Virus record (IMG/VR): IMGVR_UViG_3300045988_139374
Span: 128,001-192,000 of that record
Source: a virus
Length of the DNA stretch: 64,000 nucleotides
Reading direction: 5' to 3' (one strand)
The notes under the pieces were generated by a model. The model did no database searches. It saw only the letters and a list, made by a program, of their open reading frames with translations, and had not been told where the DNA came from. The position numbers and the translations under genes were made by a program. This document shows, piece by piece, positions 1 to 64,000 of the stretch; the first letter of the stretch is position 1, and each line of letters opens with the position of its first letter.

Positions 1-159
1 CATGGTATTAATTCTGAGTCCAAAAAGAAAATTCATAATATTATTTCTGATATGTTTAAATCTATTGCTAATAAGATAGATGCAAGTATATCTAAAAATT
101 ATCCAAAGCTAGAAGGTAATTCCAAAAATATCCAGAAAGCATATTCTCTAATTGGATGA
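1..159 (+). CDS. 3-prime end of a CDS that starts upstream of the window (hypothetical)
   Basis: Frame 1 is open from base 1 to TGA at 157-159 (..KAYSLIG*). No motif recognised. Confidence 0.4.
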   Translation, partial: HGINSESKKKIHNIISDMFKSIANKIDASISKNYPKLEGNSKNIQKAYSLIG

Positions 160-201
160 AGAGCTGTTATAGAAATTCTACTTTCTCTTGTATTGAATAA
201 A

Positions 202-609
202 ATGCTTGGTGGTTTTGGATATACTATTTATAGCTATATTGCTGAGCCCATTATATCTGAAGCTGCAAAAGCGATTGCTGTAAAAGGTAATTTCGATAAA
301 GAATATATTGCAGTCTGTGGCTTGTATGCAATGGCACCTATTGTGGCATTTAAGATTGCAGGTGAAAAGAAGAGTAGTATAGCAGTTTTTGCAAAGAGCA
401 CTGTTGTAAACTTTGGATTGAATGCCATCACTCAATTAATTCAGCATGTTATGAATAGTGATAAATTCAAAGATAAGTTTAATATTGATAAGAATAATAA
501 AGATAGTAATGATAAATGCACATTTGCATCTTATATTATTTCTACATTGATTCATTCTTCTTGGAAAATTATTCCCGATGCAGTTTTCCGTGCTTCGCTT
601 CATATTTAA
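202..609 (+). CDS. hypothetical protein
   Basis: ORF track 193..609 starts at TTG; the first in-frame ATG is at 202. No convincing SD. A terminator follows. Confidence 0.4.
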   Translation: MLGGFGYTIYSYIAEPIISEAAKAIAVKGNFDKEYIAVCGLYAMAPIVAFKIAGEKKSSIAVFAKSTVVNFGLNAITQLIQHVMNSDKFKDKFNIDKNNKDSNDKCTFASYIISTLIHSSWKIIPDAVFRASLHI

Positions 610-617
610 ATGAGAAT

Positions 618-655
618 AAGAGGTAGCAAAATATTTTGCTACCTCTTATTTTTTA
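618..655 (+). terminator. rho-independent terminator
   Basis: 14-bp stem AAGAGGTAGCAAAA / TTTTGCTACCTCTT followed by a T-run. Confidence 0.7.
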
Positions 656-691
656 TTGAATTTCACATTAAATTAAAAGGAGGATATCATT

Positions 692-2602
692 ATGGAATAT
701 CTTAATGAAGTGTATTTTGGTAAAGAATCTATTAAGCCTTTTCAAGATGCATTTTCCAAAGTTAGAGCTAAGCTAAGAAATAAGCCTGTTACTTCTACTA
801 CTAATCAAGATCCTGAAATTTTGAAATTTAATAGAGTAGCAGAGAATACATTTGGCTTCAGATCTTTTGCTCTATATATTCAGCCTGATAATTCTTATAA
901 TGCTGGAGCTTATCCTATTGATAATTTCTATACCGAAGAGGAAAAGAAAGAACTTCTAAAAAATCTTATTTCTAATCCTACTGGATTTAAATATAAGAAA
1001 GTATTTCCTGGAGTTTGTTTTGTTATGACTATTAATAGTGGTCTATTTAATTCTGAAGATTTTTCTGATGAAGAATTGATTGCTGTTACTCTTCATGAAG
1101 TCGGTCATAGCTTCTTTGAAGCGGTCATGAATAAAGATAGTAACTATACTTCTGCTAGACGTCTTAATGGACTAATTTCTAAGGTTAATGATCTTATCAA
1201 AGATAAGATAAAATCTGGTAAAGCTGTTACTATTGAGATTATCAATACTGAACTTAATAAATTTAACTCTGCCATTACTAGTGTAAGACGAAATCTTACT
1301 AAGCTTCTTCCTAAATTCTTTAAAGAATCTATGGAAGATAATATGAAACGATCTCGTTTTGATTATACAAATGAAAAATTTGCAGATACATTTGCTGCAA
1401 TGTTTGGATATTCCGATGAGCTTCATACATGCCTTACCAAGATTACCAATAAAGTCTATTATGATTATTATGGTATTCGTACTTATCCTAAATTTGTAGA
1501 ATACTTCAAAGCATATATTCTTTACTTTAATGATTTTCTTGCTTATGTAACTGATGTTCAAGATGAGCATCCTGCAGATCTTGCTAGAATTAAAGTTTCT
1601 ATCGAGTATCTAAAGAGAGAAGTTGCTAAAGAAGGTATCGATCCTAAAACAAAGAAGGAGCTAATTGATCAAATTAGTAAGCTAAATAAGCTTATTGATG
1701 ATTATATTAATTTCCCGAAGGATAAAGATGCAATGCGAGTTATTCGTCTCTACTATACAATGCTTTATAAGAAATTTGGTGGAGATAGGCGTGAACAAGA
1801 TACAGATAATGATGCTCTATTCCAAGGTATCGATGATAGATACGATGAAGTAAAAGAAGATGCTGTAATTGAAGCTAGTAATTATTCTGATACAGATATC
1901 TTTCTAGATGTACTTTGTGCTTCTGCAGATAATTATAATGAAGGTGCGATTGATAATATTAAGAAAGACATTCTTAATGTAACAGATCTATGGAAACAAT
2001 GGGAAAAGAGTACTGGGTCTTTCGTTAAGCATAAATGGATTTATAGATACATTGATGAAAAACAAAAAGCTGCTCTTCAAAAGCATATGGATGTTGTTTG
2101 TGCAGAGAAGCCTTTTTATAGTGCTTATAAAAGATCCTTTAATGCTATCTGTAAATTTGTTGGTCTTCCTAATGATTCTGTTATTCTTGAAAATGTAGTC
2201 TTCAAGAAAGACGAAAAGGATAAAGATCAAGATATTATTGCAGTTAAGTATTCTAAGGGTAAAGTAAAAGTTACTATTCCTGAAGGTATTCAATTGATTC
2301 ATACTACACCTGCTGCTGGAATTAAAGAACTTATTCCTTCGTTCAAATCTAAAGTTGCTGGTAAGTATATGTATCCAACTCGTAGAGTCTTCTTTTCTTG
2401 TATTAATCCTATTGCTGCAACTCAAGCAGGACTTGAGGGTAAGAAACTAGTAAGATTTACACCTAAAGAACGTATTACAACTGCTTATATTGATCCTACT
2501 TATAGTGAATTTTCTAGTAATTCTGTTTACGTAGAAACTGAAAGACCTATTCCTGTAGAATCTTTCCGTACATTCATTGATAAGCTATTTCATAAATCTT
2601 AA
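692..2602 (+). CDS. zincin-like metallopeptidase-motif protein (HExxH)
   Basis: AGGAGG lies upstream of the ATG. Contains the motif TLHEVGHSF. The C-terminal ~190 aa are paralogous to the next gene (AGIKELIP, YIDP, VYVET..PIPV). Confidence 0.65.
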   Translation: MEYLNEVYFGKESIKPFQDAFSKVRAKLRNKPVTSTTNQDPEILKFNRVAENTFGFRSFALYIQPDNSYNAGAYPIDNFYTEEEKKELLKNLISNPTGFKYKKVFPGVCFVMTINSGLFNSEDFSDEELIAVTLHEVGHSFFEAVMNKDSNYTSARRLNGLISKVNDLIKDKIKSGKAVTIEIINTELNKFNSAITSVRRNLTKLLPKFFKESMEDNMKRSRFDYTNEKFADTFAAMFGYSDELHTCLTKITNKVYYDYYGIRTYPKFVEYFKAYILYFNDFLAYVTDVQDEHPADLARIKVSIEYLKREVAKEGIDPKTKKELIDQISKLNKLIDDYINFPKDKDAMRVIRLYYTMLYKKFGGDRREQDTDNDALFQGIDDRYDEVKEDAVIEASNYSDTDIFLDVLCASADNYNEGAIDNIKKDILNVTDLWKQWEKSTGSFVKHKWIYRYIDEKQKAALQKHMDVVCAEKPFYSAYKRSFNAICKFVGLPNDSVILENVVFKKDEKDKDQDIIAVKYSKGKVKVTIPEGIQLIHTTPAAGIKELIPSFKSKVAGKYMYPTRRVFFSCINPIAATQAGLEGKKLVRFTPKERITTAYIDPTYSEFSSNSVYVETERPIPVESFRTFIDKLFHKS

Positions 2603-2622
2603 TGAAAGGAGTCTGATATATA

Positions 2623-3327
2623 ATGGAAGAGATGACTAATTATCAATCTCTTCAGGAGCTATTCGTAGATAAAGAAACTCAAGAACTCATTAAGAAATGG
2701 AAAATGTCTAATGAGAAGCAAAAGAAGGAAGTATTTAAATCTACACTTTCTGATGCTGAATATCAGAAGTTGGCTCCTATCTTTAAAACTCTTAAAGAAG
2801 AAACAGAAAACTATGCTCCTTACTATAAAGCATTTAAAGCTCTCTGCAAATTCTGCCATATCGTTCCTAATGGAACTATTATTACTAAATATAAACTTAA
2901 GAAGGGTAAAAAGGAAGATGATAGCATTATTCTAGTAGAATATACCTATAATGCTAAGCCTATTACTCTTCCTGCTGGAACTAAACTTTATCATCAGTCT
3001 GTTGTTGCTGGTATTAAAGAACTTATTCCTAAGTGGAAACTTCGTGGTAAGAGTGAGAATGGATATCTTTGTGAAGCTCCTAGGATTTATCTTACTATGA
3101 GTAAATCTCTACCTACAATTAGTACTGATAATAAATTTATGAGCAAAATGCATACTTATGAAGTGCTACGACAGCCTACAAAGGTTTATATTGATCCTCT
3201 ACTTCCTGATGTATTCCAAAAGGCTGTTTATGTAGAAACTGTTACTCCAATTCCTGTTAAGGAAATCGAAAAGGAGTCTCTAGTTAAGAAAGCTTCTGAT
3301 GCTGTAAAGAAAACTATTCTGAAATAA
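2623..3327 (+). CDS. hypothetical protein, paralogue of the C-terminal domain of 692..2602
   Basis: SD AAAGGAG. Shares the motifs YKAFKALCKF, AGIKELIP, VYIDP and VYVETVTPIPV with the upstream protein. Confidence 0.65.
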   Translation: MEEMTNYQSLQELFVDKETQELIKKWKMSNEKQKKEVFKSTLSDAEYQKLAPIFKTLKEETENYAPYYKAFKALCKFCHIVPNGTIITKYKLKKGKKEDDSIILVEYTYNAKPITLPAGTKLYHQSVVAGIKELIPKWKLRGKSENGYLCEAPRIYLTMSKSLPTISTDNKFMSKMHTYEVLRQPTKVYIDPLLPDVFQKAVYVETVTPIPVKEIEKESLVKKASDAVKKTILK

Positions 3328-3351
3328 AATATATAAAGGAGAATATTAATC

Positions 3352-4281
3352 ATGGCTTTCAAATATGATGAACCTATTAAAGAGTATATTGTAGATCAGC
3401 CTCTCACTGAAGCTCAGTGTGATCATCTTTTGCAAATTGCTATGGAAGCTGCTAAGTCTGATGATCCTAAGAAGTATATTCAAGAGGCTGGAGAAGCTCT
3501 AATGCTTGGTGGTATGGCAGTTACTGTCATTATTGCTTGGCTTATGAAGTTTCTAAAAAATAAATATACTATTAATATTAATAAGCTTTCTTCTCAATCT
3601 AAAGAGCTTAATGATATCTATACTAAGGTAAATGATCTTCTTAAGCATGATAAGATGGCTCGCTTTAAGCATCGCAATGATAAAGTCAATGCTACTATGA
3701 AGATAATTCTTCTAAGAGATAAGAATAATCCTAATACATACTACAAGCTTACAGTAGATGAACTTATTTGGAATTCTGAATATGTAGTCAATTTCATTGA
3801 TAATACTATGGCTACTGTTATCAATACCAATGATGAGAAGACTAGACAGAATATATTTGATTCTGCATATACCGATATTATTAGCCAGATTGATAGTACA
3901 TTTACTAAGAATCATGGATATATTACTTATACAGAGCCTTTTATCCAGAATACTGATTATAAGAATCAGAGGCTCGAAGATGTACTAATGATTTATAAAG
4001 ATAATATTGGTGTTGTTTATTATAATATTGCCTATATGAATAAAACTGTTTCTAGTCAGATGAAATATTTGCAGTTTGCTCAACAAGCTTATAATCGTAT
4101 GATTGGAAAGTATGGTAAAGATAAACTTGGTAAGAAAATGGTTGAAGATGTCTTTAAGAAAATACTAACATATGCTGGTATGTCTATTGATTTCAATGAT
4201 GCTATTACTGATTCTATGCTAGAAGTAATTCGTTATTATACAAATGCTCTAAATGAGCTGTATAATTTTATTAAGGATTAA
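3352..4281 (+). CDS. hypothetical protein (one predicted hydrophobic helix near aa 50-65)
   Basis: SD AAAGGAG. 309-aa ORF with no strong competing frame. Confidence 0.6.
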   Translation: MAFKYDEPIKEYIVDQPLTEAQCDHLLQIAMEAAKSDDPKKYIQEAGEALMLGGMAVTVIIAWLMKFLKNKYTININKLSSQSKELNDIYTKVNDLLKHDKMARFKHRNDKVNATMKIILLRDKNNPNTYYKLTVDELIWNSEYVVNFIDNTMATVINTNDEKTRQNIFDSAYTDIISQIDSTFTKNHGYITYTEPFIQNTDYKNQRLEDVLMIYKDNIGVVYYNIAYMNKTVSSQMKYLQFAQQAYNRMIGKYGKDKLGKKMVEDVFKKILTYAGMSIDFNDAITDSMLEVIRYYTNALNELYNFIKD

Positions 4282-4324
4282 TTTCTAATACTTCTAAATA
4301 ATTACTATAAGGAGGTAATTTATT

Positions 4325-4453
4325 ATGTGTCCTGAAAAGTCTACCGATGCAAAGTATTCTGTTATCACTGAACAGGGTGATCTGGGTCTTGGCGCAGATG
4401 TTCTGTCTGATGACGATCAGAAGATTGTCGAAGAGTCTACAGATAAGCAGTAA
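4325..4453 (+). CDS. small acidic protein (42 aa)
   Basis: Below the ORF-track length cutoff. AAGGAGG lies 8 nt upstream. Reads MCPEKSTDAKYSVITEQGDLGLGADVLSDDDQKIVEESTDKQ*. Uses CTG Leu codons. A terminator follows directly. Confidence 0.5.
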   Translation: MCPEKSTDAKYSVITEQGDLGLGADVLSDDDQKIVEESTDKQ

Positions 4454-4464
4454 TATCTAAATTG

Positions 4465-4499
4465 GGTGGATAGGATTTGCTCCTATCCACCTTTATTTT
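4465..4499 (+). terminator. rho-independent terminator
   Basis: 11-bp stem GGTGGATAGGA / TCCTATCCACC followed by TTTATTTT. Confidence 0.7.
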
Positions 4500-4567
4500 G
4501 GCTTCTCAAAACTTAATATTAATGGTGCTACTTAGTTTTTATTTTTATGAAAAGGAGGCTAAAGCAC

Positions 4568-5500
4568 ATGGCTGATAATGATAAATATATTGCCAGAATT
4601 CCAATCGTGCTTGATGAATTTAAGAATAAGAATAATCATCAAAACCATGAGCTGGTTGTAGATATTGATAATGAAGACCTATATATCAAAAATGGTAATG
4701 GATATATCAATATTACTGGTAAAATTAGAGAACAAATTAAGGAAATTCAGGATGGATCTTCCGTTATTCATGTAGTCACTGAACAGACCATTCCTCCTGT
4801 TAAGGATCGTGAGGAAAACCATTGGTATTATGTAATTACAGATACTGAAGATGCAGATGGTGGTAGTATGTCTACCACTTCTTACATCTATTATGGTCTT
4901 ATTAAGACATATGATACTTCTAAGAATTATCTTCTTATTGCACAAAATACTACTATCGGTTCTGATGTAGTTAAGATGACCATTGCTGAAGGTTATGTAC
5001 CTTGTTTCTACGTTCCTATTAACTATAATGCTAGCTTTAAGAATAATTCTACTAGTAAAACAATTACTGCTACAATAGAAGATCGTGTATATGCAATGAA
5101 CTCTGCTGCTGGCAGCTATATTGCATATGACGTTTATGTTCTTCAACTTTATGATGCTGGTGATTATAATATCAAAATCGATCTTACTGGTAGCAATAAT
5201 TTCTCCATTAACTTTGATACAAATGAAGCAAATGTTCCTGGATTGAAATTACCTGCTACAATGTCTGTTAAAGATGGAGATACTATCGGAACTATTGTAA
5301 CTCCTACATGGACCGATCCTAGATTTATTTTCAAAGGTTGGTCTACTAGTAAAATTGCTGCTACTATTATTGATCCAACTAAGTATAAGCCTAATGGAAA
5401 TATGACTTTGTTTGCTTGGTTTGAATACAATACTAGTACTACAGCTCTTGCATATTATGCTACTTGCCTATCTTCTACTAATAAAGCAGTGGAGGGTTAA
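4568..5500 (+). CDS. putative fibre/adhesin protein with a C-terminal InlB-B (Flg_new)-type repeat
   Basis: AGGAGG precedes the ATG at 4568; the track start at 4547 has no SD. The C-terminus FDTNEANVPG..FIFKGWSTS..NMTLFAWF fits the Listeria-Bacteroides repeat pattern. Confidence 0.55.
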   Translation: MADNDKYIARIPIVLDEFKNKNNHQNHELVVDIDNEDLYIKNGNGYINITGKIREQIKEIQDGSSVIHVVTEQTIPPVKDREENHWYYVITDTEDADGGSMSTTSYIYYGLIKTYDTSKNYLLIAQNTTIGSDVVKMTIAEGYVPCFYVPINYNASFKNNSTSKTITATIEDRVYAMNSAAGSYIAYDVYVLQLYDAGDYNIKIDLTGSNNFSINFDTNEANVPGLKLPATMSVKDGDTIGTIVTPTWTDPRFIFKGWSTSKIAATIIDPTKYKPNGNMTLFAWFEYNTSTTALAYYATCLSSTNKAVEG

Positions 5501-5502
5501 TT

Positions 5503-6654
5503 ATGGAAGATAATAATATTGTAATTGGATCTTTCTGCTCCACTGCAGAAAAAGATACATATGTTTATCCTAAAGAGATTCCTGGATATATAGCTCCTGA
5601 ACCTCAGATTCTGAAAGAAGATAATCAACGGTTCAATTTCATTTATACTCCTATTGAATATTCAATTGGATATAACCTAGATGGTGGTGAAATTGATGTT
5701 GATCTAAAATCTTCGTATACTATAGAAGATGATACCTATACACCTCCTATTCCTACAAGAAAAGATTTTGTATTCAATGGGTGGGAACCTAAATCTATTC
5801 CTGCTGGAACTATTGGAGATATTAATTTTACTGCCACTTGGAAATCTCTTCCGATTCTTAAAACTGGTACTGAACTTAATAAGATCTTTGAAACTATTGC
5901 TGGCAGTAAAGATAATATTCTAGGATTTAGAATTGTAGATTATATTAATAACTGTGTAGATGTATCTTCTACTATTACTCCTATTTATGCATCTTATGAT
6001 GACGGAATTATCAATCTTGCTTGTGAAGATGCAATTCATTGCAATGATGATATGAGTCATGCTTTTGAAGGTTTTTCTTCTCTCTACGATATTAGTTGCT
6101 TCTCTTACTTTATTGCAGCTAATGGAATGAATTGCAATTCAATGTTTAAAGATTGTATTGCTCTCTCAGATGTCCAATCTGTGGAGTATTGGAATAATGA
6201 TAAAACATTTGGTGATATTACTGATGCTTTCCTGAATACTAGTGCACTTGATGCTAATAGAACTCCTAATTGGTATATTTGGAATGTAAATATCAAATAT
6301 ATCTCTTCTTCTGGAAAGATTCTAAAAGATACTCATGTAAATAAGAAACCTGGAGAAATTGTATATCCTATTAGTATTGATGGATATAAATGCAATACTA
6401 ATTCTATTATCATAGATTCTTATGATAATATTTATACATTTATCTATACTCCTATTGAATATGAGATTAGATATAGTCTAGACAATGGAGTGCTTCCTTT
6501 TGCTAAAACTAATTATAATATTGAAGAGGAAGATTTCTATCCTGCTAAGCCTGTAAAGGATGGATATACTTTTACCAATTGGGATCCTGAATATATTCCT
6601 TCTGGTAGTACAGGTAATTATAATTTCATTGCAAATTATGCACCAAATAATTAA
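5503..6654 (+). CDS. putative adhesin: two InlB-B (Flg_new) repeats flanking a BspA/DUF285-like LRR region
   Basis: SD GGAGGG. Two repeats: YNLDGGEIDV..FVFNGWEP and YSLDNGVLPF..YTFTNWDP. The middle region (MFKDCIALSDV, AFEGFSSLYDIS) resembles DUF285/BspA LRRs. Confidence 0.55.
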   Translation: MEDNNIVIGSFCSTAEKDTYVYPKEIPGYIAPEPQILKEDNQRFNFIYTPIEYSIGYNLDGGEIDVDLKSSYTIEDDTYTPPIPTRKDFVFNGWEPKSIPAGTIGDINFTATWKSLPILKTGTELNKIFETIAGSKDNILGFRIVDYINNCVDVSSTITPIYASYDDGIINLACEDAIHCNDDMSHAFEGFSSLYDISCFSYFIAANGMNCNSMFKDCIALSDVQSVEYWNNDKTFGDITDAFLNTSALDANRTPNWYIWNVNIKYISSSGKILKDTHVNKKPGEIVYPISIDGYKCNTNSIIIDSYDNIYTFIYTPIEYEIRYSLDNGVLPFAKTNYNIEEEDFYPAKPVKDGYTFTNWDPEYIPSGSTGNYNFIANYAPNN

Positions 6655-6675
6655 AATAAAGGAGAGAAATAATCA

Positions 6676-7830
6676 ATGGATTCTAAGATTGAAAATCTAA
6701 TTAGTGATATTGAGAAACTCCGTGATCTTTCTACTTCAAAATCTGCTGTAGAAAATATTAGAAAAGATCTGAATCTCATTATTACTACTGGCAAGTGTAG
6801 AGAATTCATCTATACAAATAATATAGATAAGCTTCCTTTTGGATGTATTGTTTTTCCTACTTTTGCAGACTTTGATATCAATGCTTTCTTTATTGCTGGA
6901 GAGCCTTGTAAGGTTGGAGAATATAAGTGTGAAATTGATTCTAAGATGTTTGATTACGGTCTGACAAATGAAGAAGTAGCACAGATTATTCTATTTAATG
7001 CTTATCATATGACTGCTGACTCTAGACCTTCTGAAGTTGTTAGAGAGCATATTGATATTTTCTTTACTAAAGAAAATACTCAGCTGATTATTAGAGATTG
7101 TGTTCAGTATAAAACTATTCTATCCTTTGGTCTAGCTGATGCTTTGTCTACGGTTACTTCTTGCTTCGCTCTTCCTGATGATGTAGAAGCAGATGCTTAT
7201 CTATCTTCTCTTGGATTTGCAGAAGGTTCTTTTAAGATTGGTATAGATAAGCTGTTTCAAGAAATGCTTGGATGTGAAAATGAAGTTAAGCGTCAGGTTA
7301 ATCTGTCTATGCTTGATTGGTCTCTGAGACTATATTGCAACGTAGACTCTGAACGTCCTGCTGCAATTCATCTTCTTTCTAAGTGTAAAGATATTACTGC
7401 TTCTATTCTATACATTAAGAAAGTTGAATCTGTTATCAATTCTCTAAATAGAATTGATACTGACGCTTATATCACAGAAGCTGTAAATCAAATCTTTACA
7501 GAATCTAAGAAGAATGGTGGATTCCTGGGATATCTAAAATATTCTGGACTTAGAGATGTAGAGAATGATCTCTATGAATTCCAAGTCAGAGCAAAGAATG
7601 CAGAATCTGAACAAGATGTGCTATATGCTCTAAAGCAGATTAATGCTAGACTTACTATTCTATCTGACTACATCCGTGAAAATCGTAATGATCCTGATAT
7701 TGATCATTGGATTGCAGTCAAGGAAGAATATGAAGATCTTCGTATGATTCTTGCTAAGAAGAATCTACATAAGAGAGCTTATGGCATCTTTGTTGATTAC
7801 GATGCTCTCGATAATTATGAAGAATTTTAA
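6676..7830 (+). CDS. hypothetical protein
   Basis: SD AAAGGAG. 384-aa ORF with a terminator after it. Confidence 0.6.
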   Translation: MDSKIENLISDIEKLRDLSTSKSAVENIRKDLNLIITTGKCREFIYTNNIDKLPFGCIVFPTFADFDINAFFIAGEPCKVGEYKCEIDSKMFDYGLTNEEVAQIILFNAYHMTADSRPSEVVREHIDIFFTKENTQLIIRDCVQYKTILSFGLADALSTVTSCFALPDDVEADAYLSSLGFAEGSFKIGIDKLFQEMLGCENEVKRQVNLSMLDWSLRLYCNVDSERPAAIHLLSKCKDITASILYIKKVESVINSLNRIDTDAYITEAVNQIFTESKKNGGFLGYLKYSGLRDVENDLYEFQVRAKNAESEQDVLYALKQINARLTILSDYIRENRNDPDIDHWIAVKEEYEDLRMILAKKNLHKRAYGIFVDYDALDNYEEF

Positions 7831-7843
7831 TTAAAATAAATAA

Positions 7844-7880
7844 AATCCTCTATGGTTTTATGCCATAGAGGATTATTTTT
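7844..7880 (+). terminator. rho-independent terminator
   Basis: 12-bp stem AATCCTCTATGG / CCATAGAGGATT followed by a T-run. Confidence 0.7.
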
Positions 7881-7902
7881 CTATTTATTAACATTTGTTC
7901 AT

Positions 7903-7918
7903 AATTTGTTAACAAATT
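7903..7918. promoter_or_regulatory. 16-bp perfect palindrome AATTTGTTAACAAATT (candidate operator)
   Basis: Read directly from the sequence. Lies at the left edge of the large intergenic region. Confidence 0.3.
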
Positions 7919-7921
7919 TTG

Positions 7922-8017
7922 TCAAAAATACCCTATTTTTGGCAAAGTAAACTTTTTTTCAGATAGATATTTTAATAGTGTAATTTATTTAAAATTAAAA
8001 TTAATGATTATTAATAA
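7922..8017 (+). repeat. intergenic direct repeat, module A copy 1
   Basis: TCAAAAATACCCTATTTTTGGCAAAGTAAAC..TTTCAGATAGATATTTTAATAGTGTA.. recurs imperfectly at 8286-8397. Confidence 0.6.
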
Positions 8018-8191
8018 TAAAAAAGATTTATATGTTTATATATTAACTATGATTATACTACTTATATACTATGATTCGTCTTAATTCCTAAACTGATATT
8101 ATACTATTCCTCAAGCAAAAAATGATTCTATTGATAATATTGACCCTTGTTCTAAAATGATTAATCTATTTAATAATCGTTCCTTAGTATA

Positions 8192-8225
8192 GTAGATTGA
8201 TCTTATAAGCATAAGATCAATCTAC
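8192..8225. other. 15-bp perfect hairpin / inverted repeat
   Basis: GTAGATTGATCTTAT aagc ATAAGATCAATCTAC. No T-run follows, so it does not look like a typical terminator. Confidence 0.5.
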
Positions 8226-8238
8226 ACATTTACACTAT

Positions 8239-8285
8239 CAAAATAACTGTGGAGGAATTTAAAAAGTTTCACTTTTTAAGATTTT
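8239..8285 (+). repeat. intergenic direct repeat, module B copy 1
   Basis: CAAAATAACTGTGGAGGAATTTAAAAAGTTTCACTTTTTAAG recurs at 8474-8520. Confidence 0.55.
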
Positions 8286-8397
8286 TCAAAAAACCCTTAA
8301 AAATGGCAAAGTAAAAAAATTTTTCAGACATATATTTTAATATTGTATATATTAAAATTAAAATAATCTTGTTAATTTTAATGATGATTATTAAGTA
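8286..8397 (+). repeat. intergenic direct repeat, module A copy 2
   Basis: TCAAAAAACCCTTAAAAATGGCAAAGTAAAAAAATTTTTCAGACATATATTTTAATATTGTA.. Confidence 0.6.
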
Positions 8398-8473
8398 ATA
8401 TCTCACTTATTCTAATTAAGATAATACTTATCTTAAAGAAACAACAAATAATGAATATACTAGTATATCCATA

Positions 8474-8520
8474 TTAAAATAACTACGGGGGAATTTATAA
8501 AGTTTCACTTTATAAAAATT
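8474..8520 (+). repeat. intergenic direct repeat, module B copy 2
   Basis: TTAAAATAACTACGGGGGAATTTATAAAGTTTCACTTTATAAAAATT. Confidence 0.55.
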
Positions 8521-8589
8521 CTTCTTAAAAATAAGAAAAACTTCAAAATAATTATTTTTATAATCTCAAAATAAAGGAGAGAAAGAAGA

Positions 8590-9360
8590 ATGATTTTAGA
8601 AGATAATCAAATAAAAGAATTATTAGAAAAAATAAAAGATCTAGAAATTAAAAATAGTACTAAGAGCAATTATTCTATTGATGATAAAAGAGTTCCTAGG
8701 GTAACAGAAATATTATCTGCAATGATGCATGAAGACAATCTAATGAATTGGGCTAATGGTTTAGGATGGAAAAGAATATCCTATAGAGCATTTATGAAAG
8801 ATGCTCAAGATAAAGGAACTTATTCACATTTAGCAATAGAAATATTCTTAAGACAAGGAAGAATTGATCTAGATACAGATTTACAAATTCCTAATCAAAA
8901 AATTAGAGATACTGTAGAATCTTGTTTAGACGGTTTCATTCAATGGTGGGATGAATTACATAAACTTCATAAAAATATTAAATTAATCTATCTAGAAGAA
9001 ACTATGATCAATGAATATTTTGGAGGAACATGTGATTGTTTACTTCAAGTAGATGGAGAATATTGGTTATTAGACTTTAAGACTTCTAATCATATGAATT
9101 ATAAATATTCTCTACAATTAGCAGCATATCGATATCTTTTAAAAAATACAAAGAATATTAATATTTCTAAATGTATGATTTTAAGATTAGATAAACTAAA
9201 TCATTTTTATGAAACTCAAGAATTTAATCTTAGCAATAAAGATCATCTAAACTATATTGAAAATTGTGAGCAAACATTTATGATTCTTTTAACAGCATTT
9301 AAGATGAGAATGTATACTAATCTTCAATATCAAGAAATTACTAATTTAAACAAAAAATAA
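8590..9360 (+). CDS. PD-(D/E)XK (RecB/Cas4-like) family nuclease
   Basis: SD AAAGGAG. Motifs RVTEIL, GTCDCLLQVDGEYWLLDFKTS (D..D-x-K) and LQLAAYRYLL (QxxxY). Confidence 0.6.
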   Translation: MILEDNQIKELLEKIKDLEIKNSTKSNYSIDDKRVPRVTEILSAMMHEDNLMNWANGLGWKRISYRAFMKDAQDKGTYSHLAIEIFLRQGRIDLDTDLQIPNQKIRDTVESCLDGFIQWWDELHKLHKNIKLIYLEETMINEYFGGTCDCLLQVDGEYWLLDFKTSNHMNYKYSLQLAAYRYLLKNTKNINISKCMILRLDKLNHFYETQEFNLSNKDHLNYIENCEQTFMILLTAFKMRMYTNLQYQEITNLNKK

Positions 9361-9365
9361 TAACA

Positions 9366-9399
9366 TGGAGTACTACGACGTAGTACTCCATTATTTTTT
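9366..9399 (+). terminator. rho-independent terminator
   Basis: 10-bp stem TGGAGTACTA / TAGTACTCCA followed by a T-run. Confidence 0.7.
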
Positions 9400-9454
9400 C
9401 ATTATATAAAAAACTTTCTTAGTAATCATATCTATTTTGGAAGGAGTAGAAAAT

Positions 9455-10024
9455 ATGAATCTTGATATTATTAGTATTATTCGGTCATGCAACACATTGC
9501 ATGAATTGAAGGAAGAATTCAAAAAACCTTTCGGTTGGTTTAGATTCATATCTAAAAATAAAGCTAAAAAATTAGAAGATAAACTAGATTCTACTATTAA
9601 AACTATCCTGTCTAAAGATGAATGGGATGTACAATATCTTTATGATCTAGAAAGAGCAATCTTTCTTTTTTATAATAATCTAAAAGATTATATGGTAAAT
9701 GTAACAATTCCTTCTTATAATCCAAATGATAAATACAATCCTAAGAATTTTATTCCTATCTATTTTTATGATAAAATTAAAGATAGAAATATTATTGTAG
9801 AGATTGTATCTACTAATATCATATTTACAGTATTTGATAATACTACAGGAAAGAGTATTGTTATTTCTACTTCAGAATCTGTATCTAAGTCTCAAGAGAA
9901 AGTAGAAAATCAATGTAAAGAAATTCTAATAGATTTCTTTCTTAATTATCTTCATGAATATAAAATTCCAGAAGAAGAAAAAGCAATTACTCTAGCAAAT
10001 AAAATCAATGGAAAAAATAATTAA
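9455..10024 (+). CDS. hypothetical protein
   Basis: The track start (9437, TTG) lies inside the SD. GGAAGGAG precedes the ATG at 9455. Confidence 0.55.
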   Translation: MNLDIISIIRSCNTLHELKEEFKKPFGWFRFISKNKAKKLEDKLDSTIKTILSKDEWDVQYLYDLERAIFLFYNNLKDYMVNVTIPSYNPNDKYNPKNFIPIYFYDKIKDRNIIVEIVSTNIIFTVFDNTTGKSIVISTSESVSKSQEKVENQCKEILIDFFLNYLHEYKIPEEEKAITLANKINGKNN

Positions 10025-10116
10025 AACTATGATGAGATATATATTATTATCTCAAGATAATAATATCTAACTTTTTTATTTTATTTTTTAAATATTTAGA
10101 AGGAAGGTGATAAATT

Positions 10117-10359
10117 ATGAAACCATATAAAAAGAAATGGAATCCTAAATATAGACAAGCAATAACAGTAGATTGGCATAGAGCATCTAATGAACTTGAA
10201 GCTATTATGAATAGTAGACAATTCTCAAACTATTCATTTGATCATAGATTGAAAATTACAAATATTTATTTGCAAGTAAAAGATTGTGAAAGATCTGATA
10301 ATATTGAAGCTTATTTTGAATTATTAGACCAAAATAGAAAATTGATAAAAGGAGTATAG
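10117..10359 (+). CDS. hypothetical protein (80 aa)
   Basis: SD GAAGGAAGGTG. ORF from the track. Confidence 0.5.
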   Translation: MKPYKKKWNPKYRQAITVDWHRASNELEAIMNSRQFSNYSFDHRLKITNIYLQVKDCERSDNIEAYFELLDQNRKLIKGV

Positions 10360-10364
10360 ATATA

Positions 10365-11135
10365 ATGGCTAATCGAAATGCAAAGATTCGTAAATATTCA
10401 GATTTTATATTAAATTTTCTTTACTTTGTATCTGTATATATGGTATCTATTGTTTATGATTATGCAAATAATTATATTATTTTGAATAATCATGAAGCAA
10501 TGAGGCAAGTAGTAATGTGTGTCACTAAAGGATATTTGATGTTAGTACCATTCATTACTATTGTCTTAATCTCATGGAATGAAAATAGTCTCTTAGATGC
10601 AATTATTGATTCTTTTGTTTCTTTTAATGCATCTTATATTATTTGTCCATTCTTCATTTATATATCTGGATTCCTTAAGCATGAAGATTATTGGGTAGGT
10701 TCTGTAATACTCGAAAACGGTATCTTGATGAGTAAGATAAATCCATTTACGCTAATTCTAGAGATTGTCATGTATACTTGCACTGGAGTAATCTTACTTC
10801 GCTTTATTTTGGATAAAAAATTTGAATTCTTTGGTCTATGTATAACTTGTGTTGTATTTTCCTTTATTTTAAATTTCTTTAATATAATTGATCAAGTTGC
10901 AAAGCTAAGTTATATTCCTCTTTGTATTTATGCTAGAATCGATTATGCTCTAGTAGAAGAAACTCAATTACCAATGGAAAAAGTTAGTCAAATCACTTGG
11001 ATTGTTTGGTTTGTAAAATTTATAATTCCAATTGCAATTGGAGCATTTATCCCAATTGTAATTGATGCAATTATCCAAAGTGTAATTGAGTTCAAGAGAA
11101 ATAAGGAAAAACAAAACTCAGATTCAGATAAGTAA
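10365..11135 (+). CDS. multi-pass membrane protein (hypothetical)
   Basis: SD AAAGGAG. Several long hydrophobic stretches, e.g. FILNFLYFVSVYMVSIVY and WIVWFVKFIIPIAIGAFIPIVI. Confidence 0.55.
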   Translation: MANRNAKIRKYSDFILNFLYFVSVYMVSIVYDYANNYIILNNHEAMRQVVMCVTKGYLMLVPFITIVLISWNENSLLDAIIDSFVSFNASYIICPFFIYISGFLKHEDYWVGSVILENGILMSKINPFTLILEIVMYTCTGVILLRFILDKKFEFFGLCITCVVFSFILNFFNIIDQVAKLSYIPLCIYARIDYALVEETQLPMEKVSQITWIVWFVKFIIPIAIGAFIPIVIDAIIQSVIEFKRNKEKQNSDSDK

Positions 11136-11169
11136 TATAAAATCGAAAGAAAGGAAAGAATTTTCAATT

Positions 11170-11415
11170 ATGCTGCCTAAGATTTCATTGTTTAGTATTA
11201 TTGGAAAAATTGAATGTAAACCAGATGGAATACATTTAATATCTACAGATGCTACTAAATTACAGAAAGTAGATTTTGTAATTTCAATTGAAGACTTGAA
11301 AAAGATTCAAGATTATTATTTTCCCATATTTCTTGAATCTAAGGCTGATTGTCCTAAGTTTATTGAATCTCTAAAGAAGTTTGTAGAAGAGAATAGTAGT
11401 TCTGGAGGAGAATAA
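11170..11415 (+). CDS. hypothetical protein
   Basis: Start moved to the first ATG that does not overlap the previous gene; the track start is 11086. SD is weak. Confidence 0.45.
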   Translation: MLPKISLFSIIGKIECKPDGIHLISTDATKLQKVDFVISIEDLKKIQDYYFPIFLESKADCPKFIESLKKFVEENSSSGGE

Positions 11416-11718
11416 ATGATGGGAATTTATGATATGGCTCAGTATACTATTAATAGTCAATTAGATTCTGTAGTTGATAAAATTAATGATACTAGCGGTT
11501 GGCCTAAAACTGAATATACAATTTCAGATAAAGGTCTTACAGTAAAGACTCCAATGATTGGATATCATAATTCTAATATGTATAAATCTTACGATATTCC
11601 TAAGTATGTTTTTACAGAAGCTATTAAAGCATACTTACCAGAATTAATTCAGACAGATCCAGATATTAGAAATATGATTTCTAGTGTCATTAAGAAAGAA
11701 ATTAGAAAAGCTCGATAA
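11416..11718 (+). CDS. hypothetical protein (100 aa)
   Basis: GGAGGAG upstream. ORF from the track. Confidence 0.5.
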   Translation: MMGIYDMAQYTINSQLDSVVDKINDTSGWPKTEYTISDKGLTVKTPMIGYHNSNMYKSYDIPKYVFTEAIKAYLPELIQTDPDIRNMISSVIKKEIRKAR

Positions 11719-11731
11719 AGGATATATCATC

Positions 11732-12889
11732 ATGACTATTGAAGAAGAAATTGCTCAATATAAGCTCAAAGATCAAATCGATAAAGGAACTCTTATCACA
11801 GCACATATCTCCGATCTCCATTTTCCAGTAATGGATCCATATAAGCAATATAGTATTCTAGAGGATCAATTTCTTCAGAAAATAAAAAAGATGCCTAGAC
11901 TAGATCTAGTTTGTGTAAATGGAGATTTATTTGATCACAAAGTTCAGACCTCATCAGATGCTACTTTATATGCATCTATGTTTGTTGGAAGATTAGTAGA
12001 AATTTGTAGATCTCATAATGCTACTTTGATTATTCTTCAAGGTACTATGTCTCATGATTCTAATCAAATTAAAATCTATTATCACTATATGCAGAGAAAA
12101 GATGTCGATGTAAGAATAGTGACTAATATTAGATTTGAAATGGTTAAGAATGCTAGAATTCTTTGCATTCCTGAATTATATGGTGTTCCAGAAGAATACT
12201 ATCAGCATATTTTATTTGGATCTGACTTTTATGATTTGTGTATCATGCATGGTACAATTCATGGAGCAGTATATGGTGATACTGTCGGAAATGGAAGATT
12301 ATTCCATATTGAAGATTTCTTAAATTGTAAAGGTCCTATCATTTCTGGTCATATTCATAAGCCTGGAACATTTAATGATCATTTCTATTATTGCGGATCT
12401 CCATATAGATGGAGGTTCGATGACGATCATGAAAAAGGTTTTATATTAATGACTTATAATCTTAATACAAGATATTATTATCTTGATTATGAAAAGATTA
12501 TTTCAGACACTTATAAAACTATTTATCTTGATCAATTGATTAATAATGATCCAGTAGAAACCATTAACTATATTAAGAATCTAAAACAGACTCAAGGAAT
12601 TGATTATATTAGAATTAAATTCAATAGACCAATTCCAGGGGCTAGTAAAATGGCACTTAATGATTCTTTTAGACTTGATGATTCTGTTACGTTAGAATTC
12701 TATTCTCAGGAATTAGAAATTGCTAAACAAGCAGAGCAGCAAATCAAAGAAGATAATGAAAAAGTGGCATTTTTGTTAGATCCGAAGTTGACAGATGAAC
12801 AGAAATTTGTATTATGGGTTAATTATCTTAAACAAGATGAAACCTATCTTACAGTAGAAGAATTAGAAGCGTTATTGAAGAAGGAATGA
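11732..12889 (+). CDS. Mre11/SbcD-like metallophosphoesterase nuclease
   Basis: Calcineurin-fold motifs appear in the expected order: HISDLHF, NGDLFDH, GTMSHD, MHGT, GHIHKP. Start taken at ATG 11732; the track start is 11684. Confidence 0.65.
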   Translation: MTIEEEIAQYKLKDQIDKGTLITAHISDLHFPVMDPYKQYSILEDQFLQKIKKMPRLDLVCVNGDLFDHKVQTSSDATLYASMFVGRLVEICRSHNATLIILQGTMSHDSNQIKIYYHYMQRKDVDVRIVTNIRFEMVKNARILCIPELYGVPEEYYQHILFGSDFYDLCIMHGTIHGAVYGDTVGNGRLFHIEDFLNCKGPIISGHIHKPGTFNDHFYYCGSPYRWRFDDDHEKGFILMTYNLNTRYYYLDYEKIISDTYKTIYLDQLINNDPVETINYIKNLKQTQGIDYIRIKFNRPIPGASKMALNDSFRLDDSVTLEFYSQELEIAKQAEQQIKEDNEKVAFLLDPKLTDEQKFVLWVNYLKQDETYLTVEELEALLKKE

Positions 12890-13131
12890 TTATGGATATT
12901 GATAGAAAAGATTATAAAGGAACACCCATTGGATATCCAATGGGTAATAGTATCAAGAAAGAAGATGAATTATACGGCAAAAAATATCCAAATGCATATC
13001 CTCATTATGATGACGATAATTTTTATCTTCCCATGGTAATAGGAAAAAGCAATGTAGTATATTTAACAATCGATAAGTATTGTATCATGGATGCTCTTAA
13101 ACATTGGAAATTTATAAAAGAGGATGAATAA
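12886..13131 (+). CDS. small protein, tandem paralogue 1 of 3
   Basis: Shares the block YDDDNFYLP..IDKYCIMDALKHWKFIKEDE with the next two ORFs. Confidence 0.55.
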   Translation: MIMDIDRKDYKGTPIGYPMGNSIKKEDELYGKKYPNAYPHYDDDNFYLPMVIGKSNVVYLTIDKYCIMDALKHWKFIKEDE

Positions 13132-13366
13132 TGATATGAATTATTATAAAACTCCTGATGAATATCCATCATCTGAAATAATAAGACAAGCAGATCTGAT
13201 TGGAACTCCATATCCTTCAGCTCATGCCCAGTATGATGATAATTATCTCTATATTCCGATTTTTATTGGTAAAGGAGTTGCCTATCTTAAAATAGATAAG
13301 CATTGTATTATGGATGCTCTTGAACATTGGGAATCGATGGAAGAAGGTGAATCTAATGGACAATGA
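13124..13366 (+). CDS. small protein, tandem paralogue 2 of 3
   Basis: YDDNYLYIP..IDKHCIMDALEHWESMEEGE. Start is ambiguous between 13124 and 13136. Confidence 0.55.
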   Translation: MNNDMNYYKTPDEYPSSEIIRQADLIGTPYPSAHAQYDDNYLYIPIFIGKGVAYLKIDKHCIMDALEHWESMEEGESNGQ

Positions 13367-13763
13367 AAAAGTAGAAATTTCAAGAGAAGATTATCATAAA
13401 ACTCCTGATAATTTTCCACTAATTCGTATTCTTAATAATAATTCTAATTGCAAAACTGAAGATACAATGGCATATCCATGTTACGATGACAATAATTTGT
13501 ATTTACCACTTGGTATGTATTCTGGTAATAATACAAAAGGGAATATTACATATTATATGGAGATTAACAAACATTGTATCATGGATGCTCTTGAATATTG
13601 GAAATCTATTAAAGAGCATGAAGATGACGATATTCAATATTTTAGACATACTACTATTATTGAAGCTGCAAATATTGGATTTGACAATATGATTGTCAAA
13701 GGTGTTCTTGCTTTAAACAATAGAGAATATAAAGAAGAAAAGGAGATTAGTGATGATGAATGA
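13356..13763 (+). CDS. small protein, tandem paralogue 3 of 3 (with a C-terminal extension)
   Basis: YDDNNLYLP..INKHCIMDALEYWKSIKEHEDDD. ATG 13356 preferred over the track start 13314. Confidence 0.5.
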   Translation: MDNEKVEISREDYHKTPDNFPLIRILNNNSNCKTEDTMAYPCYDDNNLYLPLGMYSGNNTKGNITYYMEINKHCIMDALEYWKSIKEHEDDDIQYFRHTTIIEAANIGFDNMIVKGVLALNNREYKEEKEISDDE

Positions 13764-14214
13764 AGAAAACAATATGGTGGCTAACAACGATACTGCCAAT
13801 GAAAATGGATTTGTGGAAAATGAGACTGGAAATAGTAATCCTGAATCTGAGGTTAACAAGGAGCAAAACGAGAACGGAAATACTGAAGCTTCAAATAGCA
13901 ATTCTGAAGAAGCAGGCGGAGCACCGTTAACGAATGATGAGATTAGAGAGCTTATGAAGCATGGTGGAGGATTTAATAATGGAATGAATCCTGAAGTTCT
14001 TAATAGACTTATGAATCAGCCTGGTCCCGATACTAAAGCTCTTCTTGAAAGAATTTCTGATGTATTAAAGATTCAAGATGAAAATATTGGTAAAGCCTTT
14101 ACTAAGATTAATGACCTTGAACTGAAAGTATCTTCTCTTATGGTCACTAATAAATTTACTACTATTATTGCTATTGCTTCTATTATCGTATCTATTGTTG
14201 CTATTATTCTGTAA
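13753..14214 (+). CDS. N/E-rich protein with a C-terminal transmembrane anchor
   Basis: AAGGAG lies 7 nt upstream of ATG 13753. The C-terminus FTTIIAIASIIVSIVAIIL is hydrophobic. Confidence 0.5.
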   Translation: MMNEENNMVANNDTANENGFVENETGNSNPESEVNKEQNENGNTEASNSNSEEAGGAPLTNDEIRELMKHGGGFNNGMNPEVLNRLMNQPGPDTKALLERISDVLKIQDENIGKAFTKINDLELKVSSLMVTNKFTTIIAIASIIVSIVAIIL

Positions 14215-14226
14215 AGGAGAATAGCT

Positions 14227-14565
14227 ATGAGATTTATAGGTATAGAATTTGATAATAAAGTAAATAATACTCATGTAGAAGGATATGCTATTATTCCTGA
14301 GAGTTTAAGTTCTATTTGGCAAGTAGGATTTAGAAAGTATTTATTCAATACTTATAAAGCTCAGAATATTAGTATTTATAATCTAAATGTAGCTTCTGGA
14401 GTAAATGCTACAGACTATATGCTTAGTCTAAGAGGAAAGACTAATCTAGAAGAAGATCTAGATAAAGCTATTACTTGTACTAAAGCATTTCCTAGAAATG
14501 ATGAAAATGATTCTCTTAGAAGGCAATGGCAATCAATGTATTCTTTAAATCATAAATATATTTGA
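14227..14565 (+). CDS. hypothetical protein
   Basis: SD AAAGGAG. ORF from the track. Confidence 0.5.
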   Translation: MRFIGIEFDNKVNNTHVEGYAIIPESLSSIWQVGFRKYLFNTYKAQNISIYNLNVASGVNATDYMLSLRGKTNLEEDLDKAITCTKAFPRNDENDSLRRQWQSMYSLNHKYI

Positions 14566-14648
14566 AATAATTCTTTTAAGATTTTGGGTTTCTATTTTGA
14601 TCAAAACTACCAAGTACTAAATCAAAATAGCAACGGAGAAATTGTGTT

Positions 14649-16571
14649 ATGAATATCAGTAGAAAGATTAATAATAATACTCGTTCCGTTAAATCAAATA
14701 CAGAGTCTATTAAGCCTCTATTCGATATCAAAACTCTAGAATTCTATTGTAGATATGTAATCTCAATGAATCAGAATATTAGAATTAGTAATCTAAATCT
14801 AATTAGAGATCTTTTTGATAGAGTGGATGAAAATCAATATGGAAATGATATTGATCGTATTACTCGTATTAGATTTATCAAACGAGGGTTAGATGCAAGA
14901 ATTTCTAAGAAATTAACTAATAAAGATATGATCATTCAATATATCAATGGTGGTATTGGAGATAAACCTTTATTAGATGCTTCTACATTAGAAGAAATTT
15001 CTGATGAAGATCTTGCATATCTTAATGAACAAGCAAATGAACTTGTAAAATCATATTTTGTTGATGAAAGATATGATGAAATTCTTAATTTAGCAGCAAA
15101 TCTTCACAATGCAAATTATGGAAGAAGATCTGATGTTGTTAATCAGATTCAACAGCTTACTGCAGATTTAAATATGCAGTTTAATAAGATGGATGAATCT
15201 ATTAGCCAATCCCAGATGTTTAGCCTATTGCCCCAAGAATTCGAAAGTGTAATGTCTGACATTCATGCAAGACAGACAAGTCCTTCAAGAGTTCTTCGAA
15301 CTGGTATGACTGGATTAAATGCAATGCTAGATGGAGGATTTCAAGCAGATAGAGTCTATATCATTTTTGCACAAGCTGCTGGTGGTAAATCTTTTACTAT
15401 GCTTGATCTTGCGATGCAAATTAAGAAATATAATAAAGATTATATTCCTCATGATCCTACCAAGATTCCTACTATTGTATTTCTTACTATGGAAAACTCA
15501 GAAGATGAAAATATTGGAAGAATGTTAAGTATGGTCTCTGATGGTAAAACATTTGGAGATTGTTCTCTTGAAGATTCTATTAATATTTTTAGAACTAGTG
15601 GATTGGGATATGATAAAGATACTGATCCAATCGATATAGTAATGATTTATAAGCCTAATCTGTCTGTAAATACAGATTATATGTACACATTGACAGATAA
15701 GCTTAGAGAGTCTGGTAGAGAACCAATATGTTTTTTCCAGGATCATATTAAAAGAATTAGACCAGTTAATAAGAGAAATGATATTAGACTTGACTTAGGT
15801 GAAGTTGTAAATGAATTCAAAGCTTTTGCAACTGCTACTAATATTCCTGTTATTACTGACTCTCATTTGAACAGAGATGCATCTAAAGTTCTAGATGACA
15901 ATTCTGGCTCAAATAAAAAAGATCTTATCAGATCTCTTGGTAGTTTTAATGTATCAGAATCTTATTTGATGATTGATAACTGTGATCTTGGTATTATTAT
16001 CAATAAAGAGAATGATTCTCATGATAATCTCTATATGGGATTTAAGTGTATTAAGACTAGAACTAAGTGTACTCTTGATTTATTTTATCAGCCATATATG
16101 ATGACTAATGAAATTAAATTAGTAGAAGATCTTTATTCTCCGGTACCTTCTTTTAAGAGACAACTCAAGGAAGATAAGAATACTGGTATGAAGATTTCTA
16201 AGAGAGTTAATAGATCTGATGACGATGATTTGTTTAGTTTGAATACTATCTCTGATAATATGGAACCTGGGAGAAAAGTAGATCCTGGTATTGGAGCAGT
16301 TCCTGTAGATCCGAGTAGTATTCTTTATCCTAGAAATGAAAATCAGAGTCAGTTTGTTACTTCTGGTATGCCATCTGAACCTGTATTGCCAATGCCAGCA
16401 ATGATTCCTGATGCATTTGCAAATACTAGTCCTATTAAGAGTGATCCTTGGGAAACTGAATTAATTAGTAGAAGTATTATTAATAGCGGTCTTGATAAAC
16501 CAGCCATTAGATTCTTAGATGATGATGGTGTATCTATTAATAATGGTTTACTTCCTTATGAACCTAAATAA
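14649..16571 (+). CDS. DnaB / T7 gp4-like replicative helicase (RecA-fold)
   Basis: Walker A-like AQAAGGKSF, FQDHIKRIRP, and VITDSHLNRD (DnaB-type H4 motif). The C-terminal ~130 aa are low complexity. Confidence 0.55.
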   Translation: MNISRKINNNTRSVKSNTESIKPLFDIKTLEFYCRYVISMNQNIRISNLNLIRDLFDRVDENQYGNDIDRITRIRFIKRGLDARISKKLTNKDMIIQYINGGIGDKPLLDASTLEEISDEDLAYLNEQANELVKSYFVDERYDEILNLAANLHNANYGRRSDVVNQIQQLTADLNMQFNKMDESISQSQMFSLLPQEFESVMSDIHARQTSPSRVLRTGMTGLNAMLDGGFQADRVYIIFAQAAGGKSFTMLDLAMQIKKYNKDYIPHDPTKIPTIVFLTMENSEDENIGRMLSMVSDGKTFGDCSLEDSINIFRTSGLGYDKDTDPIDIVMIYKPNLSVNTDYMYTLTDKLRESGREPICFFQDHIKRIRPVNKRNDIRLDLGEVVNEFKAFATATNIPVITDSHLNRDASKVLDDNSGSNKKDLIRSLGSFNVSESYLMIDNCDLGIIINKENDSHDNLYMGFKCIKTRTKCTLDLFYQPYMMTNEIKLVEDLYSPVPSFKRQLKEDKNTGMKISKRVNRSDDDDLFSLNTISDNMEPGRKVDPGIGAVPVDPSSILYPRNENQSQFVTSGMPSEPVLPMPAMIPDAFANTSPIKSDPWETELISRSIINSGLDKPAIRFLDDDGVSINNGLLPYEPK

Positions 16572-16583
16572 AGAATAAATAAT

Positions 16584-16608
16584 GTAGTAGGGACAAAATC
16601 CCTACTAC
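16584..16608. terminator. bidirectional terminator between convergent genes
   Basis: 9-bp stem GTAGTAGGG / CCCTACTAC with A/T runs on both sides. Confidence 0.6.
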
Positions 16609-16623
16609 ATTAAATTTTATTTT

Positions 16624-17097
16624 TTAAACATTCCAAACTTCATTTCCGTCATTATTCTTAAAATCAATTTTAAGTTTATTTCTATTATTGTTTATATAGT
16701 CTTCATTTACTGCTTGAATTCTATTAAGAATAGTGGACAGTTGACCAGGATCTATTACTTTTACTTTATCAAAATCGAATTCTTTAGGATCGATGATTCC
16801 ATTCATCATCATTACTAAAAATTGAGATTCCGTAGATCCATATACATCATAAGCGAATAGCCATGGCTTATACTTGTATTTTGCTTTCTCTCTAGCATTT
16901 AAAGCAATAGTAGTAGATATGTCTTGTAATTCATCTTCATAATCATATAGAAGATTAGTAATAAACATATCAAATCCATGTAGATATTCTACGATAGAGT
17001 AATTGTAATAGGTTACATCATCTGTAGTTCTAATAGCAATAAACTCTTGAACAGTAATAGTTTTATCTGCAGAACCTGCATATCCTACATTAGCCAT
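16624..17097 (-). CDS. hypothetical protein
   Basis: GAGGAG upstream on the minus strand. ORF from the track. Confidence 0.55.
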   Translation of the reverse strand: MANVGYAGSADKTITVQEFIAIRTTDDVTYYNYSIVEYLHGFDMFITNLLYDYEDELQDISTTIALNAREKAKYKYKPWLFAYDVYGSTESQFLVMMMNGIIDPKEFDFDKVKVIDPGQLSTILNRIQAVNEDYINNNRNKLKIDFKNNDGNEVWNV

Positions 17098-17103
17098 TTA
17101 TTA

Positions 17104-17505
17104 TCACTCCTCTACACCAATAATTCTAGGAGTATCAATATTACCACCCATATTTACTACAATAAATTTTGTTCCTGAAGTATATTGCTTTCTATATACT
17201 AATTGTTTAGGCTCACATGTCATTATTCCACCAACAGCATCAGGAGTTGTTATTTTAACAGTTTTAATTCCATCAGGTTGATAATCTCCATAAGGCATAA
17301 TATAGAAGAAAAATTTAGGAACAGTAAGTTCTATTGTATTTTCACCTTTGATCTTTGATTCTCCATTAGGATTTACATAATCAAGTTTAAATTTACCTTT
17401 AGGATTATCAAAAGAAACAGTTCCTTGTAGAATTGCATAATGCGCTCCATATAGCAATTCTGGACTGTTTGCATAAGAGTTAGGATTCATATTGTTTGCA
17501 TTCAT
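17104..17505 (-). CDS. hypothetical protein
   Basis: AAAGGAG upstream on the minus strand. ORF from the track. Confidence 0.55.
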   Translation of the reverse strand: MNANNMNPNSYANSPELLYGAHYAILQGTVSFDNPKGKFKLDYVNPNGESKIKGENTIELTVPKFFFYIMPYGDYQPDGIKTVKITTPDAVGGIMTCEPKQLVYRKQYTSGTKFIVVNMGGNIDTPRIIGVEE

Positions 17506-17615
17506 ATTATCACTCCTTTTATATATGAGTTTTTAAGCGCTAAAAATACCCATAAGTAGATATTATAAATATGATCAATAGGTATTGGTCTATATATTTT
17601 TTGGAGGTTTTAATT

Positions 17616-18110
17616 ATGTTCGATCGAAATGAAAGTGTCAATGTAACTCGTAAATTCCTTATTGCTCTTGGCATGGAGCTTCAGCCTAGTACTAATACTC
17701 TTGTAGATCAGGAGACTAAGAGCCCTATTTACTTTGAGGGAAAAATTGTAAAAGCAAATAATGATCCTGATAAAGCATTGTATATCTCTGATTACGATGT
17801 AAAACTTGATCCTTTGGATCCTAAGTGTACAAAGATTGTTGAAAGACTCTTTGGAAAGTTTCTTGATGATAATAGTTCTCCTGAGATGCAAAACATTCCT
17901 GAAGTATTAGCATATTTCTTTGATAAAAATGAAGAAGATAGATTGTATCGTTTGAATATTAAGTATGAAGACGGTACTAAATGGATTGGAAATTGGTTCC
18001 TTAATAAGATTCTTTGCTATTTGGAAGCTATCTTTAGTATTGATGGAACATTTGATGATATCGATTTAAAGATCTACGATGTAGATCAAGATGAAGAGGA
18101 GAATAAATGA
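17616..18110 (+). CDS. hypothetical acidic protein
   Basis: GGAGG precedes ATG 17616; the track start 17571 has no SD. Confidence 0.5.
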   Translation: MFDRNESVNVTRKFLIALGMELQPSTNTLVDQETKSPIYFEGKIVKANNDPDKALYISDYDVKLDPLDPKCTKIVERLFGKFLDDNSSPEMQNIPEVLAYFFDKNEEDRLYRLNIKYEDGTKWIGNWFLNKILCYLEAIFSIDGTFDDIDLKIYDVDQDEEENK

Positions 18111-19315
18111 TAGTTTTAAATAAAGAACAGGAAGAAGCTGCTAATAGAGCAGTATATTGGTTTCATTATTCATCACAACAATACTTTTCTATTGTGGGAT
18201 ATGCGGGAACTGGTAAAAGTGTAGTTATTTCTGAGATTATTAGAAGATTAAGACTTAAACCAGAAGAAGTATTACCCATAGCTTATACTGGACAAGCATG
18301 TACAATTATGCGAACAAAAGGATTTGTTAATGCTTGTACTTGTCATGCTGGATTATTTAATCCTGTAAAAGTACCAATGAAAGATAATTTGGGCCATGTA
18401 ATTATAGATAAGCAATTTAATACTCCTAAAACTACATGGAGTTATATTCCAAAAAGTTTTAGTGGAACAAAGATTAAATTGATTGTTCTAGATGAAGCAT
18501 GGATGGCACCTGAATTTATTAGAAAAGTATTAGACGATACGGGAATCAAAGTACTAGCTGCTGGAGATCCAGGACAGTTGCCTCCAATAGGTGGCAAACC
18601 TGCATTCTTAATGGATGGAATCATTTGTAGACTTACTGAACTAATGAGGCAATCAGAAAATTCTCCTATTGTTTATCTTGCCAATAGAGCAAGAAATGGA
18701 GAACCAATTTGCCCAGGAGTTTATGGAAATTCTGTATTCGTTATCTTTGATGATGAATTGAATAATGAAATATTATCTAGATCTCATATAGTAATTTGTG
18801 CAAAAAATGCTACTAGAGATTATCTAAATAATAGAGTAAGACATGAGATTCTTCACAAATTTTCTAATTATCCAGATTATGGTGAGCGTATAATTTGTAG
18901 ACACAATAACTGGGATAAATCTGTTGGAAATATTCCATTAGTAAATGGATTAGTAGGAACAGTGATTTCTCTTCCAGATGTAAGTAGAGTAGATAAAGAT
19001 ACTTTAAAATTAGATTTCTTACCAGATCTTACTAATGAAAAATTTAGTAATCTAGAAATCAATATAAAGTATTTAAATATGGCTTACAAAGATAGAGAAT
19101 TCTATTCTAGAAATCCATATTTTCAGGGTGAACAATTCGAATATGCATATGCTTCTACGGTACATTTAGCACAAGGATCTGAATATCTTTGCGGCACTTA
19201 TATTGAAGAAGCAATGAATCCTCAATTGGTAAAAGCAGCGAATTATACAGCTATTACAAGATTTAAACAACAGATGGTATATGTTATGCATAAACCTAAA
19301 TTCTGGAGCATATAA
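18107..19315 (+). CDS. Dda / RecD-like superfamily 1 helicase
   Basis: GYAGTGKS (Walker A), VLDEAWM (Walker B), AGDPGQLPPIG, STVHLAQGSEY. Confidence 0.7.
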   Translation: MIVLNKEQEEAANRAVYWFHYSSQQYFSIVGYAGTGKSVVISEIIRRLRLKPEEVLPIAYTGQACTIMRTKGFVNACTCHAGLFNPVKVPMKDNLGHVIIDKQFNTPKTTWSYIPKSFSGTKIKLIVLDEAWMAPEFIRKVLDDTGIKVLAAGDPGQLPPIGGKPAFLMDGIICRLTELMRQSENSPIVYLANRARNGEPICPGVYGNSVFVIFDDELNNEILSRSHIVICAKNATRDYLNNRVRHEILHKFSNYPDYGERIICRHNNWDKSVGNIPLVNGLVGTVISLPDVSRVDKDTLKLDFLPDLTNEKFSNLEINIKYLNMAYKDREFYSRNPYFQGEQFEYAYASTVHLAQGSEYLCGTYIEEAMNPQLVKAANYTAITRFKQQMVYVMHKPKFWSI

Positions 19316-19329
19316 AAGGAGAATAAAAT

Positions 19330-19812
19330 ATGTATCAACAGTATCCTGATATGTATGTATTTAATCCTGGAGGAGTAACTTCTATTCCTTCTACAATGGT
19401 TAGTACAAATATTTTACACCCGGAACTTGTAGGTAATCTTAATAGAGACAATACTGGTGTATTATGGATGACTCTGATGTATAAATCAGGAGTCAGATCT
19501 TATGTTCTAAGCTATAATATCATGAATGTTTTCATGTATGCTTATAGTAATAAGAACTCTGATAAAAAGTTTGTTACTTTTATTCTTGGAAATCGTAGAA
19601 TAAATGTAAAGTATAGTGATATTAGAGGATATAAGTTACTCGATAAACTTACTATGCTTGGAGTTGAATTTGCTATTGATGCTCCTAAGAATAAGAAAGC
19701 AGATACTTTAAATACCTTAGTAATTAAATCTATTCTTCAAAATGGATTCATTACTTTGGATGATGATACTTTTAAATCTGAATACAAAAAGGAGGATGTT
19801 GAATTTGTATAA
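19330..19812 (+). CDS. hypothetical protein
   Basis: SD AAAGGAG. ORF from the track. Confidence 0.55.
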   Translation: MYQQYPDMYVFNPGGVTSIPSTMVSTNILHPELVGNLNRDNTGVLWMTLMYKSGVRSYVLSYNIMNVFMYAYSNKNSDKKFVTFILGNRRINVKYSDIRGYKLLDKLTMLGVEFAIDAPKNKKADTLNTLVIKSILQNGFITLDDDTFKSEYKKEDVEFV

Positions 19813-20266
19813 CATGGATTCAGATGAAGATTTAATGAGAATCATTCAGCAAGTAGAAGAAGAAAACGGCGCTACTCTAGCAATGGCAATTCCTGCCGTT
19901 ACCTTTGATGACGATCCTGACGAAAAGATATATATTCTTCTCCTTACAACATATGATTCAGAATATAATTCTAGAGATTGGTCTGTTAGTAAGGGCAGAC
20001 AGAACACTTATAACTATCTCAAAGGATTAATCAAGGACGAAATAATCGATCCTAATCTATCTTTTATTATTGTATGTGATACAGATACTACAAATCCTAT
20101 TAAGCCTAATGCTGTTCCTAATTCTAAACCTATTACAGTATTTAGATTTATGAAAGTTATGCTTGATAATATGAAGGTAATCGATGATATGGATGGATTC
20201 GATATCAATGATTTTAATCCATCTGAACAAGTAGGAGATAAAACTATTCTTGAGGAGATATTATAA
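19796..20266 (+). CDS. hypothetical acidic protein
   Basis: Start is ambiguous: ATG 19796 abuts the SD, and TTG 19805 and ATG 19814 are in frame. The track start 19742 overlaps the previous gene. Confidence 0.45.
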   Translation: MLNLYNMDSDEDLMRIIQQVEEENGATLAMAIPAVTFDDDPDEKIYILLLTTYDSEYNSRDWSVSKGRQNTYNYLKGLIKDEIIDPNLSFIIVCDTDTTNPIKPNAVPNSKPITVFRFMKVMLDNMKVIDDMDGFDINDFNPSEQVGDKTILEEIL

Positions 20267-20296
20267 TAATAGAAAGGCATGAAAGGAGTAAATATT

Positions 20297-21169
20297 ATGT
20301 CTTATTTTGCACCAAATTATAATGTATATCAAGCGCTAGTGAATGGATCGTTACCTGTAATTAACGATAATGAATCCAAAGTAAGTATTCCTGAGAGTTT
20401 TAATCTTCCCACTTATGCTACTCAGGAAAAGAAATCTGTAGCTCCTAATTTCAAATCTGCAATTATCGAAGAGAAACCTATTACTGAAGCTTCTATTGAT
20501 TTTTCTAGTCTTGTGTCAAATGTTCCTATGGAGGATTATGTAAGACAACAGTTTGAGATCTCTCCTGTAAATGATCCTCATGATGTTATTGTCTATAATC
20601 AAATTCCTCAGGTGCCCGTTGCAGGCTCACTTATTAATAATCCCATTCCTGACAGTATCTGTAATGGTAGAAAAATGTCTAACTGGTTTACTAGAATGAT
20701 TGATCAGCGAGGCGAGGATTTCATTACTATTGGAAAAATTTCCGTAGATGAAGTTGGTAAGAATGTAGATAAAATTATTGATGATATCATTGCTGGCAGA
20801 GTAGATTTCTCTAAGCATGGTAAATATATTATTGAACCTATCATCATTGATACGATTCTTGATTATTGTGCTAATAAGGTTAATCTTAATACTGCTAATC
20901 TTTATACTCAGAATTATTTCTATTCTGATTATGTCAATCGTATTAAGTATATGCAAACAGATCCTGAAAGATTTGGTATTCTGAATACCAATGATAATAT
21001 GATTAGAAATATTGTGAGATCCATGAGCATGGCTGATCGGGATATTGGTATTTATACGATTCTGTATAACAAGTTTATGACTGTTAAGAATACTAAGAAT
21101 GCAATGGTTCTTATTAGTCTTAACAGCGAGCTTAATGCTTATAGAAAACTTGCTAAAAATAATAAATAA
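20297..21169 (+). CDS. hypothetical protein
   Basis: GAAAGGAG precedes ATG 20297. Confidence 0.55.
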   Translation: MSYFAPNYNVYQALVNGSLPVINDNESKVSIPESFNLPTYATQEKKSVAPNFKSAIIEEKPITEASIDFSSLVSNVPMEDYVRQQFEISPVNDPHDVIVYNQIPQVPVAGSLINNPIPDSICNGRKMSNWFTRMIDQRGEDFITIGKISVDEVGKNVDKIIDDIIAGRVDFSKHGKYIIEPIIIDTILDYCANKVNLNTANLYTQNYFYSDYVNRIKYMQTDPERFGILNTNDNMIRNIVRSMSMADRDIGIYTILYNKFMTVKNTKNAMVLISLNSELNAYRKLAKNNK

Positions 21170-21183
21170 AGGAGATAATTTAT

Positions 21184-21696
21184 ATGAATAAAGAAGAAGT
21201 GCTTTATCTGTTTGATAAATATAAGGATCGTCCTATTGAAATTGATACCGGCGACTCTGCTGCAGTCCTTCGTGGAAATATTGATGGTCATTGGCTCTTT
21301 CTGAAGGGCGATTCTGTTGTCGAGGTTAAGAAGAATACTCCTGATGGATCTTTTAATATTGCTAATACTAATCAGCCTCAGTGTCCTTTTAAGGTTACTA
21401 TGCTAAGCTTTGGCGATATTGCATATATTAGATCCTTCATTAATTCTGATCCTGGTGATGTACAGAAACAAATTGGTGATCTTGAGCCCATTGGCACTTC
21501 TAAGAATATGGCAGATATTCTTAAAGAAATCAAAACCGATACTATTTATAATGCATCCTCTGCAACTGGATCCTTGAATACTGAAGCTACTGCACCTGGC
21601 ACTATGTATGGTAACTTTAAAGGAACTGTTCTCTCTACTGAAATTGGAGGCATTCCTCAAAATGTTGTAGATAAGGTTCTTACTCCTAAAGAGTAA
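21184..21696 (+). CDS. hypothetical protein
   Basis: SD AAAGGAG. ORF from the track. Confidence 0.55.
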   Translation: MNKEEVLYLFDKYKDRPIEIDTGDSAAVLRGNIDGHWLFLKGDSVVEVKKNTPDGSFNIANTNQPQCPFKVTMLSFGDIAYIRSFINSDPGDVQKQIGDLEPIGTSKNMADILKEIKTDTIYNASSATGSLNTEATAPGTMYGNFKGTVLSTEIGGIPQNVVDKVLTPKE

Positions 21697-21884
21697 GTAT
21701 AGATTTACACCTCCTGCAACATAAAAATACTGATTATGATTGTGCCTAATTTTCGTTTGCTAAAATGAAAATTGAGCATATATTATAATAATGAACAAAA
21801 GCAATATCTCACTTGCTTAAGTTCATGTCCGATCTTCCACACTTTTAATTTGCGCAAATTAAAAAGACAAAGGAGTAAACAACA

Positions 21885-22775
21885 ATGATGAACAACATGT
21901 ATCCGAATGGTTATGCAATGCCCATGGGTGCTGGCTATCCTCAGCCCGCTGCACAGCAGACCGGTGGTAACACTAACTGGCTGAGTCCTGATAAGGTCGC
22001 TCGTCTGAAGAAGGATAATACTCAGTTTTCTCTGAGTGTTTCTGATGAAGAGCTTCTGCGTGGCCAGTGCAATCATTATAACTCTGATCGTACCTCTGCT
22101 CTGGTTGAGAATCCTGATGGTAGTTATACTTGCTCTATCTGCGGTACTACTTTCAATGTTCATACTGGTACTACTGAAGATGTCAAGACTGCAGTTCAGC
22201 TGGTTCTGGATTATATGAACACCTGCAAAACTAGCTATCTGTCTCTGAGCCCTGATGCTGCTCTGACCTATTTCCAGATTATTCCGTTCCTGGAGAAGTT
22301 CCCTGGCCTGTATGATCTGGCTATTAAGGATTATGCAAAGCATAATAACATCAATCCGATGCAGGCTCAGAATGGTATGAACACTTTTGCAATGTATGCA
22401 AATCTGATCAACAGCCCGATGTATGCTCAGCCTGGTATGATGGGTGGTATGCCGATGGGTGGTTATCCCCAGCAGCCTTATGCTTATGGTGCTCCTGTCC
22501 AGCAGCCTGTCATGAACACCAATATGCCTCAGCAGCCTGGTTATAATCCGATGTATGCTCAGCCCATGCAGCCTGCAGCTCCTGTCCAGCAGCCTGTTGC
22601 TCAGACTGGTTATCAGCCTGCACAGACCGGTTATGCATTCAACCCTCAGGGTCCTGCACAGCCGATCAATACTAATATGCCTCAGCAGCCTGCTCCTGCA
22701 GCAGCTCCTCAGGCACCTGCTGCTCAGCCTGCAGTTACCGAAGCAGTAAAGGTTCCTGAAACTTTCCAGAAGTAA
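21885..22775 (+). CDS. CTG-codon-rich protein with a Cx..CxxC motif and a Q/P/M/A-rich low-complexity C-terminal half
   Basis: SD AAAGGAG. Codon style differs from neighbouring genes (CTG, GGT, CAG). C-terminal repeats MPQQPGYNPMYAQP.. The antisense ORF 21783..22343 is an artefact. Confidence 0.6.
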   Translation: MMNNMYPNGYAMPMGAGYPQPAAQQTGGNTNWLSPDKVARLKKDNTQFSLSVSDEELLRGQCNHYNSDRTSALVENPDGSYTCSICGTTFNVHTGTTEDVKTAVQLVLDYMNTCKTSYLSLSPDAALTYFQIIPFLEKFPGLYDLAIKDYAKHNNINPMQAQNGMNTFAMYANLINSPMYAQPGMMGGMPMGGYPQQPYAYGAPVQQPVMNTNMPQQPGYNPMYAQPMQPAAPVQQPVAQTGYQPAQTGYAFNPQGPAQPINTNMPQQPAPAAAPQAPAAQPAVTEAVKVPETFQK

Positions 22776-22825
22776 TTTCTAAGTAAAGTTCATATAGCAA
22801 CAATCGCATCGTCATAATAAATATT

Positions 22826-22866
22826 GGAGTGGAGGATTCATGTCCTCCACTCCTTTATTTATTATT
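22826..22866 (+). terminator. rho-independent terminator
   Basis: 11-bp stem GGAGTGGAGGA / TCCTCCACTCC followed by TTTATTT. Confidence 0.7.
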
Positions 22867-23062
22867 TTTAATACTAATAGATTATAGAACAATCATTTAC
22901 CAAAATATAAAATTTGGTAAATGATCTTATGTAGAACTCAACAATAATCCGAAATTGGGTATCCAAGGAAAGATTATTTTCATATAAAGCAAAATTAATT
23001 TTTTAATGAACATGTACACATAATTATGAGAAAAAGAATCTAGAGAAAGGAAAAGACTGAGA

Positions 23063-24253
23063 ATGATTAAGAATAATATCAATTGTGAAGATATGCCTTA
23101 TGAAGCTATCGATGTTATGAGTGATCATAACTACGTAGATTATATGGGCAAAACAATTGGTAATGCTTATGTGCTAGGAAAAACTACTCCACATGTAAAA
23201 CCAGATGGTAGTATAAAAATTAGATATCTTTGCAAGTGTAATCTTTGTGGTAAAAAGTTTATTGCTTATAGAGATGCCCTTACAAATCATATTAAAGGAA
23301 AATATATTCGTCCTTTATCTTGCGGATGTGATATAGAAAGAAAGCCTATTACTTCAGGAGAGAAAATTGGTAAACTTACAGTAGAAAGATTAATAAAAGA
23401 TGGAAAATCTTCAGAAGATAGATTCTGGATTTGTAAATGTGAATGTGGACGAGAAGTTGAAAAGAGAGAAAGCAATCTTTTAAATAGAACAATTAAAGAT
23501 TGTGGAATGTGCGGTAAAATTAAATCTGTACATGAGCCATATAAAGTAGGACAAAAACTTGGAATGCTTACAATCCGAGAAGTGCATAATGCTGGAATTG
23601 TAAGTACAGAATATTATATTTGTGATTGTGACTGCGGTACAAAAGGAGTTGTAAAGAAATATACCCAGCTTAATTATAAAGATGCATCTTTAAATTGTGG
23701 ATGTGTTAATGTTCAAAAAATGAAGAACCTTCATGATAAAACTAGAAAGCATGGTTTATCTGATACTAGAATTTATAATACGTATAAAGATATGATTAGA
23801 CGCTGTTATTGTAAAACAGATGATCATTATAAAGATTATGGTGGCAGAGGTATTTATGTTTGCGACGAATGGCAGAAGAAAGATAATTATAGTGGGTTAA
23901 AAGCGTTTGTTGATTGGGCATATAAAAATGGATATAATGATAATTTGTATATTGATCGTATTGATGTAAATGGCCCATATTCTCCTAGTAATTGTAGATG
24001 GGTATCAATGATTATTCAAGCAAATAATAAAAGAGATAGCGTATATATCACCGCTAATGGAGAAACATATACATTAGCGCAATGGGAAGCAGCTTCTGGC
24101 ATTAATCAAAATACTATTAGAAGAAGGTGTGAAAAAGGATATGATCCTCATACTGCAGTATATACTCCTACACCTACAAACCATGATTGTGTAAATGCAA
24201 TCTATTTTGTAGATGAGTATAATAATCCTATAAGTCAATTCGATAAAGAATAA
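23063..24253 (+). CDS. multi-zinc-ribbon repeat protein with a C-terminal HNH_3-like (IDRID..NCRW) module; possible free-standing homing-endonuclease-like gene
   Basis: Repeated G.K.G.LT...W.C.C.CG modules (CKCNLCG, CKCECG, CDCDCG, LNCGC). C-terminus: TRIYNTYKDMIRRCY..YGGRGIYVCDEW..IDRIDVNGPYSPSNCRWVS. Confidence 0.45.
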   Translation: MIKNNINCEDMPYEAIDVMSDHNYVDYMGKTIGNAYVLGKTTPHVKPDGSIKIRYLCKCNLCGKKFIAYRDALTNHIKGKYIRPLSCGCDIERKPITSGEKIGKLTVERLIKDGKSSEDRFWICKCECGREVEKRESNLLNRTIKDCGMCGKIKSVHEPYKVGQKLGMLTIREVHNAGIVSTEYYICDCDCGTKGVVKKYTQLNYKDASLNCGCVNVQKMKNLHDKTRKHGLSDTRIYNTYKDMIRRCYCKTDDHYKDYGGRGIYVCDEWQKKDNYSGLKAFVDWAYKNGYNDNLYIDRIDVNGPYSPSNCRWVSMIIQANNKRDSVYITANGETYTLAQWEAASGINQNTIRRRCEKGYDPHTAVYTPTPTNHDCVNAIYFVDEYNNPISQFDKE

Positions 24254-24273
24254 ATGAGAGGAGTTAATAATTA

Positions 24274-26643
24274 ATGGCAAAACTTACCGCTGAACAAATC
24301 AAGAATATTGATAGCTATGATAAGGACATTACCCATATTGAAGGTACGATCAATGCTATTCGAGCCCGTGCGGGCATGTACGTTGGCGCACTTGAGCAGT
24401 TTGCCGCGATAACAATGTTTAGAGAGATTTTTCAGAACTCTGTTGATCAGATGCTTTATGATAAATCTCCTTGCAACTTTATTTCTATTCTTTTTGATGA
24501 GAGAGATACTAAATTTATTATTACAGATAATGGACTGGGGATTCCATATGATAAGCTTGTGGCCGTATTTACGGAGGGACACACAGGCAAGAACCTCACA
24601 GAGAAAAAAGAAGGAGATTATTCTGCTGGATTAAATGGTATTGGTGCTAAAGCAACTAATGCATTGTCTGAGTATTTCGATGTCAAGTCTTATCGCTATG
24701 ATGGTACTTGTAAGCATGCTTTGTTTAAGAAAGGTGTCTTGAAGAAAGAAGAGATTATTAAGAATCCTGAAAAACTTCAAGGTACTAGAACAGAATTTAC
24801 TCCTGATCATAGTATTGTAGGTCCGACTCCTGTTGAACCTGCAGAAGTTTATACTCTTGTAAGAGATACTCTATCTCTGCTGCCTATTGGTGTTACTGTT
24901 GACTATACTTCTATTAATAAGCGTGGTAAGACTTATCATGAGAAGATGGTCAATGAAGATGGTATTGCTACCAATATTCTTGGTAAATGCGCTAGTATGC
25001 TAGTGTCTCCTATTATCATTAAAAATGATAATGGCCATATGAAACTAGAGTGTGCATTTACTTTTGACCAACAGGATCTTGGCGGTGAAGATGTCACTGC
25101 ATATGCTAATATGTGTCCTACGAGTAGTAGCGTATTGAATACTCATGTTACTGGTACTTTGGATGGTATTTGCACATGGTTTGGAAATTATATTAATAAG
25201 ATTTATTTGACAGATAGAGAGAAGAATAAGATTAAGATTGTTCCTAACGATGTCAAGATGGGTCTTAAGGTAATGATTTCTGCATGGCATTTGGAACCTC
25301 AATTTACTGGACAGGCAAAAGAAGTTTTAAGCAATCAAGACTTTAAGCCTTTTGCAAAAGAGACTATTATTAATGGTCTAGATGCATGGGCTAAAGCAAA
25401 ACCTCAAGATTTGCTGAAAGTTTGTAAATTCCTGAAGGATTTGGCACTTGTAAGAATTAAAGCAGATAGTGAAAAGGTTAAAGTAACCGCTAAGTATGCT
25501 ACTAGTGCTACTACTGGATTACCTGCTAAATATGTAAAGCCTTCTACCAAAGATCCTAGTAAGATTGAGCTCTTTATTGTAGAGGGCGATTCTGCATTAG
25601 GCTCTGCAAGATCCGCAAGAAATGTTGAAACACAGGGTATTTTCCCGATTCGAGGTAAGATTCTAAATGTCTTTCAAGCAAGTCCTCAAAAGATTGCCGC
25701 AAATAATGAGGTTATGGCAATCACTCAAATTCTGGGAGCCGGGTATGGTAAGCACTTCGATATCTCAAAACTTAAGGTATCGAAAGTTATTTTTATGACG
25801 GATGCCGATTCAGACGGATCTCATATTGCAGACCTTCTTCTGCTTGTATGTCTGAAGATGTTCCCTGGCTTAGTTGAATCTGGTAGAGTCTATAAAGCAG
25901 TTCCTCCGCTTTATGGTATTCCTATGGGAAAAAATCGTATGAAGTATTTTGCAGAGCGTGTTGACTTTGTAAGATATATGCAGAAGGAATATTATAAGAA
26001 GAATTCTGTTACAGATCTTAAGGGTAAACCGATTGATTCTGCTACCTTTACTAGAATTCTAATTGAGAATTCCGATTATATTTATGACTTCTCTACGATT
26101 GCTGAAAGATATAAGGTTAATCCTATTCTATTGGAAATTGTTATATCTTCCTATATCAAGAAGGAGAAGTTTGAAACTCTGCGTAAGAGAATTACTTCTG
26201 AATTCAGATTTATGGAGAATGACAATGTCACTAAGATGGGTGATACTATTAGAATCAAAGGTTTGATTAATGGAAGAATTGAAACTATCTTCTATAATCA
26301 GAGATTTATCGAAGATTGTGATCCTTTGATTAGACCTATTAAAAAGGCAATGAGTGAAGATCATATGAGATTTATTGTCAATGGTCAGAAAGTTGGTTTG
26401 TATGATATGGTATCAATGGCTATGAATACTATTGGCAATATGAACCGATTTAAAGGTCTGGGTGAGATGAATGCTGACCAGTTGGCTGAATCTACTATGA
26501 GTCCTAATACTCGTACTTTGATTCAGTATACTGTCGATGATATTAATGAAACTACTAAGATCATTCGCCAGTATGATTCTAATAAGAAACTCATTCTTCA
26601 AGAAACTGGTGTTGTTGATCGTAGTGCGCTGATCGGTTTGTAA
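24274..26643 (+). CDS. type II DNA topoisomerase, ATPase/Toprim subunit (GyrB/ParE / T4 gp39-like)
   Basis: GHKL region (GLGIPYD, GLNGIGAKA). Toprim motifs LFIVEGDSALGSA, FPIRGKILNV and MTDADSDGSHI. Confidence 0.8.
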   Translation: MAKLTAEQIKNIDSYDKDITHIEGTINAIRARAGMYVGALEQFAAITMFREIFQNSVDQMLYDKSPCNFISILFDERDTKFIITDNGLGIPYDKLVAVFTEGHTGKNLTEKKEGDYSAGLNGIGAKATNALSEYFDVKSYRYDGTCKHALFKKGVLKKEEIIKNPEKLQGTRTEFTPDHSIVGPTPVEPAEVYTLVRDTLSLLPIGVTVDYTSINKRGKTYHEKMVNEDGIATNILGKCASMLVSPIIIKNDNGHMKLECAFTFDQQDLGGEDVTAYANMCPTSSSVLNTHVTGTLDGICTWFGNYINKIYLTDREKNKIKIVPNDVKMGLKVMISAWHLEPQFTGQAKEVLSNQDFKPFAKETIINGLDAWAKAKPQDLLKVCKFLKDLALVRIKADSEKVKVTAKYATSATTGLPAKYVKPSTKDPSKIELFIVEGDSALGSARSARNVETQGIFPIRGKILNVFQASPQKIAANNEVMAITQILGAGYGKHFDISKLKVSKVIFMTDADSDGSHIADLLLLVCLKMFPGLVESGRVYKAVPPLYGIPMGKNRMKYFAERVDFVRYMQKEYYKKNSVTDLKGKPIDSATFTRILIENSDYIYDFSTIAERYKVNPILLEIVISSYIKKEKFETLRKRITSEFRFMENDNVTKMGDTIRIKGLINGRIETIFYNQRFIEDCDPLIRPIKKAMSEDHMRFIVNGQKVGLYDMVSMAMNTIGNMNRFKGLGEMNADQLAESTMSPNTRTLIQYTVDDINETTKIIRQYDSNKKLILQETGVVDRSALIGL

Positions 26644-26649
26644 AAGCAA

Positions 26650-26695
26650 AGGAGAGACTAGTAGCACCAAATAACTAGTCTCTCCTTATTTTTAT
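26650..26695 (+). terminator. rho-independent terminator
   Basis: 13-bp stem AGGAGAGACTAGT / ACTAGTCTCTCCT followed by a T-run. Confidence 0.7.
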
Positions 26696-26711
26696 TTAAG
26701 GAGAAGATGGT

Positions 26712-27308
26712 ATGTATATTGAATATCAACGTATGCATCTTGGAAAAGAACCTATCACTTTTATCACTGAAGAGTTTTGTGATTCTTATCGTAACAGCGG
26801 ATATTTATCAACAAGGCTTCAATATGGAGCTATTCTAGCTTTTATTAAAGATTTCTTTAAAGATACAGATATCTTTAAGTATTATGAATATAATATTGAA
26901 ATTAAGCATATCAATACTAATAAACTTTCATCTAAATCTATTATAGATAGCTATAAAGAGAAGTCTGAATGCTCATCTTCACGGGTTGAAAAGTTTAAAG
27001 TACGTATAAGATCTGCTGAATATGGCAGTGAGGATTACGAATGTGCAAATTTTAAATTTTGGCTTAGTGGAACTTATATTGTAAAATACGAATTCTGTAA
27101 TCCAGACTATATGAAGCAGCTCTTTAGAGATAAATGGCCTATTGAAGAAAAGGTAAAAAATAATTCTTCAGATGACAATATTGGTACAGTTACCATAAGT
27201 GATAAAGATCAAACTGTAAATGGTACAAGTTTAGTTATTGAAAATCAAGCTAATGAATTCATGCAAACGATGAATTCTAAATTCATTAGAAAGAAAGGAG
27301 AAAATTAA
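26712..27308 (+). CDS. hypothetical protein
   Basis: SD AAGGAG. ORF from the track. Lies between the two topoisomerase genes. Confidence 0.5.
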   Translation: MYIEYQRMHLGKEPITFITEEFCDSYRNSGYLSTRLQYGAILAFIKDFFKDTDIFKYYEYNIEIKHINTNKLSSKSIIDSYKEKSECSSSRVEKFKVRIRSAEYGSEDYECANFKFWLSGTYIVKYEFCNPDYMKQLFRDKWPIEEKVKNNSSDDNIGTVTISDKDQTVNGTSLVIENQANEFMQTMNSKFIRKKGEN

Positions 27309-27310
27309 TT

Positions 27311-27799
27311 ATGGAAGCAAAATGGGTTGAGAATGAAAATGGTAGAGTAAGCATTGCTACTTATACTAGAGAAGATATGTATATGAGGCCTTGCGTACAA
27401 GATATCTATGATAATCTTCCTGAGTTTAATGATCCTATTCAATGGATTATGTATATTCATCCCAATGCAGATTGTACAGTTCAGGATGTCCTTGACTGTC
27501 TAATCAATGATTATTCTAATATTGACACTTTGCTATTTGCTCAAGCTGGTACTATTTGCCCTATTCCTGCTAGTGGGTCTATTGCAGAAGGCAAAGAATT
27601 TATCTCTAACCAAAAGAATCTTTTGACAAATTCTATGTTTGATCGAATTTCGTTTAATCGTTGCATGGAGCATTCTTATGGAAATGATTGCATTTATCTC
27701 TTCCATAATGATACTGCAGAAAATTGGATTAAAAATAATACTGGAGAGAACAAGATTATTGATTATTCCTCTGGAGAATTTGCAGAATATAATAAATGA
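27311..27799 (+). CDS. hypothetical protein
   Basis: SD AAAGGAG. ORF from the track. Confidence 0.5.
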   Translation: MEAKWVENENGRVSIATYTREDMYMRPCVQDIYDNLPEFNDPIQWIMYIHPNADCTVQDVLDCLINDYSNIDTLLFAQAGTICPIPASGSIAEGKEFISNQKNLLTNSMFDRISFNRCMEHSYGNDCIYLFHNDTAENWIKNNTGENKIIDYSSGEFAEYNK

Positions 27800-27819
27800 A
27801 AGTCGGGTGCAAATAAATA

Positions 27820-30189
27820 ATGGCCGAAGTAATTCGTCAAAATACAGCTCATAAGCAGTATATCGAAGATCTGGCTCTATATACTATTGCAACTAACTTG
27901 GTTCGTGCATTACCTGATGTGCGAGATGGATTGAAACCTGTTGCAAGACGTATTCTTTATACTCTTATGAATGATGAGAAAGCTATCGATCCTGCTCATC
28001 AGGTTAAGTCTGCTGCAGTAGAAGGTACCGTTATGAAGAAATATCATCCTCATAGTGGAACTTATCCTACGTTCAAGACTATGGTAAACTGGTTTGAAAT
28101 TAAACAACCTATGATGATCGGACAAGGATCATTTGGTACAGTTTCTGGTGAAGTAGCATCTGCACAAAGATATACTGAGTGTTGCCTTAGTCCTTTTGGT
28201 CTTGAATGTGTTTGTGGAGCATTGTTCAATAGCAATGAAGTTGTTGACTGGAATCCCACTTATGATAATAAGAACTATGAACCTCAGTATCTTCCAGTGA
28301 AAGTTCCTCTGCTTCTTATTAACGGTATTCTTGGTGGTATTGGTACTGGTATCAAAGCAGATCTTCCTTCTCATAATATGGGAGAGGTTATCGATGCTAC
28401 ACTAAGATTGATTGATGATCCTAAAGCAGATGTAATTCTGATTCCTGATCATTGCTTACCTTGTGAAATCATTGATACTGATTGGAAAAATATCTGTAAT
28501 AAAGGATATGGATCTTATCGTGCTAGAGCAACTATGAGTGTTTCTCATGATAAGAATGATTATCCTTATATTACGATTACCTCTCTTCCTATATATGGCA
28601 CTAATAATGTCGTAAATAAGATTGATGAAGGAATTGCAGCAGGTAAATTTCCTCAGATTCTTGATGTCAACGATGAATCTAAGAATGACTATGGTGTAAG
28701 AATCGTCATCAAGTTGAAAAAGGGTACTGACGTAAACTTCGTTAAAGAAGCTCTATATAAGTATACTCCTTGCGAGCAATCTTTTAGAGTTAACTTTGAA
28801 GCGGTCTATGGTACTGAGCTGGTTCGTCTGTCTTATAAGGAATATTTGAATCTGTTTATTAGATTTACTACTGATAATAAGATTAAAGAATATTCTGCGA
28901 GACATTATGTAATCTCTACCAGATTGCATAAGTTGGATGCATTCATCAAGATTGTAGGATCTCCTGATATTGATAAGATTATTAATCTTATCAAGAAAGG
29001 AAAAGCTAGTTCTGATAATGAATTAATTGAGCTTTTGATTAGTAAATATAAGCTGACCGATATTCAGGCATCTTATATTATCAATGCTCAGCTTAAGCAG
29101 CTATCTAAATCTTATCTTGATAGATATAAGGCAGACTTTAAGAAACTAAGTGAAGAAGAAACATGGCTAGAAGGTAGAATTGCTAATAATAATCTTATTC
29201 TTCAAGATGTTAAGGATGAACTGATTGCTATTAGAAATAAATATGCTACTCCTAGATTGTGTAAAGTTATTAAGGTTAGTAATCTTGGAAATATCCCTGA
29301 AGGAACATTCAAGTTTGTTATTACTGAAAACAATTATGTCCGTAAGATTGGTGAGAATGAAAATGTGAATGTAATTAAGGGAGATAGACCTAAGTTTATT
29401 ATGACTGTAAGTAACTTGGAGAATATTCTTCTCTTTGATAATAAGGGAAGAGTATTTAAACTTCCGATTCACAAGATTCCCATCATGGCAAAGAATGATC
29501 CTGGCATTGATGTCAAGGGTATTATTAAAGGATTGACTGCTGATATTATTTCTGTACTTTATGAGCCTATGGTTATTAAACTTGCAGCTTTAAAACAGAA
29601 AGTATATGTTGCAATTCTATCTAAGAATAATACTATTAAGAAACTTGATATTCAGGATTTCCTTAATGTACCTCCTTCTGGTATCATCTATTCTAAGATT
29701 ACTCAGGATGATGATATCGTAGATACTCAGCTTGTATCTGATAATATGGATCTGGTTCTATATAGTGACACGAAAGCTCTAAGAATTGCTTCTACGGATA
29801 TTACTCTTCTTAAACGTAACACTATCGGAACTCTGGGAATGGGAGGACAGCATGGACCCATGGAAGGAATGAGTATTATCTATACAGATAAGAAAAATCC
29901 TTCTAAGTATATTCTTGTCATTACTGAATCTGGTAAGGTTAATAAATTCTCTGCTAGTGGATTTGAAAGAAGTCAAAGAAATAAAGCTGGTAGTAAAGTT
30001 ATTGATCTTGCTAGAGGTGACCGTATTAAGACTATCTTTGGAGTTTCTGATAATAATGTTTTGAATATCGTTACTACAGGAACTAATTATAGTCTGCCGA
30101 TTTCTGAGATGCAGATGATGAGTTCTGTAAGCAAGGGAATTAAGGTTACTGGTAAGAATGAGATTGTTGTAAGAGCTACGATTTCCTAA
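27820..30189 (+). CDS. type II DNA topoisomerase, breakage-reunion subunit (GyrA/ParC / T4 gp52-like)
   Basis: RDGLKPVARRILY, KYHPHSGT, and AQRYTECCL (position of the active-site Tyr). Confidence 0.8.
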   Translation: MAEVIRQNTAHKQYIEDLALYTIATNLVRALPDVRDGLKPVARRILYTLMNDEKAIDPAHQVKSAAVEGTVMKKYHPHSGTYPTFKTMVNWFEIKQPMMIGQGSFGTVSGEVASAQRYTECCLSPFGLECVCGALFNSNEVVDWNPTYDNKNYEPQYLPVKVPLLLINGILGGIGTGIKADLPSHNMGEVIDATLRLIDDPKADVILIPDHCLPCEIIDTDWKNICNKGYGSYRARATMSVSHDKNDYPYITITSLPIYGTNNVVNKIDEGIAAGKFPQILDVNDESKNDYGVRIVIKLKKGTDVNFVKEALYKYTPCEQSFRVNFEAVYGTELVRLSYKEYLNLFIRFTTDNKIKEYSARHYVISTRLHKLDAFIKIVGSPDIDKIINLIKKGKASSDNELIELLISKYKLTDIQASYIINAQLKQLSKSYLDRYKADFKKLSEEETWLEGRIANNNLILQDVKDELIAIRNKYATPRLCKVIKVSNLGNIPEGTFKFVITENNYVRKIGENENVNVIKGDRPKFIMTVSNLENILLFDNKGRVFKLPIHKIPIMAKNDPGIDVKGIIKGLTADIISVLYEPMVIKLAALKQKVYVAILSKNNTIKKLDIQDFLNVPPSGIIYSKITQDDDIVDTQLVSDNMDLVLYSDTKALRIASTDITLLKRNTIGTLGMGGQHGPMEGMSIIYTDKKNPSKYILVITESGKVNKFSASGFERSQRNKAGSKVIDLARGDRIKTIFGVSDNNVLNIVTTGTNYSLPISEMQMMSSVSKGIKVTGKNEIVVRATIS

Positions 30190-30200
30190 ATGCAATATAA

Positions 30201-30237
30201 ATGGGTAAGGGAGTAAATCCCTTACCCATTATTTTTT
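30201..30237. terminator. terminator between convergent genes
   Basis: 12-bp stem ATGGGTAAGGGA / TCCCTTACCCAT followed by a T-run. Confidence 0.65.
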
Positions 30238-30265
30238 ACTTAAATAATCTTTAGACTAAGAAGTT

Positions 30266-30391
30266 TTAGCGAGGAATCTTCTTAATCTTCTCACTCTGAG
30301 CAGCAGTAATCCAATTAAGCTGGACAGCCTTATCGACGCCCTTTTCATCAATCATATGCTTCTTCCACATACGTACGACAGAATTATACAT
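30266..30391 (-). CDS. xkdX: XkdX-like small protein (41 aa)
   Basis: Below the track cutoff. CAGGAGG lies 9 nt upstream. MYNSVVRMWKKHMIDEKGVDKAVQLNWITAAQSEKIKKIPR* fits the XkdX pattern (W..., V..g.ITaaq...I). Confidence 0.45.
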   Translation of the reverse strand: MYNSVVRMWKKHMIDEKGVDKAVQLNWITAAQSEKIKKIPR

Positions 30392-30427
30392 AGTATAAAT
30401 CCTCCTGATTTGTATTATTATTTTGAA

Positions 30428-30928
30428 TTACTGAACAGCCTGAGCATCGGAATCATCGCCACCAGCCATCTGCATATTCAGCAGGGTGCTGCCCAGCATA
30501 TCGACGCTAGACTCCAGACTAGACAGACGCTCGTTAACATCAGGAGCACCGACATTGACAACGAAGATGGTAGCAGTGACTTCCTTCATAGTAGGACCAT
30601 CAAAGGTTGCATTGCAAGCAGTACAAGTAGTTGCAGTATTCTCGACATCTGCACCACACTCAGGGCAGACATACTTGGTCTCGATAACAAAGTTAGGAAC
30701 CAGCTGAACATTGCGAACAACAGTCTTACCAGTAATAATCTGGATAGCAGTGTCATCGACCTTAGCAGTAATTGTATCATTACCAGTAAAGTCTGCCAGG
30801 ACCTCTTCAGCAGTCTTGGTGACACCTTCCATAGGACGAACCTTGAAAGTTGCAACGTCGTTGTACTGATTTACGCCGTCAGTGCACAGAAGATACTCAG
30901 CGCCATTGGACAGAACTAGCTTTTCCAT
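30428..30928 (-). CDS. CTG-codon-rich protein with a CPEC..CTAC zinc-ribbon motif (fibre-module accessory?)
   Basis: AAGGAGG precedes the ATG at 30928; the track start 30952 lies upstream of the SD. The antisense ORF 30356..30919 is an artefact. Confidence 0.6.
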   Translation of the reverse strand: MEKLVLSNGAEYLLCTDGVNQYNDVATFKVRPMEGVTKTAEEVLADFTGNDTITAKVDDTAIQIITGKTVVRNVQLVPNFVIETKYVCPECGADVENTATTCTACNATFDGPTMKEVTATIFVVNVGAPDVNERLSSLESSVDMLGSTLLNMQMAGGDDSDAQAVQ

Positions 30929-30977
30929 AGAAAAGTCCTCCTTAATGTACATTAATTTTTGATTGGAGTGAATAGAA

Positions 30978-31967
30978 ATGACAAATGTAGAGATGATCTT
31001 AAAATTAATGGAACCAGAGCTCGATACTATTCAACTAGCTAAATTGAAGAACGTGCTTGACACAATCTTAAGAACATCAAGAAACGTCCTACCAAATGAA
31101 GAATTGATAGAACGATTCAAACAACAGAAGAGCTTAGTAGGATTGAAACCATCTTCATTAAATGGATATGTAACAGAGGTTAGAGCAATGGCAAGATACT
31201 ATAATGATAAAAGCTATTGCGATATTACTACTGCTGATATGAAGGATTATCTTGCTTATATGGTTAAAGCAAGAAATCTTCAAGCTGCTACATTACAGAC
31301 TAAGATTAGAGCTATTAGCTCTTTCTATGAATTCTTAGTAAATGAAGAATTTATTGATAAGAATCCTACTAATAAGATTGAAAGAGTCTTGTGTGAAAAG
31401 AAGATCAAGAAAGCTTTCTCTAATGCTGAGATGGATGCTATGAGAGCAGAATGCTTAACAAAGAGAGATAGAGCATTCTTTGAGTTCCTTTATTCTACTG
31501 GAACTAGACTTGCAGAAGTCATTGCCCTTAATGTAAAGGATATCAATTTCTCAGAAGGAGAAGTTATTGTCTTCGGTAAAGGACATAAGGAAAGAGTTGT
31601 TTATCTAAGTAACATTTGCATGAAATATTTACAAGAATACTTAGAAGAACGATATGCTCAACCAGATGAACCTTTATTTACACACTTGACAAATGGTCAT
31701 AGATTGACTCCTAGAGCAGCAGAATTAATTCTTAAAGATATTGGCGATAGAGTAGGAGTAGAAAATGTGCATCCTCACCGATTCCGTAGAACTTGTGCTA
31801 CTCACTTGATGGACAGAGGAATGCCTGTTGAACAGATTCGAGAAGTACTCGGTCACGCCAAGTTAGAGACTACTATGATTTATTGTAATGTGAATAGCAG
31901 TAAAGTTAAAGCTAGTTTTAAAGAAGCATTTAATAGAGATACATATTTTAATGATGTAAATATTTGA
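30978..31967 (+). CDS. tyrosine recombinase (XerC/D / Rci-like); candidate invertase of the fibre cassette locus
   Basis: SAM-like N-domain. Catalytic signature TGTRLAEV (R), GKGHKERVV (K), HPHRFRRT (HxxR), LGHAKLETTMIY (H..Y). Confidence 0.8.
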   Translation: MTNVEMILKLMEPELDTIQLAKLKNVLDTILRTSRNVLPNEELIERFKQQKSLVGLKPSSLNGYVTEVRAMARYYNDKSYCDITTADMKDYLAYMVKARNLQAATLQTKIRAISSFYEFLVNEEFIDKNPTNKIERVLCEKKIKKAFSNAEMDAMRAECLTKRDRAFFEFLYSTGTRLAEVIALNVKDINFSEGEVIVFGKGHKERVVYLSNICMKYLQEYLEERYAQPDEPLFTHLTNGHRLTPRAAELILKDIGDRVGVENVHPHRFRRTCATHLMDRGMPVEQIREVLGHAKLETTMIYCNVNSSKVKASFKEAFNRDTYFNDVNI

Positions 31968-31980
31968 TTAGATATTATAA

Positions 31981-32020
31981 CTCTGATAGGAATACAAGAT
32001 GTCCTATCAGAGAATTTTTA
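31981..32020 (+). terminator. rho-independent terminator
   Basis: 11-bp stem CTCTGATAGGA / TCCTATCAGAG. Confidence 0.6.
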
Positions 32021-32041
32021 ATCAAAAAGGAGTAGTCTATT

Positions 32042-33250
32042 ATGATGACGAAAAAAGAATTAATTGACTTTTTAGTTGTATCTGGATACACTAGTAAGTT
32101 AATTAAAAAGATCAAATATGTTGGAGTAAATTATAAAGGAGAAGATATATTTGAATTTACCCACATTGGTCGCACGATATTGATCAATGCTACCGATCTA
32201 GCAAACTATCTCAGAGAATATGGTAGCTATATTAGTAGATATGAAGATGAAGAGAAAGATAGCTTTAAATATTTGTGCCAAAAGTATAGTTCTCATATTC
32301 TTGAACCTATTGTAAGATATTGTGATAATATCTTTGATCCAAATGATTATATTGGGTATAGACATGCAGATGATCATTATACATTTGGAAGTTGCACTAT
32401 TTTAAAGAATCTTGCAAGTAAAGATTGGAAGTATAAAACTATCAATGCAGAATTTACTCCAAATAATGCAATAAAGTTCTTGACTACTACATATGTATAT
32501 ACAATGTGTAGATGCGGAACTGTTAATTATATTACATTAGACGATGCAATGTCTCAATACCCTACATGTACCAAATGTAGTTTGATCAGCCACATTACTT
32601 ATCAATTGAATCATGATAGAAGTGAATCTAATTCTAGTATTCACTTCTATGATGCAATTGATATTAATCATTGTAGATTTAAATGTATTAATTGCGGTAC
32701 TATATACACTGAAAATATGGAAAGTGTTGTGGTACAAAATAGGAGATATGGTAAATGCGTAGCTTGCTATGCTAAAGAGCAGATTCCGAAAATTATTGGA
32801 AAGAAGCATGGCAAACTTACAATAGTTGATGCAGTTCCTGTAATTGATGAGAATGATCATCATATATCTTACTATAATGCAAAATGCAAATGCAAGTGTG
32901 GAAGAACTGTATACGCTAAATATGAAATTAGACCTTCTGGGAACAAATTATACGGAACCAGCTGCAAATATTGCGATAAGAAATATCCTGGGTCCATGGA
33001 GGGTATTGATGCTCGTAAAGGAGAGAAGCATGGTAAGTTAAAAATCATAAAGAAAGCATATACATATTACAATGCTGATGGCATTAAAGATTTTAATACT
33101 GTGCAACGTGTAATCTGTCAATGTGAATGTGGAAACTTTACCATAGTTCCATTTAGTGCTCTTAAATTAGGTAAAGTAAAATCTTGTGGTCATTGCGGAA
33201 AGAAAATAACTCTTCCTTTCCCTTATGATTTGTCATTTTATGAAATGTAG
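32042..33250 (+). CDS. multi-zinc-ribbon repeat protein (paralogue family of 23063 and 62393)
   Basis: SD AAAGGAG. Repeated modules: G.KHGKLTIV..C.C.CG, CxxC pairs, and KSCGHCG. Confidence 0.5.
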   Translation: MMTKKELIDFLVVSGYTSKLIKKIKYVGVNYKGEDIFEFTHIGRTILINATDLANYLREYGSYISRYEDEEKDSFKYLCQKYSSHILEPIVRYCDNIFDPNDYIGYRHADDHYTFGSCTILKNLASKDWKYKTINAEFTPNNAIKFLTTTYVYTMCRCGTVNYITLDDAMSQYPTCTKCSLISHITYQLNHDRSESNSSIHFYDAIDINHCRFKCINCGTIYTENMESVVVQNRRYGKCVACYAKEQIPKIIGKKHGKLTIVDAVPVIDENDHHISYYNAKCKCKCGRTVYAKYEIRPSGNKLYGTSCKYCDKKYPGSMEGIDARKGEKHGKLKIIKKAYTYYNADGIKDFNTVQRVICQCECGNFTIVPFSALKLGKVKSCGHCGKKITLPFPYDLSFYEM

Positions 33251-33281
33251 TATAATAAAGAAGGTAAATAATCTTTAATAT

Positions 33282-33324
33282 AAAAGGAGTGGATTCCATT
33301 CGCCCACTCCTTTTATTTTTTTTT
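33282..33324 (+). terminator. rho-independent terminator
   Basis: Stem AAAAGGAGTGG / CCACTCCTTTT followed by a long T-run. Confidence 0.7.
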
Positions 33325-33394
33325 CAAAAAGTAGATTAAAATTCAACTTCATAGTAATCCATATTGTGATAATGGTAGAATGGGGGTTAAAATA

Positions 33395-34218
33395 ATGGCT
33401 ACAATTAGGCAAATTAAAGTTAAAGATACATTGTATGATATTTCACCGTCTCCTAGTGGTACGCTTGATACCACTACTAAAGATAATGCATTTGCTTCTA
33501 GTGATGTTGCTCAAGCAAGTGCAACTTCTTGGACTGATGTAGCTGCTCTTGCTGCAACTGAAACTAACAAGAGCATGTTCACAAAAGCTACTCAGATGAT
33601 GAAAAATACCAGATACCTATATAATATTATTGGTACTGGTTTTAGTACTTCTAGTACTATTAAGAAAGCTATTGATGGAAAAGCAGCATCTAATCATAGT
33701 CATGATCTGAGTGCTATGATCAATGGACTTTCTGTTGGATCTGCTACTCCTCAAGATGCGGATTATTATGTGTGCCAATATGCGGGGGGGGGAACACCAC
33801 TTCCACATATCATAGAAGGCCGATGACTGCTCTTTGGGATTATATTAAGTCTAAAGGAAATAGTACTTGGCAACCTAAAGGAAGCTATGCTGCTGCAAAC
33901 CATAGTCACAATTATGCAGGATCTGGAAGTGCTGGTGGATCTGCAAATAGTGCAGTAAAGTTGGATACAGCAACTGCTGGTTCTACTACTCAACCTGTAT
34001 ACTTTAGTGGTGGTAAACCTGTAGCAATTGGATATACTATTGCTAAGAGCGTTCCTGCTGATGCTAATTTTAGTAATACTTGGCGTGGAATTCAGAATAA
34101 TCTTACTTCTACAGCAACAGATCAGTCCCTATCTGCTGCTCAGGGTAAAATTTTGAAAGATGCTCTTGATAAAAAGACTGGAGTTAGTGTATCTGGTACC
34201 ACTGTAGTATTTGGATAA
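33395..34218 (+). pseudogene. tail-fibre paralogue A, split into two frames by a G9 tract
   Basis: ORFs 33380..33826 and 33772..34218 overlap at the G-run. One extra G (G10) gives a single product, ..YYVCQYAGGGNTTSTYHRRPMTALWDYIKSK..GTTVVFG*. The N-terminus is homologous to fibre B (FASSDVAQ, RYLYN..GTGFST, IDGKAA.NHSH). Confidence 0.7.
33784..33792 (+). repeat. G9 homopolymer (candidate phase-variation / slippage tract)
   Basis: Counted directly: tgc GGGGGGGGG aac. It is the only long G/C run I found in this AT-rich window. Confidence 0.85.
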
Positions 34219-34238
34219 TAAATATTATAAATAAAATT

Positions 34239-34275
34239 CCCATAGGATTTTTATATCCTATGGGATTCTTTTATA
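34239..34275 (+). terminator. terminator after fibre A (duplicated at 43769)
   Basis: 10-bp stem CCCATAGGAT / ATCCTATGGG followed by ATTCTTTTATA. Confidence 0.6.
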
Positions 34276-34276
34276 A

Positions 34277-34570
34277 TCTGACGCTTCTATTAAGATCAAA
34301 ACAAAGTCTGGAAAATTTTCATATAGTAGCACTTACGGAAGAAATTATACATTTTATGATTATGAAGGAATATTTATTTCTGCATCAATTGACGGTATTG
34401 CATTTAACAATGATAATTATTTGTATAATTTGTATTATCCATCATTATATTCAATTCGTGTTAGTGATAAATATATTATTAAATCTTTCAATATTATAAG
34501 TTCTGATTCAGGAGGAAATAATATTTCTGGTATTGGAGATAATTTAAACATTATTATTTGCTATATTTAA
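34277..34570 (+). other. start-less fibre C-terminal cassette (97 codons)
   Basis: Core TGACGCT at 34279-34285 is preceded by an in-frame TAA. Reads SDASIKIKTKSGKFSYSS..NLNIIICYI*. Contains no Met codon and has no SD. Its own terminator follows. Confidence 0.55.
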
Positions 34571-34577
34571 AATTATT

Positions 34578-34612
34578 CAATAGAGAAATCTCTATTGGTT
34601 TTATTTTTTTTT
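34578..34612 (+). terminator. rho-independent terminator after the cassette
   Basis: 9-bp stem CAATAGAGA / TCTCTATTG followed by a long T-run. Confidence 0.65.
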
Positions 34613-34638
34613 GTAGAATATATTAAAATACAATAATC

Positions 34639-34645
34639 TGACGCT
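34639..34645 (+). repeat. TGACGCT core site with only a stub (TAA-SDAITK*)
   Basis: AATAATCTGACGCTATTACGAAGTAG. Confidence 0.5.
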
Positions 34646-34675
34646 ATTACGAAGTAGTCTGAGAAATCTGCCAAA

Positions 34676-34720
34676 CCTCTATAAAAGGGCCTAAAATGGG
34701 CATTTTAAGAGGGTAAAATC
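34676..34720 (+). repeat. orphan copy of the fibre B leader/promoter-like sequence
   Basis: CTATAAAAGGGCCTAAAATGGGCATTTTAAGAGGGTAAAAT here, versus CTATAAATAGCCCAAAATGGGTAATTTTAAGAAAGGAAAT at 35123-35162 just upstream of the fibre B ATG. Confidence 0.5.
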
Positions 34721-34880
34721 GAGTGATTTTACACTTATTTTCAGTACTAAAAATTCAATTCAAGATAATAAATGTTTGATCAATAATCAATCTTAATTTA
34801 AAATATATAACAATATGGTAATGAAAGATGGTAGAAAAATCTTTTACCTTTAACAGCAGACACACAAACTATCTTTCATA

Positions 34881-35067
34881 CATGAAGCATTCGATTTAAG
34901 ATTTATTGTGAAGACCGCTTTTAAGAGAGTCCCTTGGACTATAAACTGTGAAGACTTCGTTTAAGAAAATCAGATAAATCCATATCCAAGCCATTAAATG
35001 TAGTAGCGTCAGATTAAAATTGTGAAGCCTGCTTATATAGATTTTTGTGAAGACGACGGTTAAGATT
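34881..35067 (+). promoter_or_regulatory. five direct repeats TGTGAAGMC-N-TTTAAGA flanking a core site
   Basis: Copies start at 34881 (CATGAAGCATTCGATTTAAGA), 34907, 34947, 35021 and 35046. The minus-orientation core at 35005-35011 lies between copies 3 and 4. Confidence 0.5.
35005..35011 (-). repeat. TGACGCT core site (minus orientation) with a 24-codon stub
   Basis: The reverse complement reads TAA TCT GAC GCT ACT ACA.. = SDATTFNGLDMDLSDFLKRSLHSL*. Confidence 0.5.
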
Positions 35068-35171
35068 ATTACTCGGTGTGGTCTTTATGATCACCCCGGA
35101 ATTTCTTTTTTAACAAAATATCACTATAAATAGCCCAAAATGGGTAATTTTAAGAAAGGAAATTTAATTTT

Positions 35172-36431
35172 ATGGCTATAATTGATAAAATTAAGGTTGG
35201 TAGCACTACCTATGATGTGTCGCCTTCTGCTTCTGGTACTCTGAACACTACTGGCACTACTAAGTTTGCTTCTAGTGACGTTGCTCAGGGAAATGCAACT
35301 GGCTGGACTAATGTAGATCAGATGACCACTGCTGATAACCATGCTACTCTGTTTACTAAGATCACTCAGATGGCAAAGAACGTCCGCTATCTGTACAATG
35401 TTCTTGGTACTGGCTTCTCCACTGGTTCTACTGTTAAGGGTCAGATTGATGGAAAAGCAGCAGCTAATCACTCTCACAAGGTTGCTCAACTGCCTACTTC
35501 TAGTACTCAAGTTAACTCCAATGACTATATTCCTACTTCTGCTCTGATCTATTCTATGAATCAGACTCTAACTTCGCTAAATGACGCTAGTAATAAACTT
35601 GGAGTCAGGATTTATAATACTAAATATGCAGTTGGAGGTATTCCTACCAAATCCCAATTTGCTGCAACTGACACTGTACAAAGCATTATTATTAAAATGC
35701 TAGGAGATATGGGTCAGAAACCCATTGACTCTTCTACACCTAATACAAGATATAAGTCTCAGAATCTTGGTACTTGGTCTAGTGTTAGTGATGTAGATAA
35801 TTTTCTTTATAGTTGTTGTCATGATACTGGTTATTATGGTGCTACTATTGGTAGTTATGTTACGATTAAAGATGGTGTATATAATAAAGAATGGATTATT
35901 GCTGGTTTTGATTGTGAAAAGAATCATAAAGCTTCCGATGGCAATACAAAGGATAATGGATATGGTATATGCTTAATACCTAAGAAGAGCTTAGGTAATT
36001 ATGTATGGGATTCTAATTCTATTATAAATGGATACAACGGATCTGAAATGCATAAGTCTACATTACCTGTAGTTGCGAATAATCTTAGAAAAGTATTAGG
36101 AAATCATCTTGTACAGCGTAATGTCCTTCTGAGTAATGCTGTAGATTCTAACTATTATGCTAAAGGCTATTTTTGGACTACTGCATATTGTACTCTTATG
36201 AGTACAGGACAAGTAACTGGTACATTTGCTTCTAATAGAAACAAGTATGATGATGGAGAAGCTAATTATAAACTTCCTTTGTTTAATTATGAAATATGGA
36301 GTTTTGATACCTGGGCCTGGTTGCGAGGGCTATTCGGCTACGGTGTCTATGGCCTTACCACTTCTGGTGGTTCTGGTTATGACATCTGTTACGTTAGTCA
36401 CGGTCTTCGCCCGCTCATTTATATTAGGTAA
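35172..36431 (+). CDS. tail-fibre paralogue B: constant N-terminal part, NDAS junction, and a C-terminal receptor-binding domain ending in the DGR variable region
   Basis: The N-terminal ~105 aa are homologous to fibre A. The in-frame core is at 35582-35588 (LNDASNK). The C-terminus WAWLRGLFGYGVYGLTTSGGSGYDICYVSHGLRPLIYIR* matches TR apart from changes at adenines. Confidence 0.8.
   Translation: MAIIDKIKVGSTTYDVSPSASGTLNTTGTTKFASSDVAQGNATGWTNVDQMTTADNHATLFTKITQMAKNVRYLYNVLGTGFSTGSTVKGQIDGKAAANHSHKVAQLPTSSTQVNSNDYIPTSALIYSMNQTLTSLNDASNKLGVRIYNTKYAVGGIPTKSQFAATDTVQSIIIKMLGDMGQKPIDSSTPNTRYKSQNLGTWSSVSDVDNFLYSCCHDTGYYGATIGSYVTIKDGVYNKEWIIAGFDCEKNHKASDGNTKDNGYGICLIPKKSLGNYVWDSNSIINGYNGSEMHKSTLPVVANNLRKVLGNHLVQRNVLLSNAVDSNYYAKGYFWTTAYCTLMSTGQVTGTFASNRNKYDDGEANYKLPLFNYEIWSFDTWAWLRGLFGYGVYGLTTSGGSGYDICYVSHGLRPLIYIR
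35580..35597 (+). repeat. in-frame core site inside fibre B (putative expression-site crossover)
   Basis: AAT GAC GCT AGT AAT AAA at codons 137-142. Shares AATGACGCT with the cassette heads. Confidence 0.55.
36317..36417 (+). repeat. DGR variable region (VR)
   Basis: 101 nt aligning to TR 37379-37497. There are 12 mismatches, all at TR adenines, plus one 18-nt gap. A GC-rich 3-prime end, GGTCTTCGCCCG, is shared (IMH-like). Confidence 0.85.
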
Positions 36432-36468
36432 TGGAACTAGCCACCTTGTGTGGCTAAGTGGAATTACC
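36427..36468 (+). promoter_or_regulatory. hairpin immediately 3-prime of VR (candidate DGR target-recognition structure and/or terminator)
   Basis: Inner stem TAGCCAC / GTGGCTA nested in outer stem GGTAAT / ATTACC. Overlaps the stop codon. Confidence 0.5.
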
Positions 36469-36537
36469 GTAATATAAATGAAAGGTGAAGGCTTAACGAG
36501 TAAATATATTATTAATATAAAATAAGAGGTGGTTTGT

Positions 36538-37347
36538 GTGTCTGTCGTTAAGGGTAAAAGAAATCAATCTGATGTTGAATATTTTGATTATGCATATAAA
36601 GTTGTGGAGCATATAACTAAATTTCTTTTATCTGATCTTGGGATTAAGAAAACTTATAGAGACTTAAAAGTTTTTACTTATAAATCTCATATGGAGGAAG
36701 CTGATAAAGAAGAATTTGAGCATTTAGTAAATAAGTATGATTTGGAATTGGAAACAGATTTTCCTAATTGGCTAATGTGCTATTATAGAGAAACATTATT
36801 AACAATCATGAGAGATCTAATCAATAATATATCTGCAGCTTATACACTATATCCAAATTCTGTTTATGAATTTAATATCAAGAAACAGTATATTTCTGAT
36901 TCTATAGCTAATTGTTTCGATTTAAAACATCAACTCCAATTAGTAATTAGAATATTTCCAGCAAATATGAAGAAATATATTCCATTTGTAAAAGAAATCG
37001 ATAAGGAAATAGAGCTTCTTAAACAGTGGCGAAAGAACTTTACAGGAATTTCTAAGAAGCATTGCTACAATCAAGATGAAATCGCTAAGAGAGATGCTAT
37101 TAAGAGAGTAAATAAGATTGAAGCAAAGAATGAGCGTAAACTTCAAGTGAACAATAATTTCCTTGTAGAATATATGAAAGCAGTTTACACTCAACAAGTG
37201 CTTATGGATAATCTATATCATACAACCTTCTATTATAATCAGCAAAATCAGTATTGCTCCGAACTGCCTATTGCAGCTTGTACATTCTTTGATCAAAATG
37301 GATATTATATTGGAGATTCTGCTCATGATTTTGTTACAACTAACTAA
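36538..37347 (+). CDS. avd: DGR accessory protein (Avd-like by position; longer than canonical Avd)
   Basis: Lies between the target gene and TR. Helical, basic/acidic composition. AAGAGG lies 8 nt before the in-frame GTG at 36538 (track start GTG 36529). Confidence 0.45.
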   Translation: MSVVKGKRNQSDVEYFDYAYKVVEHITKFLLSDLGIKKTYRDLKVFTYKSHMEEADKEEFEHLVNKYDLELETDFPNWLMCYYRETLLTIMRDLINNISAAYTLYPNSVYEFNIKKQYISDSIANCFDLKHQLQLVIRIFPANMKKYIPFVKEIDKEIELLKQWRKNFTGISKKHCYNQDEIAKRDAIKRVNKIEAKNERKLQVNNNFLVEYMKAVYTQQVLMDNLYHTTFYYNQQNQYCSELPIAACTFFDQNGYYIGDSAHDFVTTN

Positions 37348-37378
37348 ATAGTAAGGTGACTCTCTATAAATAATCTCG

Positions 37379-37497
37379 CTGGTTGCGAGGGCTATACGGC
37401 AACAACAACCTCAACAACAACAATGTCTATGGCCTTACCACTTCTGGTGGTTCTGATTATAACAACTGTAACAATAGTAACGGTCTTCGCCCGATCA
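37379..37497 (+). repeat. DGR template repeat (TR)
   Basis: 119 nt, rich in AAC/AAT codons in the VR frame (LRGLYGNNNLNNNNVYGLTTSGGSDYNNCNNSNGLRPI). Non-coding location upstream of RT. Confidence 0.85.
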
Positions 37498-37651
37498 ACA
37501 GCATCTTGGCAATTTAAGGATCGAAAGATCTGGCCAGGATGTCTGTATGAGGAGGGAGTTCCCTTTCCGAAAGGAAGAAACAATAAAGCTGGCTACGGTT
37601 CTGGCATTACGATGCTGAATCTATTGGGCTGGTATATTTTTTTTTATTTTT

Positions 37652-38938
37652 ATGATTATTGATTTTAGTAATGAAGATTGGGGCGAAAATCCCTGTGAAT
37701 ATACTGAAGGAAAATTAGATTCTATTGCAGATCCAGATAAATTATATCAATCTTATAGAAAAGCTTCTAAACCAATTTATTATAAAGCATCTACTCAAAG
37801 ATATGGATTAAATCTATTATCTAATATTGCTATTGCAAATGAAGCATTAAATAATGGATCTTATAAAATTGGAGATCCATATGAATTTATTCTCACAGAA
37901 CGCGGTAGAATTAGATATGTAAAAGCATTATATATGTTTGATCAAGTAGTGCAGAGATCTTTCAATGATAATGTATTAAATCCTGCTATTGCTAATAAGA
38001 TGATTTATGATAATGGAGCTTGTGTAAAAGGAAAAGGTGTTGCTTTTACAAGAATGAGATTTAAGCAGCATCTACAACAAGCATATTATCAATTTGGATA
38101 TGATGGTTATATAATGATCATCGATTTTTCTAAATATTTTGATAATATTCTTCATCAAGAAGCTTTAAAACAATTCGAACCTCTATTAACGCCAGAAGAA
38201 TACAATTTTCTTAAAATTACTTTTGATACATTCAAACTAGATGTATCTTATATGTCAGATGCAGAATATCTAGAAGCTAGAGATTCTCTGTTTAATCTTC
38301 TAGAATATTCTATGATGGCAAAAGAAAATTTCAAAGGATTAAAGCTTCTTGAAAAGTCTGTTGGAATTGGTAATCAAACTTCTCAAGGAACTGGAATGTA
38401 CTATCCTCATGAAATAGACAATTATGTGACTATAGTAAGAGGATATGGATTATATGGAAGGCATATGGATGATACATATGTATTTGCTAAAACTAAAGAA
38501 GAATTACAACAACTTCTTGAAGAAATAAAAGAATTGTGTAAGAATCTTGGAATTCATATTAATCTTAAGAAAACTAGAATAGAACCCATCAAGAATACAA
38601 TTTCATATCTTAAAATAAATTATAAAATTATTGAAACTGGAAGAGTATTTGAATTAGTCCCAAATAAAGTATTTAAAAGAGAAAAAGATAAATTAACAAA
38701 ATATAGGGATCTTTGCATTCAATATAAAATGACTGCTATTACAGTTCTTCAATGTTATCTTAGTTGGAGAGGTGTATATAATAAATTTGATTCTAAAAGA
38801 AAAATATATGCACTGGATTGCTATTTTAAAGATCTTTATTGTTTAGGATTTAGAGATACAAATCTATATGATTTGTTGCATTTCTATATGCGTGTAGAAA
38901 GAGAGAAATTAAATAACTATCCAGTCATGAAATATTAA
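37652..38938 (+). CDS. DGR reverse transcriptase
   Basis: IGNQTSQ (the DGR-RT hallmark) and YGRHMDDTYVF (YxDD box). No SD before the ATG. Confidence 0.85.
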   Translation: MIIDFSNEDWGENPCEYTEGKLDSIADPDKLYQSYRKASKPIYYKASTQRYGLNLLSNIAIANEALNNGSYKIGDPYEFILTERGRIRYVKALYMFDQVVQRSFNDNVLNPAIANKMIYDNGACVKGKGVAFTRMRFKQHLQQAYYQFGYDGYIMIIDFSKYFDNILHQEALKQFEPLLTPEEYNFLKITFDTFKLDVSYMSDAEYLEARDSLFNLLEYSMMAKENFKGLKLLEKSVGIGNQTSQGTGMYYPHEIDNYVTIVRGYGLYGRHMDDTYVFAKTKEELQQLLEEIKELCKNLGIHINLKKTRIEPIKNTISYLKINYKIIETGRVFELVPNKVFKREKDKLTKYRDLCIQYKMTAITVLQCYLSWRGVYNKFDSKRKIYALDCYFKDLYCLGFRDTNLYDLLHFYMRVEREKLNNYPVMKY

Positions 38939-38943
38939 AATAC

Positions 38944-38980
38944 TAGGTAAGGAATTTATTTCCTTACCTATTTTATTTTT
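38944..38980 (+). terminator. rho-independent terminator
   Basis: 10-bp stem TAGGTAAGGA / TCCTTACCTA followed by TTTTATTTTT. Confidence 0.7.
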
Positions 38981-39026
38981 AATTTTTTATTTGACAATTA
39001 ATTACTAAATTTAAGGAGGCTTATAT

Positions 39027-39617
39027 ATGTCCGACAAACGTACTGATTACATTTCTAAAGATCAAATGTATATGGGAATTGCTCAACTTGCTGCAATGAG
39101 ATCTAAAGATCCTAATTCTCAAGTTGGTGCAGTTTTTGTATCTTCTAATGATCGTATCCTTAGCATTGGTTATAATGGATTTCCTAATGGAATTTCTGAT
39201 GATGAATTCCCTTGGGCAAGAGAAGCTGAATCTGAAGAGAATACTAAATATCCTTATGTAGTTCATGCAGAAGAAAATGCTATTCTTAACTTCCGTGGAG
39301 ACCTTTCTGCTTTTAAAGGCTCTACTCTTTACGTAACAATGTTTCCTTGCCATAACTGTACGAAGGCTCTTATTCAAGTTGGCGTTAAGCATATTTATTA
39401 TGGTATTAATAAATATCCTGATACGGCAGATTTTAGAGAAGCTACTAGAATGCTTGATGCTGTTGGAATCAAGTATGAACAACTGGTCAATGATATGATT
39501 ATTATATCAACAAAAGATTTTATTGATGCTTTTAATAATCTATCAGATAAATCAAGAGATTTAACAGATCTAACAGGGTTTGTTGATAGGATGAATTTTC
39601 CTGAGTATTATAAATAA
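39027..39617 (+). CDS. dCMP deaminase (ComEB/T4 Cd-like) with a C-terminal extension
   Basis: HAEENAI and PCHNCTKALIQVG zinc-binding motifs. AAGGAGG upstream. Confidence 0.8.
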   Translation: MSDKRTDYISKDQMYMGIAQLAAMRSKDPNSQVGAVFVSSNDRILSIGYNGFPNGISDDEFPWAREAESEENTKYPYVVHAEENAILNFRGDLSAFKGSTLYVTMFPCHNCTKALIQVGVKHIYYGINKYPDTADFREATRMLDAVGIKYEQLVNDMIIISTKDFIDAFNNLSDKSRDLTDLTGFVDRMNFPEYYK

Positions 39618-39747
39618 TTCTTAAAATTTCTTTTGAGGATATATTATAATATTGATAGAAAGGAGTGGTAATATGATTAGGCCACCGTAACAATAGTATT
39701 CTTAAATCTCCAAAAGTATAAAATCACTAAGGAGGATAATTTCAAAC

Positions 39748-41463
39748 ATGGAAAACAATAATGTCAATCTATCTAAATATGGATATCAAGAGCAAAGATA
39801 TCCTATTGATACTACTGGCTATAAGCAACTTCATGACTATAACATCGAGTATCAGATGGCACATCAGAAGGAGTTTAACTTCCTTCAGCCTCTTCCTAAT
39901 GATCTTATGTCTACTACTAAGACATATCCTCATTCTGATGAGTTTGAGTTTTCTGGACAGCTTGAAATCATTAATTATGATAAAGCTTGTGAAGAAGACC
40001 TTAGGGAAGGAAATGGTTTTATTGTAGAACCAGCTGGTAGAAATATCAAGAAAGATCTTCATGCTGAGGATGGTATTTTCTCTCCTAAGTTTGGACAAAC
40101 CTTGGCTGATACTAATCCTTTTATGGATCGTTATCGTTGTCGGTGTAAAGAAGGAGGGCTTCGTGGCCGTAATAATGCCGGTTTGCGTTGTCCAAAATGT
40201 GGTCATCTATGTTCTTATGTAGATGATAATTTTAATTATCGTGGATGGATTAAACTTTCTGAGCCTTATAAGTTTATTCATCCTACCTTCTACACTTATA
40301 TCGATTCTATCCTTGGTAAAGGTATCTATATCCAGGGTAATAAGCGTACTAAGCTTGAAAATATTCTTGACGTTACTGATACTCAATTGGTTCTTAATTC
40401 TATTAAGATTGATGATCCCAAACTTAAAGATGAACCGTTCTTTGGTATTGGAATGATTGCTTTTGTCGAACGCTTTGATGAGATCATGGATTATTATATC
40501 AAGAAGCGCCCTAATAAGCGTAATTATTATGATGCCATTTATCAGTCTCGTGATTCTGTATTTTCATCTTCGCTTCCTGTCATCACTACATTGCTTCGTC
40601 CGTTCGATATAGATGGCAACAACATGACCTATGAGCCAACGAATGCAATGTATACAATGATTAATAAACTTGCTACTTCTATTAATAAGAATAAAACTGC
40701 TATCCAGAGAGAACCTAAAATCAAGAACCAGCAGCTTTATAATCTTCAAAAGAAGTTTATGGAAATTTATGCTGAACAAATTTCTATTCTAGCAGGTAAG
40801 AAGGGAGATTTTAGATGTCTACTTGGTGGACGTTATAACTTCTCTTCTCGTTGTGTTATTGTTCAAAATCCTAATCTTCGTATTGATGAGATTACTATGC
40901 CTGCTGTAGCATTGACTGTTATGCTTGAGCAAAGAATTAAAAATATTCTCTGCCGTATGCATGGTATGACTCCTACACAAGCACATGATATTTGGTATAA
41001 AGCTACTATTGAGCCTAATAAACGTATAAATACCATTATTCAATCCATCATCGATGATTTTAAACACAAAGGCATGCGTGGGCTTCCGGTTATCATTGGA
41101 CGAAATCCTACACTTGCTTATGGCTCTATTCTGCAAATGTTCTGTGTTGGGATTACTGATTCTTATACCTTAGCAGTTCCTCTACAGATCTTAAAATTCT
41201 TGGCTGCTGACTTCGACGGCGACGTTATATATTGCTTGGTTCCGATGAATCAGACTTTTATTCGTCTTGCTTGGGAAAAATTCAATCCTAGGAATGCTAT
41301 GTATATTTCTAGAGATAATGGATATTTCAATCCCAATGCATTGATGCAAAGAGATACACTTATTAATGCTAATACTTTAGCAAGATTAGGAAGGGAGAAT
41401 TACACACAAGAAGATCTTAATAAGTTCGATAGAATTCAGAAAGCTATTAAAGCAGCTGGTTAA
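39748..41463 (+). CDS. multisubunit RNA polymerase beta-prime-like subunit, N-terminal fragment
   Basis: Zn-ribbon CRCKEGG..CPKCGH. LLGGRYNFSSRCVIVQNP (compare LLGKRVDYSGRSVIV). IIGRNPTLAYGSILQ (compare NRAPTLHRLGIQ). AADFDGD metal-binding motif. The ORF ends ~85 aa after DFDGD. Confidence 0.75.
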   Translation: MENNNVNLSKYGYQEQRYPIDTTGYKQLHDYNIEYQMAHQKEFNFLQPLPNDLMSTTKTYPHSDEFEFSGQLEIINYDKACEEDLREGNGFIVEPAGRNIKKDLHAEDGIFSPKFGQTLADTNPFMDRYRCRCKEGGLRGRNNAGLRCPKCGHLCSYVDDNFNYRGWIKLSEPYKFIHPTFYTYIDSILGKGIYIQGNKRTKLENILDVTDTQLVLNSIKIDDPKLKDEPFFGIGMIAFVERFDEIMDYYIKKRPNKRNYYDAIYQSRDSVFSSSLPVITTLLRPFDIDGNNMTYEPTNAMYTMINKLATSINKNKTAIQREPKIKNQQLYNLQKKFMEIYAEQISILAGKKGDFRCLLGGRYNFSSRCVIVQNPNLRIDEITMPAVALTVMLEQRIKNILCRMHGMTPTQAHDIWYKATIEPNKRINTIIQSIIDDFKHKGMRGLPVIIGRNPTLAYGSILQMFCVGITDSYTLAVPLQILKFLAADFDGDVIYCLVPMNQTFIRLAWEKFNPRNAMYISRDNGYFNPNALMQRDTLINANTLARLGRENYTQEDLNKFDRIQKAIKAAG

Positions 41464-41591
41464 TGCTAAATGCGCAATAGTAGTAGCCAGCATTTCTGAA
41501 TGAATGCTATACTCTATCATTGATATTATCAGTATATAGGCAGTACTGATGATATAAGTCAATCTCCTATTTTATAAATCTCTTAAAGAGG

Positions 41592-41634
41592 GCCGGTAGA
41601 GATTTGATTCTCTACCGGCTTTTCTTTTTTTTTT
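41592..41634 (+). terminator. rho-independent terminator
   Basis: 10-bp stem GCCGGTAGAG / CTCTACCGGC followed by a long T-run. Confidence 0.75.
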
Positions 41635-41641
41635 ATTTATT

Positions 41642-41875
41642 TTAGATATAAAATATTCTTACATTATATTTTACTATAGAAATAAGTTGTTTATTTAGAT
41701 CGATATTAAATGTAACGATTACATAATTTAAATAATCAGGGACGTAATATATGGCAACATATGGAAATCCAGAGATTGAATTTATGTCTGCACATATTGC
41801 AGATATTACAATTATATTGTTAAATGATTTCATTTCTGAAATATACATATCTCTTTGCTTAATAGAAGCGTCATT
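41642..41875 (-). other. start-less fibre cassette (77 codons), last of the minus-strand array
   Basis: Core at 41867-41873. Reads NDASIKQRDMYISEMK..NVRIFYI*. Confidence 0.55.
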
Positions 41876-42168
41876 TACATATCAAAATACCAACATTTGC
41901 ATGTAATAGGATTTTTACCATCGGTATATATTTCATTATCTGCAAGCCTTCCGACTTTTGTCATATAAACTTCACAGTTAGTAACTTTAAATGTACCATC
42001 ATCAAAATATCCACTGGCAGCTATTACAGGAAATGTATAATATCCAGCATTTCCTTTTGGATATAGTATTGGCATTGCTTGAATTATATATGCTTTAGAT
42101 AAGTACCCGCATGATGCATATTCACTATATGGAACTTTACAAGTATTAGTTTTAAGAGAAGCGTCATT
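41875..42168 (-). other. start-less fibre cassette (97 codons)
   Basis: Core at 42160-42166. Reads NDASLKTNTCKVPYSEY..CKCWYFDM*. Confidence 0.55.
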
Positions 42169-42496
42169 GTGCTTTACCTTTAATATAAAATATATTAATG
42201 ATGACTTCTGCATTTGATAAAGATGTTTTGTTAAAAGGCATAATTTTTTCATGCAATGTATCAATACCTAGTATATATAATTTTCTGCCAGTTGTCCAAA
42301 TACCAGTATTTGGATCTTGTGTTGAATCGATACTTGTAGATAGGAAAGTTAAATACATTCTAACAGTATTACTACAATATGCATAGTGAGCTATAATATC
42401 ATCATCAGTAACAGAAATATCTGTATCAAGAATAAAATAAGAAATATCATTCTTTACTCTACCTTGCTTCATTTTAATTTTAGTAGAAGCGTCATT
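42164..42496 (-). other. start-less fibre cassette (110 codons)
   Basis: Core at 42488-42494. Reads NDASTKIKMKQGRVKND..NIFYIKGKAQ*. Its TGA stop lies inside the next core. Confidence 0.55.
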
Positions 42497-42506
42497 TATA
42501 TTGGTA

Positions 42507-42767
42507 TTATAGATTTTTTAAATAAAATACAATTAATCTTCTAATAGATGAATGCATTGTTAAAGTATTATTAGGGAATCCTCTTATATCTATATAATAA
42601 CATGAATCATCTTCATCATACCATATATCTACATATTCAGCTTGCTCAGTTTTACCTGTTATTTTAGATTCAATATAAAGTCCAACAATTGGAATTCCTA
42701 AATAAAAAGCTTGTTTACTACTTTTTGGAAGAGTTAATTCTATATTATATATAATAGAAGCGTCATT
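42507..42767 (-). other. start-less fibre cassette (86 codons)
   Basis: Core at 42759-42765. Reads NDASIIYNIELTLPKSS..LIVFYLKNL*. Confidence 0.55.
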
Positions 42768-43065
42768 TACCAAAATAATAATATATTTTTATATTAAATG
42801 CTGTATTTACTTTTATTAATTTATAATCATTAATTTCAAACAATTGAATTATAGAATAAAAACTACCCTTTTCATATATTCCTTGATACATTGCTGGAAA
42901 TATATACTTAGGAGAATAATTGATAGGAAATAATGTTTGATTATACGTGGTACTATACACAGCAAATATTATATATGCTGATAGCCCAGATGGCACATCA
43001 TATCTTTCTTTATATATTCCATTCTCATCAGTTGTTACATCTTTACTCTTAATAGAAGCGTCATT
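42763..43065 (-). other. start-less fibre cassette (100 codons)
   Basis: Core at 43057-43063. Reads NDASIKSKDVTTDENGIYK..NIKIYYYFGK*. Its TGA stop lies inside the next core. Confidence 0.55.
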
Positions 43066-43384
43066 CACTAATATAATAGTATATTTTAATACCAATTTTA
43101 TCTGATGGCTTTATAAGCTGTCCATTGTCATTTATTTTATATACTTGAATTACAATATATCTATTAACAGCATCTGCAATTTTTCCATATGAGCCAGAAT
43201 ATATTGCAGGAATTATATATATTGGAACATTCATTTGATTTACTAGATTTCCAGTCATTGTGGATGTATTACTATATATCGCTAAAATATTTTTATGAGA
43301 ACTAATTCCAAATACGCCTAATGCAATTTTATATTCTCCACTGCTATCAGTTTCCACTATTTCATGTTTAATAGAAGCGTCAGA
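43061..43384 (-). other. start-less fibre cassette (107 codons)
   Basis: Core at 43376-43382. Reads SDASIKHEIVETDSSGEYK..GIKIYYYISE*, paralogous to the 42763 cassette. Its TGA stop lies inside the next core. Confidence 0.55.
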
Positions 43385-43388
43385 CTTG

Positions 43389-43673
43389 TTAAATATAATA
43401 TATAATAATTGAAACATTACGTCCATTACGAGATGCCGTGCTGCCATTAATATCTGATGTATATACAAGAATAGTTCTAATTACCCATTCAACATCTGTA
43501 GTTTTAAATATTTGAATTAATGGAATAGATGAACTGGTATTTACAGCTGGATTTATGTATGCATTTATTAAAATTCCATTAGTAAATTTATATAAGTAAT
43601 CATTGTCATTTAAACCATTTGAATATTTTCTAGGATATACGGTATCAGTTTTAATCTTAATAGAAGCGTCAAA
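43389..43673 (-). other. start-less fibre cassette (94 codons), first of the minus-strand array
   Basis: Core at 43665-43671, with TAA directly 5-prime. Reads FDASIKIKTDTVYPRKYS..NVSIIIYYI*. It contains no Met codon, so it is absent from the ORF track. I translated it by hand and found no internal stop. Confidence 0.55.
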
Positions 43674-43680
43674 TTATTAG

Positions 43681-43704
43681 ATATTAAAATACTAGGTAAG
43701 GAAT
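43681..43704 (+). repeat. 24-nt exact copy of the RT gene 3-prime end plus half of its terminator (recombination scar)
   Basis: ATATTAAAATACTAGGTAAGGAAT occurs at both 38932-38955 and 43681-43704. Confidence 0.7.
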
Positions 43705-43724
43705 CTACTAATGTTACAGTCGAT

Positions 43725-43805
43725 GGTACCACTATAGTATTTGGATAATAAATATTATAAATAAAATTCCCATAGGATTTTTATATCCTATGGGATTCTT
43801 TTATA
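43725..43805 (+). repeat. 81-nt copy of the fibre A 3-prime end plus terminator (compare 34195-34275)
   Basis: One mismatch across 81 nt. Preceded by the remnant coding sequence ..TNVTVDGTTIVFG*. An 8-nt insertion GTCTTATA lies before the core site. Confidence 0.75.
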
Positions 43806-43814
43806 GTCTTATAA

Positions 43815-44393
43815 TCTGACGCTACTAAGAATTTTGGAAATGGAAGTCTAATTAAATCTATTACTTATGAAGGATCCTATACTACAAGTACTGTTTATTC
43901 ATATCAAATCGATGATTGGCTAAAAGTAAATTGTACTTCTACTAATCCTATTAGAACAAAAATATCTAGATTATATGATATTGTATTTTTCTTCGATACA
44001 GATGTTGAGGAGTTAGCTATAAATATGCTTAGACATTTATTTGCTGTTGGAGCTGACTATAAGTATCTTGGTGGATTTATACTCATGAAGAAAATATCAA
44101 ATGAATGGACACCTGGTAGATCTCTTTCTCAGGCTAGCTTTGATTATTTTTTAGGCCCATATATAGAATATGGATTGGCACCTAAACAATTTGTTAAATA
44201 TCGAGTAATTAGAGAGAATAATGCATATTATATAGATAGATATGTTGATACATCAGAGAAAAACTACAAAAATGATAATATTTCCTATCAGATATTATAT
44301 AGGAATACAGAACCGCATAAATATTTAATATATGGAATAGATTTTGAAGATCATGTATCTGATGTTGTGAATAGTAAGCCAGTAGATCAGTAA
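43815..44393 (+). other. start-less fibre cassette (192 codons)
   Basis: Core at 43817-43823, preceded by an in-frame TAA. Reads SDATKNFGNGSLIKSITYEG.. and continues into track ORF 44025..44393 in the same frame with no intervening stop (checked codon by codon). Confidence 0.55.
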
Positions 44394-44404
44394 ATATAGT
44401 ATAC

Positions 44405-44679
44405 AATGACACTTCTAAAATAAAAACAATATACATGGATTAGGTAATGTAAAAACAACAACTAGGTATATAGATAATCAATATGGTAGTTATTATGAAA
44501 AATGCTATTATCTAGCTTCTGGAATTATGGTTGGGTATATGCTTGATCAAAGTACAATAGGATTATTATCTACATTCTTAACACAAGTAGGTAAATATAT
44601 AATGGCATTTAGATATGATAACACTGCAAAATCAATGAATACGATAGAGTGCACTATATCTATGCTTTATTATATTTAA
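44405..44679 (+). pseudogene. decayed fibre cassette (mutated core TGACACT plus a frameshift)
   Basis: Reads NDTSKIKTIYMD then TAG. An 80-codon frame (GLGNVKTTTRYIDNQYG..ISMLYYI*) continues in a different frame and has the family-typical ..YYI* ending. Confidence 0.45.
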
Positions 44680-44730
44680 ACTTTAATTCCCCCTAAACAA
44701 TATATTACAAAATATTGTAGGAGGAATATT

Positions 44731-44898
44731 ATGGACAAATCTGATTTTTATAAAATTCTTTGTTCATCTACACCTGAAGAAATTAATCACTTTATTTCTT
44801 CTAAAGGCAAGATTAAAAATGTAAATGCTATTACATTTTTAGATGATCAAACTTTACAAGATCTACATTCTAATACGGATTCGAATCAATCTAATTAA
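44731..44898 (+). CDS. small hypothetical protein (55 aa)
   Basis: Below the track cutoff. AGGAGG lies 7 nt upstream. Reads MDKSDFYKILCSSTPEEINHFISSKGK.. Confidence 0.5.
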   Translation: MDKSDFYKILCSSTPEEINHFISSKGKIKNVNAITFLDDQTLQDLHSNTDSNQSN

Positions 44899-44919
44899 GT
44901 TATTAGCTCTTTTATATTT

Positions 44920-45001
44920 GCAGGAATGGTGGAATGGCAGACACGCTAGACTTAGGATCTAGTTCTTCGGAGTGAGGGTTCAAGTCCCTTTTCCTGCACC
45001 A
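44920..45001 (+). tRNA. trnL: tRNA-Leu (anticodon UAG), class II with a long variable arm, encoded CCA
   Basis: Acceptor GCAGGAA / TTCCTGC. Anticodon stem CTAGA / TCTAG with loop CTTAGGA. T-arm GAGGG TTCAAGT CCCTT. 3-prime ACCA. Confidence 0.85.
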
Positions 45002-45033
45002 TGTAGAATTATCTCCCCTAATTCTACTCATAA

Positions 45034-45110
45034 GGGCTATTAGCTTAGTTGGTCAGAGCTTCTGGCTCATAACCGGATGGTCGTAGGTTCGAGTCCTACA
45101 TGGCCCACCA
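45034..45110 (+). tRNA. trnM: tRNA with CAU anticodon (elongator Met or lysidine-modified Ile2), encoded CCA
   Basis: Acceptor GGGCTAT / ATGGCCC. Anticodon stem TCTGG / CCGGA with loop CTCATAA. T-arm GTAGG TTCGAGT CCTAC. The 1-72 pair is G-C, so it is not initiator-like. Confidence 0.8.
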
Positions 45111-46050
45111 TTAGAGATTAAGATACCACACACGCTAACGCTATTTTAATCTCTTTTCTTTCTTGTGTATAGAGGGTGGAAGAAACACAAGATAGAGATT
45201 CAAGTTCATTTCTTTCTTTCTTCTTGAATCTCGAAGCGAGGTTCGATTCATTAGTTCCGCAACCTAATGATGGTGCAGTACGATTCTGCAGGGGATAAAT
45301 AGATTTGGCCACTCCTTTCAATTTATTCCTAACGCTTAGATCCATTTGATCTAGCCTGCGTGCCTATTTGATCGGTTACGTAAAGATTCCTGACGGGAAC
45401 TACGTTTAATTTGAAATACAATAGCCGCGTATAAAAATTGTATTTATTATTTCTTTTCTTTCTGATCAATAGAATTAAATTATAAATGCAATGGAGGATT
45501 AGATGGCCCAAATAATGACTACTGGGAGAATGTAGTAAGTCTCGAAAGTATCTACCGAGACGGGAGAATATAATGTGGCTCATATAACTATTCCTTCTGT
45601 AGGCTAGTTATTATTGCCACATTATGAATGGACATAGATACTCTTGTAAATTCTAAGGAGGCTAAGTTATACTTGTTACTACTGATCATAGTGGGTATAA
45701 CTTTATTAATGGTGGCCGCAGATGTAAAGAATTTACTGGATCTAATGTAAATCATCTAGCATTAGATTAAGAAAATAATTATGTATTTATATTGTGCGAT
45801 ATAAATATCTTAATTAAGATGAGCTGTGGGTATGAGATTGGATTATTGACCCTCTATACTACCATCTAAAGCATCCTTTTGGTAGTGAAGTTAGATGCCT
45901 TTTTCTGGTATTGGTTTTCGAAGGAAGAATAGATGTGCTCGGGCAGAACGAGCGGAATAACCTATACCCTCCTAACTAAGATTGTGGTGGACATTTATCA
46001 AGTTCGAGCCTTGAATCTTGGACAATAAGAATGATTCTATTTGAGAAAAA
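45111..46050 (+). ncRNA. candidate large structured ncRNA(s), unclassified
   Basis: About 0.95 kb with no plus-strand ORF of 60 aa or more. Visibly richer in G+C than the flanks. Lies directly 3-prime of two tRNAs. Contains many perfect local stems, e.g. 45113-21/45146-54 (9 bp), 45195-204/45223-32 (10 bp), 45414-22/45437-45 (9 bp), 45570-79/45616-25 (10 bp). T-loop-like GGTTCGATTC and CAAGTTCGAGCCTTG are present. Confidence 0.4.
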
Positions 46051-46069
46051 GAAAGAGAGATGACCGATC

Positions 46070-46573
46070 ATGACAAGTGCATATGATATCATTAAAGATG
46101 TCAAAAGTAATGTCACCCAGTGCTCTTCATCTAAAAAGGATGAGATTACTGTTATGCAGGCTATGATGAATGATACTAACTTTTCAGTTGATGTTTATTC
46201 TAAGGGTGGCAAGGTTGATGAGTACTATCCTTCTCGTGAGTTGAGAAAGGTAGTAACTAACGTAGTAGCTTCTACTACTCATATTCCTGTTAAGGAAGCT
46301 ACTGAACTTGTTAATGCTTATGAATTCACTAGAGTAGATGCGGCTGCTATGGTGAATATGTCTAAGGAATTTGTTAATACTTATCTTCAGACTGGTAGAA
46401 AACTTCCTCTTGGAGGCCGTAAGAATTCTGATATTGAACTCATGTGGAAGAACATTGAAGATCGTACTACAGAAATTCCTATTAAATCTGAAACTGGTGA
46501 ACGTCTGAATACGTTCATTCCCGCTCATGGTGGCATTAAGGCTATCAATCCTTGCCCTGAGTGGTTGAAATAA
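46070..46573 (+). CDS. hypothetical protein
   Basis: ORF from the track. SD is weak. A terminator follows. The antisense ORF 46184..46633 is an artefact. Confidence 0.55.
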   Translation: MTSAYDIIKDVKSNVTQCSSSKKDEITVMQAMMNDTNFSVDVYSKGGKVDEYYPSRELRKVVTNVVASTTHIPVKEATELVNAYEFTRVDAAAMVNMSKEFVNTYLQTGRKLPLGGRKNSDIELMWKNIEDRTTEIPIKSETGERLNTFIPAHGGIKAINPCPEWLK

Positions 46574-46587
46574 ATTTTTAAGATTCT

Positions 46588-46622
46588 GGGGAAGGCCATT
46601 TAGGTCTTCCCCGCTTCTTTTG
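46588..46622 (+). terminator. rho-independent terminator
   Basis: Stem GGGGAAGGCC / GGTCTTCCCC (one G-U pair) followed by a T-rich tail. Confidence 0.6.
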
Positions 46623-46672
46623 TATAAACTCAACTTTAGTATAATACTTTTATATGTAAGGAGGTAATCAAG

Positions 46673-49600
46673 ATGGCTAAGTCTAAAAACAAAGACAACA
46701 ATAAAACTGGCCCTATTGCATATGCCAAAAATGTAGTAAAGTCTGCTAAGTATATTGCTGTTGAGACTGCCAAGGGTGTTAATCCTACACTTACTAGCTA
46801 TATTGCTGATAATGCTTCTGCTGCAAAGGATATGTACAATGCAGCGAAGGATTATAAAGGAACTATTCGTAAGAAGCTAGAAGACTCTATTGGATCTAAA
46901 AATACCGATCAACTTGGACAAATTAAGAAAGATATTTTTAGTGATCTAAAATCTGGTAAATTCTACAATCCTGAACGTGAAGCAGAGTCCATGAACAAAC
47001 TAGCAGAATCTTGGGGAATGACTTCCTTTGATTTTGATATGGATGATGATTTCGATCTAGATTCTGATAATGATGACGATACTGATAGCTCTACTACATC
47101 TTCTAAATCTAATGATATAGATGTAGTTACTGGAGCTATCCATGGTCTTGGAAATCAGATTTCTTATCACCAGCTTATTACTGGTGAGGGAATTGCTGGT
47201 AAGATCGGTGGAGCTAATATCAAGAATACTAGAGCAATGATGACAAATAATAATAGACTCGCTGGAATGTTGAATAATTCCTTGTCTGTTATTAATACTT
47301 CTATTCTTGATCTTCATAAGGATCTAGTAGAACCTCTCAATGGACACATTCAGAATTCTACTAGTTTTTATCAAACAGCTACATCTGAGCTGGCTAAGCA
47401 AACTAGTTATTTGGAGACTATCACTAAACTACTAACAGATAGATTTGCTCCCGTTGCCACTAGTAAAGGTAGTGGAATTAAAGAGACTCCTTGGGAAGCA
47501 GTTATGGGTGGAGATTTGCCGAATCTAGGTAACTGGATTAAGCATGCCAAGAATAAATCAATGGAAGATTCTGGAATGGACTCCCTTGCTGCTATTATGA
47601 ATCCTGAGATGCTGGAGACTTTACTAGGTGCTGGTATGCATTCTCCTATTGCATTGGCAATTACTATGGCTCTTACATCTAAGATTCAAAATGGCCCTAC
47701 CGGTAAAGCTCTAGATAGAACTGTCAATATTTTTAGAGATGGTATGATGAAGGTCGCTGGACAGATTCATAAAGCATCTAAGAATGATGGTATTCTAGGT
47801 ACCATTGCTAGTTTCTTTGACATTACTCCTCATTTTAATCCTAAGATGAATTTCGGTAATTATAATAAGGGACGAGTAGATTGGACTGGTAAGGACTCTA
47901 AAGCACTGAGAGATGTTATTCCTACTTATCTAGCAAATATTGAAGCTTTGCTATCTGGCAGAGAAGCTAAAGTATTTAACTATGAAACTGGTAGATTTAC
48001 ATCTGCAAGTAATGGCTTTAATGAATTTAAGAAATCTAGACAGGCTAATATCGGTAATGCTTCTAAGGGTATGAAGGAAGAACTTCTTCAAGAATTTATC
48101 GATGAAGATAAAGAGAAGTATAAGAATGATGAAAACCATATTGCTTATACTAGAGAATCTAGAGCTGTTAGAAATCTATCTGATGATTATGATAAGATGA
48201 TGTCTCTTATTACTCTAAATCATATTGATCCTTCTAAATTTGATTCTGCTCAGAGTATGCTTACTCTTCTTCGTCAAAGAGGATGGATTAATGATGATCC
48301 TACTAAGGGATTCATTTCTAACAAGAATGCTCGTGCTATTGCTAGACTTATTTTCAAGAAAAAGTCTGGTGTTGGTAAAATGAATAATGCTATCTATTCT
48401 GGACAGATTGCAAATGCTAGATTTGTTGATACTATCAATGAAACTAATCCTATGTTTGCTGCAGTGGCAAATGGATCTGGTATGACTAATACTCACAAAC
48501 TAAAAAGCAATCTAAATAAGAATAGTGCAGATGCTGTTACTATGGCACTTGATGATCATGGTAATAATATTTTCTTCTATCTGCAAGATTATTATAAGCA
48601 AATTAGAGTTATGGTAGACTCTATGTCTGCATCTAACTTTAATTTGTCTACTATCAAGAATGAAATTATTAGTAGATTTAATGGAGGATTTGGTAATACA
48701 GAAAACTCCACTGGAACTTCTGGTAATAGACGCCAGCCTAAGAAGAGAAAAGAATCTTCTAGAGCAAGTAGAGCAGCTGCTGCAGATGCTGGAGCTGGCG
48801 GCTCAGACTCTGGATTTAGATCTCTATATAATTTCAATTACGACGTTCCTAACAATATAGCTCCTGAGATTATTACTCCTGAAATGGCCGAAGCTTCTGC
48901 TGGAGCTTCGGAGAGAGAAGCTGCAATTGAAGATCCTGAAGGAAGAATGGTATATAATTCCTCTACTAAGCGATATGAAGCTCCTAAGGCTTCTTCTAGA
49001 GGATCTTTCCTAAAGTTTAAGGAAAATGCTAAAGATCATAGTATCCTATCTATCATCGTTGATAAATTCAATGATTTTATGGATAATACGCTCTTCGGTA
49101 ATGCGCCTGCTGCATTTAAGCAGAAGATTGACGAAGAAGGTGGTCTGTTCGGATACCTGCAATCTTTGCCCAATAAGATTGCTACAGGTCTACAGGATCT
49201 TCCTGATAAAATTGCAAATAAAACTAGTGAATTATGGAAGAAGTTCCAGGAATCTGATTTTGGCAAGAAATTCATGGAATCTTCTAAGAATATTATTTCT
49301 AGTTTCTTTAAAGATACAGAACAATATGCTGAAAGAAAAGCTCAGGGTACTTTAAAGTATCTATTTAAGAATACTAGATTTGATCTCGATAAGAAAGAAA
49401 AAGAAAACGAAGAGGCAATTAATGGACCTATTGCTCTATTACCTCAACATGCTGAATCTTTAATTCCTGAAGATGCTAATCCTGAAGGATCTTATAGAGG
49501 TGGATTAGTTAATAAATCTGGAATGGTTTCTGTTTCTAAAGGTGAATTGATTGTTCCTGCAAAATATAATCCTCTTTATAATGGTGGATTGTCTGATAAA

Positions 49601-52600
49601 CAGAGAGAACAGATTGAGCATAGAAACTATAGAAACTGGAAAAAGGCTGGTGGCAAGGGTAAGTTCTTTGGATTCTTTGCTGAAGGCGGTACTGTTGGAG
49701 AAGCGGATAATTCTCCAAATCTAACTGATGAACAGGCTAATATTATTCTTAATGGATTTAAGAATAACAAGCCTACTGTAGATATTGCTAATGAAGCTGG
49801 AATTGATGAAAAAGTCATTCAAGACATGAGAGTTGAGTATGAGAAAGATAAACTCAATGCAAGTCTTGAATCTATGAAAAAGAGTTTCAAGAAATTTGCT
49901 AAAGTAGCATCTAAAGTTGGCAATGCTGTTAAGAATCAAGCAAAGAAAACTTCCGTGTATCAAACTATTGAGCACGGAGTTAAATATGTATATGAAAGAG
50001 CAAAGCAATCTTCTGACTATATTTTTGGCGATTCTGATGTATATAAAAATATCAAGAAAACTGGAAATGAAGTTGTAAAGGCTGCTAAAGCTGATCTTCC
50101 TAAGGTTGCTGCTGGTGGTGCACTGGGTGCACTTGCAGGTGCTGCTCTAACTGGATCTGGATTGGGTCTAGTTGGTGGTATGGCCATTGGTGCTGGTAGC
50201 ATTATTCTTAAGAATTCTGATACTCTATCTGAAGCACTGTTTGGTAAATTTGATGAAAATGATAAGCTAGTTAAGAAGGGAATCTTACCTCCTAAACTTT
50301 CTAAATTCATTACTGATAAACTTCCAGATGCTGCTAAAGCTGGTGCTATTGGTGCAACGCTTGGTACCTTTGGATTAGCTCCTGGAGGTATCATGGGAGG
50401 CTTTGTACTTGGAGCTGGACTTGATCTAGTTTCTAATACAAATGCTTTCCAAAACATTATGTTTGGACCTAAAGGTGCAGATGGAGAAAGACACGGTGGC
50501 ATCGCTGGATCTATCAAGAATAGAGTTGTTGATCCTCTTATTGCATTTACTGAAAATGGAATGGAGAAGATCAAGAATTTCTTTACTACTAATTTTGTAG
50601 ATCCTGTAAAGAGATTTGTTAATCCTCTAATAGACTATGTCAAGGGTAAAGCTAAGAGTATTGTATCAGATTTTATTGATAGTGCTAAAGATATTGTCAA
50701 GCGCACTATCGGTGAAAAGTTTGATATTCTATTTGGACCTCTTGTAAATCTTGCTAAAGGATTAGGTAAGAAAGCCTTTAGACTAGCAAAGGGTGTAGTT
50801 ACTGCTCCTTTTAAAGCTCTTGGTGGTGTTGGTGATGCTCTGCAAAGACACAATATCAATGCAGGCTATACTAGACTATCTGTTGAAGAACGTGAATATT
50901 GGCGCAAAGAGCATAATAAGAATAAATTCTTTGGACTCAGAGGAAAGAAGATTAAAGAATCTGCTCTTGATAAGTGGGAACTCAGCCTTGATGAGAATAA
51001 GAGAGGCGATCTCATTAGAGAAGCAAATGATTATCTTAATTCTCCTACTGAGCTAAAGAATCAGAAGCATAAAGCTCGTCAGGAATTAAGGGATAAGATC
51101 ACTGCTTCTATGCCTAATGCTGGACTTGGTGAAGATCATGCACTAGGTAAAAAACTCAATAGACTGATGAATAGTGAAGACGTTGTAAAAAATAATGACT
51201 ACACTAAAGTCAGAAAATTTGTCGAAGGGCTGAATATCAGTGATGAAGACAAAGAGAAACTTAAGAAGTCTATTATTGATACAACTGCTAAAACAACTAA
51301 AATTACTGATAAGATTGCTAATTTTGATGTCAATAAAGAGCAATTCTTTAGAGAACAAGGTCTAGATATCAATAACATGTCTAGTAAAGAACTCAGAAGA
51401 ATGAGAAATCAGCTAGGTATTGATGTCAAGAATGAAGATGAGAAAGCAAAAGCTAAATCTGAGGATAGACTCAAAGAGCTCAAAGAAAAGGATGAAAAGG
51501 CTAAGAAGCTAGCAGAAGAAAAGCGTATGAATATGATTGGCAATATTGTCGATTATGTTTCCATTATCGCTGGATACGTTGAAACTCTAATGGGTAAGAC
51601 TAAATCTTCTGTTACTGGAAAGCCTTTTGAATCTCCTAGTGAGAATTTTGAGACCTCTCTAATGACTAATGAACAAGCTAAAGCTGAAGAAGCTAAATCT
51701 AGAATTGGTAAAGATACAGCAATAGATGCTGAATTTACTGAAGTTAAAGATGATAAGAAGAAGCCTGAAATTGCTATTAATGCAGATGCTATTGATAGAG
51801 TAGTAAATCTTGCTACAAGAGGAGTATCTGTAGCAATAATTGCTAAACGACTCAGTATTTCTGTAGATAAAGTAAAAGAGATTATTGCTAATAATAGAGC
51901 TGCTATTCTTGCTGCTAAAGCTACTGGACAACTAGATGGAGTTGGAAAGGCTGGCGCATCTGTAAAAGATGGTGGTAAGCTTATTGGGAACAATTCTCAA
52001 GATGATGGCGAACAAGGAATCATTACTAAGATAGATGCAGATGGCAATCCTATGCAATACATGCGTAATGCCAAAGGAGAGCTCGTTCTTAATACTGCCG
52101 ATGCTGCTACCAAAACTGCATCTGAAGAAAAGAAAAAGTCTAATGAACTAAGAGATAGATTCTATGGAATGTGGGTCAATGGAGGAATCCTCGGAAAACT
52201 CAAAGATCTACTATCTCCTAAACAGGAAAAAGAAAAGAAGAAAACTCTACTGGATACTATTAAGGAGAAACTTGCCGATGCTGCAGGCGCAGTTGGCGGA
52301 GCAGTTTCGAATTTCTTAGGATCTAGTATCGGAACTTCTCTTACATCTTTCCTTGGATCTCTAGGTAAAGATATTATCACTAATCTTCCTTCTATTCTAG
52401 GAACTGCTGCTACAGTAGCTGGTGCTGTTTACCTTGGTAAGAATGCTGCTGGTACAAATAACGATTCCGGAATGCGTAAAGGAATGGATCCTGAAGAACG
52501 TAAGAAGGAAGTAGAGAATTCCAGCCTCTTTAATAAATTCACTCTTGGCGTAGATTCTCTAGAAACTAGAATTAGTGGCAAAAAGATGACCACCTATGAT

Positions 52601-55600
52601 CAAGATGATCATGTGAGTGAATTCTTCACTTCTAAGTGGAAAAAGAGAATTGGAAAGAATGCTCTCATGAGCTTTAATCCTGAGACAGCCGCATCTGCTA
52701 CTGCTGCTTCTAAGCTTATTAGTAAGATTCCTATTGTAGGAAAGACTTTTGGTAAACCTCTAGAAGCTGGCGCTAATGCTGCATCCATTGTTGGTAAAGC
52801 AGGAAAGGCTCTAACTGGTAATTTCTCTATCATTGATCCAGATAAGGCATCCACTGCTGATAAGGGTCTAGAACTAGTTTCTAAGATTTCTAGTAAGGCT
52901 CTTGGTTCTGTTAAACAAATTCTAAAACTTATATCTAAGAAGCTTGGAAATTCTGGAGAATGGGTAGATTCTGCTGCTGAGAGTATTTCTACTGCTTTGG
53001 GCAAAGCTGGATCTAAAGTATCTGGAGTGCTATCCAAGCTTACTGGTGTTATCTATATTGCACAAATTGCACTCGCTGTTGAAGATGGCTTTGAAGATGC
53101 AAGAGCTATGAGCATCTTGGGTATCATTGAAAAGCCTTCTCTTGGCGAAAAGTGTCTAGCTGCTGCATGTAATGGTATTAACTATGCTATTCCTGGTATT
53201 GGTGGTATTATTGGTACTTCCACTATCTTTAATATCGTATTTAATGTCCTTTCTAATTTTATTAAGTTTGGTACTCTTGCTACTAAGAGAGCTGAAGCTC
53301 AAGAGACTGTTAAGCAATATAATGAGGAAACTGGTCATACATACAATGTAGAAGAGTACATCTACAATGTATTGAATATGAGCACTACTCAGGATAAGGT
53401 TAAGTCTTGGGCAAAGAATACTGTAAGTTCTGTTAAGAACACTATTACAGATATCAAAGAAGGTAAACTTACTGTTGGACAAGCAGCAGCAAAGGTAGGT
53501 AAAGGTATTGTAAATGCTGGAAAATCTGCTGGACATTGGATTGCCGGTGTTGGTAAATCTGCAGTTAATGCTCTTGATAGTACTAAGATAGGGCACAAAG
53601 TAGTTTCTGGAGTTAAGACAGTTGCTAAAGCTGCTGGAGAGAAAATCTCTAGTGGTGTTGATGTAGTTAAGGATGCTGTATCTGCATTTAATAAAATGCA
53701 AGATAAGCTGAAAGCTACATTTAAGAGCAAGGATACTACATTTGCTGATATGGTAAATACCCATGTTGATATCGATGAAGATAATCCTCTTGCTGGATTT
53801 ACCAAGGGTGTAGGTGAAGTATCTAAGGTTGTTATGATTCCTAGCCTCTACATTGGAGCTATCGGAAGAAAACTATATAATGACGTTTTGAAACCTACTG
53901 GGCAATCTCTATTACAGGCCGGTACTGATACTCTTGAAACTTTGAAGTCTGATGGACAACTTGCACTACAAGGAGATCTGATTGGACTCTGGAAAAATTC
54001 TACTACTGCAAGTCAAGACAACGATATGTGGTTCATTCCTGGAATGGCTAATATCGGAGCTAAGGTTGCACTTACTGGGCCTACTATGATATTCGGAGCT
54101 GCTAAGCAAGCTTGGGGAGTCATTAAGGGTATTGGCAGCGGAATTAAAGCTGCTGCTGATACACTAGGTGCTAGTTATGATGCAGCTAAGGGTTATTGCT
54201 CTAATGGCGATATGGGAGGTCTATGGACCAAGACTGATTCCGATAAGGGTGAAGAAGGTCAAACTGCTCTAGGCTCTATTCTATCTGCAACTTCTGATTC
54301 TGTCATGAAGGTTGCATTGACTATACCTACTGCTGTAAACTGGGTTGGAAAGAAACTCGGTGGACTGTTCAGCAACATAGCAGCTGCAATGCCTGATGTT
54401 GGTGTAATGGTTGATGATCTTTGGTCTTTCACATCTTCTGATAAGAACATGGATGATTTCTCTAAGACTGTTGATTCTTATAAGTCTAAAGACACTGGTG
54501 TATTTAGTCTCATTGGTAATGGCATAACTACTATTATTGGTGGTATTATGCACCTAGCAGTTGGTTTCTTAAAGCCTTTTATTTCTCTTGGAAATAAATT
54601 CTCCAATGTGGTTAATTCCGCTGGAGATTGGGTTAATAGTAAACTTACTAGCTTTAAGAATTGGCTAAATGGAGACGATGATGATTCTGATTCTAAAGAA
54701 GCATCTGGATCTGGCTCTGGAATTCATACTGAGCAAAAGGGTAACTATACTAAGTTTGGCAATAGTACAATTGATGCAGATGGATGTGGTCCTGCTGTAG
54801 CTTCTACTGTTCTTAAAGCTTGGGGTAAGAAGTCCAATATTTACAGTGCTGCAAAGTATGCTGAAAAGATGGGCTATGTAGCTGGAAGTTCTAAGGTAGT
54901 AGATAGAGGTACTAAGGCATCTTACTTTGGAGATATCTTCAGTAAGAATGGAATTAGTACTAGATATACAGATAATCAATCTGATATTAATTCCGCTATT
55001 GCATCTGGTAATCCTACTGTCTTGCTTGGTAAAGATTCTCAGAATACTTCCAAGTCTAATAGTCCGTTTGGACCTAATCCTCATTATGTCGTAGCACGTG
55101 GTGAAGATAATAAGGGAAATGTTATTGTTGATGATCCTGAGCTGAAAGGAACTGCACTTTATAAAAAGAGCATTCTTAAGAATGTTAAACTTGGTGCTGT
55201 TACCGGTGGTGCATCTGGAGCAACTGATATTATTAATACTGGACTAAATGCTGGATTTAATGCTATGGCTAATAATTCTAGTGGACCTATGTCTAGTATT
55301 ATTAAGACAATCTTTAGTGGATTTAGTTCCTCCTCTACTGATGCTTCTGGTGATTCCTATGGAGATAGTAGTGCAGGATATGTTTATTCTGGAGATTCTC
55401 CGTTCCCCATTGTTACATCTAAACCTAGTGCTGGTGATCCTTATATTTCTTATTATAATAACTCCAATCGTGGTGGGCAGAATACTTGTATCAATGGATC
55501 TCCTACAGACCCTGTATGCAATGTCTTGTCTAACTGTGTTGGCTGGGTTTCTGGTCGTTTCAATCATATATATAGCGTACTATCTGGTGATAAGACCATG

Positions 55601-56971
55601 AAGTATAAAGCATTCCATAGCAATGCTGGTGATATGTATGAAAAGGCTGCTTCTTTCGGACTTAAAACTGGTTCTACTCCTCAAGCTGGCGCTATCATGG
55701 TTTGGGGTAAACAAGGTGGAGCTGGTCACGTTGCTATTGTAGAAAAGGTTATATCTAGTGATGAAGTCATGACCTCTGAATCTGGATATAATTCTTATGC
55801 ATTTAGAAACAAGAATCGTAAGAAGGGTAATGGAAATTGGGGATCTAATTCTCCTTATTATTTCAAGGGATTTGTTTATAATCCTGCTGTTCAAGATTAT
55901 TATGCTACTCATTCTACTTCTGGCTCTACTAGTAAGAATGCTAAAACTATCTGGCAGAGACTTAAGACTAAGGGAATGTCTGAAAATGGTATTGCTGGTC
56001 TTATGGGATGCTGGAAGAATGAATCGAATTTTAACCCCATTAATTTGGAGAATAAATTCGAAAAGAAGTATGGTAATGATCAGCAATACACTCAGTACGT
56101 TGATACAAATAATAAATGGCCTGATTCTCCTAATGATCATGTCGGATATGGTTTGGCTCAATGGACAGGTGCAAATGGAAATGCTACTTCTGGTAATCGT
56201 AAGCATAATCTACTTGCATACGCTAAGAGTAAAGGAACATCTGTTGGTGATCTGAATACTCAGGTTGATTTTGCTTATGATGAGGTCAAGAATAATTATC
56301 CTAAGGCTTATAGTGCATTGATGAGTGCTTCTAGTCCTTCGGATGGTGCTGCAGCAGCTCTTGGACTTTATGAAATGCCTGGTTGGGGTGTTGATAGAGC
56401 TAAGAGAGATACTAAGTATTATCCGAAACGTAATCAAGCTGCAAATGAGCTTTACAACTCTCTACATGGAACTGCTACTCTTACCGGTACGATTGGTGGT
56501 TCTGGTAGTGCACTTGATACATTGGATAAAGAGGCTCAAGCAATTGAAGCTTCTAGAAGAAACTCTGTATCTAAGAAACCTATTCCTGTTTCTTATGACT
56601 TTACTAAGTCTAAGAATACAGCAAAGAAATTCTCTATTAAGAAGAAAGCAATTTCTAGAGGTTCTGCATCTGATATACCTGAGAATCAAGACATCAATAC
56701 TTCTTCTATGAGTAATGATGAACTTATGCAGGCTATTATACAGTATCTACAGCAAATTGCTAATAATACTTCCAATAATAATACTCTACCTGCAATTCAA
56801 AGTATCTTGAGTGGAATTATCTCGAATATGGGTAGCCTTGCTCAACTAGCAACTTCTGCTGCTTCTAGTGGTGGAAATCTATCTGATAAAGCTGCTCAAA
56901 TGAAAGATAATATCGAACAAGAACTGAATGCAATGAGATCTAAAATGGAAGCATTAGCATCTACTCCGTAA
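46673..56971 (+). CDS. giant virion protein (3432 aa; tape-measure-like or ejected internal protein) with three peptidoglycan-hydrolase-type modules
   Basis: AAGGAGG upstream and an uninterrupted ORF. Gly-zipper hydrophobic segments (AAGGALGALAGAALTGSGLGLVGG). C39/papain-like module at ~54700-55150 (DADGCGPAV..NPHYVVARG). CHAP-like module at ~55480-55870 (SNCVGWVSGRF..GAGHVAIVE). Phage-tail-lysozyme-like module at ~55940-56440 (GLMGCWKNESNF..GYGLAQWTG). Confidence 0.8.
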   Translation: MAKSKNKDNNKTGPIAYAKNVVKSAKYIAVETAKGVNPTLTSYIADNASAAKDMYNAAKDYKGTIRKKLEDSIGSKNTDQLGQIKKDIFSDLKSGKFYNPEREAESMNKLAESWGMTSFDFDMDDDFDLDSDNDDDTDSSTTSSKSNDIDVVTGAIHGLGNQISYHQLITGEGIAGKIGGANIKNTRAMMTNNNRLAGMLNNSLSVINTSILDLHKDLVEPLNGHIQNSTSFYQTATSELAKQTSYLETITKLLTDRFAPVATSKGSGIKETPWEAVMGGDLPNLGNWIKHAKNKSMEDSGMDSLAAIMNPEMLETLLGAGMHSPIALAITMALTSKIQNGPTGKALDRTVNIFRDGMMKVAGQIHKASKNDGILGTIASFFDITPHFNPKMNFGNYNKGRVDWTGKDSKALRDVIPTYLANIEALLSGREAKVFNYETGRFTSASNGFNEFKKSRQANIGNASKGMKEELLQEFIDEDKEKYKNDENHIAYTRESRAVRNLSDDYDKMMSLITLNHIDPSKFDSAQSMLTLLRQRGWINDDPTKGFISNKNARAIARLIFKKKSGVGKMNNAIYSGQIANARFVDTINETNPMFAAVANGSGMTNTHKLKSNLNKNSADAVTMALDDHGNNIFFYLQDYYKQIRVMVDSMSASNFNLSTIKNEIISRFNGGFGNTENSTGTSGNRRQPKKRKESSRASRAAAADAGAGGSDSGFRSLYNFNYDVPNNIAPEIITPEMAEASAGASEREAAIEDPEGRMVYNSSTKRYEAPKASSRGSFLKFKENAKDHSILSIIVDKFNDFMDNTLFGNAPAAFKQKIDEEGGLFGYLQSLPNKIATGLQDLPDKIANKTSELWKKFQESDFGKKFMESSKNIISSFFKDTEQYAERKAQGTLKYLFKNTRFDLDKKEKENEEAINGPIALLPQHAESLIPEDANPEGSYRGGLVNKSGMVSVSKGELIVPAKYNPLYNGGLSDKQREQIEHRNYRNWKKAGGKGKFFGFFAEGGTVGEADNSPNLTDEQANIILNGFKNNKPTVDIANEAGIDEKVIQDMRVEYEKDKLNASLESMKKSFKKFAKVASKVGNAVKNQAKKTSVYQTIEHGVKYVYERAKQSSDYIFGDSDVYKNIKKTGNEVVKAAKADLPKVAAGGALGALAGAALTGSGLGLVGGMAIGAGSIILKNSDTLSEALFGKFDENDKLVKKGILPPKLSKFITDKLPDAAKAGAIGATLGTFGLAPGGIMGGFVLGAGLDLVSNTNAFQNIMFGPKGADGERHGGIAGSIKNRVVDPLIAFTENGMEKIKNFFTTNFVDPVKRFVNPLIDYVKGKAKSIVSDFIDSAKDIVKRTIGEKFDILFGPLVNLAKGLGKKAFRLAKGVVTAPFKALGGVGDALQRHNINAGYTRLSVEEREYWRKEHNKNKFFGLRGKKIKESALDKWELSLDENKRGDLIREANDYLNSPTELKNQKHKARQELRDKITASMPNAGLGEDHALGKKLNRLMNSEDVVKNNDYTKVRKFVEGLNISDEDKEKLKKSIIDTTAKTTKITDKIANFDVNKEQFFREQGLDINNMSSKELRRMRNQLGIDVKNEDEKAKAKSEDRLKELKEKDEKAKKLAEEKRMNMIGNIVDYVSIIAGYVETLMGKTKSSVTGKPFESPSENFETSLMTNEQAKAEEAKSRIGKDTAIDAEFTEVKDDKKKPEIAINADAIDRVVNLATRGVSVAIIAKRLSISVDKVKEIIANNRAAILAAKATGQLDGVGKAGASVKDGGKLIGNNSQDDGEQGIITKIDADGNPMQYMRNAKGELVLNTADAATKTASEEKKKSNELRDRFYGMWVNGGILGKLKDLLSPKQEKEKKKTLLDTIKEKLADAAGAVGGAVSNFLGSSIGTSLTSFLGSLGKDIITNLPSILGTAATVAGAVYLGKNAAGTNNDSGMRKGMDPEERKKEVENSSLFNKFTLGVDSLETRISGKKMTTYDQDDHVSEFFTSKWKKRIGKNALMSFNPETAASATAASKLISKIPIVGKTFGKPLEAGANAASIVGKAGKALTGNFSIIDPDKASTADKGLELVSKISSKALGSVKQILKLISKKLGNSGEWVDSAAESISTALGKAGSKVSGVLSKLTGVIYIAQIALAVEDGFEDARAMSILGIIEKPSLGEKCLAAACNGINYAIPGIGGIIGTSTIFNIVFNVLSNFIKFGTLATKRAEAQETVKQYNEETGHTYNVEEYIYNVLNMSTTQDKVKSWAKNTVSSVKNTITDIKEGKLTVGQAAAKVGKGIVNAGKSAGHWIAGVGKSAVNALDSTKIGHKVVSGVKTVAKAAGEKISSGVDVVKDAVSAFNKMQDKLKATFKSKDTTFADMVNTHVDIDEDNPLAGFTKGVGEVSKVVMIPSLYIGAIGRKLYNDVLKPTGQSLLQAGTDTLETLKSDGQLALQGDLIGLWKNSTTASQDNDMWFIPGMANIGAKVALTGPTMIFGAAKQAWGVIKGIGSGIKAAADTLGASYDAAKGYCSNGDMGGLWTKTDSDKGEEGQTALGSILSATSDSVMKVALTIPTAVNWVGKKLGGLFSNIAAAMPDVGVMVDDLWSFTSSDKNMDDFSKTVDSYKSKDTGVFSLIGNGITTIIGGIMHLAVGFLKPFISLGNKFSNVVNSAGDWVNSKLTSFKNWLNGDDDDSDSKEASGSGSGIHTEQKGNYTKFGNSTIDADGCGPAVASTVLKAWGKKSNIYSAAKYAEKMGYVAGSSKVVDRGTKASYFGDIFSKNGISTRYTDNQSDINSAIASGNPTVLLGKDSQNTSKSNSPFGPNPHYVVARGEDNKGNVIVDDPELKGTALYKKSILKNVKLGAVTGGASGATDIINTGLNAGFNAMANNSSGPMSSIIKTIFSGFSSSSTDASGDSYGDSSAGYVYSGDSPFPIVTSKPSAGDPYISYYNNSNRGGQNTCINGSPTDPVCNVLSNCVGWVSGRFNHIYSVLSGDKTMKYKAFHSNAGDMYEKAASFGLKTGSTPQAGAIMVWGKQGGAGHVAIVEKVISSDEVMTSESGYNSYAFRNKNRKKGNGNWGSNSPYYFKGFVYNPAVQDYYATHSTSGSTSKNAKTIWQRLKTKGMSENGIAGLMGCWKNESNFNPINLENKFEKKYGNDQQYTQYVDTNNKWPDSPNDHVGYGLAQWTGANGNATSGNRKHNLLAYAKSKGTSVGDLNTQVDFAYDEVKNNYPKAYSALMSASSPSDGAAAALGLYEMPGWGVDRAKRDTKYYPKRNQAANELYNSLHGTATLTGTIGGSGSALDTLDKEAQAIEASRRNSVSKKPIPVSYDFTKSKNTAKKFSIKKKAISRGSASDIPENQDINTSSMSNDELMQAIIQYLQQIANNTSNNNTLPAIQSILSGIISNMGSLAQLATSAASSGGNLSDKAAQMKDNIEQELNAMRSKMEALASTP

Positions 56972-56980
56972 ATATTTAAT

Positions 56981-57020
56981 GGGAGTTGGGTGTAATAGCC
57001 CAACTCCCTATTAATATTTT
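56981..57020 (+). terminator. hairpin after the giant gene (probable terminator or attenuator)
   Basis: 10-bp stem GGGAGTTGGG / CCCAACTCCC. The downstream tail is only moderately T-rich. Confidence 0.5.
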
Positions 57021-57041
57021 ATCTGAAAGGAGAATAATATT

Positions 57042-58550
57042 ATGGCAGTCGTAAGCACAGTTGGTGGAACACTAGAAGTGCCTGAATTCACAGAAGATGA
57101 AAGGGCTGGAATGTCGGCTAATGAACTTACAGAAACTGAAAAGTTTCTTGGAGATATTCAGAAAACTACCCAACAACCTAATTTCCATTCTATGTCTACT
57201 AATATTGCTGGTATATTTGGAATGCCTTACCAGTTTTCTGATTATGTAGATCCTTGTATTAAGCTAAATGGAAAAGATACTCATATTGGACGTAAGTTTA
57301 ATGAAAAAATATTTTCCATTATGCCTATTCTATTTTTGACTCCTGGTGAACCTAAATTTATGGCTGACTATGGAAATAAAAAATATAAAGCTGTAAAGCA
57401 ACAGACAGCTGCTAGACTTGCTGGTATGCTAGATGATCCTGGTGATGATGAGTCTAATGAATATGATGAAGGAAGATATTATTCTTTTGAATCCAACTTT
57501 CAAGAATATAAAAAGTATGCTAATGTTTCTTTAAGAGCACTAGCTCTATATATGGGAATTGATAAAGTCAGAATACCTGTTCCTGGTGGAAATAAAACTG
57601 TTAAATTAGGAAAGCTTAATATAGAAGATTTTCTTAATAGTAGTTTTGCAAAACTATTTGGGTCTCAAGTAACAGTTCCTTTTTTCCTTGATGCAGAAAC
57701 TGCTATAAGTGAATCATTCTCTAATGGAACTACTGAATCTGCACTTTCTCAAACTGTAAATCAATTTTCTCAGAATGCTAGAGAAATTCAATTTATTATG
57801 GGATCTAAAGACTTTGGTGGATTAATGGGAAATGTTCAAGATGCAGTTACTGATGTTTCTCAAGCAGTTACTGGAGCAATGTCTGGCATTAGTGATGCTC
57901 TTATGGGAAAAAATATGATTAGTAGGGTTGCTGGAGAATTGACTACTATTGTTACTGGTGGTAAGATCGTTTTCCCTGAGATCTGGTCAGATTCTGATTA
58001 TGATAGATCTTATGATATTAATATTAAACTCAGATCTCCTGACCCTGATCCTGTAAGTATATTCCTTAATGTTTATATGCCTATAGTTCTTTTGGTCTCT
58101 ATGACAGCTCCTAGACAGATTGGAAATAGCTCTAATTCTTATGAAGCACCTTTCATTGTAAGAGCGACTTATAAATCTATCTTTAGCTGTGATATGGGAA
58201 TTATTACTAGCCTATCTATTAATAAAGGTGGATCTGGTAACTGGAACTCTATGGGTATGCCTACATCTGCAGATGTCACTATTAGTCTAAAAGATCTTTA
58301 TGGATCTATGCAAATTTCTAAGAGAATGGGTCTATTGACAAATACTGCTCAGATGGATTATCTTGCTACAATGGCTGGTGTAGACCTTAATGAATTTGAG
58401 CCTACACGACAAATTAGACTTGCATCTCAAATCATTGGTAATACATTTAATGATTGGGGTGATTATGCATGGGGTGGTATTAAAGCAACAGCAAATAAAG
58501 CTGGTGGTAAAATATTCTCTAGATTTACAGACACAAGATATTTGACATAA
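57042..58550 (+). CDS. hypothetical virion-module protein (502 aa)
   Basis: SD AAAGGAG. ORF from the track. Confidence 0.6.
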   Translation: MAVVSTVGGTLEVPEFTEDERAGMSANELTETEKFLGDIQKTTQQPNFHSMSTNIAGIFGMPYQFSDYVDPCIKLNGKDTHIGRKFNEKIFSIMPILFLTPGEPKFMADYGNKKYKAVKQQTAARLAGMLDDPGDDESNEYDEGRYYSFESNFQEYKKYANVSLRALALYMGIDKVRIPVPGGNKTVKLGKLNIEDFLNSSFAKLFGSQVTVPFFLDAETAISESFSNGTTESALSQTVNQFSQNAREIQFIMGSKDFGGLMGNVQDAVTDVSQAVTGAMSGISDALMGKNMISRVAGELTTIVTGGKIVFPEIWSDSDYDRSYDINIKLRSPDPDPVSIFLNVYMPIVLLVSMTAPRQIGNSSNSYEAPFIVRATYKSIFSCDMGIITSLSINKGGSGNWNSMGMPTSADVTISLKDLYGSMQISKRMGLLTNTAQMDYLATMAGVDLNEFEPTRQIRLASQIIGNTFNDWGDYAWGGIKATANKAGGKIFSRFTDTRYLT

Positions 58551-58556
58551 ATAATG

Positions 58557-58588
58557 TCCAGAAGGTATTTAATACCTTCTGGATTTTT
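58557..58588 (+). terminator. rho-independent terminator
   Basis: 13-bp stem TCCAGAAGGTATT / AATACCTTCTGGA followed by TTTTT. Confidence 0.75.
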
Positions 58589-58697
58589 AATTTAATATTG
58601 GAAATAAATGGATATTATAAAAATGAATATAAAGGAGGATATTCAAATAAATATGAATAATTCGTTTTAGATCAATTATATAATAAAGGAGTTGCAT

Positions 58698-59438
58698 ATG
58701 GATTATAATAGACCTGGTAAGCATAATCTTGAAGATTTATATTATTCACTTGATGTTTATTGCTCTGATAATTTTTATCTATTTGATAATGTACCAAGTG
58801 TAATAAGAGTATATGGAATGGAGGGATTTGTAGATCCGCATATTCATATTTGCACAGATGGTCGTCCAGATATATGTATTAAGCTTTATACAAATGAATA
58901 TTTTGGAAGGCCAACTACTATTTTAAATACAAATCAATGTAGTATCTTAAATGAGTTTATTAATAGCCATTGGGATGAATTAATAGATGCATGGGATTCT
59001 AGTGATGGAAATATTGTATATTCTAAATGGGAAAGTGTTAATACTTGTCCAAATTATCTATATATAGAATTGGATAAAAAGTTTAGTATTTTCATTTCTG
59101 ATACAATTGATTTGCCATTTGGAATTGGGCATTTTAGCATTATTAATTCTAACCTTGATGGAATCTGTGTATCTATTGATGTTTCTGGATATAATACAAT
59201 TTATATCGGTTTGATATCTAGAATTGCTATTATCAAGGATAATAAAATTGATAAATCATTTAGAAGTGAGATTTATGATGCAATTAATAATAAAATTAGG
59301 TGGAGAGCTCCAATAAGTAATCCATATCTATATTTGTATCAATATCTTATAATGCATTCAATGCATATTGGTATGAATGTAGGAAATGATTATCAAAAAT
59401 ATTATTACGATAATAAAAAGATTAAAATTATATATTAA
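58698..59438 (+). CDS. hypothetical protein
   Basis: AAAGGAG lies 7 nt before ATG 58698; the track start is TTG 58692. Confidence 0.5.
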   Translation: MDYNRPGKHNLEDLYYSLDVYCSDNFYLFDNVPSVIRVYGMEGFVDPHIHICTDGRPDICIKLYTNEYFGRPTTILNTNQCSILNEFINSHWDELIDAWDSSDGNIVYSKWESVNTCPNYLYIELDKKFSIFISDTIDLPFGIGHFSIINSNLDGICVSIDVSGYNTIYIGLISRIAIIKDNKIDKSFRSEIYDAINNKIRWRAPISNPYLYLYQYLIMHSMHIGMNVGNDYQKYYYDNKKIKIIY

Positions 59439-59452
59439 GGAGAATTTTTATC

Positions 59453-59920
59453 ATGGCTATATTTACTGAAGATTATTGTAATGAGTATCTAAATAATAAA
59501 CCTGTTGTAATTGGTACGATTAGAATTCCGATTGAAGAAGCTATTACTGAAGATAAAATAAACAATCCTAAGAAATTCTCTCCATTGGAATCTTTACCTG
59601 GATATGATGATCTAGTGATTAAGGTTTGGCCAAATGATGATGGAAATATTCCTCATTTCCATGTAGAAAGATCTAATAAGTCTCATGATTGCGCAATAAT
59701 GATCATGGATAATCAATACTTTTCTCATGGAATTCATGATGCTGAACTTTCAGGAAAAGGTCCCAAAATTTTAAATAAATGGCTGATGCAAGTTAGGAAT
59801 GGAAAGACTCCATGGGATGCAATTAAAGAGGCATGGCAAAAGTCTAATGCAAGAAATGGTAAAGTTCCTGATGATTGGCCTCAGCCCGATTATTCTTATA
59901 TTAAGCCTTATAAGGGCTAA
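59453..59920 (+). CDS. hypothetical protein (IPHFHVE motif, possibly DUF4160-like)
   Basis: SD AAGGAG. The motif assignment comes from memory of the family pattern only. Confidence 0.5.
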   Translation: MAIFTEDYCNEYLNNKPVVIGTIRIPIEEAITEDKINNPKKFSPLESLPGYDDLVIKVWPNDDGNIPHFHVERSNKSHDCAIMIMDNQYFSHGIHDAELSGKGPKILNKWLMQVRNGKTPWDAIKEAWQKSNARNGKVPDDWPQPDYSYIKPYKG

Positions 59921-59929
59921 ATAATGTAC

Positions 59930-59975
59930 AGGAGGAGTAGGATACTAATATCCTTACTCCTCTTTATTTTTTTTT
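59930..59975 (+). terminator. rho-independent terminator
   Basis: Stem GAGGAGTAGGATA / TATCCTTACTCCTC (one bulge) followed by a long T-run. Confidence 0.65.
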
Positions 59976-60033
59976 ATTTTTAAATTAGCGATAACGGTAC
60001 AATAAAGAATTTCTGAAAGGAGGTGTGTTTCTT

Positions 60034-60759
60034 TTGAGTAAATCTAGAAAAGAAAAATCAGAAGAATATGATCAAAAATATGGATGTATTCCAAGAGATA
60101 ATGACGAACGATTAGCTTGGCTAATTGATCAATTCAAATTATCTCCAGTAAGAATGAATGATATTATTGAGAAGAAAAGAAATATGGAAACTTTTCTTCA
60201 ATATTATGAATATAAACTCATTCTGTATGAAGATCCAGAAGGTGCTAAGAGACCTAGATTTAGATTAGTAAATAGAAAGAATTATATGAACGTAGCAATT
60301 CAAGCAAAAGATTTCGTTCATGTATATTCTCCTAATGCTGCAGATGATCATAGATTTATGCATAGATTAGTGGATCAAGAGTTAATTCAGTTAAATGGAC
60401 TCATTTCTACACCTATGCAAGTATCAATAAACACATTTTCGCGTACACCGTCTTATTTCAATCAAGCAGATACTATACTTGCCGAAATTGGTCTTCATAG
60501 ACCAATGCAGAAGCCAGATGTAGACAATATTGAGAAAAAATATTATGATGCATTCAATTATAATATTTGGCTAGATGATAGTCTTATTATAGATGCAGAC
60601 ATACATAAATATTATTCAGTATTGCCAAGACTTGAAATATATATTCGATATTTAAATTATATTACCAATGCTTATCAATATAATCAGATAATCAATAGAA
60701 AAGATTATAAACCTGAATTTGGTGTAAGTTATCTAGATAGCATGGGTAATCCAGTATAG
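60034..60759 (+). CDS. rusA: RusA-like Holliday-junction resolvase domain protein
   Basis: QKPDVDNIEKKYYDAF..WLDDSLIIDADIHKYY matches the RusA pattern KPD.DN..K...D....DD......K. Start is uncertain: TTG 60034 has good SD spacing, while the track start GTG 60025 abuts the SD. Confidence 0.5.
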   Translation: MSKSRKEKSEEYDQKYGCIPRDNDERLAWLIDQFKLSPVRMNDIIEKKRNMETFLQYYEYKLILYEDPEGAKRPRFRLVNRKNYMNVAIQAKDFVHVYSPNAADDHRFMHRLVDQELIQLNGLISTPMQVSINTFSRTPSYFNQADTILAEIGLHRPMQKPDVDNIEKKYYDAFNYNIWLDDSLIIDADIHKYYSVLPRLEIYIRYLNYITNAYQYNQIINRKDYKPEFGVSYLDSMGNPV

Positions 60760-60771
60760 GAGTGAATTATA

Positions 60772-61335
60772 ATGGCTATTCCTTTTAGTAAAAGTGCTCT
60801 CAGAAATGAAAAAGATAAAATGGCTAAAGAACTATATGAACAGAAAAAAGCAGCTATAAATAATAATACTCATACTTATGATGAGGATACATCTTCTCTA
60901 AGTGGAACAGCTACTGAATTTAAATTTAGAAAGAATCCAGTAGATGAAGATAAATCTACTGTTCTATCTAAGAATATTCAGTGTGCTAAAGCAGACAAAG
61001 GTAAGTTGCCTATTTCTTTGGTTCCGATGTTTATTATCAAATGTATTGCAGCTATTCGTAAGTATGGTGAAGAAAAATACCATGCTCCTAATAACTGGGT
61101 TCTAGTAGACAAACAAAGATATGTAGATGCAATGTGGAGGCATCTAATTGCATATCAAGAGGGAGAAATATATGATAAAGAATCTGGTCTTCCTCATCTC
61201 TGGCATGCTGCCTGTAATATGGCATTTATCCTTGAAATGGAATCTCCTGATTGGGATGTCCGTAAACAACAGCTAATTGCATCTGATCCTAAACTGCAGG
61301 AACAGCTGAAGAAATATATGGAGGATAATAAGTAA
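60772..61335 (+). CDS. DUF5664-like (dATP/dGTP diphosphohydrolase N-terminal-like) protein
   Basis: ISLVPMFIIKCIAAIRKYGEEKY..NNW....YVDAMWRHL....D.ESGLPHLWHAACNMAFILE fits my recollection of that family. Not verified. Confidence 0.4.
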   Translation: MAIPFSKSALRNEKDKMAKELYEQKKAAINNNTHTYDEDTSSLSGTATEFKFRKNPVDEDKSTVLSKNIQCAKADKGKLPISLVPMFIIKCIAAIRKYGEEKYHAPNNWVLVDKQRYVDAMWRHLIAYQEGEIYDKESGLPHLWHAACNMAFILEMESPDWDVRKQQLIASDPKLQEQLKKYMEDNK

Positions 61336-61674
61336 ATGAACGCAACTTATACTGATGAGATTACTAGTATGATTAGTAATCTTCGAAATAGTATTTATAA
61401 CTCCGATGCTTTTATTCAGAATACTATTAATAAGCTAAATGTTTCTGGATATAATCCTGTATTTAGCTATGATCCTGCTGGTGGTATTAATATCCTAATT
61501 ACTATTGATGGCTTTAATATTAATGCTATCAATGAGTATATCATTGAGATTAAATCTGCTATCTATTCTGCTATTCGAATTGTTAATCCTGATATGACTA
61601 TTACTAATGATATTCTTAGTATTCTATTCAATATAATCTATGCAGGAAATAATACATTAATGGTGAAGCTATGA
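61336..61674 (+). CDS. hypothetical protein
   Basis: ORF from the track. Its ATG abuts the upstream stop. Confidence 0.5.
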   Translation: MNATYTDEITSMISNLRNSIYNSDAFIQNTINKLNVSGYNPVFSYDPAGGINILITIDGFNINAINEYIIEIKSAIYSAIRIVNPDMTITNDILSILFNIIYAGNNTLMVKL

Positions 61675-62273
61675 AACTTATTGCATCTAAAGGTTCTAAA
61701 ACTAAAGCATTCCATTATGCCTATTGCAAATGTGCTAAGAATATTAAGAGTAGTAATATTATAGAATTTAACAGTATTGATGAAGCAGAAGAACAAGGAT
61801 ATTATCAATGCCCTATATGCTCTAGAATTATTGTAAAATATAATGAAGATAGAGTAAATATAGATAATTATTTATGCTCTCATTATCTGAAAATGTATAT
61901 TGAAGGTGGATCGATGTACATTGATAATGTATTTTCTTCTTGGAAAATATGTGCAAGACCTAAAGCAATGGATCTTATGCTATATCATGCAAATACTGAA
62001 AATTATGGTGAGCTACCAATTAAGAATGGCCATCTAATTCATCATTATCATATTCAGAAATATCGTGGTAAATCTGATATTCTGAGTATGCTAAAATATA
62101 TTGTAGCTCATGATAAGTATAAGGTAAAAGTTCTAAATGATTTTAGAAGACTTCCTTGCCATACTCATAAACAGAGACTTATTCATGATGCAGAGATGAA
62201 AAAGTCTCGTAAACTCCAAGAAGTATACAAGAGAAACTTTATTCTTAAAGTAAAGCTAGAATCTGATGAATAA
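61671..62273 (+). CDS. hypothetical protein with a CxxC..CPIC motif
   Basis: ORF from the track, overlapping the upstream stop by 4 nt. Confidence 0.5.
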   Translation: MKLIASKGSKTKAFHYAYCKCAKNIKSSNIIEFNSIDEAEEQGYYQCPICSRIIVKYNEDRVNIDNYLCSHYLKMYIEGGSMYIDNVFSSWKICARPKAMDLMLYHANTENYGELPIKNGHLIHHYHIQKYRGKSDILSMLKYIVAHDKYKVKVLNDFRRLPCHTHKQRLIHDAEMKKSRKLQEVYKRNFILKVKLESDE

Positions 62274-62278
62274 GAATA

Positions 62279-62316
62279 GGAGTAGATCGTAATGATCTAC
62301 TCCTTTTATTTTATTT
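62279..62316 (+). terminator. rho-independent terminator
   Basis: 11-bp stem AGGAGTAGATC / GATCTACTCCT followed by a T-rich tail. Confidence 0.7.
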
Positions 62317-62392
62317 CAAATAGATATTATAAAATTGATAAGAATGAAATCTCTTATCAAAAAATATTAAAAAGAAAGAAGAGAAATATTAT

Positions 62393-63142
62393 ATGAGTAA
62401 GAAGTTAGATTTAAATGACTTTATTGGTAAAAAATATGGATGCTTAACTATTATTGGAATTGCAGAACCGAATACATCTGTTAGGCAATCAAAAGTAAAA
62501 GTTAAATGTGATTGTGGAAATGAATCTGTTAAAGTGTTAGAAAATGTGTTACATTCACTTAGCAGATGCTCAAAAGAGTGTGGAATATTTGCTGATGATC
62601 AAATCATAAAAATGGTAGATAAATATATTGGCAAAAAATACAATCATTTAACAATACGATCATTTGTAAGAAAAATAGAAAATCCTTCTTACAGTGACTG
62701 TTATGGTGCAAAACGGTATATTGTAAGATGCAAATGCGATTGTGGTCGGACGATAGATCTTAATTTATATAGCGTTATTTATGGAGTTAAAACTACATGC
62801 GGGCAATGTAGGCTTTCAATAGTAAGGCATTTAGAATCTCGTAATAAAGATAACGATCCAGTTGTATCAAAATTATATGGTATATATAATCATATGGTTA
62901 AGCATGCTCGCACGTCCACAGGATTTCTCTCTAAAGAATGGTTCAATGATAAAGATCCTGTACCTGCTATTCATAACTTTATGAATTATTGTAGACCACT
63001 ATATGAAAAGACTATGAATGATGGTAATAATAAAAATGTTTTTATTCATAGGATAGACATCAATAAGCCATTAGGACCTGATAATGTATATTTTGATCAC
63101 CATATATTTAATATTCATTATTCTGGTAGAGTGTATTATTAA
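62393..63142 (+). CDS. zinc-ribbon repeat protein with a degenerate HNH_3-like C-terminus (paralogue of 23063)
   Basis: GKKYGCLTIIG..CDCGN, KCDCGR..CGQC, and C-terminal KLYGIYNHMVKHAR..IHRIDINKPLGPDNVYF. Confidence 0.45.
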   Translation: MSKKLDLNDFIGKKYGCLTIIGIAEPNTSVRQSKVKVKCDCGNESVKVLENVLHSLSRCSKECGIFADDQIIKMVDKYIGKKYNHLTIRSFVRKIENPSYSDCYGAKRYIVRCKCDCGRTIDLNLYSVIYGVKTTCGQCRLSIVRHLESRNKDNDPVVSKLYGIYNHMVKHARTSTGFLSKEWFNDKDPVPAIHNFMNYCRPLYEKTMNDGNNKNVFIHRIDINKPLGPDNVYFDHHIFNIHYSGRVYY

Positions 63143-63148
63143 AAAAAT

Positions 63149-63190
63149 AAGGCCGAGTGGACTAAATATCCACCCGGCTTTATTTTTTTT
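63149..63190. terminator. terminator between convergent genes
   Basis: Stem AAGGCCGAGTGGA / TCCACCCGGCTT (one mismatch) followed by a T-run. Confidence 0.6.
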
Positions 63191-64000
63191 AATACTTAAT
63201 AGACTTCAGTGTATCTTCAATGTACTTATTATCAACCTTTTCCAGTTGAATAGTACCAATAGTTTCCAGCAAAGAATACATGCAGCGAGCAGATTCAACA
63301 ATAGAATCCATATTCAGCTTGCCATTCTCATCAATCAGAGAACCCTTTGCATCCTTATTCTTAACAGCTGCTTCAGACAGGTTACGAACCATACGATCAA
63401 AGACACTACGATAGCCTTCATGTTGAATCTTGTAGATCTTATCTTTAGCAATACGAGTTTCAGATTCCTCTACACTCTCAGCATAATCATTATCATTAGT
63501 ATCCTTAGCCATCTGAACACGATCAGCAGTCTGCTTTAGAACAGTCTTTACATTCTCCTTATCCTGCTGGTTTCTATTAACAAAATTCTCTTCTGCATTA
63601 GAAACACGCATTCTAATAAGGTTAGTGATATCGTCAACGTCTTCAGTATTATCGACATCCTTCCAGAAATCATCAAGACTTCCAGAATCAATATACTGAG
63701 TATCTTCATCACGAGTAGCATCCTCAGTAATAGTCTTATAATGACTATTAATTTCAGACCAGCAAGTACGCAGGAATCCATTCTCAGAGAAACGCATATT
63801 CTTTAGCAGAGTAGTTTCTCCAACCTCGGAGATATAATTCTCAATAAGATTCTCACAAATAGAATACTCACGATGAGTATAGTTGGGAATAGAACCAACA
63901 CAGAGTTCCATAAGCATCTTTTTAATCAGAGACTTCTTTACATTAGCCTTGAATTCGAAGAGCTTATCCACACTCTTATTGAATGCTATCTTCTGATTTT
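63189..64000 (-). CDS. hypothetical acidic protein, 5-prime end outside the window
   Basis: The frame stays open past the track start (GTG 63971) to the window edge. Codon style is CTG/GAC-rich. The antisense ORF 63084..63539 is an artefact. Confidence 0.55.
   Translation of the reverse strand, partial: NQKIAFNKSVDKLFEFKANVKKSLIKKMLMELCVGSIPNYTHREYSICENLIENYISEVGETTLLKNMRFSENGFLRTCWSEINSHYKTITEDATRDEDTQYIDSGSLDDFWKDVDNTEDVDDITNLIRMRVSNAEENFVNRNQQDKENVKTVLKQTADRVQMAKDTNDNDYAESVEESETRIAKDKIYKIQHEGYRSVFDRMVRNLSEAAVKNKDAKGSLIDENGKLNMDSIVESARCMYSLLETIGTIQLEKVDNKYIEDTLKSIKY

Follow-up and report, generated by a model that had tools for sequence, protein, structure and literature searches.

Why should a phage carry a row of open frames that have no start codon and all begin with the same seven nucleotides? 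The question is raised by the window (a stretch of 64,000 nucleotides, positions 128,001 to 192,000 of IMG/VR record IMGVR_UViG_3300045988_139374), in which TGACGCT occurs 14 times against 1.81 expected from shuffles (maximum 5; none of 100 shuffles reached 14). Twelve copies lie between 34.2 and 43.9 kb, about 12 in 10 kb against about 0.3 expected; the two others, at 7289 (minus strand) and 7461 (plus strand), lie in unrelated flanking sequence and do not exceed the number expected by chance. An earlier note on this DNA had listed the 12 clustered copies, with coordinates and strands that proved exact, and had read them in one frame, xxT-GAC-GCT or (N/S/F)-D-A, which indeed holds for every copy. 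It had also counted ten start-less cassettes. The cassettes are start-less, but only nine are substantial, with a core heading an intact frame of 77–192 codons (a random open frame averages ~13 codons at 30% GC, by our own estimate from base composition); the frames at 34639 (plus, 6 codons), 35005 (minus, 24 codons) and the variant site 44407 (12 codons) are stubs. In our view the locus probably switches the receptor-binding tip of a tail-fibre-like protein by site-specific exchange of cassettes; we describe it as a shufflon in the broad sense, in a family of uncultivated human-gut phages of ~250–280 kb.

The expression module and the fibre gene

The intact gene, 35172..36431 (plus strand), begins with 136 constant codons (35172..35579), which are found fused to many C-termini. 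The crossover core in this gene, site d (35582..35588, plus), occupies codons 137–139, and the currently expressed cassette of 283 codons (35580..36431, plus, with N as codon 137) is a domain diversified by a diversity-generating retroelement (DGR). That the protein is tail-fibre-like is suggested indirectly, by a Pfam fibre repeat in a paralogue, by its being a DGR target, and by a hypothetical protein of Roseburia phage Jekyll that it matches at 45%; no significant structural match was found. In the AF2 model of the protein, helices 57–79 and 122–142 have low confidence, the second stopping about five residues beyond the junction, and the C-terminal domain has pLDDT >90, with weak C-type-lectin-like matches. 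The paralogue of the constant N-terminus, fibre A (33395..34218, plus; Pfam Phage_fiber_rpt, 4.4e-9), has its frame broken by a G9 tract (33784–33792); G7 or G10 would give a frame of 273/274 aa, and contig L004 has G8.

The N-terminal codons belong to a module of ~944 bp bounded by the direct sites b and d, which comprises stub b, segment S2, the inverted site c, the leader and the 136 codons. Site b, the left boundary, is followed by the 6-codon stub SDAITK* (34637..34657, plus, core 34639–34645). Its 38-nt right arm, TGACGCTATTACGAAGTAGTCTGAGAAATCTGCCAAAC, shows 100% identity across six lineages, among them L001, whose identity to the window over the module is 75–81%. Proteins in which the N-terminus ends in NDAITK* also exist (P0141, P0173). 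As read from its sequence, segment S2 (34646..35004, plus) contains a second copy of a leader-like element (34690–34713) and two TGTGAAGAC..TTAAGA repeats. Site c, with a 24-codon stub (34939..35013, minus, core 35005–35011), is the only inverted site of the module; it is kept in L001, L011, L014, L015, L017 and L032, and in L010 its core is mutated to TGGCGCT. The leader (35012..35171, plus) carries two further TGTGAAG repeats, as well as a conserved hairpin with a T-run behind it, and is presumably the promoter region.

Silent cassettes

Cassette a (34277..34570, plus, core 34279–34285, 97 codons) follows a left arm that consists of the fibre A 3' end and terminator. Seven cassettes lie on the minus strand: e (41642..41875, core 41867–41873, 77 codons), f (41875..42168, core 42160–42166, 97 codons), g (42164..42496, core 42488–42494, 110 codons), h (42507..42767, core 42759–42765, 86 codons), i (42763..43065, core 43057–43063, 100 codons), j (43061..43384, core 43376–43382, 107 codons) and k (43389..43673, core 43665–43671, 94 codons). 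Sites k and l diverge, and the spacer that parts them (43674..43814) repeats ~100 bp of the fibre A 3' end and terminator (hairpin 43768–43795); it is followed by cassette l (43815..44393, plus, core 43817–43823, 192 codons), which has orthologues in L011, L015 and L027. As the earlier note had stated, two frames, a and k, have no Met codon, and several cassettes have an upstream stop codon abutting the site. The variant site TGACACT (44407–44413, plus) heads only 12 codons (cassette m, 44405..44443); L032 and L034, 99% identical here, have the exact TGACGCT and a 90-codon frame at this position, and m is a decayed cassette.

Most cassettes, at 70–110 codons, are predicted by modelling to be small beta domains, and a locus holds 9–13 of them, at several loci. 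Decay, which the earlier note had named as an outcome that would speak against switching, was seen in two cassettes, m in the window and h in L032 and L034, where it is shortened to 35 codons; the frames are otherwise mostly intact, with dN/dS of 0.3–1.25 (0.59 for cassette f against its L010 orthologue, at 88.9% nucleotide identity). A homologue of cassette a (P0126) is fused to the N-terminus, and a homologue of f (P0129) and distant homologues of g (P0123) and k (P0155) are expressed. No near-identical strain was seen to express any of the window's minus-strand cassettes.

The core is constrained as DNA

Asp codons in the long genes of the phage are GAT 349 times and GAC 42 times. Because the sites nevertheless use GAC every time, TGACGCT is constrained as DNA, beyond any constraint on the protein. 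Conservation around the core is one-sided, as the earlier note had claimed: in a set of 56 non-identical silent sites taken from 10 loci, information reaches 1.6–2.0 bits at TCT and at AA of the right arm TCTATTAA and does not exceed 1.1 bits in the left arm. In 38 independently detected sites, motifs resembling the right arm were preceded by the exact core in 37 and by a one-mismatch core in 1. The junction codon is AAT (N) in all expressed fusions, whereas silent sites have TCT, AAT, TTT or TAT (S, N, F or Y as first residue), and the crossover therefore falls inside TGACGCT. The left arms have no homology to each other, so the exchange hangs on 7–16 nt of identity and is always resolved inside the core.

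Fusions and isomers in related phages

The earlier note had postulated one expression site and many silent C-terminal cassettes, and relatives bear this out. The N-terminus is joined at ...MNQTLTSL|NDA in 65 protein clusters, with N-termini 92–99% identical. In 57 of these the C-terminus has at least 60 aa, and these tips fall into 22 families unrelated by BLAST; some other fusions stop in short stubs. Conversely, the DGR-type domain stands without the N-terminus, and start-less, in 88 of the 120 best related protein clusters, and is silent in L002, L011, L018, L020, L021 and L032.

Genomes differ in where the ~944-bp module, lying between direct sites, is placed. L032 is 99.15% identical to window positions 41211–45225. 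With L and R denoting the left and right arms of the lettered sites, the window pairs (La,Ra), (Lb,Rb) and (Ld,Rd), and L032 pairs (Lx,Rb), (Ld,Ra) and (Lb,Rd'). In L032, therefore, cassette a is the expressed tip (95.4% nucleotide identity, a 233-aa fusion) and the DGR-type cassette is silent, an isomer of the kind that the earlier note had proposed to look for among relatives. L002 joins Lb to Rd (Lb|Rd): compared with the window it lacks precisely the 943 bp that separate cores b and d, and it is an empty site. L017, a 1085-bp k141 contig with an exact terminal overlap of 141 bp, would close into a 944-bp circle with Ld|Rb and site c, although a tandem duplication or a cycle in the assembly graph could give such a contig too. 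The metaSPAdes contig L005 (coverage 3.6x) has exactly 55 nt (= k) ahead of the first base past core d, the start that a graph branch at the boundary of core and right arm would give. The orientation of the module relative to a 3432-aa gene differs between L011 and L015, so at least one inversion has occurred; L015 has also lost three cassettes relative to L011. Taken from the assembled contigs, these arrangements show that recombination happens at the TGACGCT site. Each of the isomers compared comes from a separate sample, and they differ by 1–7% in sequence, so that they could be traces of infrequent events in evolution; cassette repertoires vary widely from strain to strain.

DGR and passenger genes

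The DGR (36529..38938, plus; Pfam RVT_1, PHROG 1423) comprises an accessory ORF of 272 aa (36529–37347, plus) and a reverse transcriptase (37652–38938, plus). Its presence, already recognized in the earlier note, is confirmed by the variable repeat at 36344–36417, which differs from the template repeat at 37424–37497 by 8 mismatches in 74 nt, all at template adenines. Between site d and the minus-strand array lie also the passenger genes (39027..41463, plus), a dCMP deaminase (39027–39617, plus) and an RNAP beta'-like subunit (39748–41463, plus).

A proposed mechanism and its candidate enzyme

We propose that the single ~944-bp module provides the leader and the constant 136-residue N-terminus and ends in the core, read aaT-GAC-GCT (N-D-A), and that each start-less cassette in the arrays opens with the core and the right arm. 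A conservative recombinase would swap strands inside the core and join the N-terminus in frame to another tip; one cassette, the 283-codon domain, would in addition be mutagenised by the adjacent DGR. The module seems to move from cassette to cassette, and from array to array over distances of up to ~100 kb. It could do so in two steps, by excision via b x d and reintegration, or in four, by inversions via site c, and both routes are compatible with the data. Since alternative tips would be joined to a constant front half, the phage can probably alter which bacteria it attaches to; we infer both this change of host range and a rate of switching within a population.

The most likely enzyme, judged by its linkage to the locus, is an Xer-like tyrosine recombinase of 329 aa encoded at 30978..31967 (plus; Pfam Phage_integrase, 3.9e-39, with SAM-like N-terminal domains), a gene that the earlier note had correctly identified. 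It scores 209 bits with NCBIfam XerA (cutoff 220), also below cutoff with XerC and XerD, 5e-31 against XerA of PDB 4a8e, and 100 bits with the integron-integrase model, below the IntI cutoff. The gene adjoins the first site in the window and in L018, L019, L020, L021, L032 and the near-identical L004 and L031, at 1.3–3.3 kb in these contigs, and one 259-kb genome has the recombinase, three arrays and the module. A tblastn search of the 64-kb window (of a genome of ~270 kb) and seven loci found no other tyrosine recombinase and no serine recombinase. The enzyme assignment of the earlier note is a matter of linkage and is not supported as stated; no affinity to Rci was seen. An Xer-like enzyme could serve integration or concatemer resolution instead.

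Other explanations

The earlier note had inferred inversion between site d (plus) and any minus site (41867–43665), which would flip 6.3–8.1 kb with the DGR, the dCMP deaminase gene and the RNAP gene; in a shufflon that works by inversion only, direct-repeat events would be forbidden, as for Rci. Seven cassettes are inverted relative to site d, the one-sided arm conservation resembles that of sfx, and the L011/L015 difference attests an inversion. With site c, moreover, the module could advance along direct arrays through inversions only; by our own derivation, four of them turn the L032 order into that of the window. However, no genome shows the inversion between 35582 (plus) and a minus site. 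The dCMP-deaminase/RNAP block matches the orientation of the flank genes, on the recombinase or DNA-polymerase side, in seven distinct contigs, counting L002, L018, L020, L021, L032 and two short ones, L007 and L008, which keep no flank gene (L003 is a repeat of the L020 sequence), and no small-tip fusion has an inverted RNAP gene after it. The empty site, the cassette loss in L015 and the putative circle are products of direct-repeat recombination, and the recombinase is Xer-like, with no affinity to Rci seen. We therefore regard inversion alone as unlikely, though worth keeping in mind, and the interpretation of the earlier note as partly supported.

It is less likely still that the locus is an evolutionary mosaic without a programmed switch, in which paralogues are occasionally shuffled between co-infecting phages by homologous or short-homology recombination and the conserved sequence is a mere structural motif of the protein. 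Such a mosaic would fit the divergence and separate origin of the isomers, the decay of some cassettes and the differing repertoires. Against it stand the codon bias, which constrains the core as DNA; the exchange, always inside the core, between non-homologous left arms; the persistence of start-less frames of 77–192 codons; the linked recombinase; and an assembly graph that, in one sample, seems to branch exactly at the core. Expression of the cassettes on their own, through internal starts, translational coupling or joining at the RNA level with no DNA rearrangement, seems very improbable: some sites hold an ATG in another frame (aaATGACGCT), and gene callers predict small ORFs there, but two cassettes lack Met, abutting stop codons precede several sites, and fusions of the N-terminus are observed directly in DNA. 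We give even less credence to the idea that assemblers misjoined metagenome contigs at a short repeat. In its favour, the data come from short-read metagenome assembly, some contigs stop near sites, and two Logan contigs stop at a true repeat of ~100 bp; the sequence shared between sites, however, is at most ~40 nt, shorter than k (55–141), so joins across the core need spanning reads, and junctions of the same classes turn up again in samples and assemblers independent of each other (ENA MEGAHIT, metaSPAdes, Logan, IMG/VR, NCBI).

Relation to known systems

Cassette switching at this locus is best viewed as a much larger, multi-locus variant of known phage fibre shufflons, with a DGR-diversified cassette. 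The claim of a new system was overstated, given the shufflons of Min, Rin and BV01; our literature search found no description of a shufflon with a DGR-diversified cassette, nor of one in a jumbo phage. The vsa locus of Mycoplasma pulmonis (HvsR) has a single expression site with promoter and 5' end, many silent 5'-truncated genes, a site within the coding sequence and a tyrosine recombinase. The single expression site, the silent truncated genes and the position of the site recur here; vsa is a single bacterial surface lipoprotein locus, with inversion only and a 34-bp vrs site. Integrons (IntI, attI/attC) have promoter-less cassettes and an Xer-related tyrosine recombinase, and an excised circle can reintegrate. 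Here the logic is reversed: promoter and N-terminus seem mobile while the cassettes stay put, fusion is in frame within a gene, and the sites are not folded attC hairpins.

The C-terminus of a phage tail-fibre gene is likewise switched by site-specific rearrangement in Min (p15B), Gin (Mu) and Cin (P1); of these, Min is known for its several crossover sites and numerous isomers (PMC6109161). All three systems only invert, and use a serine invertase together with an enhancer, whereas no serine recombinase could be detected in the window and the seven loci searched. The R64/IncI shufflon (Rci, sfx, pilV) shares with the present locus a constant 5' adhesin part with alternative 3' cassettes, a 7-bp crossover core with one conserved arm and, if our candidate is the enzyme, a tyrosine recombinase; it changes receptor specificity, as we suppose the present tips do (PMC9881135 and general knowledge). 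R64 has few invertible segments between inverted sites. The present system, hosted by a phage and with an Xer-like recombinase, has mostly tandem direct arrays, spread over several genome positions as much as ~100 kb from each other; its expression module seems to move, and direct-repeat products (an empty site and a putative circle) are seen.

Closer in design is Rin of Bifidobacterium prophages, which is phage-encoded, with a tyrosine recombinase adjoining the locus, and joins a constant receptor-binding protein N-terminus (Rc) to variable C-terminal genes (Rv) whose products are very dissimilar to each other, as are the tips here; a short asymmetric repeat, the 11-bp rix, precedes each Rv, and the site here is similarly short (PMC6109161). 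Rin phages are temperate siphophages in which the 5 Rv cassettes form a single compact block flanked by Rc and rin (PMC6109161), whereas the present ~270-kb phage has 9–13 cassettes per locus at several loci, a DGR target among them and essential genes between the sites; no similarity of site or protein sequence to Rin was found. A BV01-like Phocaeicola phage, also from the gut, has a recombinase-flanked multi-cassette switch of the distal tail-fibre end, with several configurations in metagenomic reads; it is temperate, of the ~50-kb class, and its shufflon has three cassettes in 1.7 kb with the 10-bp motif TGGGAGAACT (PMC13596623). That shufflon has neither a DGR cassette nor a mobile N-terminal module (PMC13596623), whereas the present locus has the former and seems to have the latter.

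A 7-bp core at the fibre junction

We counted the 7-mer TGACGCT, the core of the junction sites, in the 64-kb window and found 14 copies, as compared with 1.8 expected by shuffling (largest shuffle count, 5). Twelve of them fall within 34279-43823, confirming the number, positions and strands reported by the earlier note; the two outlying copies (7289, minus strand; 7461, plus strand) have flanks unrelated to those of the clustered sites. The clustered cores all translate as (N/S/F)-D-A in the frame xxT-GAC-GCT. Core d forms codons 137-139 of the expressed putative fibre gene, fibre B (35172..36431). Nine cores open frames of 77-192 codons without a start codon of their own at the site; two of these frames lack Met altogether. 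Open frames of this length are beyond chance, since the GC content of the genome is about 30%. Three further sites head stubs of 6 (34639, plus), 24 (35005, minus) and 12 codons, the last with the variant core TGACACT at 44407. The N-terminal part of fibre B is present in a single copy, and the window thus contains, as had been proposed, start-less cassettes around a single expression site.

The core is under constraint as DNA. In a logo built from 56 non-identical silent sites of ten loci it is invariant; information in the right arm, TCTATTAA, reaches 1.6-2.0 bits at TCT and AA, and the left arm is only weakly conserved. A site consists of a 7-bp core with one arm and has no palindrome. The exact core precedes right-arm-like motifs 37 times, and a core with one mismatch only once. 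The phage encodes Asp by GAT and GAC at a ratio of 349:42, yet GAC is found at every site. The 38-nt right arm of site b is 100% identical even in L001, a metagenome contig with only 75-81% identity to the window in the expression unit, and this points to a function of the arm as DNA. A scan of GTDB genomes for the 19-nt site gave three isolated matches, which is chance level and therefore offers no clue to a prophage or host.

The same 18-nt junction, ACTTCGCTAAATGACGCT, occurs at 11716-11733 of L012 (IMGVR_UViG_3300021256_001754), a viral contig of 250 kb that is otherwise dissimilar to the window in nucleotide sequence. It fronts a 110-codon start-less fibre-like frame, adjoining an expressed fibre that contains ...SITQLNDD.... 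Scans of IMG/VR for the expressed junction returned two contigs only, of which L012 is one; it may carry a distantly related version of the system, or the 18-mer may have arisen by chance.

Fusions and isomers in related phages

A search with the 136-aa N-terminus found 72 protein clusters. In 65 of these the N-terminus (50-99% identical) ends in ...MNQTL(T/N)SL|NDA, and 57 of the 65 continue into C-termini of at least 60 aa that belong to 22 BLAST-unrelated families; the others stop shortly after the junction, among them fusions to NDAITK*, the site b stub. The codon at the junction is always AAT in expressed genes and is TCT, AAT, TTT or TAT in silent sites, and the residue 3' of NDA goes with the cassette, which places the exchange inside TGACGCT.

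A related contig, L032 (ENA ERZ27269915 k141_230373), is 99.15% identical to window positions 41211-45225, and its recombinase and RNAP genes are 97-98% identical to those of the window. Its order is recombinase, a 402-aa gene, b, c, N-terminus, d joined to cassette a, the junction Lb/Rd' (L and R being the left and right arms of the sites), dCMP deaminase, RNAP and the same minus-strand array. The arms pair as (Lx,Rb), (Ld,Ra) and (Lb,Rd'), as opposed to (La,Ra), (Lb,Rb) and (Ld,Rd) in the window. Cassette a (95.4% nucleotide identity), silent in the window, is therefore the expressed tip of a 233-aa protein in L032, where the DGR-type cassette is silent. This reciprocal exchange of arms, together with the 57 different fusions, bears out the earlier prediction that isomers exist in relatives.

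Other products of exchange at the core were also found. L002 carries Lb/Rd; it corresponds to the window with a deletion of precisely the 943 bp that separate cores b and d. L017, a 1085-bp MEGAHIT k141 contig with an exact terminal overlap of 141 bp, represents a 944-bp circle composed of leader, N-terminus, Ld/Rb, segment S2 and site c. The sequence common to the sites is at most ~40 nt, below every k used, so that reads spanning them are required for these joins, which rules out mis-joining by the assembler. The metaSPAdes contig L005 (coverage only 3.6x) begins exactly 55 nt before the first base past core d, a start that would be expected from a branch of the de Bruijn graph at the boundary of core and right arm. 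The isomers all come from different samples; L017 and L005 are indirect evidence for isomers side by side within one sample.

Arrangement of the locus and candidate enzyme

We compared the arrangement of the sites relative to five blocks of flanking genes: A (DNA polymerase through DHFR, and a 293-aa gene), B (DGR, dCMP deaminase and RNAP), C (a 55-aa, a 167-aa and a 3432-aa gene), D (topoisomerase, recombinase, HNH and fibre A) and F (a 139-aa gene). With N for the N-terminus, the window reads D-[a b c N d/Rd]-B-[seven minus cassettes, l, m]-C. L002 reads A-[plus cassettes, a, Lb/Rd]-B-[cassettes]-F and lacks the ~944-bp module, the expression unit that runs from stub b through S2, inverted site c, leader and N-terminus to site d. 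L010, in which the core of site c is mutated to TGGCGCT, is A-[cassettes, b N d/tip, four cassettes]-F, with block B absent; L014 and L016 are A-[b c N d/tip]-other genes-F, and L015 is [l]-b c N d/tip-C. In L011 the reverse complement of C is followed by six minus cassettes, including silent Rd and Rl, then b c N d/tip, two cassettes and other genes. IMG/VR contig 121810 reads D-[L/Rd']-dCMP deaminase-RNAP-minus array-plus array-C, with no module in 21 kb, and contig 125976 (259 kb) has arrays at ~155 kb (with the recombinase), ~192-198 kb and ~257 kb (with the module).

The earlier note had proposed that inversion between d and the minus-strand sites flips block B. None of the arrangements compared has block B inverted, and no isomer of that kind was seen among the relatives; the proposed switching system is supported in essence (cores, isomers and fusions), but not in this geometry. 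In all relatives compared, the segment that starts with stub b and finishes with the N-terminus moves as a single unit between the direct sites b and d. The cassettes are arranged as tandem direct arrays, and empty-site, cassette-loss and circular-junction products are present. By our derivation, the order of L032 becomes that of the window in two steps if the module is excised and reintegrated, and in four if the change proceeds by inversions via site c. Inversion also occurs, because L011 and L015, 97.8% identical in block C, have the module in opposite orientations relative to C. It is conceivable, though we would put it at rather less than an even chance, that the mobile element is the ~944-bp module itself (leader and N-terminus), excised as a b x d circle and reinserted before any silent cassette of arrays spread over ~100 kb. 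If so, genes would be switched here by excising and reintegrating a module, a mode that has not been reported in shufflons.

L023 (ENA ERZ27271590 k95_34715) belongs to a lineage with ~80% identity to the window. Here the position of fibre A, directly 3' of the HNH-like gene, is taken by an N-terminus gene that is fused to the NDAITK* stub. This suggests that N-terminus modules may stand in tandem, or that expression can also take place from the fibre A position.

The candidate enzyme is a tyrosine recombinase of 329 aa (30978-31967) with a SAM-like and a catalytic domain, in which the residues R..K..HxxR..H..Y are present as judged by eye. Its best models are XerA, XerC and XerD, all under the family cutoffs, and XerA is the closest solved structure. 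The best plasmid match is annotated xerA (35% identity), and none of 40 plasmid matches taken at even steps down the best 5000 is annotated as a shufflon recombinase. Integron-integrase models score it at 100 and 69 bits (cutoffs 265 and 435). By tblastn against the window and seven loci we found no second tyrosine recombinase, and queries with Hin and γδ resolvase gave nothing at E≤1 in the same set. The distance between the recombinase gene and the first site is 1.3-3.3 kb in L018, L019, L020, L021 and L032, and in the near-identical L004 and L031. From this linkage we infer that the Xer-like recombinase catalyses exchange at the core.

Relation to known systems

The locus has a constant 5' part with start-less cassettes, an in-frame repeat at the junction and isomers, and, with a candidate recombinase linked to it, fits a shufflon in the broad sense; its logic is that of shufflons and of Mycoplasma vsa. 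As in the sfx sites of R64, the sites have a 7-bp core with a conserved right arm and a left arm that is not conserved. Rci systems are inversion-only, a rule contradicted here by direct-repeat products and tandem direct arrays. Min of p15B uses a serine invertase. Gin, Cin and Min (the Din family) have an adjacent serine invertase gene, whereas none was found by tblastn in the window and seven loci. An integron combines IntI, attI and imperfectly palindromic attC sites, whereas the recombinase here scores under the IntI cutoffs and the sites have no palindrome. If the module is mobile, the system would be an integron turned inside out, with the promoter and 5' end mobile and the cassettes fixed. 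Shufflons as such are already known in phages: Rin of Bifidobacterium prophages is a tyrosine recombinase acting with an 11-bp rix site and five Rv cassettes (PMC6109161), and a BV01-like Phocaeicola phage has a shufflon of three cassettes (PMC13596623). The present locus is a new, multi-locus and much larger system of the shufflon type. Our literature searches found no shufflon in a jumbo phage or combined with a DGR.

Host range is the key question in the study of uncultivated gut phages. The 22 families on one N-terminus suggest that a single ~270-kb phage lineage is able to present dozens of unrelated receptor-binding tips, one of them hypermutable via the DGR. The system would be by far the largest switch of a phage receptor-binding protein described, and the first in a jumbo phage. 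With a mobile module, one phage would stack three mechanisms of adhesin diversification, namely tip switching, a DGR-target tip and a poly-G switch in a paralogous fibre. The constant N-terminus, 7-bp junction and ~70-110-aa beta domains offer a natural scaffold for engineering phage specificity. In practice, metagenome assemblies of these phages are interrupted at this locus or disagree there, and the cassettes are wrongly annotated by gene callers, which report them as small ORFs.

DGR, putative fibre proteins and neighbouring genes

The cassette of fibre B (35580-36431) is accompanied by a reverse transcriptase gene (37652-38938; RVT_1, PHROG 1423) and a TR/VR pair. The DGR is genuine: VR (36344-36417) differs from TR (37424-37497) by 8 mismatches over 74 nt, all eight on TR adenines. 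Directly 5' of this alignment (36300-36343 compared with 37380-37423), the TR, GGCAACAACAACCTCAACAACAACAAT, is longer than the VR of the window, GGCTACGGT. Homologues differ in length in the same stretch, and VR thus appears variable in length as well as in sequence. Of the 120 clusters that match fibre B best, 88 are without the N-terminus, since those genomes carry the DGR-type domain as a silent cassette; such clusters begin at an internal Met (MLGD...) or with junk followed by NDASNK. Silent DGR-type cassettes with no adjoining accessory gene, TR or reverse transcriptase occur in L018 (8320-9189), L032 (reverse complement, 4421-5297) and L011 (7126-7996), with the dCMP deaminase gene or another cassette directly 3'. 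The DGR is therefore an optional add-on to the cassette, or lies elsewhere in those genomes.

AlphaFold2 models the N-terminus with low confidence, with helices at 57-79 and 122-142, the latter ending about 5 residues beyond the junction. The DGR-type domain is modelled with pLDDT >90, and a representative 70-aa tip as a six-strand beta domain (pLDDT 82-91). Two models searched with Foldseek against PDB had no matches at E≤0.001; C-type lectins prevail among the weak matches of the DGR domain. Fibre B matched nothing in Pfam, PHROG, NCBIfam or PDB, and an exact look-up of its sequence returned no record; its N-terminus shares 45% identity with a hypothetical protein from Roseburia phage Jekyll. 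We concatenated the nine window cassettes and searched a set of 5.8 billion proteins, which yielded 8000 candidates but no match below 1e-5. Between silent cassettes and their orthologues, dN/dS is 0.3-1.25 and the frames are intact; single cassettes do decay, for example m in the window and h in L032 and L034.

Fibre A (33395-34218; Pfam Phage_fiber_rpt), a paralogue of fibre B, is divided into ORFs 33380..33826 and 33772..34218 by a G9 tract (33784-33792), the sole G/C run of at least 7 in the 64-kb window. G7 or G10 would yield a single protein of 273/274 aa. The tract is G9 in L019 and G8 in L004, a contig of a human-gut metagenome (ERZ919511 k127_45904; source sample ERR414328) that matches the window at 99.96% identity. 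Poly-G phase variation has been reported for Campylobacter phages; the tract could reflect such variation of a second fibre, or a sequencing error. The 3' end of fibre A, a 28-nt terminator hairpin and a left arm make up a near-exact duplicate of ~100 bp (34190-34278 and 43710-43810, the spacer between sites k and l). Such a duplicate suggests that unequal exchange took place in the past, or that the spacer copy is left over from a second gene resembling fibre A. This repeat is also the reason why two Logan contigs, from separate runs, both stop at 43764, and we discarded these ends as a sign of heterogeneity.

Four direct TGTGAAG(A/C)C-N6-TWWAGA repeats surround site c, two per side (34900-35070), and a leader-like element, CCYAAAATGGG..TTTTAAGA, occurs twice (34690-34713 and ~35139-35165), inside the module only. 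Either may have a regulatory role or provide accessory binding sites. We also looked for a promoter of genome-wide occurrence similar to the module leader and found the motif inside the module only, and a sigma-70 promoter scan gave 75 hits, not above the 70.5 expected from shuffles.

The relatives are contigs of 240-288 kb, and megablast of 30900-45000 against GenBank phages gave no matches, so the lineage is absent from deposited phages. Neighbouring genes in the window encode topoisomerase II subunit A (27820-30189), the HNH-like protein (32042-33250), dCMP deaminase (39027-39617) and an RNAP β'-like subunit (39748-41463). The arrays are separated from the 3432-aa gene by a stretch with two tRNA genes (44920-44998 and 45034-45107; Rfam 58.5 and 66.9 bits), and an Rfam scan of 33000-46700 found nothing else. 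The 3432-aa gene (46673-56971), with Peptidase_C39-like, CHAP and phage-lysozyme matches, is the conserved right flank of the cassette arrays and probably encodes a giant virion-associated lysin or tail protein. The 167-aa genes beside cassettes were considered as a common chaperone and rejected, being unrelated proteins merely equal in length. The RNAP β'-like gene product is 571 aa in the window and is called as 488 aa in several relatives, which is accounted for by an insert of 0.5-1.5 kb exactly at window position 41210/41211. The insert had no Rfam match as a group I intron. In L002 (15471-17018), L008 and L032 it encodes an HNH/NUMOD4 endonuclease; the insert may represent a mobile intron, a free-standing homing endonuclease or something akin to an intein.

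Follow-up and report, generated by a model that had tools for sequence, protein, structure and literature searches.

A codon-usage break inside a putative phage tail-fibre gene lies at the right-hand junction of a mobile 943-bp module

Why does codon usage change partway through a single phage gene? The gene, here called fibre B (ORF 35172..36431), lies in a stretch of 64,000 nucleotides from an IMG/VR virus record (IMGVR_UViG_3300045988_139374, positions 128,001 to 192,000), the whole of which we refer to as the window. A first-pass annotation, made from the letters alone, had proposed that usage breaks exactly at an in-frame NDAS core (AAT GAC GCT AGT, 35580-35591, codons 137-140), that the part upstream is richer in G+C with CTG for leucine while the part downstream has the AT-rich style of silent cassettes, and that the core is the crossover point of a mosaic gene. 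The features of the locus are listed in Table 1.

Table 1. Features of the fibre locus (window coordinates)
Feature	Position	Strand	Basis or remark
Xer-like tyrosine recombinase	30978..31967	+	Pfam Phage_integrase 3.9e-39, SAM-like N-terminal domain
Fibre A, non-mobile paralogue of fibre B N-terminus	33380..34218	+	two ORFs, split at poly-G 33784-33792
Terminator-like hairpins around 97-aa cassette	34238-34265 and 34577-34598
Silent cassette, 97 aa, SDASIKIKT...	34277..34570	+	core GACGCT 34280-34285
Left core of module, T-GACGCT	34639..34645	+	occupied/empty junctions
Mobile module	34640-35588, 943 bp (~0.94 kb)	+	core, putative promoter region, 136 codons, core
Non-coding body of module	34646..35171	+	repeat, hairpin and motif searches
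Leader-like motif copy in module	34679-34717
Four TGTGAAGAC-N5-TTAAGA repeats in module	34907-35065
Internal inverted core of module	35005-35010	minus
Hairpin plus T-run in module	35074-35112
Leader/RBS in module	35124-35171
Constant N-terminal 136 codons of fibre B	35172..35579	+	GC-richer CTG/AAG style; in 97 public fusions
Right core of module, T-GACGCT	35582..35588	+	inside codons N137-D138-A139; crossover point
Fused C-terminal cassette, ~280 aa	35589..36431	+	globular domain ~190 on; hairpin after stop 36438-36456
DGR variable region (VR)	36317-36417	+	3' end of fused cassette
Remainder of DGR	36529..38938	+	avd-position ORF, template repeat, reverse transcriptase
avd-position ORF, 272 aa	36529-37347	+	by position only
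DGR template repeat (TR)	37379-37497	+
DGR reverse transcriptase (RT)	37652-38938	+	RVT_1 1.2e-12
Seven abutting silent cassettes, 77-110 aa	41642..43673	-	each begins N/S/F-DAS
Cores of seven-cassette array (G of GACGCT)	41872, 42165, 42493, 42764, 43062, 43381, 43670	minus
Silent cassette, 192 aa, SDATKNFGNGS...	43815..44393	+	in-frame core

Both compositional claims hold. Codons 1-136 of fibre B have GC1/2/3 values of 0.45/0.48/0.34, and codons 141-379 have 0.40/0.39/0.17. Five of the eight leucines upstream are encoded by CTG, two by CTA and one by CTT, whereas the 15 downstream are mainly CTT (8) and TTA (4), with one each of CTA, TTG and CTG (Fisher p = 0.0086 for CTG versus the other leucine codons). 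Moreover, AAG encodes 6 of 8 lysines before the core and 7 of 18 after it, the ACA codon for threonine goes from 0 to 6 and the GTA codon for valine from 1 to 9; in the downstream part, AGA accounts for 3/5 arginines and ATA for 4/15 isoleucines. From codon 380 on, the GC content goes back up (GC3 0.50); this stretch is the variable region of the DGR.

Change-point tests were run on codons 1-380 of fibre B, with significance determined by 2000 permutations. For GC3, the best change point follows codon 146, with 138, 131, 135 and 139 close behind (27/2000 permutations), and for GC at all positions it lies at codons 108-126 (19/2000). We also used a synonymous-codon score, i.e. the log-ratio of usage in the phage's own GC-rich/CTG genes versus 24 bulk genes, from which amino-acid composition is removed; here, the best change point is codon 132, the top ten fall within 129-141, and none of the 2000 permutations did as well. 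Per codon, the score averages +0.14 upstream of the core and -0.38 downstream; bulk genes score -0.41 +/- 0.17, the DGR-linked cassette -0.32 and the short silent cassettes -0.46 to -0.87. The N-terminus also scores above the C-terminus in 13 further fusions, which carry 9 different tips. In total, we conclude that the break in codon usage is real, beyond chance, and about five codons or fewer from the core. The tests thus bear out the predicted change point near 35580. The word "exactly" is beyond the resolution of composition (~5 codons), but the relatives show it: mismatches between them and the window start at 35589, the first base past GACGCT. None of the three GC-rich/CTG reference genes was given a function by PHROGs, and to call theirs a high-expression style is therefore a guess.

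Similarity of fibre B to its relatives stops at T-GACGCT. About 80 of the 120 best database matches cover only the C-terminal part. Two proteins (P0035, P0041) align from residue 137 on and have unrelated sequence upstream, and a third (P0090) shares the N-terminus through ..SLNDA and diverges beyond. Moreover, 97 public fusion proteins have the fibre B N-terminus up to ..SLND(A), at positions 138-140, followed by at least 28 unrelated C-terminal families. At the nucleotide level, identity to the window is 98.1% before and 88.3% after the core in contig L024, and 91.0% before and 94.4% after it in L002. Similarity is therefore not continuous across the junction, and the homologues as well as the change point favour the core as the crossover point of a mosaic gene. 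A megablast search of 30900-44500 against GenBank phages gave no match, and the sole tblastn match of fibre B covers residues 12-80 at 45% identity in Roseburia phage Jekyll; thus, there is no annotated relative. The host may be a member of the Lachnospiraceae. Domain-boundary prediction had also been suggested, as a check for a linker at NDAS. In the AlphaFold2 model, the core ends a predicted helix (122-143), a low-confidence stretch comes next, and a confident globular domain begins at about residue 190; this is compatible with a boundary there, but the support is weak, and the N-terminal 185 residues all have low pLDDT. The many matches to the C-terminal part alone are a warning that assemblies from phages of this kind, and their gene calls, hold many orphan C-terminal ORFs that are really silent cassettes.

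The window has 12 cassette-associated GACGCT sites (plus strand, 4 and the module sites; minus strand, 8), and a motif search found 8 matches versus 0.77 expected. The core consensus is W-M-T-GACGCT-TCTATTAAR, read in frame throughout as D-A-S-I-K, and lies ahead of each promoterless C-terminal cassette; in a logo of 64 distinct sites T-GACGCT is invariant, the right arm conserved and the left arm weak, giving a site of ~20 bp. Nine of the 10 in-frame cassettes in the window are silent. Relatives have dozens more silent cassettes in both orientations at several loci, with ~17-20 in a second locus; altogether we counted 47 cassette families and 139 instances at 16 loci, varying in order and orientation, and homologous families are oppositely oriented between relatives. 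The 97-aa cassette belongs to family 7, which is also present in L002, L003 and L024, and the cassette that is fused in fibre B is silent, without the N-terminus, in L001, L003, L004-L009, L027, L029 and L030. The seven-cassette array has a GC3 of 0.06-0.17 and codon-style scores of -0.57 to -0.87. Ahead of the 192-aa cassette, the fibre A 3' end is present as a further copy together with a terminator (43681-43800); in L005, the homologue of this cassette is the expressed one.

Near-identical genomes provide single-base-precise empty and occupied sites for the 943-bp module. In L003, window positions 34275-34649 are fused straight to 35582-39503, i.e. the site is empty. L004 is without the module, L005 has it in front of the cassette KNFGNGS, and L006-L009, four independent assemblies with one shared arrangement, have it 3.2 kb further right in front of IQVKFIEIRNTY. 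Outside the module, L004, L005 and L006-L009 are 98.5-99.97% identical and colinear; L004, L005 and L006 differ only in whether, or where, the 943-bp unit lies between direct cores, with cassette order and orientation unchanged. The module variants come from different assemblies and samples, except for L003 and L005, which are on one contig; in the absence of reads, movement is seen between genomes and not within one phage population. Because the modules of L005 and L006 are 96.3% identical, compared with 99.97% in the 3.2 kb between the two sites, the sequences suggest that the two modules are distinct alleles and not the result of a single recent hop. The left flank of L003 has DHFR/ThyA in place of gyrase, the recombinase and fibre A. 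We rejected a giant inversion as its origin, as this flank is common to several contigs that are 80-90% identical to the window; it looks like a lineage-specific gene order.

Contig L032 is 1085 nt long with identical 141-nt ends and closes to a 944-bp circle of exactly one module and one core, in which the right end joins the left end; its identity to the L005 module is 98.6-99.5%. This contig could equally represent tandem modules. L033 also has this right-end-to-left-end junction (N-terminus, then ITK and a stop), and P0193 has a related one. An exact search of IMG/VR for the circle junction found none, and the junction was found later by a protein search. The P0144 cluster was rejected as a source of further circle junctions, its members being chained through a fusion protein. 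Together, the empty and occupied sites and the 944-bp circular contig demonstrate that the codon-usage break is the right-hand junction of a mobile module; direct comparison thus establishes the joint as well as the module, that the module is mobile, and how many tips there are to join.

Within the module, the 38 nt to the right of the left core (attacgaagtagtctgagaaatctgccaaac) are unchanged across two module lineages. The promoter function of the non-coding body is inferred from its position only: a scan for sigma-70 consensus promoters gave no enrichment over shuffles. In Rfam searches, 33200-37700 gave nothing but a far sub-threshold GOLLD fragment, the whole window gave two tRNAs only, and the leader-like motif that is repeated in the locus matched no known RNA family.

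We propose, with a probability of about 0.8 for the reading as a whole, that a mobile expression module is joined to its cassettes at T-GACGCT in a shufflon-like switch, and that the codon-usage break reflects these two units. Under this proposal, 35582-35588 would be the right-hand recombination site of a module made up of a hairpin that resembles a terminator, a region with promoter and leader, and codons 1-136 of a tail-fibre (receptor-binding) protein. Recombination between cores would excise the module as a 944-bp circle or tandem copy, and it would be reinserted at another core; segments between inverted cores would probably also be inverted. With every such event, a different receptor-binding tip would come to lie in frame behind the constant anchor. 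The two sides of the core would differ in codon usage because they are separate evolutionary units, i.e. a constant N-terminus, common to all arrangements, in the style of the phage's few GC-rich/CTG genes, and cassettes in the bulk style or one still more AT-rich. It is inferred which enzyme acts, that there is a promoter, that the protein binds receptors, and why the codon style differs.

The most likely catalyst would be the Xer-like tyrosine recombinase. Against NCBIfam this protein is XerA/XerC/XerD-like, each match being under its cut-off, and its best PDB matches are 4a8e (XerC-like, 5e-31) and XerD (4.5e-25); the predicted catalytic Tyr lies in ..TTMIYCNV. Among 42 window ORFs scanned with Pfam, tyrosine recombinase was the sole site-specific recombinase family, and neither a serine recombinase (resolvase/invertase family) nor a transposase was found. 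In the window, the gene lies 2.3 kb upstream of the array, and in L002, L027, L029 and L030 an orthologue with 91-99% identity has a cassette array at a distance of 1.3-2.3 kb. An orthologue of 63% identity occupies the same gyrase-flanked position in L031 with no GACGCT array within 10 kb, and therefore the recombinase may have another primary role. A TCTGATGCTTTAC motif near the L031 recombinase was rejected as a cassette array; it is a tandem protein repeat. Altogether, the recombinase probably catalyses switching, but this role is inferred from adjacency and from its being the only candidate in the 64 of ~276 kb covered, and its activity has not been shown.

Four other explanations of the break were considered. 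One holds that the shift reflects protein domain composition (an Ala/Gly/Thr/Ser-rich fibrous part versus a globular part) or chance, without recombination. GC1 and GC2 do fall across the core together with GC3; however, the sharpest change point is in the score that is sensitive to synonymous choice only, the contrast is repeated with 9 different tips, and fibre A, which has a homologous N-terminus, is nevertheless written in the bulk codon style (scores -0.38 and -0.32). This explanation is already contradicted and the least credible of all. A one-off, ancient mosaic, formed by homologous recombination or horizontal transfer at a conserved linker with no active system, fares hardly better: tail-fibre genes are often mosaic, and the variants compared come from different samples, but the junctions share 7 bp only, too short for homologous recombination, and dozens of cores with promoterless in-frame cassettes, three module states among genomes 98.5-99.97% identical, the circular junction contig and at least 28 fusion partners already contradict it.

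The remaining two accept movement and dispute its nature. If the module were a non-autonomous transposon with a strict GACGCT target, a 7-bp target-site duplication and a transposase encoded elsewhere, then T-GACGCT would be duplicated around the unit and single at empty sites, as is observed; the module ends also form an imperfect inverted repeat (TCAGACT..ACTTCG..TAA), the score of which is reached by 38/2000 shuffles. Nevertheless, we regard this as very unlikely: the core is already part of a ~20-bp conserved in-frame site before every cassette, the circle junction has exactly one core, as conservative site-specific recombination predicts, and Pfam identified no transposase in the 42 window ORFs, while a tyrosine recombinase is adjacent. 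An inversion-only shufflon like R64/Rci or Rin, in which the N-terminus stays fixed and serial inversions take place between inverted cores, is still unlikely but the most serious of the four. Cores point both ways, the seven minus-strand cassettes face fibre B, homologous cassette families are flipped between relatives, and the internal inverted core is conserved within the module. By contrast, L004, L005 and L006 differ only by the unit between direct cores, and the right-end-to-left-end junction is found on a circular contig. Inversions are quite possible in addition, but inversion alone cannot explain the data.

The cassette to which the module is fused in the window is in addition the target of a diversity-generating retroelement (DGR). 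Two criteria for a DGR are satisfied, i.e. an RT adjoins a TR/VR pair and TR-VR differences are confined to template adenines: all 10 of the 10 mismatches are at TR adenines, of which there are 23 in the aligned blocks. There is an 18-nt difference in length between the two repeats. The avd-position ORF has no family match in Pfam, NCBIfam or PHROGs. In L001 and L025, the DGR-linked cassette is present and the adjacent RT absent. A Foldseek search of the AlphaFold2 model against PDB gave only weak C-type-lectin matches (E of at least 0.6), the best match being an IgA peptidase (E 0.013). With the module fused to a DGR-variable cassette, two diversification systems converge on one gene. In the Bordetella phage BPP-1 Mtd type of DGR, as here, there are an RT, a TR and a receptor-binding gene with the VR at its 3' end, differences only at template adenines and a hairpin past the VR; in contrast, the target here can itself be swapped as a cassette and is silent in many relatives (e.g. 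L003), VR and TR are unequal in length, and in some relatives no RT adjoins the cassette.

Among known switches, the R64 shufflon has the Rci tyrosine recombinase, sfx sites and PilV tips, and Rci acts on inverted sites only. The locus satisfies the shufflon criteria of a constant 5' part with alternative 3' segments joined in frame and of short crossover sites in both orientations; it also resembles R64 in having many short asymmetric sites with a ~7-bp core, a conserved right arm and a poor left arm, and a tyrosine recombinase, putatively the one dedicated to the array, is encoded nearby. It fails the Rci criterion of inversion only, direct-repeat products (precise excision and insertion, a circle junction) being present; unlike in R64, the moving part is the promoter region with the 5' end, dozens of cassettes lie at several loci, and the recombinase is Xer-like. 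In Mycoplasma, the vsa/HvsR (M. pulmonis) and vpma/Xer1 (M. agalactiae) systems of surface-antigen switching have one expression sequence and many silent 5'-truncated genes, switched by an Xer-like tyrosine recombinase at short sites; inversions and excisions have been reported for Xer1. The joining of a single promoter and 5' end to silent genes by such an enzyme would be shared, but those systems are bacterial and recombine the expression site by inversion, whereas the present one is viral with a free-standing module; we know of no free module between two direct sites with a circular form in Mycoplasma. Integrons combine IntI, attI and attC sites (60-140 nt imperfect palindromes) with promoterless cassettes that are excised as circles. 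Likewise, the locus has promoterless cassette arrays and a tyrosine recombinase, with a probable circular intermediate, and whether a cassette is expressed would depend on its lying beside a single putative promoter; however, the promoter piece travels to the cassette, the cassettes abut and are in-frame protein fragments rather than whole genes, the sites are ~20 bp and not attC hairpins, and the recombinase is far under the cut-offs for IntI-type integrases (TIGR02249, 100 bits versus 265; NF011946, 69 versus 435).

To our knowledge, the phage tail-fibre switches so far described as driven by a recombinase are all small and work by inversion among 2-6 variants. Gin, Cin and Min are serine invertases with an enhancer and Fis. 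Gin (Mu), Cin (P1) and Min (p15B) give rise to different C-termini of the tail fibre and thereby to different host ranges (PMC6109161). The outcome is similar here, but the sites are unrelated and the Pfam scan of the 42 window ORFs found no serine recombinase. Bifidobacterium and Eggerthella prophages with the Rin shufflon, and BV01-like phages with their tail-fibre shufflon, use a recombinase (in Rin, a tyrosine recombinase) to exchange the C-terminal part of a tail-fibre or receptor-binding protein at repeats that are short and asymmetric (PMC6109161, PMC8778435, PMC13596623). They have 3-5 cassettes in one 1.7-3 kb locus, inversion, and a fixed constant region. The present system is likewise phage-encoded and swaps the C-terminus of such a protein, but it has at least 9 silent cassettes in the window, 47 families and a mobile expression module, and it belongs to a lytic-type phage with a genome of roughly 276 kb in which one cassette is a DGR target.

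The tip repertoire is thus at least an order of magnitude larger than in known phage switches; the expression module moves, not the tips, and cassette switching and a DGR are coupled in one gene. If active, the system could allow one virus to sample dozens of receptor-binding folds and to fine-tune one of them, which bears on how large gut phages track variable host surfaces. It would also be a compact natural system for in-frame domain swapping, with a 7-bp overlap and a ~20-bp site. In a bolder version, to which we give about an even chance, this ~276-kb gut phage would carry a "reverse integron" for recognising hosts: the module with promoter and anchor, excised as a circle by the Xer-like recombinase, would be re-inserted on an ecological time scale at any of several dozen tips in two or more loci tens of kb apart, with one tip still mutagenised by the DGR while silent and a poly-G frameshift switch in fibre A as a third diversifier of host range.

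Fibre A itself had been described as homologous to the fibre B N-terminus and as ending shortly after an ..LKDALDKK segment. The two are indeed 59% identical over 110 aa (E 6e-43), with the end of fibre A 12 residues past that segment and a Phage_fiber_rpt match (PF22337) close to its C-terminus. Fibre A is a paralogue without cassette switching, in the bulk codon style, and is frameshifted in the window.

The G+C content of fibre B, the tail-fibre gene, in 150-nt windows was 0.44-0.47 over 35200-35550 and 0.29-0.37 over 35600-36250; it was back up to 0.42-0.49 at the 3' end (36250-36450), a rise that is a distinct feature, i.e. the variable region (VR) of a diversity-generating retroelement (DGR). 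GC1/2/3 were 0.45/0.48/0.34 in codons 1-136 and 0.40/0.39/0.17 in codons 141-379, and CTG encoded 5/8 of Leu before the core (the T-GACGCT site) and 1/15 after it (Fisher p = 0.0086). Same-direction shifts were observed for Lys AAG, Thr ACA, Val GTA, Gly GGA, Arg AGA and Ile ATA. In a single-change-point likelihood test, GC3 was best split after codon 146, with 138, 131, 135 and 139 nearly equal (27/2000 permutations), and total GC had a wide optimum at codons 108-126. To take out amino-acid composition, we calculated a synonymous codon-style score, i.e. the per-codon log-ratio of synonymous frequency in two gene sets: three window genes with a GC-rich CTG/AAG/CGT style (21885-22775, and 30428-30952 and 63189-63917 on the minus strand) and 24 bulk genes. 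Upstream of the core the score averaged +0.14 per codon, falling to -0.38 downstream; codon 132 gave the best split, the ten best were at 129-141, and 0/2000 permutations fit equally. Because the change-point tests, sharpest with the synonymous score, place the break within approximately five codons of the core, we conclude that the codon-usage break described in the first-pass annotation is real; its placement exactly at the core goes beyond what composition alone can resolve.

The same annotation regarded the core as the crossover point of a mosaic gene, and this is supported by relatives of fibre B. Among the 120 best database matches, 25 are full-length (68-96% identity) and approximately 80 are ORFs of ~250 aa starting at internal Met 152, 176 or 180; the latter correspond to just the C-terminal part, gene calling having taken the first ATG in a silent copy. 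Two proteins (P0035, P0041) align to fibre B from residue 137 and have unrelated upstream sequence, two (P0027, P0032) begin at (N)DAS, and P0090 follows the N-terminus up to ..SLNDA and is divergent beyond. A search with residues 1-140 gave 97 fusions in all, in which the constant part stops at ..L(T/S)SLND(A), positions 138-140, and the C-terminal partners belong to at least 28 unrelated families, the DGR-linked type being the commonest (31 clusters). Related loci align to the window (blastn) from 35580-35582 onwards or only as far as 35588-35603. Identities before and after the core were 98.1% and 88.3% in L024, 91.0% and 94.4% in L002, and 92.2% and 82.3% in L013, followed by 94.3% in the next gene. 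The first mismatches lie at 35589-35590, directly past GACGCT, in 3/5 alignments to relatives and at 35597 and 35600 in the other two.

Locus L003 is an empty site (..ataataatctGACGCTagtaataaac..), in which window positions 34275-34649 are joined straight to 35582-39503; the absent piece, 34635-35603, is present on the same contig at 93% identity, 64 kb (or 212 kb) off, in a second cassette array (L005). In L005, the module (core, promoter region, 136 codons, core) precedes cassette KNFGNGS; in four independent assemblies (L006-L009), it lies 3.2 kb further right and precedes cassette IQVKFIEIRNTY; and L004 is without the module at both positions. Outside the module, L004-L009 are colinear and 98.5-99.97% identical. 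The sole sequence common to module ends and targets is T-GACGCT. Precise joints, and mobility of the module between at least nine positions, are shown.

Two public proteins consist of a fibre N-terminus followed by I-T-K and a stop, an ending that is the translation of the module's own left end (GACGCT ATT ACG AAG TAG). One of them is encoded by the 1085-nt contig L032 (ENA ERZ27287044, k141_685194), of which the first and last 141 nt, the assembler k, are identical. L032 aligns to the L005 module with 98.6-99.5% identity in two halves, which overlap by 8 nt containing the core. We conclude that L032 is a 944-bp circle made up of exactly one module with one core, the right end running into the left, or else a tandem module; either is a recombination product of direct cores, and reads across the right-to-left junction must exist. 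The I-T-K junction is also found at the end of contig L033 (1374 nt), where the upstream gene encodes the zinc-ribbon protein that precedes fibre A, the paralogue of the fibre B N-terminus, in the window; a related right-to-left junction is present in the more distant P0193. L033 and P0193 have, where fibre A would lie behind the zinc-ribbon gene, a fibre N-terminus that ends at a core, and the left end of the module comes next. A fixed expression site behind which the module has inserted may therefore exist in some genomes.

The window contains 12 cassette-associated GACGCT sites preceded by T; a looser core motif gave 8 matches vs 0.77 expected. Nine of the 12 sites begin stop-free frames of 77-192 codons starting with N/S/F-D-A-S/T, and this repertoire is observed directly. 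The cassettes are packed tightly, the stop codon of one overlapping the site of the next, and none of the nine silent cassettes has its own start context. Silent cassettes have a GC3 of 0.06-0.17, and their codon-style scores (-0.46 to -0.87) do not exceed the mean of the bulk genes (-0.41 +/- 0.17). For 64 distinct sites from the window and relatives, the consensus was W-M-T-GACGCT-TCTATTAAR with T-GACGCT invariant, a strong right arm and a weak left arm; the right-arm signal is partly due to the selection rule, which required at least 4 of 9 matches, and to S-I-K coding. At 43681-43800, flanked by the minus-strand array on one side and the plus-strand cassette (43818) on the other, the last ~20 codons of fibre A recur in diverged form together with an identical terminator hairpin. 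The first 24 nt of this copy (43681-43704) match the 3' end of the reverse transcriptase (RT) gene (38932-38955) exactly, and the copy resembles a scar left by an older rearrangement.

Features of the module, fibre genes, cassette sites and DGR
Feature	Coordinates	Strand	Remark
G9 run in fibre A	33784-33792		exactly at break into ORFs 33380-33826 and 33823-34218
Module	34640-35588	+	left core to right core
Module left core and 38 nt	from 34640	+	38 nt invariant in two module lineages, ~75-83% identical elsewhere
Leader-like motif, copy 1	34679-34717		in module
Remnant resembling start of avd-position gene	34840-34879	-	in module
Four direct repeats TGTGAAGAC-N5-TTAAGA	34907-35065		flank internal inverted core
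Internal inverted core	35005-35010	-	conserved in module
Hairpin and T-run	35074-35112		conserved in module
Leader-like motif, copy 2, with Shine-Dalgarno-like AAAGGA	35124-35171		in module
136 constant codons, then right core	35172-35588	+	module 3' part
Fibre B ORF	35172..36431	+	419 aa
AAT GAC GCT AGT (N-D-A-S)	35580-35591	+	fibre B codons 137-140
DGR VR	36317-36417		last 100 nt of fused cassette
Hairpin past fibre B stop	36438-36456		read from sequence
DGR template repeat (TR)	37379-37497
Cassette-associated GACGCT sites	34280, 34640, 35583, 43818	+
Cassette-associated GACGCT sites	35010, 41872, 42165, 42493, 42764, 43062, 43381, 43670	-
tRNA genes	44920-44998 and 45034-45107

The four direct repeats of the module occur nowhere else in the window except for one 1-mismatch match at 23084, and one module lineage has conserved them while the other has altered versions. 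We regard them as candidate binding sites of an accessory or regulatory kind; their role and that of the internal inverted core are inferred. The module ends form an imperfect inverted repeat (TCAGACT..ACTTCG..TAA) that is modestly above chance (38/2000 shuffles reach its score), so that a circle junction would be roughly palindromic. The 40-nt remnant, situated behind the internal inverted core and a stub of 24 codons, shows 83% complementarity to the beginning of the avd-position gene (36522-36561) and is probably the relic of a deleted cassette-avd unit.

We propose that conservative site-specific recombination inside T-GACGCT could join any two cores. Between direct cores, the intervening DNA would be excised, releasing the module as a 944-bp circle, which could integrate at any core in either genomic orientation; integration would always place the promoter region, whose function is inferred, and the 136 codons ahead of the cassette that follows the core, in frame with it. 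Inverted cores would give inversion, and cassette families are present in opposite orientation among different relatives. The directionality is likewise inferred. In logic and site architecture, the system is similar to phage tail-fibre/RBP shufflons, i.e. the tyrosine recombinase-dependent Rin shufflon of bifidobacterial and Eggerthella prophages and the recombinase-driven shufflon of a BV01-like Phocaeicola phage (PMC6109161, PMC8778435, PMC13596623). Programmed inversions are common in tail-fibre genes (PMC9881135); the present system does not satisfy the criterion of rearrangement by inversion alone. A serine-invertase system, for which Pfam detected no serine recombinase in 42 window ORFs, and an integron were rejected on membership tests. 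In the literature searched, which was incomplete, we came across no account of a mobile expression module, of phage cassette arrays of comparable size, or of cassette switching coupled to a DGR in one gene; an earlier description cannot be ruled out. The system is richer than the codon-usage break alone suggested.

ORF 30978-31967 encodes a tyrosine recombinase with a near full-length catalytic domain (PF00589, 3.9e-39) and a SAM-like N-terminal domain; it is closest to XerA, XerC and XerD but under their family cut-offs, and its closest PDB structures are 4a8e and 1a0p. The R, K, H-x-x-R, H and Y motifs, assigned by eye, are legible (TGTRLAE, GKGHKER, HPHRFRRT, LGHAKLE, MIYCNV). No other site-specific recombinase or transposase was detected by Pfam in 42 window ORFs, among them all 28 without earlier annotation that reach 150 aa, a survey that covers only 64 of ~276 kb. 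Cassette arrays are found 1.3-2.3 kb from orthologues of 91-99% identity. Counting against a dedicated role, no array occurs within 10 kb of a 63%-identical orthologue that shares the gyrase-flanked position. We lean towards this ORF as the enzyme of core recombination, an assignment that is inferred.

The two sides of the fibre B core are separate units with separate histories. The N-terminus is native rather than foreign because it shares its preferences with a minority of the phage's own genes, i.e. the three reference genes, which have a GC3 of 0.31-0.45, CTG for 50-93% of Leu and AAG for 93% of Lys. A long shadow ORF lies opposite each of the three, and none has a Pfam or PHROG match. Codon-style scores decrease from the N-terminus (+0.14) over the DGR-linked cassette (-0.32), the most often fused partner, to the short cassettes (~-0.66). 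This order fits synonymous-site selection that scales with the share of time for which a segment is translated; this remains only a hypothesis, because the reference genes are without known function and fibre A, which is without cassette switching and frameshifted in the window, has the bulk style.

The cassette presently fused to the fibre B N-terminus is ~280 aa long. In the AlphaFold2 prediction (39-sequence alignment), pLDDT is > 90 from ~residue 190, confidence is low over residues 1-185, and the core marks the end of a predicted helix (122-143). Structural matches of the fused cassette to C-type lectins were weak, and receptor binding by the tips is inferred. VR and TR mismatches were at template adenines in 10/10 cases. 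Their lengths differ by 18 nt, with AACAACCTCAACAACAACAA in TR opposite GG in VR, and full-length fibre B homologues have 419-439 aa; a variable VR length, an unusual property in a DGR, is thus suggested. The DGR also has an avd-position ORF and an RT (RVT_1), and in L003 it still adjoins the cassette although the cassette is silent. In L001, L025 and L029, a DGR-type cassette lies directly upstream of a dCMP deaminase gene without an RT between, and in L025 an avd-like ORF lies ahead of it. A cassette without an adjoining RT in relatives implies that the DGR was gained, lost or relocated relative to its target.

At the G-run of fibre A, relatives have GCA+G9 or GCT+G9, in frame (L024, L028), or G8, out of frame (L002); the run has the appearance of an on/off switch by strand slippage, or of a sequencing error in a homopolymer. 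In region 44920-46070, the ~1 kb past the two tRNA genes has no Rfam family match, no ORF > 92 codons and a GC of 0.35. Finally, 60772-61335 and 39748-41463 encode a dATP/dGTP diphosphohydrolase-like protein (PF18909), a hint of modified DNA, and a multisubunit RNA polymerase beta-prime-like subunit that is split; the two agree with a jumbo phage, and the relatives' contigs are 250-288 kb.

What the first reader, a model, noticed from the sequence alone, without database searches (positions are those of the whole stretch)
36317..38938. Complete diversity-generating retroelement targeting the last ~35 codons of fibre B
VR (36317-36417) and TR (37379-37497) align with 12 substitutions. Each one is at a TR adenine: 37396, 37419, 37422, 37423, 37456, 37461, 37465, 37470, 37473, 37474, 37479 and 37494. 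There are no non-adenine mismatches. In the VR frame, TR is packed with AAC/AAT codons. Both repeats share a GC-rich 3-prime end (GGTCTTCGCCCG), and similarity stops beyond it. A nested hairpin follows VR (36427-36468). The gene order is target, accessory ORF, TR, RT. The RT carries IGNQTSQ and YxDD (HMDD). These are the defining features of DGRs as established for Bordetella phage BPP-1. The notable point is that the DGR-diversified domain is itself the resident cassette of the putative switching locus. Inversion would therefore alternately expose or hide the hypervariable domain and would separate VR from TR/RT orientation-wise.
Basis: partly seen in the sequence, partly recalled or inferred. 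Interest (0 to 1): 0.72.

Follow-up and report, generated by a model that had tools for sequence, protein, structure and literature searches.

The report
Phage fibre retroelement inside cassette switch
A ~270-kb gut phage carries an apparently active diversity-generating retroelement that rewrites, and also lengthens or shortens, the tip of a tail-fibre protein, and that tip is one of at least nine interchangeable cassettes served by a movable promoter-plus-N-terminus module.

Summary
VR (36317-36413) and TR (37379-37493) differ only at TR adenines.

Nine TR/VR pairs from the window and relatives give 105 mismatches at A, 2 at C, 4 at T and 0 at G. Near-identical genomes differ almost only in VR, so the element looks active.

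All parts of a complete DGR are present:
- RT (HMDD, intact)
- a divergent Avd-like accessory protein of 272 aa
- a structured spacer RNA with compensatory pair changes
- a GC-rich IMH
- a hairpin with compensatory stem changes, found only at DGR-linked targets
- a DUF6273/C-type-lectin-like target domain

VR length varies (-18 to +3 nt against its own TR), always within the AAC tract. This behaviour is already described for about 7% of DGRs.

The switching claim is half right. The target domain is a cassette that starts at an 11-bp site (35582). However, the only rearrangement seen in relatives is relocation of a 943-944-bp promoter-plus-N-terminus module between directly repeated sites. Inversion across the 30-nt repeat was not seen. 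The DGR itself is a new member of a known kind; its coupling to a cassette system appears unreported.

The parts
35172..36431 (+). DGR target gene ('fibre B', 419 aa). The N-terminal 136 aa are shared (58% identity) with the neighbouring fibre A. The C-terminal 282 aa form a DUF6273/C-type-lectin-like receptor-binding domain.
   Evidence: AF2 model of residues 137-419 has pLDDT 87.6. Foldseek against BFVD gives E = 1e-19 to 1e-4 to phage receptor-binding and DUF6273 proteins. There are 526 homologues.
36317..36413 (+). Variable repeat (VR), the last ~33 codons before LIYIR-stop. It is 18 nt shorter than TR.
   Evidence: Variable residues coincide with the A-containing codons of TR in 48 distinct alleles.
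36402..36426 (+). IMH-like element: the GC-rich GGTCTTCGCCCG shared with TR, followed by VR-specific CTCATTTATATTA.
   Evidence: The CGCCCG|CTCAT (VR) versus CGCCCG|ATC (TR) signature is conserved in divergent relatives L017, L018 and L020.
36427..36468 (+). Nested hairpin just downstream of VR and overlapping the stop codon. The inner stem is 7 bp and the loop is a conserved CTTGT.
   Evidence: The stem differs while staying paired (TAGCCAC/GTGGCTA, CAGCCGC/GCGGCTG, GCGGGCACCAC/GTGGTGCCGC). The hairpin is absent downstream of homologous cassettes that have no DGR (L010-L013).
36538..37347 (+). Accessory gene (GTG start; 269-272 aa): a divergent Avd-like protein with a ~100-aa C-terminal extension.
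   Evidence: No Pfam, PDB or GenBank-phage sequence hit. The family has 619 representatives. hhalign gives 98.2% to Roseburia phage Shimadzu 'Avd' and 99.5% to the ORF upstream of the Acutalibacter phage RT. The best Foldseek hits are Avd-like bundles 2gsc/2rld plus 4dwl, all weak. The family sits next to RT in five divergent loci.
37379..37493 (+). Template repeat (TR), rich in AAC/AAT: (AAC)3 CTC (AAC)3 AAT ... AAC AAC TGT AAC AAT AGT AAC.
37494..37640 (+). IMH*-like sequence plus the structured spacer of the DGR RNA. It contains a long stem pairing the sequence just 3' of TR with downstream sequence, a GAAA-tetraloop hairpin, and a 3' hairpin with a conserved UUACGA loop.
   Evidence: Single-sequence fold z = -3.1. 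RNAalifold on 9 sequences predicts 46 pairs, 23 with compensatory double changes. No Rfam family matches.
37652..38938 (+). DGR reverse transcriptase (428 aa, intact). It carries IGNQTSQ and HMDD.
   Evidence: RVT_1 1e-12; phrog_1423 7e-50. The only PDB sequence match is BPP-1 bRT 8ub7. HMDD is conserved in the clade and is YMDD in L007. A 97%-identical 428-aa cluster has 172 members.
38944..38970 (+). Terminator-like hairpin closing the fibre B-accessory-TR-RT block. The scan found no terminator-like site between the fibre B stop and the RT stop.
35582..35592 (+). 11-bp recombination-type site TGACGCTAGTA at the N-terminal/C-terminal junction of fibre B (codons N-D-A-S-N).
   Evidence: The motif occurs 12 times in the window against 0.21 expected. 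Homology with cassette-only relatives starts here, and contig L002 starts exactly at the site.
34639..35581 (+). 943-bp 'expression module': site 34639(+), internal inverted site 35001(-), the upstream non-coding region and the first 136 codons of fibre B.
   Evidence: The same module (93% identity) is inserted precisely at different cassette sites in L011 and L012, and is absent from both positions in L010. Flanks are 98.7-100% identical.
30978..31967 (+). Tyrosine recombinase (XerC/D-like), the candidate enzyme for the cassette system. It is not part of the DGR.
   Evidence: Homologues 91-99% identical lie 1.3-2.5 kb from the cassette in L026-L028.

Best explanation
This is a complete and apparently active diversity-generating retroelement of a ~270-kb jumbo phage.

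Proposed mechanism: a transcript containing TR and its structured spacer is copied by the RT, presumably together with the Avd-like accessory protein, into cDNA in which template adenines are misread. The cDNA then replaces VR at the 3' end of the tail-fibre gene, guided by the GC-rich IMH and the downstream hairpin. This rewrites surface residues of a DUF6273/C-type-lectin-like receptor-binding domain.

Because the template holds tandem AAC codons, copying or integration slips in units of three bases, so the first VR loop also changes length. Conversion can be partial and 3'-biased.

The target domain is one of at least nine promoterless C-terminal cassettes. Each begins with the site TGACGCTWNTA. 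A 943-bp module carrying the upstream region and the fibre's N-terminus currently sits in front of the DGR cassette and so expresses it.

Shown here: the anatomy, adenine-specific and length variation between near-identical genomes, RNA and DNA structure with compensatory changes, and module relocation in relatives.

Inferred: the enzymology, the role of the accessory protein, slippage as the source of the indels, and the recombinase as the catalyst.
For: TR/VR in the window: 11 internal substitutions, all at A, plus an 18-nt gap; P = 1.5e-8.

Nine TR/VR pairs: 105 mismatches at A, 2 at C, 4 at T, 0 at G; pooled P = 1e-59.

VR tracks lineage-specific non-A changes of its own TR (TTC and AGC-TAC in L008/L009).

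L002 and L004 are 99.6% identical upstream and 100% identical downstream of VR, but 80.7% identical in VR, with different lengths.

In 48 distinct protein alleles, variable positions match A-containing TR codons (8-11 residue types at AAC/AAT), while non-A codons are nearly invariant.

VR minus TR length is -18, -6, -6, -3, 0, -6, 0, +3, -18, always within the AAC tract. L001-L004 share an identical AAC tract in TR.

P0394, P0395 and P0397 keep the same 6-codon deletion but differ in the 3' part of VR.

RT: the only PDB match is BPP-1 bRT; the nearest GenBank phage RTs are those of Firmicutes gut phages, several described as DGR-bearing.

Accessory protein: profile matches to Avd-type ORFs of those phages, and co-occurrence with RT in five divergent loci.

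Spacer RNA: 23 pairs with compensatory changes.

Hairpin: compensatory stem changes, and present only at DGR-linked targets.

Target fold; DUF6273 is described as C-type-lectin-like in DGR targets (PMC10743442, PMC11792537).

Cassette context.
Against: No reads were available, so heterogeneity within one population was not seen. All variation is between assemblies.

The catalytic box is HMDD rather than the usual YxDD.

The accessory protein does not match Pfam Avd or bAvd by sequence, and its structural model is of modest quality (pLDDT 63; Foldseek E = 0.25-1.3).

Six of 111 mismatches are not at adenines.

The PDB fold search of the target gave only weak C-type-lectin hits.

Module relocation was demonstrated in relatives whose loci contain no RT, not in a locus shown to carry the DGR. 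In DGR-type clusters the unfused state is inferred only from ~250-aa ORF calls.
Confidence: 0.92

Rival explanations
1. The element is a fossil DGR. TR and VR diverged by past retrohoming, but it is no longer active in this phage.
For: The catalytic motif is HMDD, not YxDD. No read-level data were available. The VR of the window still carries an 18-nt deletion relative to TR.
Against: The RT ORF is intact and HMDD is conserved in all nine close relatives, which nevertheless carry different VRs. L002 and L004 are 99.6-100% identical in the flanks but differ in VR. Three proteins sharing the window's deletion differ in the 3' part of VR.
Confidence: 0.05
2. The VR length differences do not arise during retrohoming. 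They come from replication slippage in TR DNA (VR records an older TR length) or from ordinary deletions in VR selected afterwards.
For: TR length itself differs between lineages (111, 114 and 117 nt), and the position of the CTC codon within the AAC tract shifts. So the TR tract does change over time.
Against: L001-L004 share an identical AAC tract in TR but have VRs of 108, 108, 111 and 114 nt, with gaps at different places. VR tracts are scrambled by mutagenesis and are poor substrates for replication slippage. The same pattern (3n indels next to AAC) was reported across DGRs and attributed to RT slippage (PMC5758913).
Confidence: 0.2
3. One reading: the fibre B gene is an invertible segment bounded by the 30-40-nt inverted repeat (34840-34879 / 36522-36561). 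Flipping would hide the hypervariable domain and reverse VR relative to TR and RT.
For: The inverted repeat is real (2 matches against 0 expected) and is conserved in relatives. A tyrosine recombinase is encoded 3 kb upstream.
Against: Window, L001, L014, L015 and L016 all show the same orientation. The left arm lies inside the mobile module and also occurs in L011/L012, where no partner arm or DGR is present. The observed recombination junctions are the TGACGCT sites, not this repeat.
Confidence: 0.05
4. The repeat pair is not a DGR. It is a duplicated gene fragment diverging by ordinary mutation or gene conversion, next to an unrelated RT such as a defence RT, retron or group II intron.
For: The RT gives weak generic hits to DRT, retron and group II models.
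Against: All those hits are far below their family cut-offs. 95% of 111 mismatches fall on adenines. No Rfam intron or retron RNA matches. The TR copy is non-coding and lies between the accessory gene and the RT, as in DGRs.
Confidence: 0.01

Closest known systems
Bordetella phage BPP-1 DGR (mtd-avd-TR-brt)
   Same: Gene order is target-accessory-TR-RT. VR lies at the 3' end of a tail-fibre gene. Differences are adenine-specific. There is a GC-rich IMH, with IMH* differing just past it. A hairpin follows VR, and a structured spacer lies between TR and RT. bRT (8ub7) is the only PDB sequence match of the RT.
   Different: RT similarity to bRT is weak (E = 2e-6). The catalytic box is HMDD instead of YMDD. 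The accessory protein is 272 aa with no sequence match to bAvd. The hairpin loop is CTTGT. The target domain is DUF6273-type, not Mtd-type. VR length varies. The host phage is a ~270-kb jumbo phage. The target is one cassette of a recombination system.
DGRs of Firmicutes gut phages with DUF6273 targets (Roseburia phage Shimadzu, Acutalibacter phage Fontainebleau, Faecalibacterium phages, phages nd4/nd12)
   Same: These are the nearest RTs in GenBank phages (24-35% identity). The gene order tail fibre-Avd-TR-RT is the same. The accessory proteins are homologous by profile comparison. Their targets end in DUF6273 (PMC10743442, PMC11792537).
   Different: Identity is only about 30%. Those phages are 39-62 kb. 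The accessory protein here has an extra ~100 C-terminal residues. No cassette system is reported for those targets.
DGRs with TR/VR length differences (Wu et al. 2018, NAR; PMC5758913)
   Same: About 7% of surveyed DGRs show indels, mostly multiples of 3 and next to AAC, which the authors attributed to RT slippage. The pattern here is the same.
   Different: Here the behaviour is seen as a population series (-18 to +3 nt), with the AAC tract of TR identical in four near-identical genomes. A deletion also persists while the 3' part of VR keeps changing.
Phage tail-fibre shufflons using tyrosine recombinases (Rin of Bifidobacterium and Eggerthella prophages; the BV01-like phage shufflon) and the R64 Rci shufflon
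   Same: A tyrosine recombinase lies next to an array of alternative C-terminal receptor-binding cassettes, each preceded by a short asymmetric repeat at the constant/variable junction (PMC6109161, PMC13596623).
   Different: Those systems work by inversion. Here the rearrangement documented in relatives is relocation of a 943-944-bp promoter-plus-N-terminus module between directly repeated sites. One cassette is additionally a DGR target. In Eggerthella prophages, shufflon and DGR occur in different clades.

Membership tests
Diversity-generating retroelement (DGR) | TR/VR pair whose differences fall almost only on TR adenines | tested here: met
   Window: 11 of 11 internal substitutions at A (P = 1.5e-8). 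Nine pairs: 105 at A, 2 at C, 4 at T, 0 at G.
Diversity-generating retroelement (DGR) | Reverse transcriptase of the DGR type next to TR (motif 4 I/LGxxxSQ, catalytic xxDD) | tested here: met
   IGNQTSQ and HMDD are present. The only PDB sequence match is BPP-1 bRT. The nearest GenBank phage RTs are from Firmicutes gut phages, several described as DGR-bearing. Scores against retron, DRT and group II models are far below their cut-offs. No RT phylogeny was computed.
Diversity-generating retroelement (DGR) | VR lies within, usually at the 3' end of, a protein-coding target, while TR is non-coding | tested here: met
   VR occupies codons 383-414 of the 419-aa ORF. TR lies in the 37348-37651 intergenic stretch.
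Diversity-generating retroelement (DGR) | IMH/IMH* pair (GC-rich end shared, then divergent) and an inverted repeat downstream of VR | tested here: met
   GGTCTTCGCCCG is shared. The first base beyond it differs consistently (C in VR, A in TR) in all relatives. The hairpin at 36427-36468 shows compensatory stem changes and is present only at DGR-linked targets. Its function in homing could not be tested.
Diversity-generating retroelement (DGR) | Accessory variability determinant (Avd-type helical bundle) encoded next to TR | tested here: inconclusive
   No hit to Pfam Avd or to bAvd by sequence. hhalign gives 98.2% and 99.5% to the Avd-position ORFs of two gut-phage DGRs; the Shimadzu ORF is called Avd only by its depositors. 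The top Foldseek hits are Avd-like bundles but weak, and the model has pLDDT 63.
Diversity-generating retroelement (DGR) | Variable residues displayed on a C-type-lectin-like (or Ig-like) ligand-binding fold | tested here: met
   The model has pLDDT 87.6. There are strong BFVD matches to DUF6273 and receptor-binding proteins. DUF6273 was reported as C-type-lectin-like with VR at its C-terminus. Direct PDB C-type-lectin hits are weak.
Diversity-generating retroelement (DGR) | VR hypervariable between otherwise near-identical genomes (evidence of activity) | tested here: met
   L002 versus L004: flanks 99.6-100% identical, VR 80.7%. There are 48 distinct alleles with variation confined to A-containing codons.
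Diversity-generating retroelement (DGR) | RT-dependent mutagenic retrohoming demonstrated | not testable with these tools
   This requires propagating the phage or a reconstituted system.
Tyrosine-recombinase tail-fibre shufflon (Rin/Rci type) | Tyrosine recombinase adjacent to an array of alternative C-terminal cassettes, each preceded by a short repeated site | tested here: met
   Recombinase at 30978-31967. There are 12 sites against 0.21 expected, and 9 in-frame cassettes. The recombinase lies next to the cassettes in L026-L028.
Tyrosine-recombinase tail-fibre shufflon (Rin/Rci type) | Switching by inversion between inverted sites | tested here: inconclusive
   Sites occur in both orientations. 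The only rearrangement documented among near-identical relatives is insertion or excision of the 943-944-bp module between direct sites. No inverted isoform was seen.

The most novel reading that the evidence does not exclude
The phage runs a two-tier host-range system. A mobile 943-bp promoter-plus-N-terminus module is moved by a tyrosine recombinase among at least nine promoterless C-terminal fibre cassettes. One of those cassettes carries its own DGR, which rewrites it in both sequence and length. The DGR cassette may be diversified while silent and then switched on. Alternatively, the DGR may be driven only when the module's promoter sits in front of it.
Probability: 0.35. Interest if true: 0.8.

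Novelty: new variant of a known kind. Interest (0 to 1): 0.6.

Why it matters
The DGR on its own is a typical gut-phage DGR and adds a well-documented jumbo-phage example.

Three features are of wider use:
- A natural population series shows in-frame length change at the AAC tract while that tract of TR stays identical, plus persistence of a deletion while the 3' part of VR keeps changing. This bears on how cDNA is made and integrated (slippage, and partial 3'-biased conversion).
- The accessory protein belongs to a family with 619 representatives at 50% clustering that Pfam's Avd model does not detect. Annotation pipelines that look for Avd by Pfam would miss such accessory genes.
- The DGR target is embedded in a site-specific cassette system whose moving part is the promoter-plus-N-terminus. 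This couples discrete switching with continuous hypermutation on a single receptor-binding protein. I found no report of that combination in the searchable literature.

Tried and rejected
- Megablast of 33000-39000 against GenBank phages found nothing.
- The RT pattern scan of IMG/VR found nothing. The TR-core scan of IMG/VR also found nothing, and the metagenome scan found one contig.
- A genome-contig scan with the target profile found nothing, so there is no host clue.
- Pfam, NCBIfam, PHROGs and PADLOC gave no family for the target or the accessory protein.
- A PDB sequence search with the 61-sequence accessory profile gave only spurious coiled-coil hits.
- Look-up of the Anaerovibrio RT homologue P0302 failed.
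- Candidate inverted VR copies in L022/L023 were rejected. Their mismatches fall on all four bases, so they are paralogous, non-diversified copies.
- I first read AATCTGACGCT as a possible promoter motif because it recurs at 43-44 kb. I dropped this once each site proved to open an in-frame cassette and to be the exact junction of module insertion.
- The longer RT ORFs called in relatives (463-504 aa) were treated as read-through of the non-coding TR-spacer. The alignment to bRT starts at residue 22 of the 428-aa form.

Full report
**Observation.** I re-aligned the two repeats. All 12 are adenines, and there is no non-adenine mismatch.

Two points need adding. First, TR is 18 nt longer than VR. 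In the VR reading frame, TR reads W L R G L Y G N N N L N N N N V Y G L T T S G G S D Y N N C N N S N G L R P. VR reads W L R G L F G Y G V Y G L T T S G G S G Y D I C Y V S H G L R P. Six codons of the (AAC)3-CTC-(AAC)3-AAT tract therefore have no counterpart in VR.

Second, the difference at 37494 (A in TR, C in VR) lies immediately after the shared CGCCCG. It is identical in all relatives, including distant ones. It is the first IMH/IMH* difference, not a mutagenesis event.

The probability that 11 random substitutions all fall on the 23 adenines among 96 aligned TR bases is 1.5e-8. The window holds only one VR.

**Surroundings.** The window has about 32% G+C. It encodes topoisomerase II subunits, a replicative helicase, RNA-polymerase beta-like subunits and a 3432-aa protein. 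The exact target protein is recorded on a 270,993-bp contig, and relatives lie on 190-277-kb contigs. This is a jumbo phage. At least one related DGR locus comes from a record labelled gut metagenome.

The gene order is:
- target 35172-36431
- accessory ORF 36538-37347
- TR
- a 154-nt spacer
- RT 37652-38938
- a terminator-like hairpin at 38944-38970

The scan found no terminator-like site between the fibre B stop and the RT stop.

**Is it an active DGR?** I recovered relatives through the accessory and target proteins. They are 92-94% identical to the window across the whole locus, and lower within the target gene.

Nine TR/VR pairs give 105 mismatches at TR adenines, 2 at C, 4 at T and 0 at G. 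The pooled P is 1e-59.

VR follows lineage-specific non-adenine changes of its own TR. In L008/L009, for example, CTC has become TTC and AGT-AAC has become AGC-TAC in both repeats. Homing therefore continued after those lineages split.

L002 and L004 are 99.6% identical in the 230 nt upstream of VR and 100% identical in the 250 nt downstream. They are only 80.7% identical in VR.

Across 48 distinct C-terminal alleles of close relatives, AAC and AAT codons show 8-11 residue types and GAT/TAT show 5-7. Codons without adenine are nearly invariant.

The RT ORF is intact. A cluster of 172 sequences, 97% identical, has the same 428-aa length.

**The parts.**

*RT.* It matches RVT_1 and phrog_1423. 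Its only sequence match in the PDB is the BPP-1 bRT of the bRT-Avd-RNA structures (8ub7). Matches to group II, retron and DRT models are far below their cut-offs.

The motifs IGNQTSQ and HMDD are invariant in the close clade, and the 70%-identity relative L007 has YMDD. Since the clade's VRs keep changing, HMDD appears compatible with activity.

*Accessory protein.* It has no Pfam, NCBIfam, PHROG or PDB match, and no tblastn match in 50,697 GenBank phage records. It does belong to a family with 619 representatives at 50% clustering, whose conserved core is the N-terminal ~170 residues.

A profile of that family aligns with the ORF annotated Avd in Roseburia phage Shimadzu (98.2%, E = 5e-14). 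It also aligns with the ORF immediately upstream of the RT in Acutalibacter phage Fontainebleau (99.5%, E = 3e-23). Neither of those ORFs hits Pfam Avd either.

The AF2 model is modest (pLDDT 63). Its best fold matches by probability are the Avd-like bundles 2gsc and 2rld, with bAvd 4dwl lower, and all have weak E-values.

The family lies next to the RT in five further divergent loci (L007, L017, L018, L020/L021, L022/L023). I regard it as a divergent Avd homologue with a ~100-residue C-terminal extension, but this remains an inference.

*RNA.* The spacer folds better than shuffled controls (z = -3.1). An alignment of nine sequences, including the divergent L007 and L017, gives 46 pairs, of which 23 show compensatory double changes. 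The structure has three elements:
- a long stem pairing the sequence just 3' of TR with downstream sequence
- a hairpin with a GAAA tetraloop
- a 3' hairpin with a conserved UUACGA loop

No Rfam family matches.

*Target-site DNA.* The hairpin at 36427-36468 keeps its CTTGT loop while the stem changes in a compensatory way in L017 and L018. It is absent after the homologous stop codon in the four loci that lack a DGR (L010-L013). This is the pattern expected for a homing signal.

*Target fold.* Residues 137-419 model well (pLDDT 87.6). They match phage receptor-binding and DUF6273 proteins in BFVD at E = 1e-19 to 1e-4. DUF6273 has been described as a C-type-lectin-like domain with the DGR variable region at its C-terminal end (PMC10743442, PMC11792537). 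PDB hits to C-type lectins are individually weak.

**Length variation.** VR minus TR length is -18 (window), -6, -6, -3, 0, -6, 0, +3 and -18 nt. The difference always falls inside the AAC tract. L001-L004 share an identical AAC tract in TR, yet their VRs are 108, 108, 111 and 114 nt, with gaps at different places. Among 104 homologues the first loop ranges from about 2 to 14 residues.

This is not new in kind. Wu et al. (PMC5758913) found indels in about 7% of DGRs. Most were multiples of three and adjacent to AAC, and the authors proposed RT slippage. Here the behaviour appears as a population series.

In addition, three proteins (P0394, which is the window's protein, P0395 and P0397) keep the same six-codon deletion and the same L-F-G-Y-G. 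They differ further 3' (SGYDICYVSH, SDYYYCYSSH, SGYYYCYSSH). That fits partial conversion biased towards the 3' end of VR, but this is an inference.

**The switching claim.** The 30-nt inverted repeat (34840-34869 / 36532-36561) is real. It has the same arrangement in the window, L001 and L014-L016. Its left arm also occurs in L011 and L012, which have no partner arm and no DGR nearby. I found no flipped isoform.

A different signal turned up. The motif TGACGCTWNTA occurs 12 times against 0.21 expected. One copy lies at 35582-35592, exactly where fibre B stops resembling fibre A and where homology to cassette-only relatives begins.

Nine of the sites open, in the same frame (D-A-S/T...), ORFs of 76-282 aa. 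Several end in similar motifs (IYYI, IFYI, ICYI; LIYIR for the DGR cassette). Their positions are:
- 34279(+)
- 35582(+), which is the DGR target
- six on the minus strand at 41863-43661
- 43817(+)

Three relatives (L010, L011, L012) are 98.7-100% identical in the flanks compared. They differ by the precise insertion of a 943-944-bp segment bounded by the site. In L011 the segment sits in front of one cassette. In L012 it sits in front of another. In L010 it is absent from both places.

That segment is 93% identical to window 34639-35581. It carries the fibre's upstream region, its first 136 codons and an internal inverted site. In the window, L001 and L014-L016 the module sits in front of the DGR cassette. 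Contig L002 starts exactly at the site.

In relatives without a DGR, the homologous cassette is unfused, and the recombinase (91-99% identical) lies 1.3-2.5 kb away. Within 90%-identity clusters of the DGR-type cassette, 10 of the 32 listed members are ~250-aa ORFs that start at an internal Met. This is the expected call for an unfused cassette. Their VRs still differ in the DGR manner.

The mechanism and its consequence were wrong: module relocation does not alter the relative orientation of VR, TR and RT. An inversion with the distant minus-strand sites would carry VR, accessory gene, TR and RT together.

Whether a silent cassette is still accompanied by the RT is therefore not shown.

**Comparison and verdict.** The element meets every sequence-level criterion of a DGR that I could test. 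The exception is a clean match of the accessory protein to Avd.

Its nearest relatives among GenBank phage records are the DGRs of Firmicutes gut phages with DUF6273 targets, at about 30% RT identity. As a DGR it is a new member of a known kind, and VR length variation at AAC tracts is already described.

Two things go beyond the known picture. One is the embedding of the target in a tyrosine-recombinase cassette system. The other is that the moving element of that system appears to be the promoter-plus-N-terminus module rather than an invertible segment.

Phage tail-fibre shufflons with tyrosine recombinases are known (Rin, BV01-like). In Eggerthella prophages, shufflon and DGR occur in separate clades. 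Two literature searches found no report of the two acting on one fibre. That absence is limited to the library searched.

Noticed in passing
window 34279, 34639, 35001(-), 35582, 41863(-), 42484(-), 42755(-), 43053(-), 43372(-), 43661(-), 43817; also 7461: The 11-bp motif TGACGCTWNTA occurs 12 times against 0.21 expected. Nine copies open in-frame promoterless ORFs of 76-282 aa. These look like alternative tail-fibre C-terminal cassettes, and the DGR target is one of them.
   Followed up: yes
L010 7369/10605; L011 6425-7369; L012 10607-11550; window 34639-35581: A 943-944-bp module (site, internal inverted site, upstream region and fibre N-terminal 136 codons) is inserted precisely at different cassette sites in three phage genomes whose compared flanks are 98.7-100% identical. 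The moving part is the promoter-plus-N-terminus, not an invertible cassette.
   Followed up: yes
window 34840-34869 (-) and 36532-36561 (+): A 30-nt inverted repeat links the inside of the module to the ribosome-binding site and first 8 codons (M-S-V-V-K-G-K-R) of the accessory gene. Both arms are conserved in relatives, and the left arm also occurs where there is no DGR. Its function is unexplained. One possibility is long-range RNA pairing that masks the accessory gene's start. Another is a relic of a past rearrangement.
   Followed up: partly
window 33784-33792 (fibre A, ORFs 33380-33826 and 33772-34218): A G9 run in a 32% G+C genome splits fibre A into two overlapping frames. L001 also has G9 and L014 has G8, and the gene is split at the same place in all three. 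This is a candidate for programmed frameshifting, transcriptional slippage or a phase-variable tract.
   Followed up: partly
window 34903-35065: Four direct copies of TTGTGAAGAC-like 20-24-nt repeats lie upstream of the fibre B start, inside the module. They look like binding sites for a regulator or for the recombinase.
   Followed up: no
window 34679-34717 and 35124-35162: Two copies, 72% alike, of CTATAAA-GGCC-AAAATGGG-TTTTAAGA. The second lies immediately upstream of the fibre B start codon. They may be a duplicated promoter or 5'-leader element within the module.
   Followed up: no
window 36432-38925 versus L013 1136-1256: In relative L013 the homologous cassette is followed directly by the dCMP deaminase gene. 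The accessory-TR-RT block (about 2.5 kb) therefore behaves as an insertion/deletion. Its right edge lies within the last codons of the RT.
   Followed up: partly
proteins P0032 and P0411 (relatives): Two target proteins end in ...GLRPINSILAI. They run from VR into the sequence that follows TR. This is either an assembler collapse of the two repeats or a real VR-TR recombination that deletes the accessory gene.
   Followed up: no
window 38459-38470 (RT residues HMDD): The catalytic box is HMDD in all nine close relatives and YMDD in the 70%-identity relative L007. This is an unusual first residue for an RT that appears to be active.
   Followed up: partly
relatives L001-L004 versus window, TR 37401-37424: The TR tract itself differs between lineages: (AAC)3-CTC-(AAC)3-AAT in the window, (AAC)4-CTC-(AAC)2-AAT in L001-L004, and lengths of 111 and 117 nt in L015 and L014. 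The template is therefore also subject to repeat-unit changes.
   Followed up: partly
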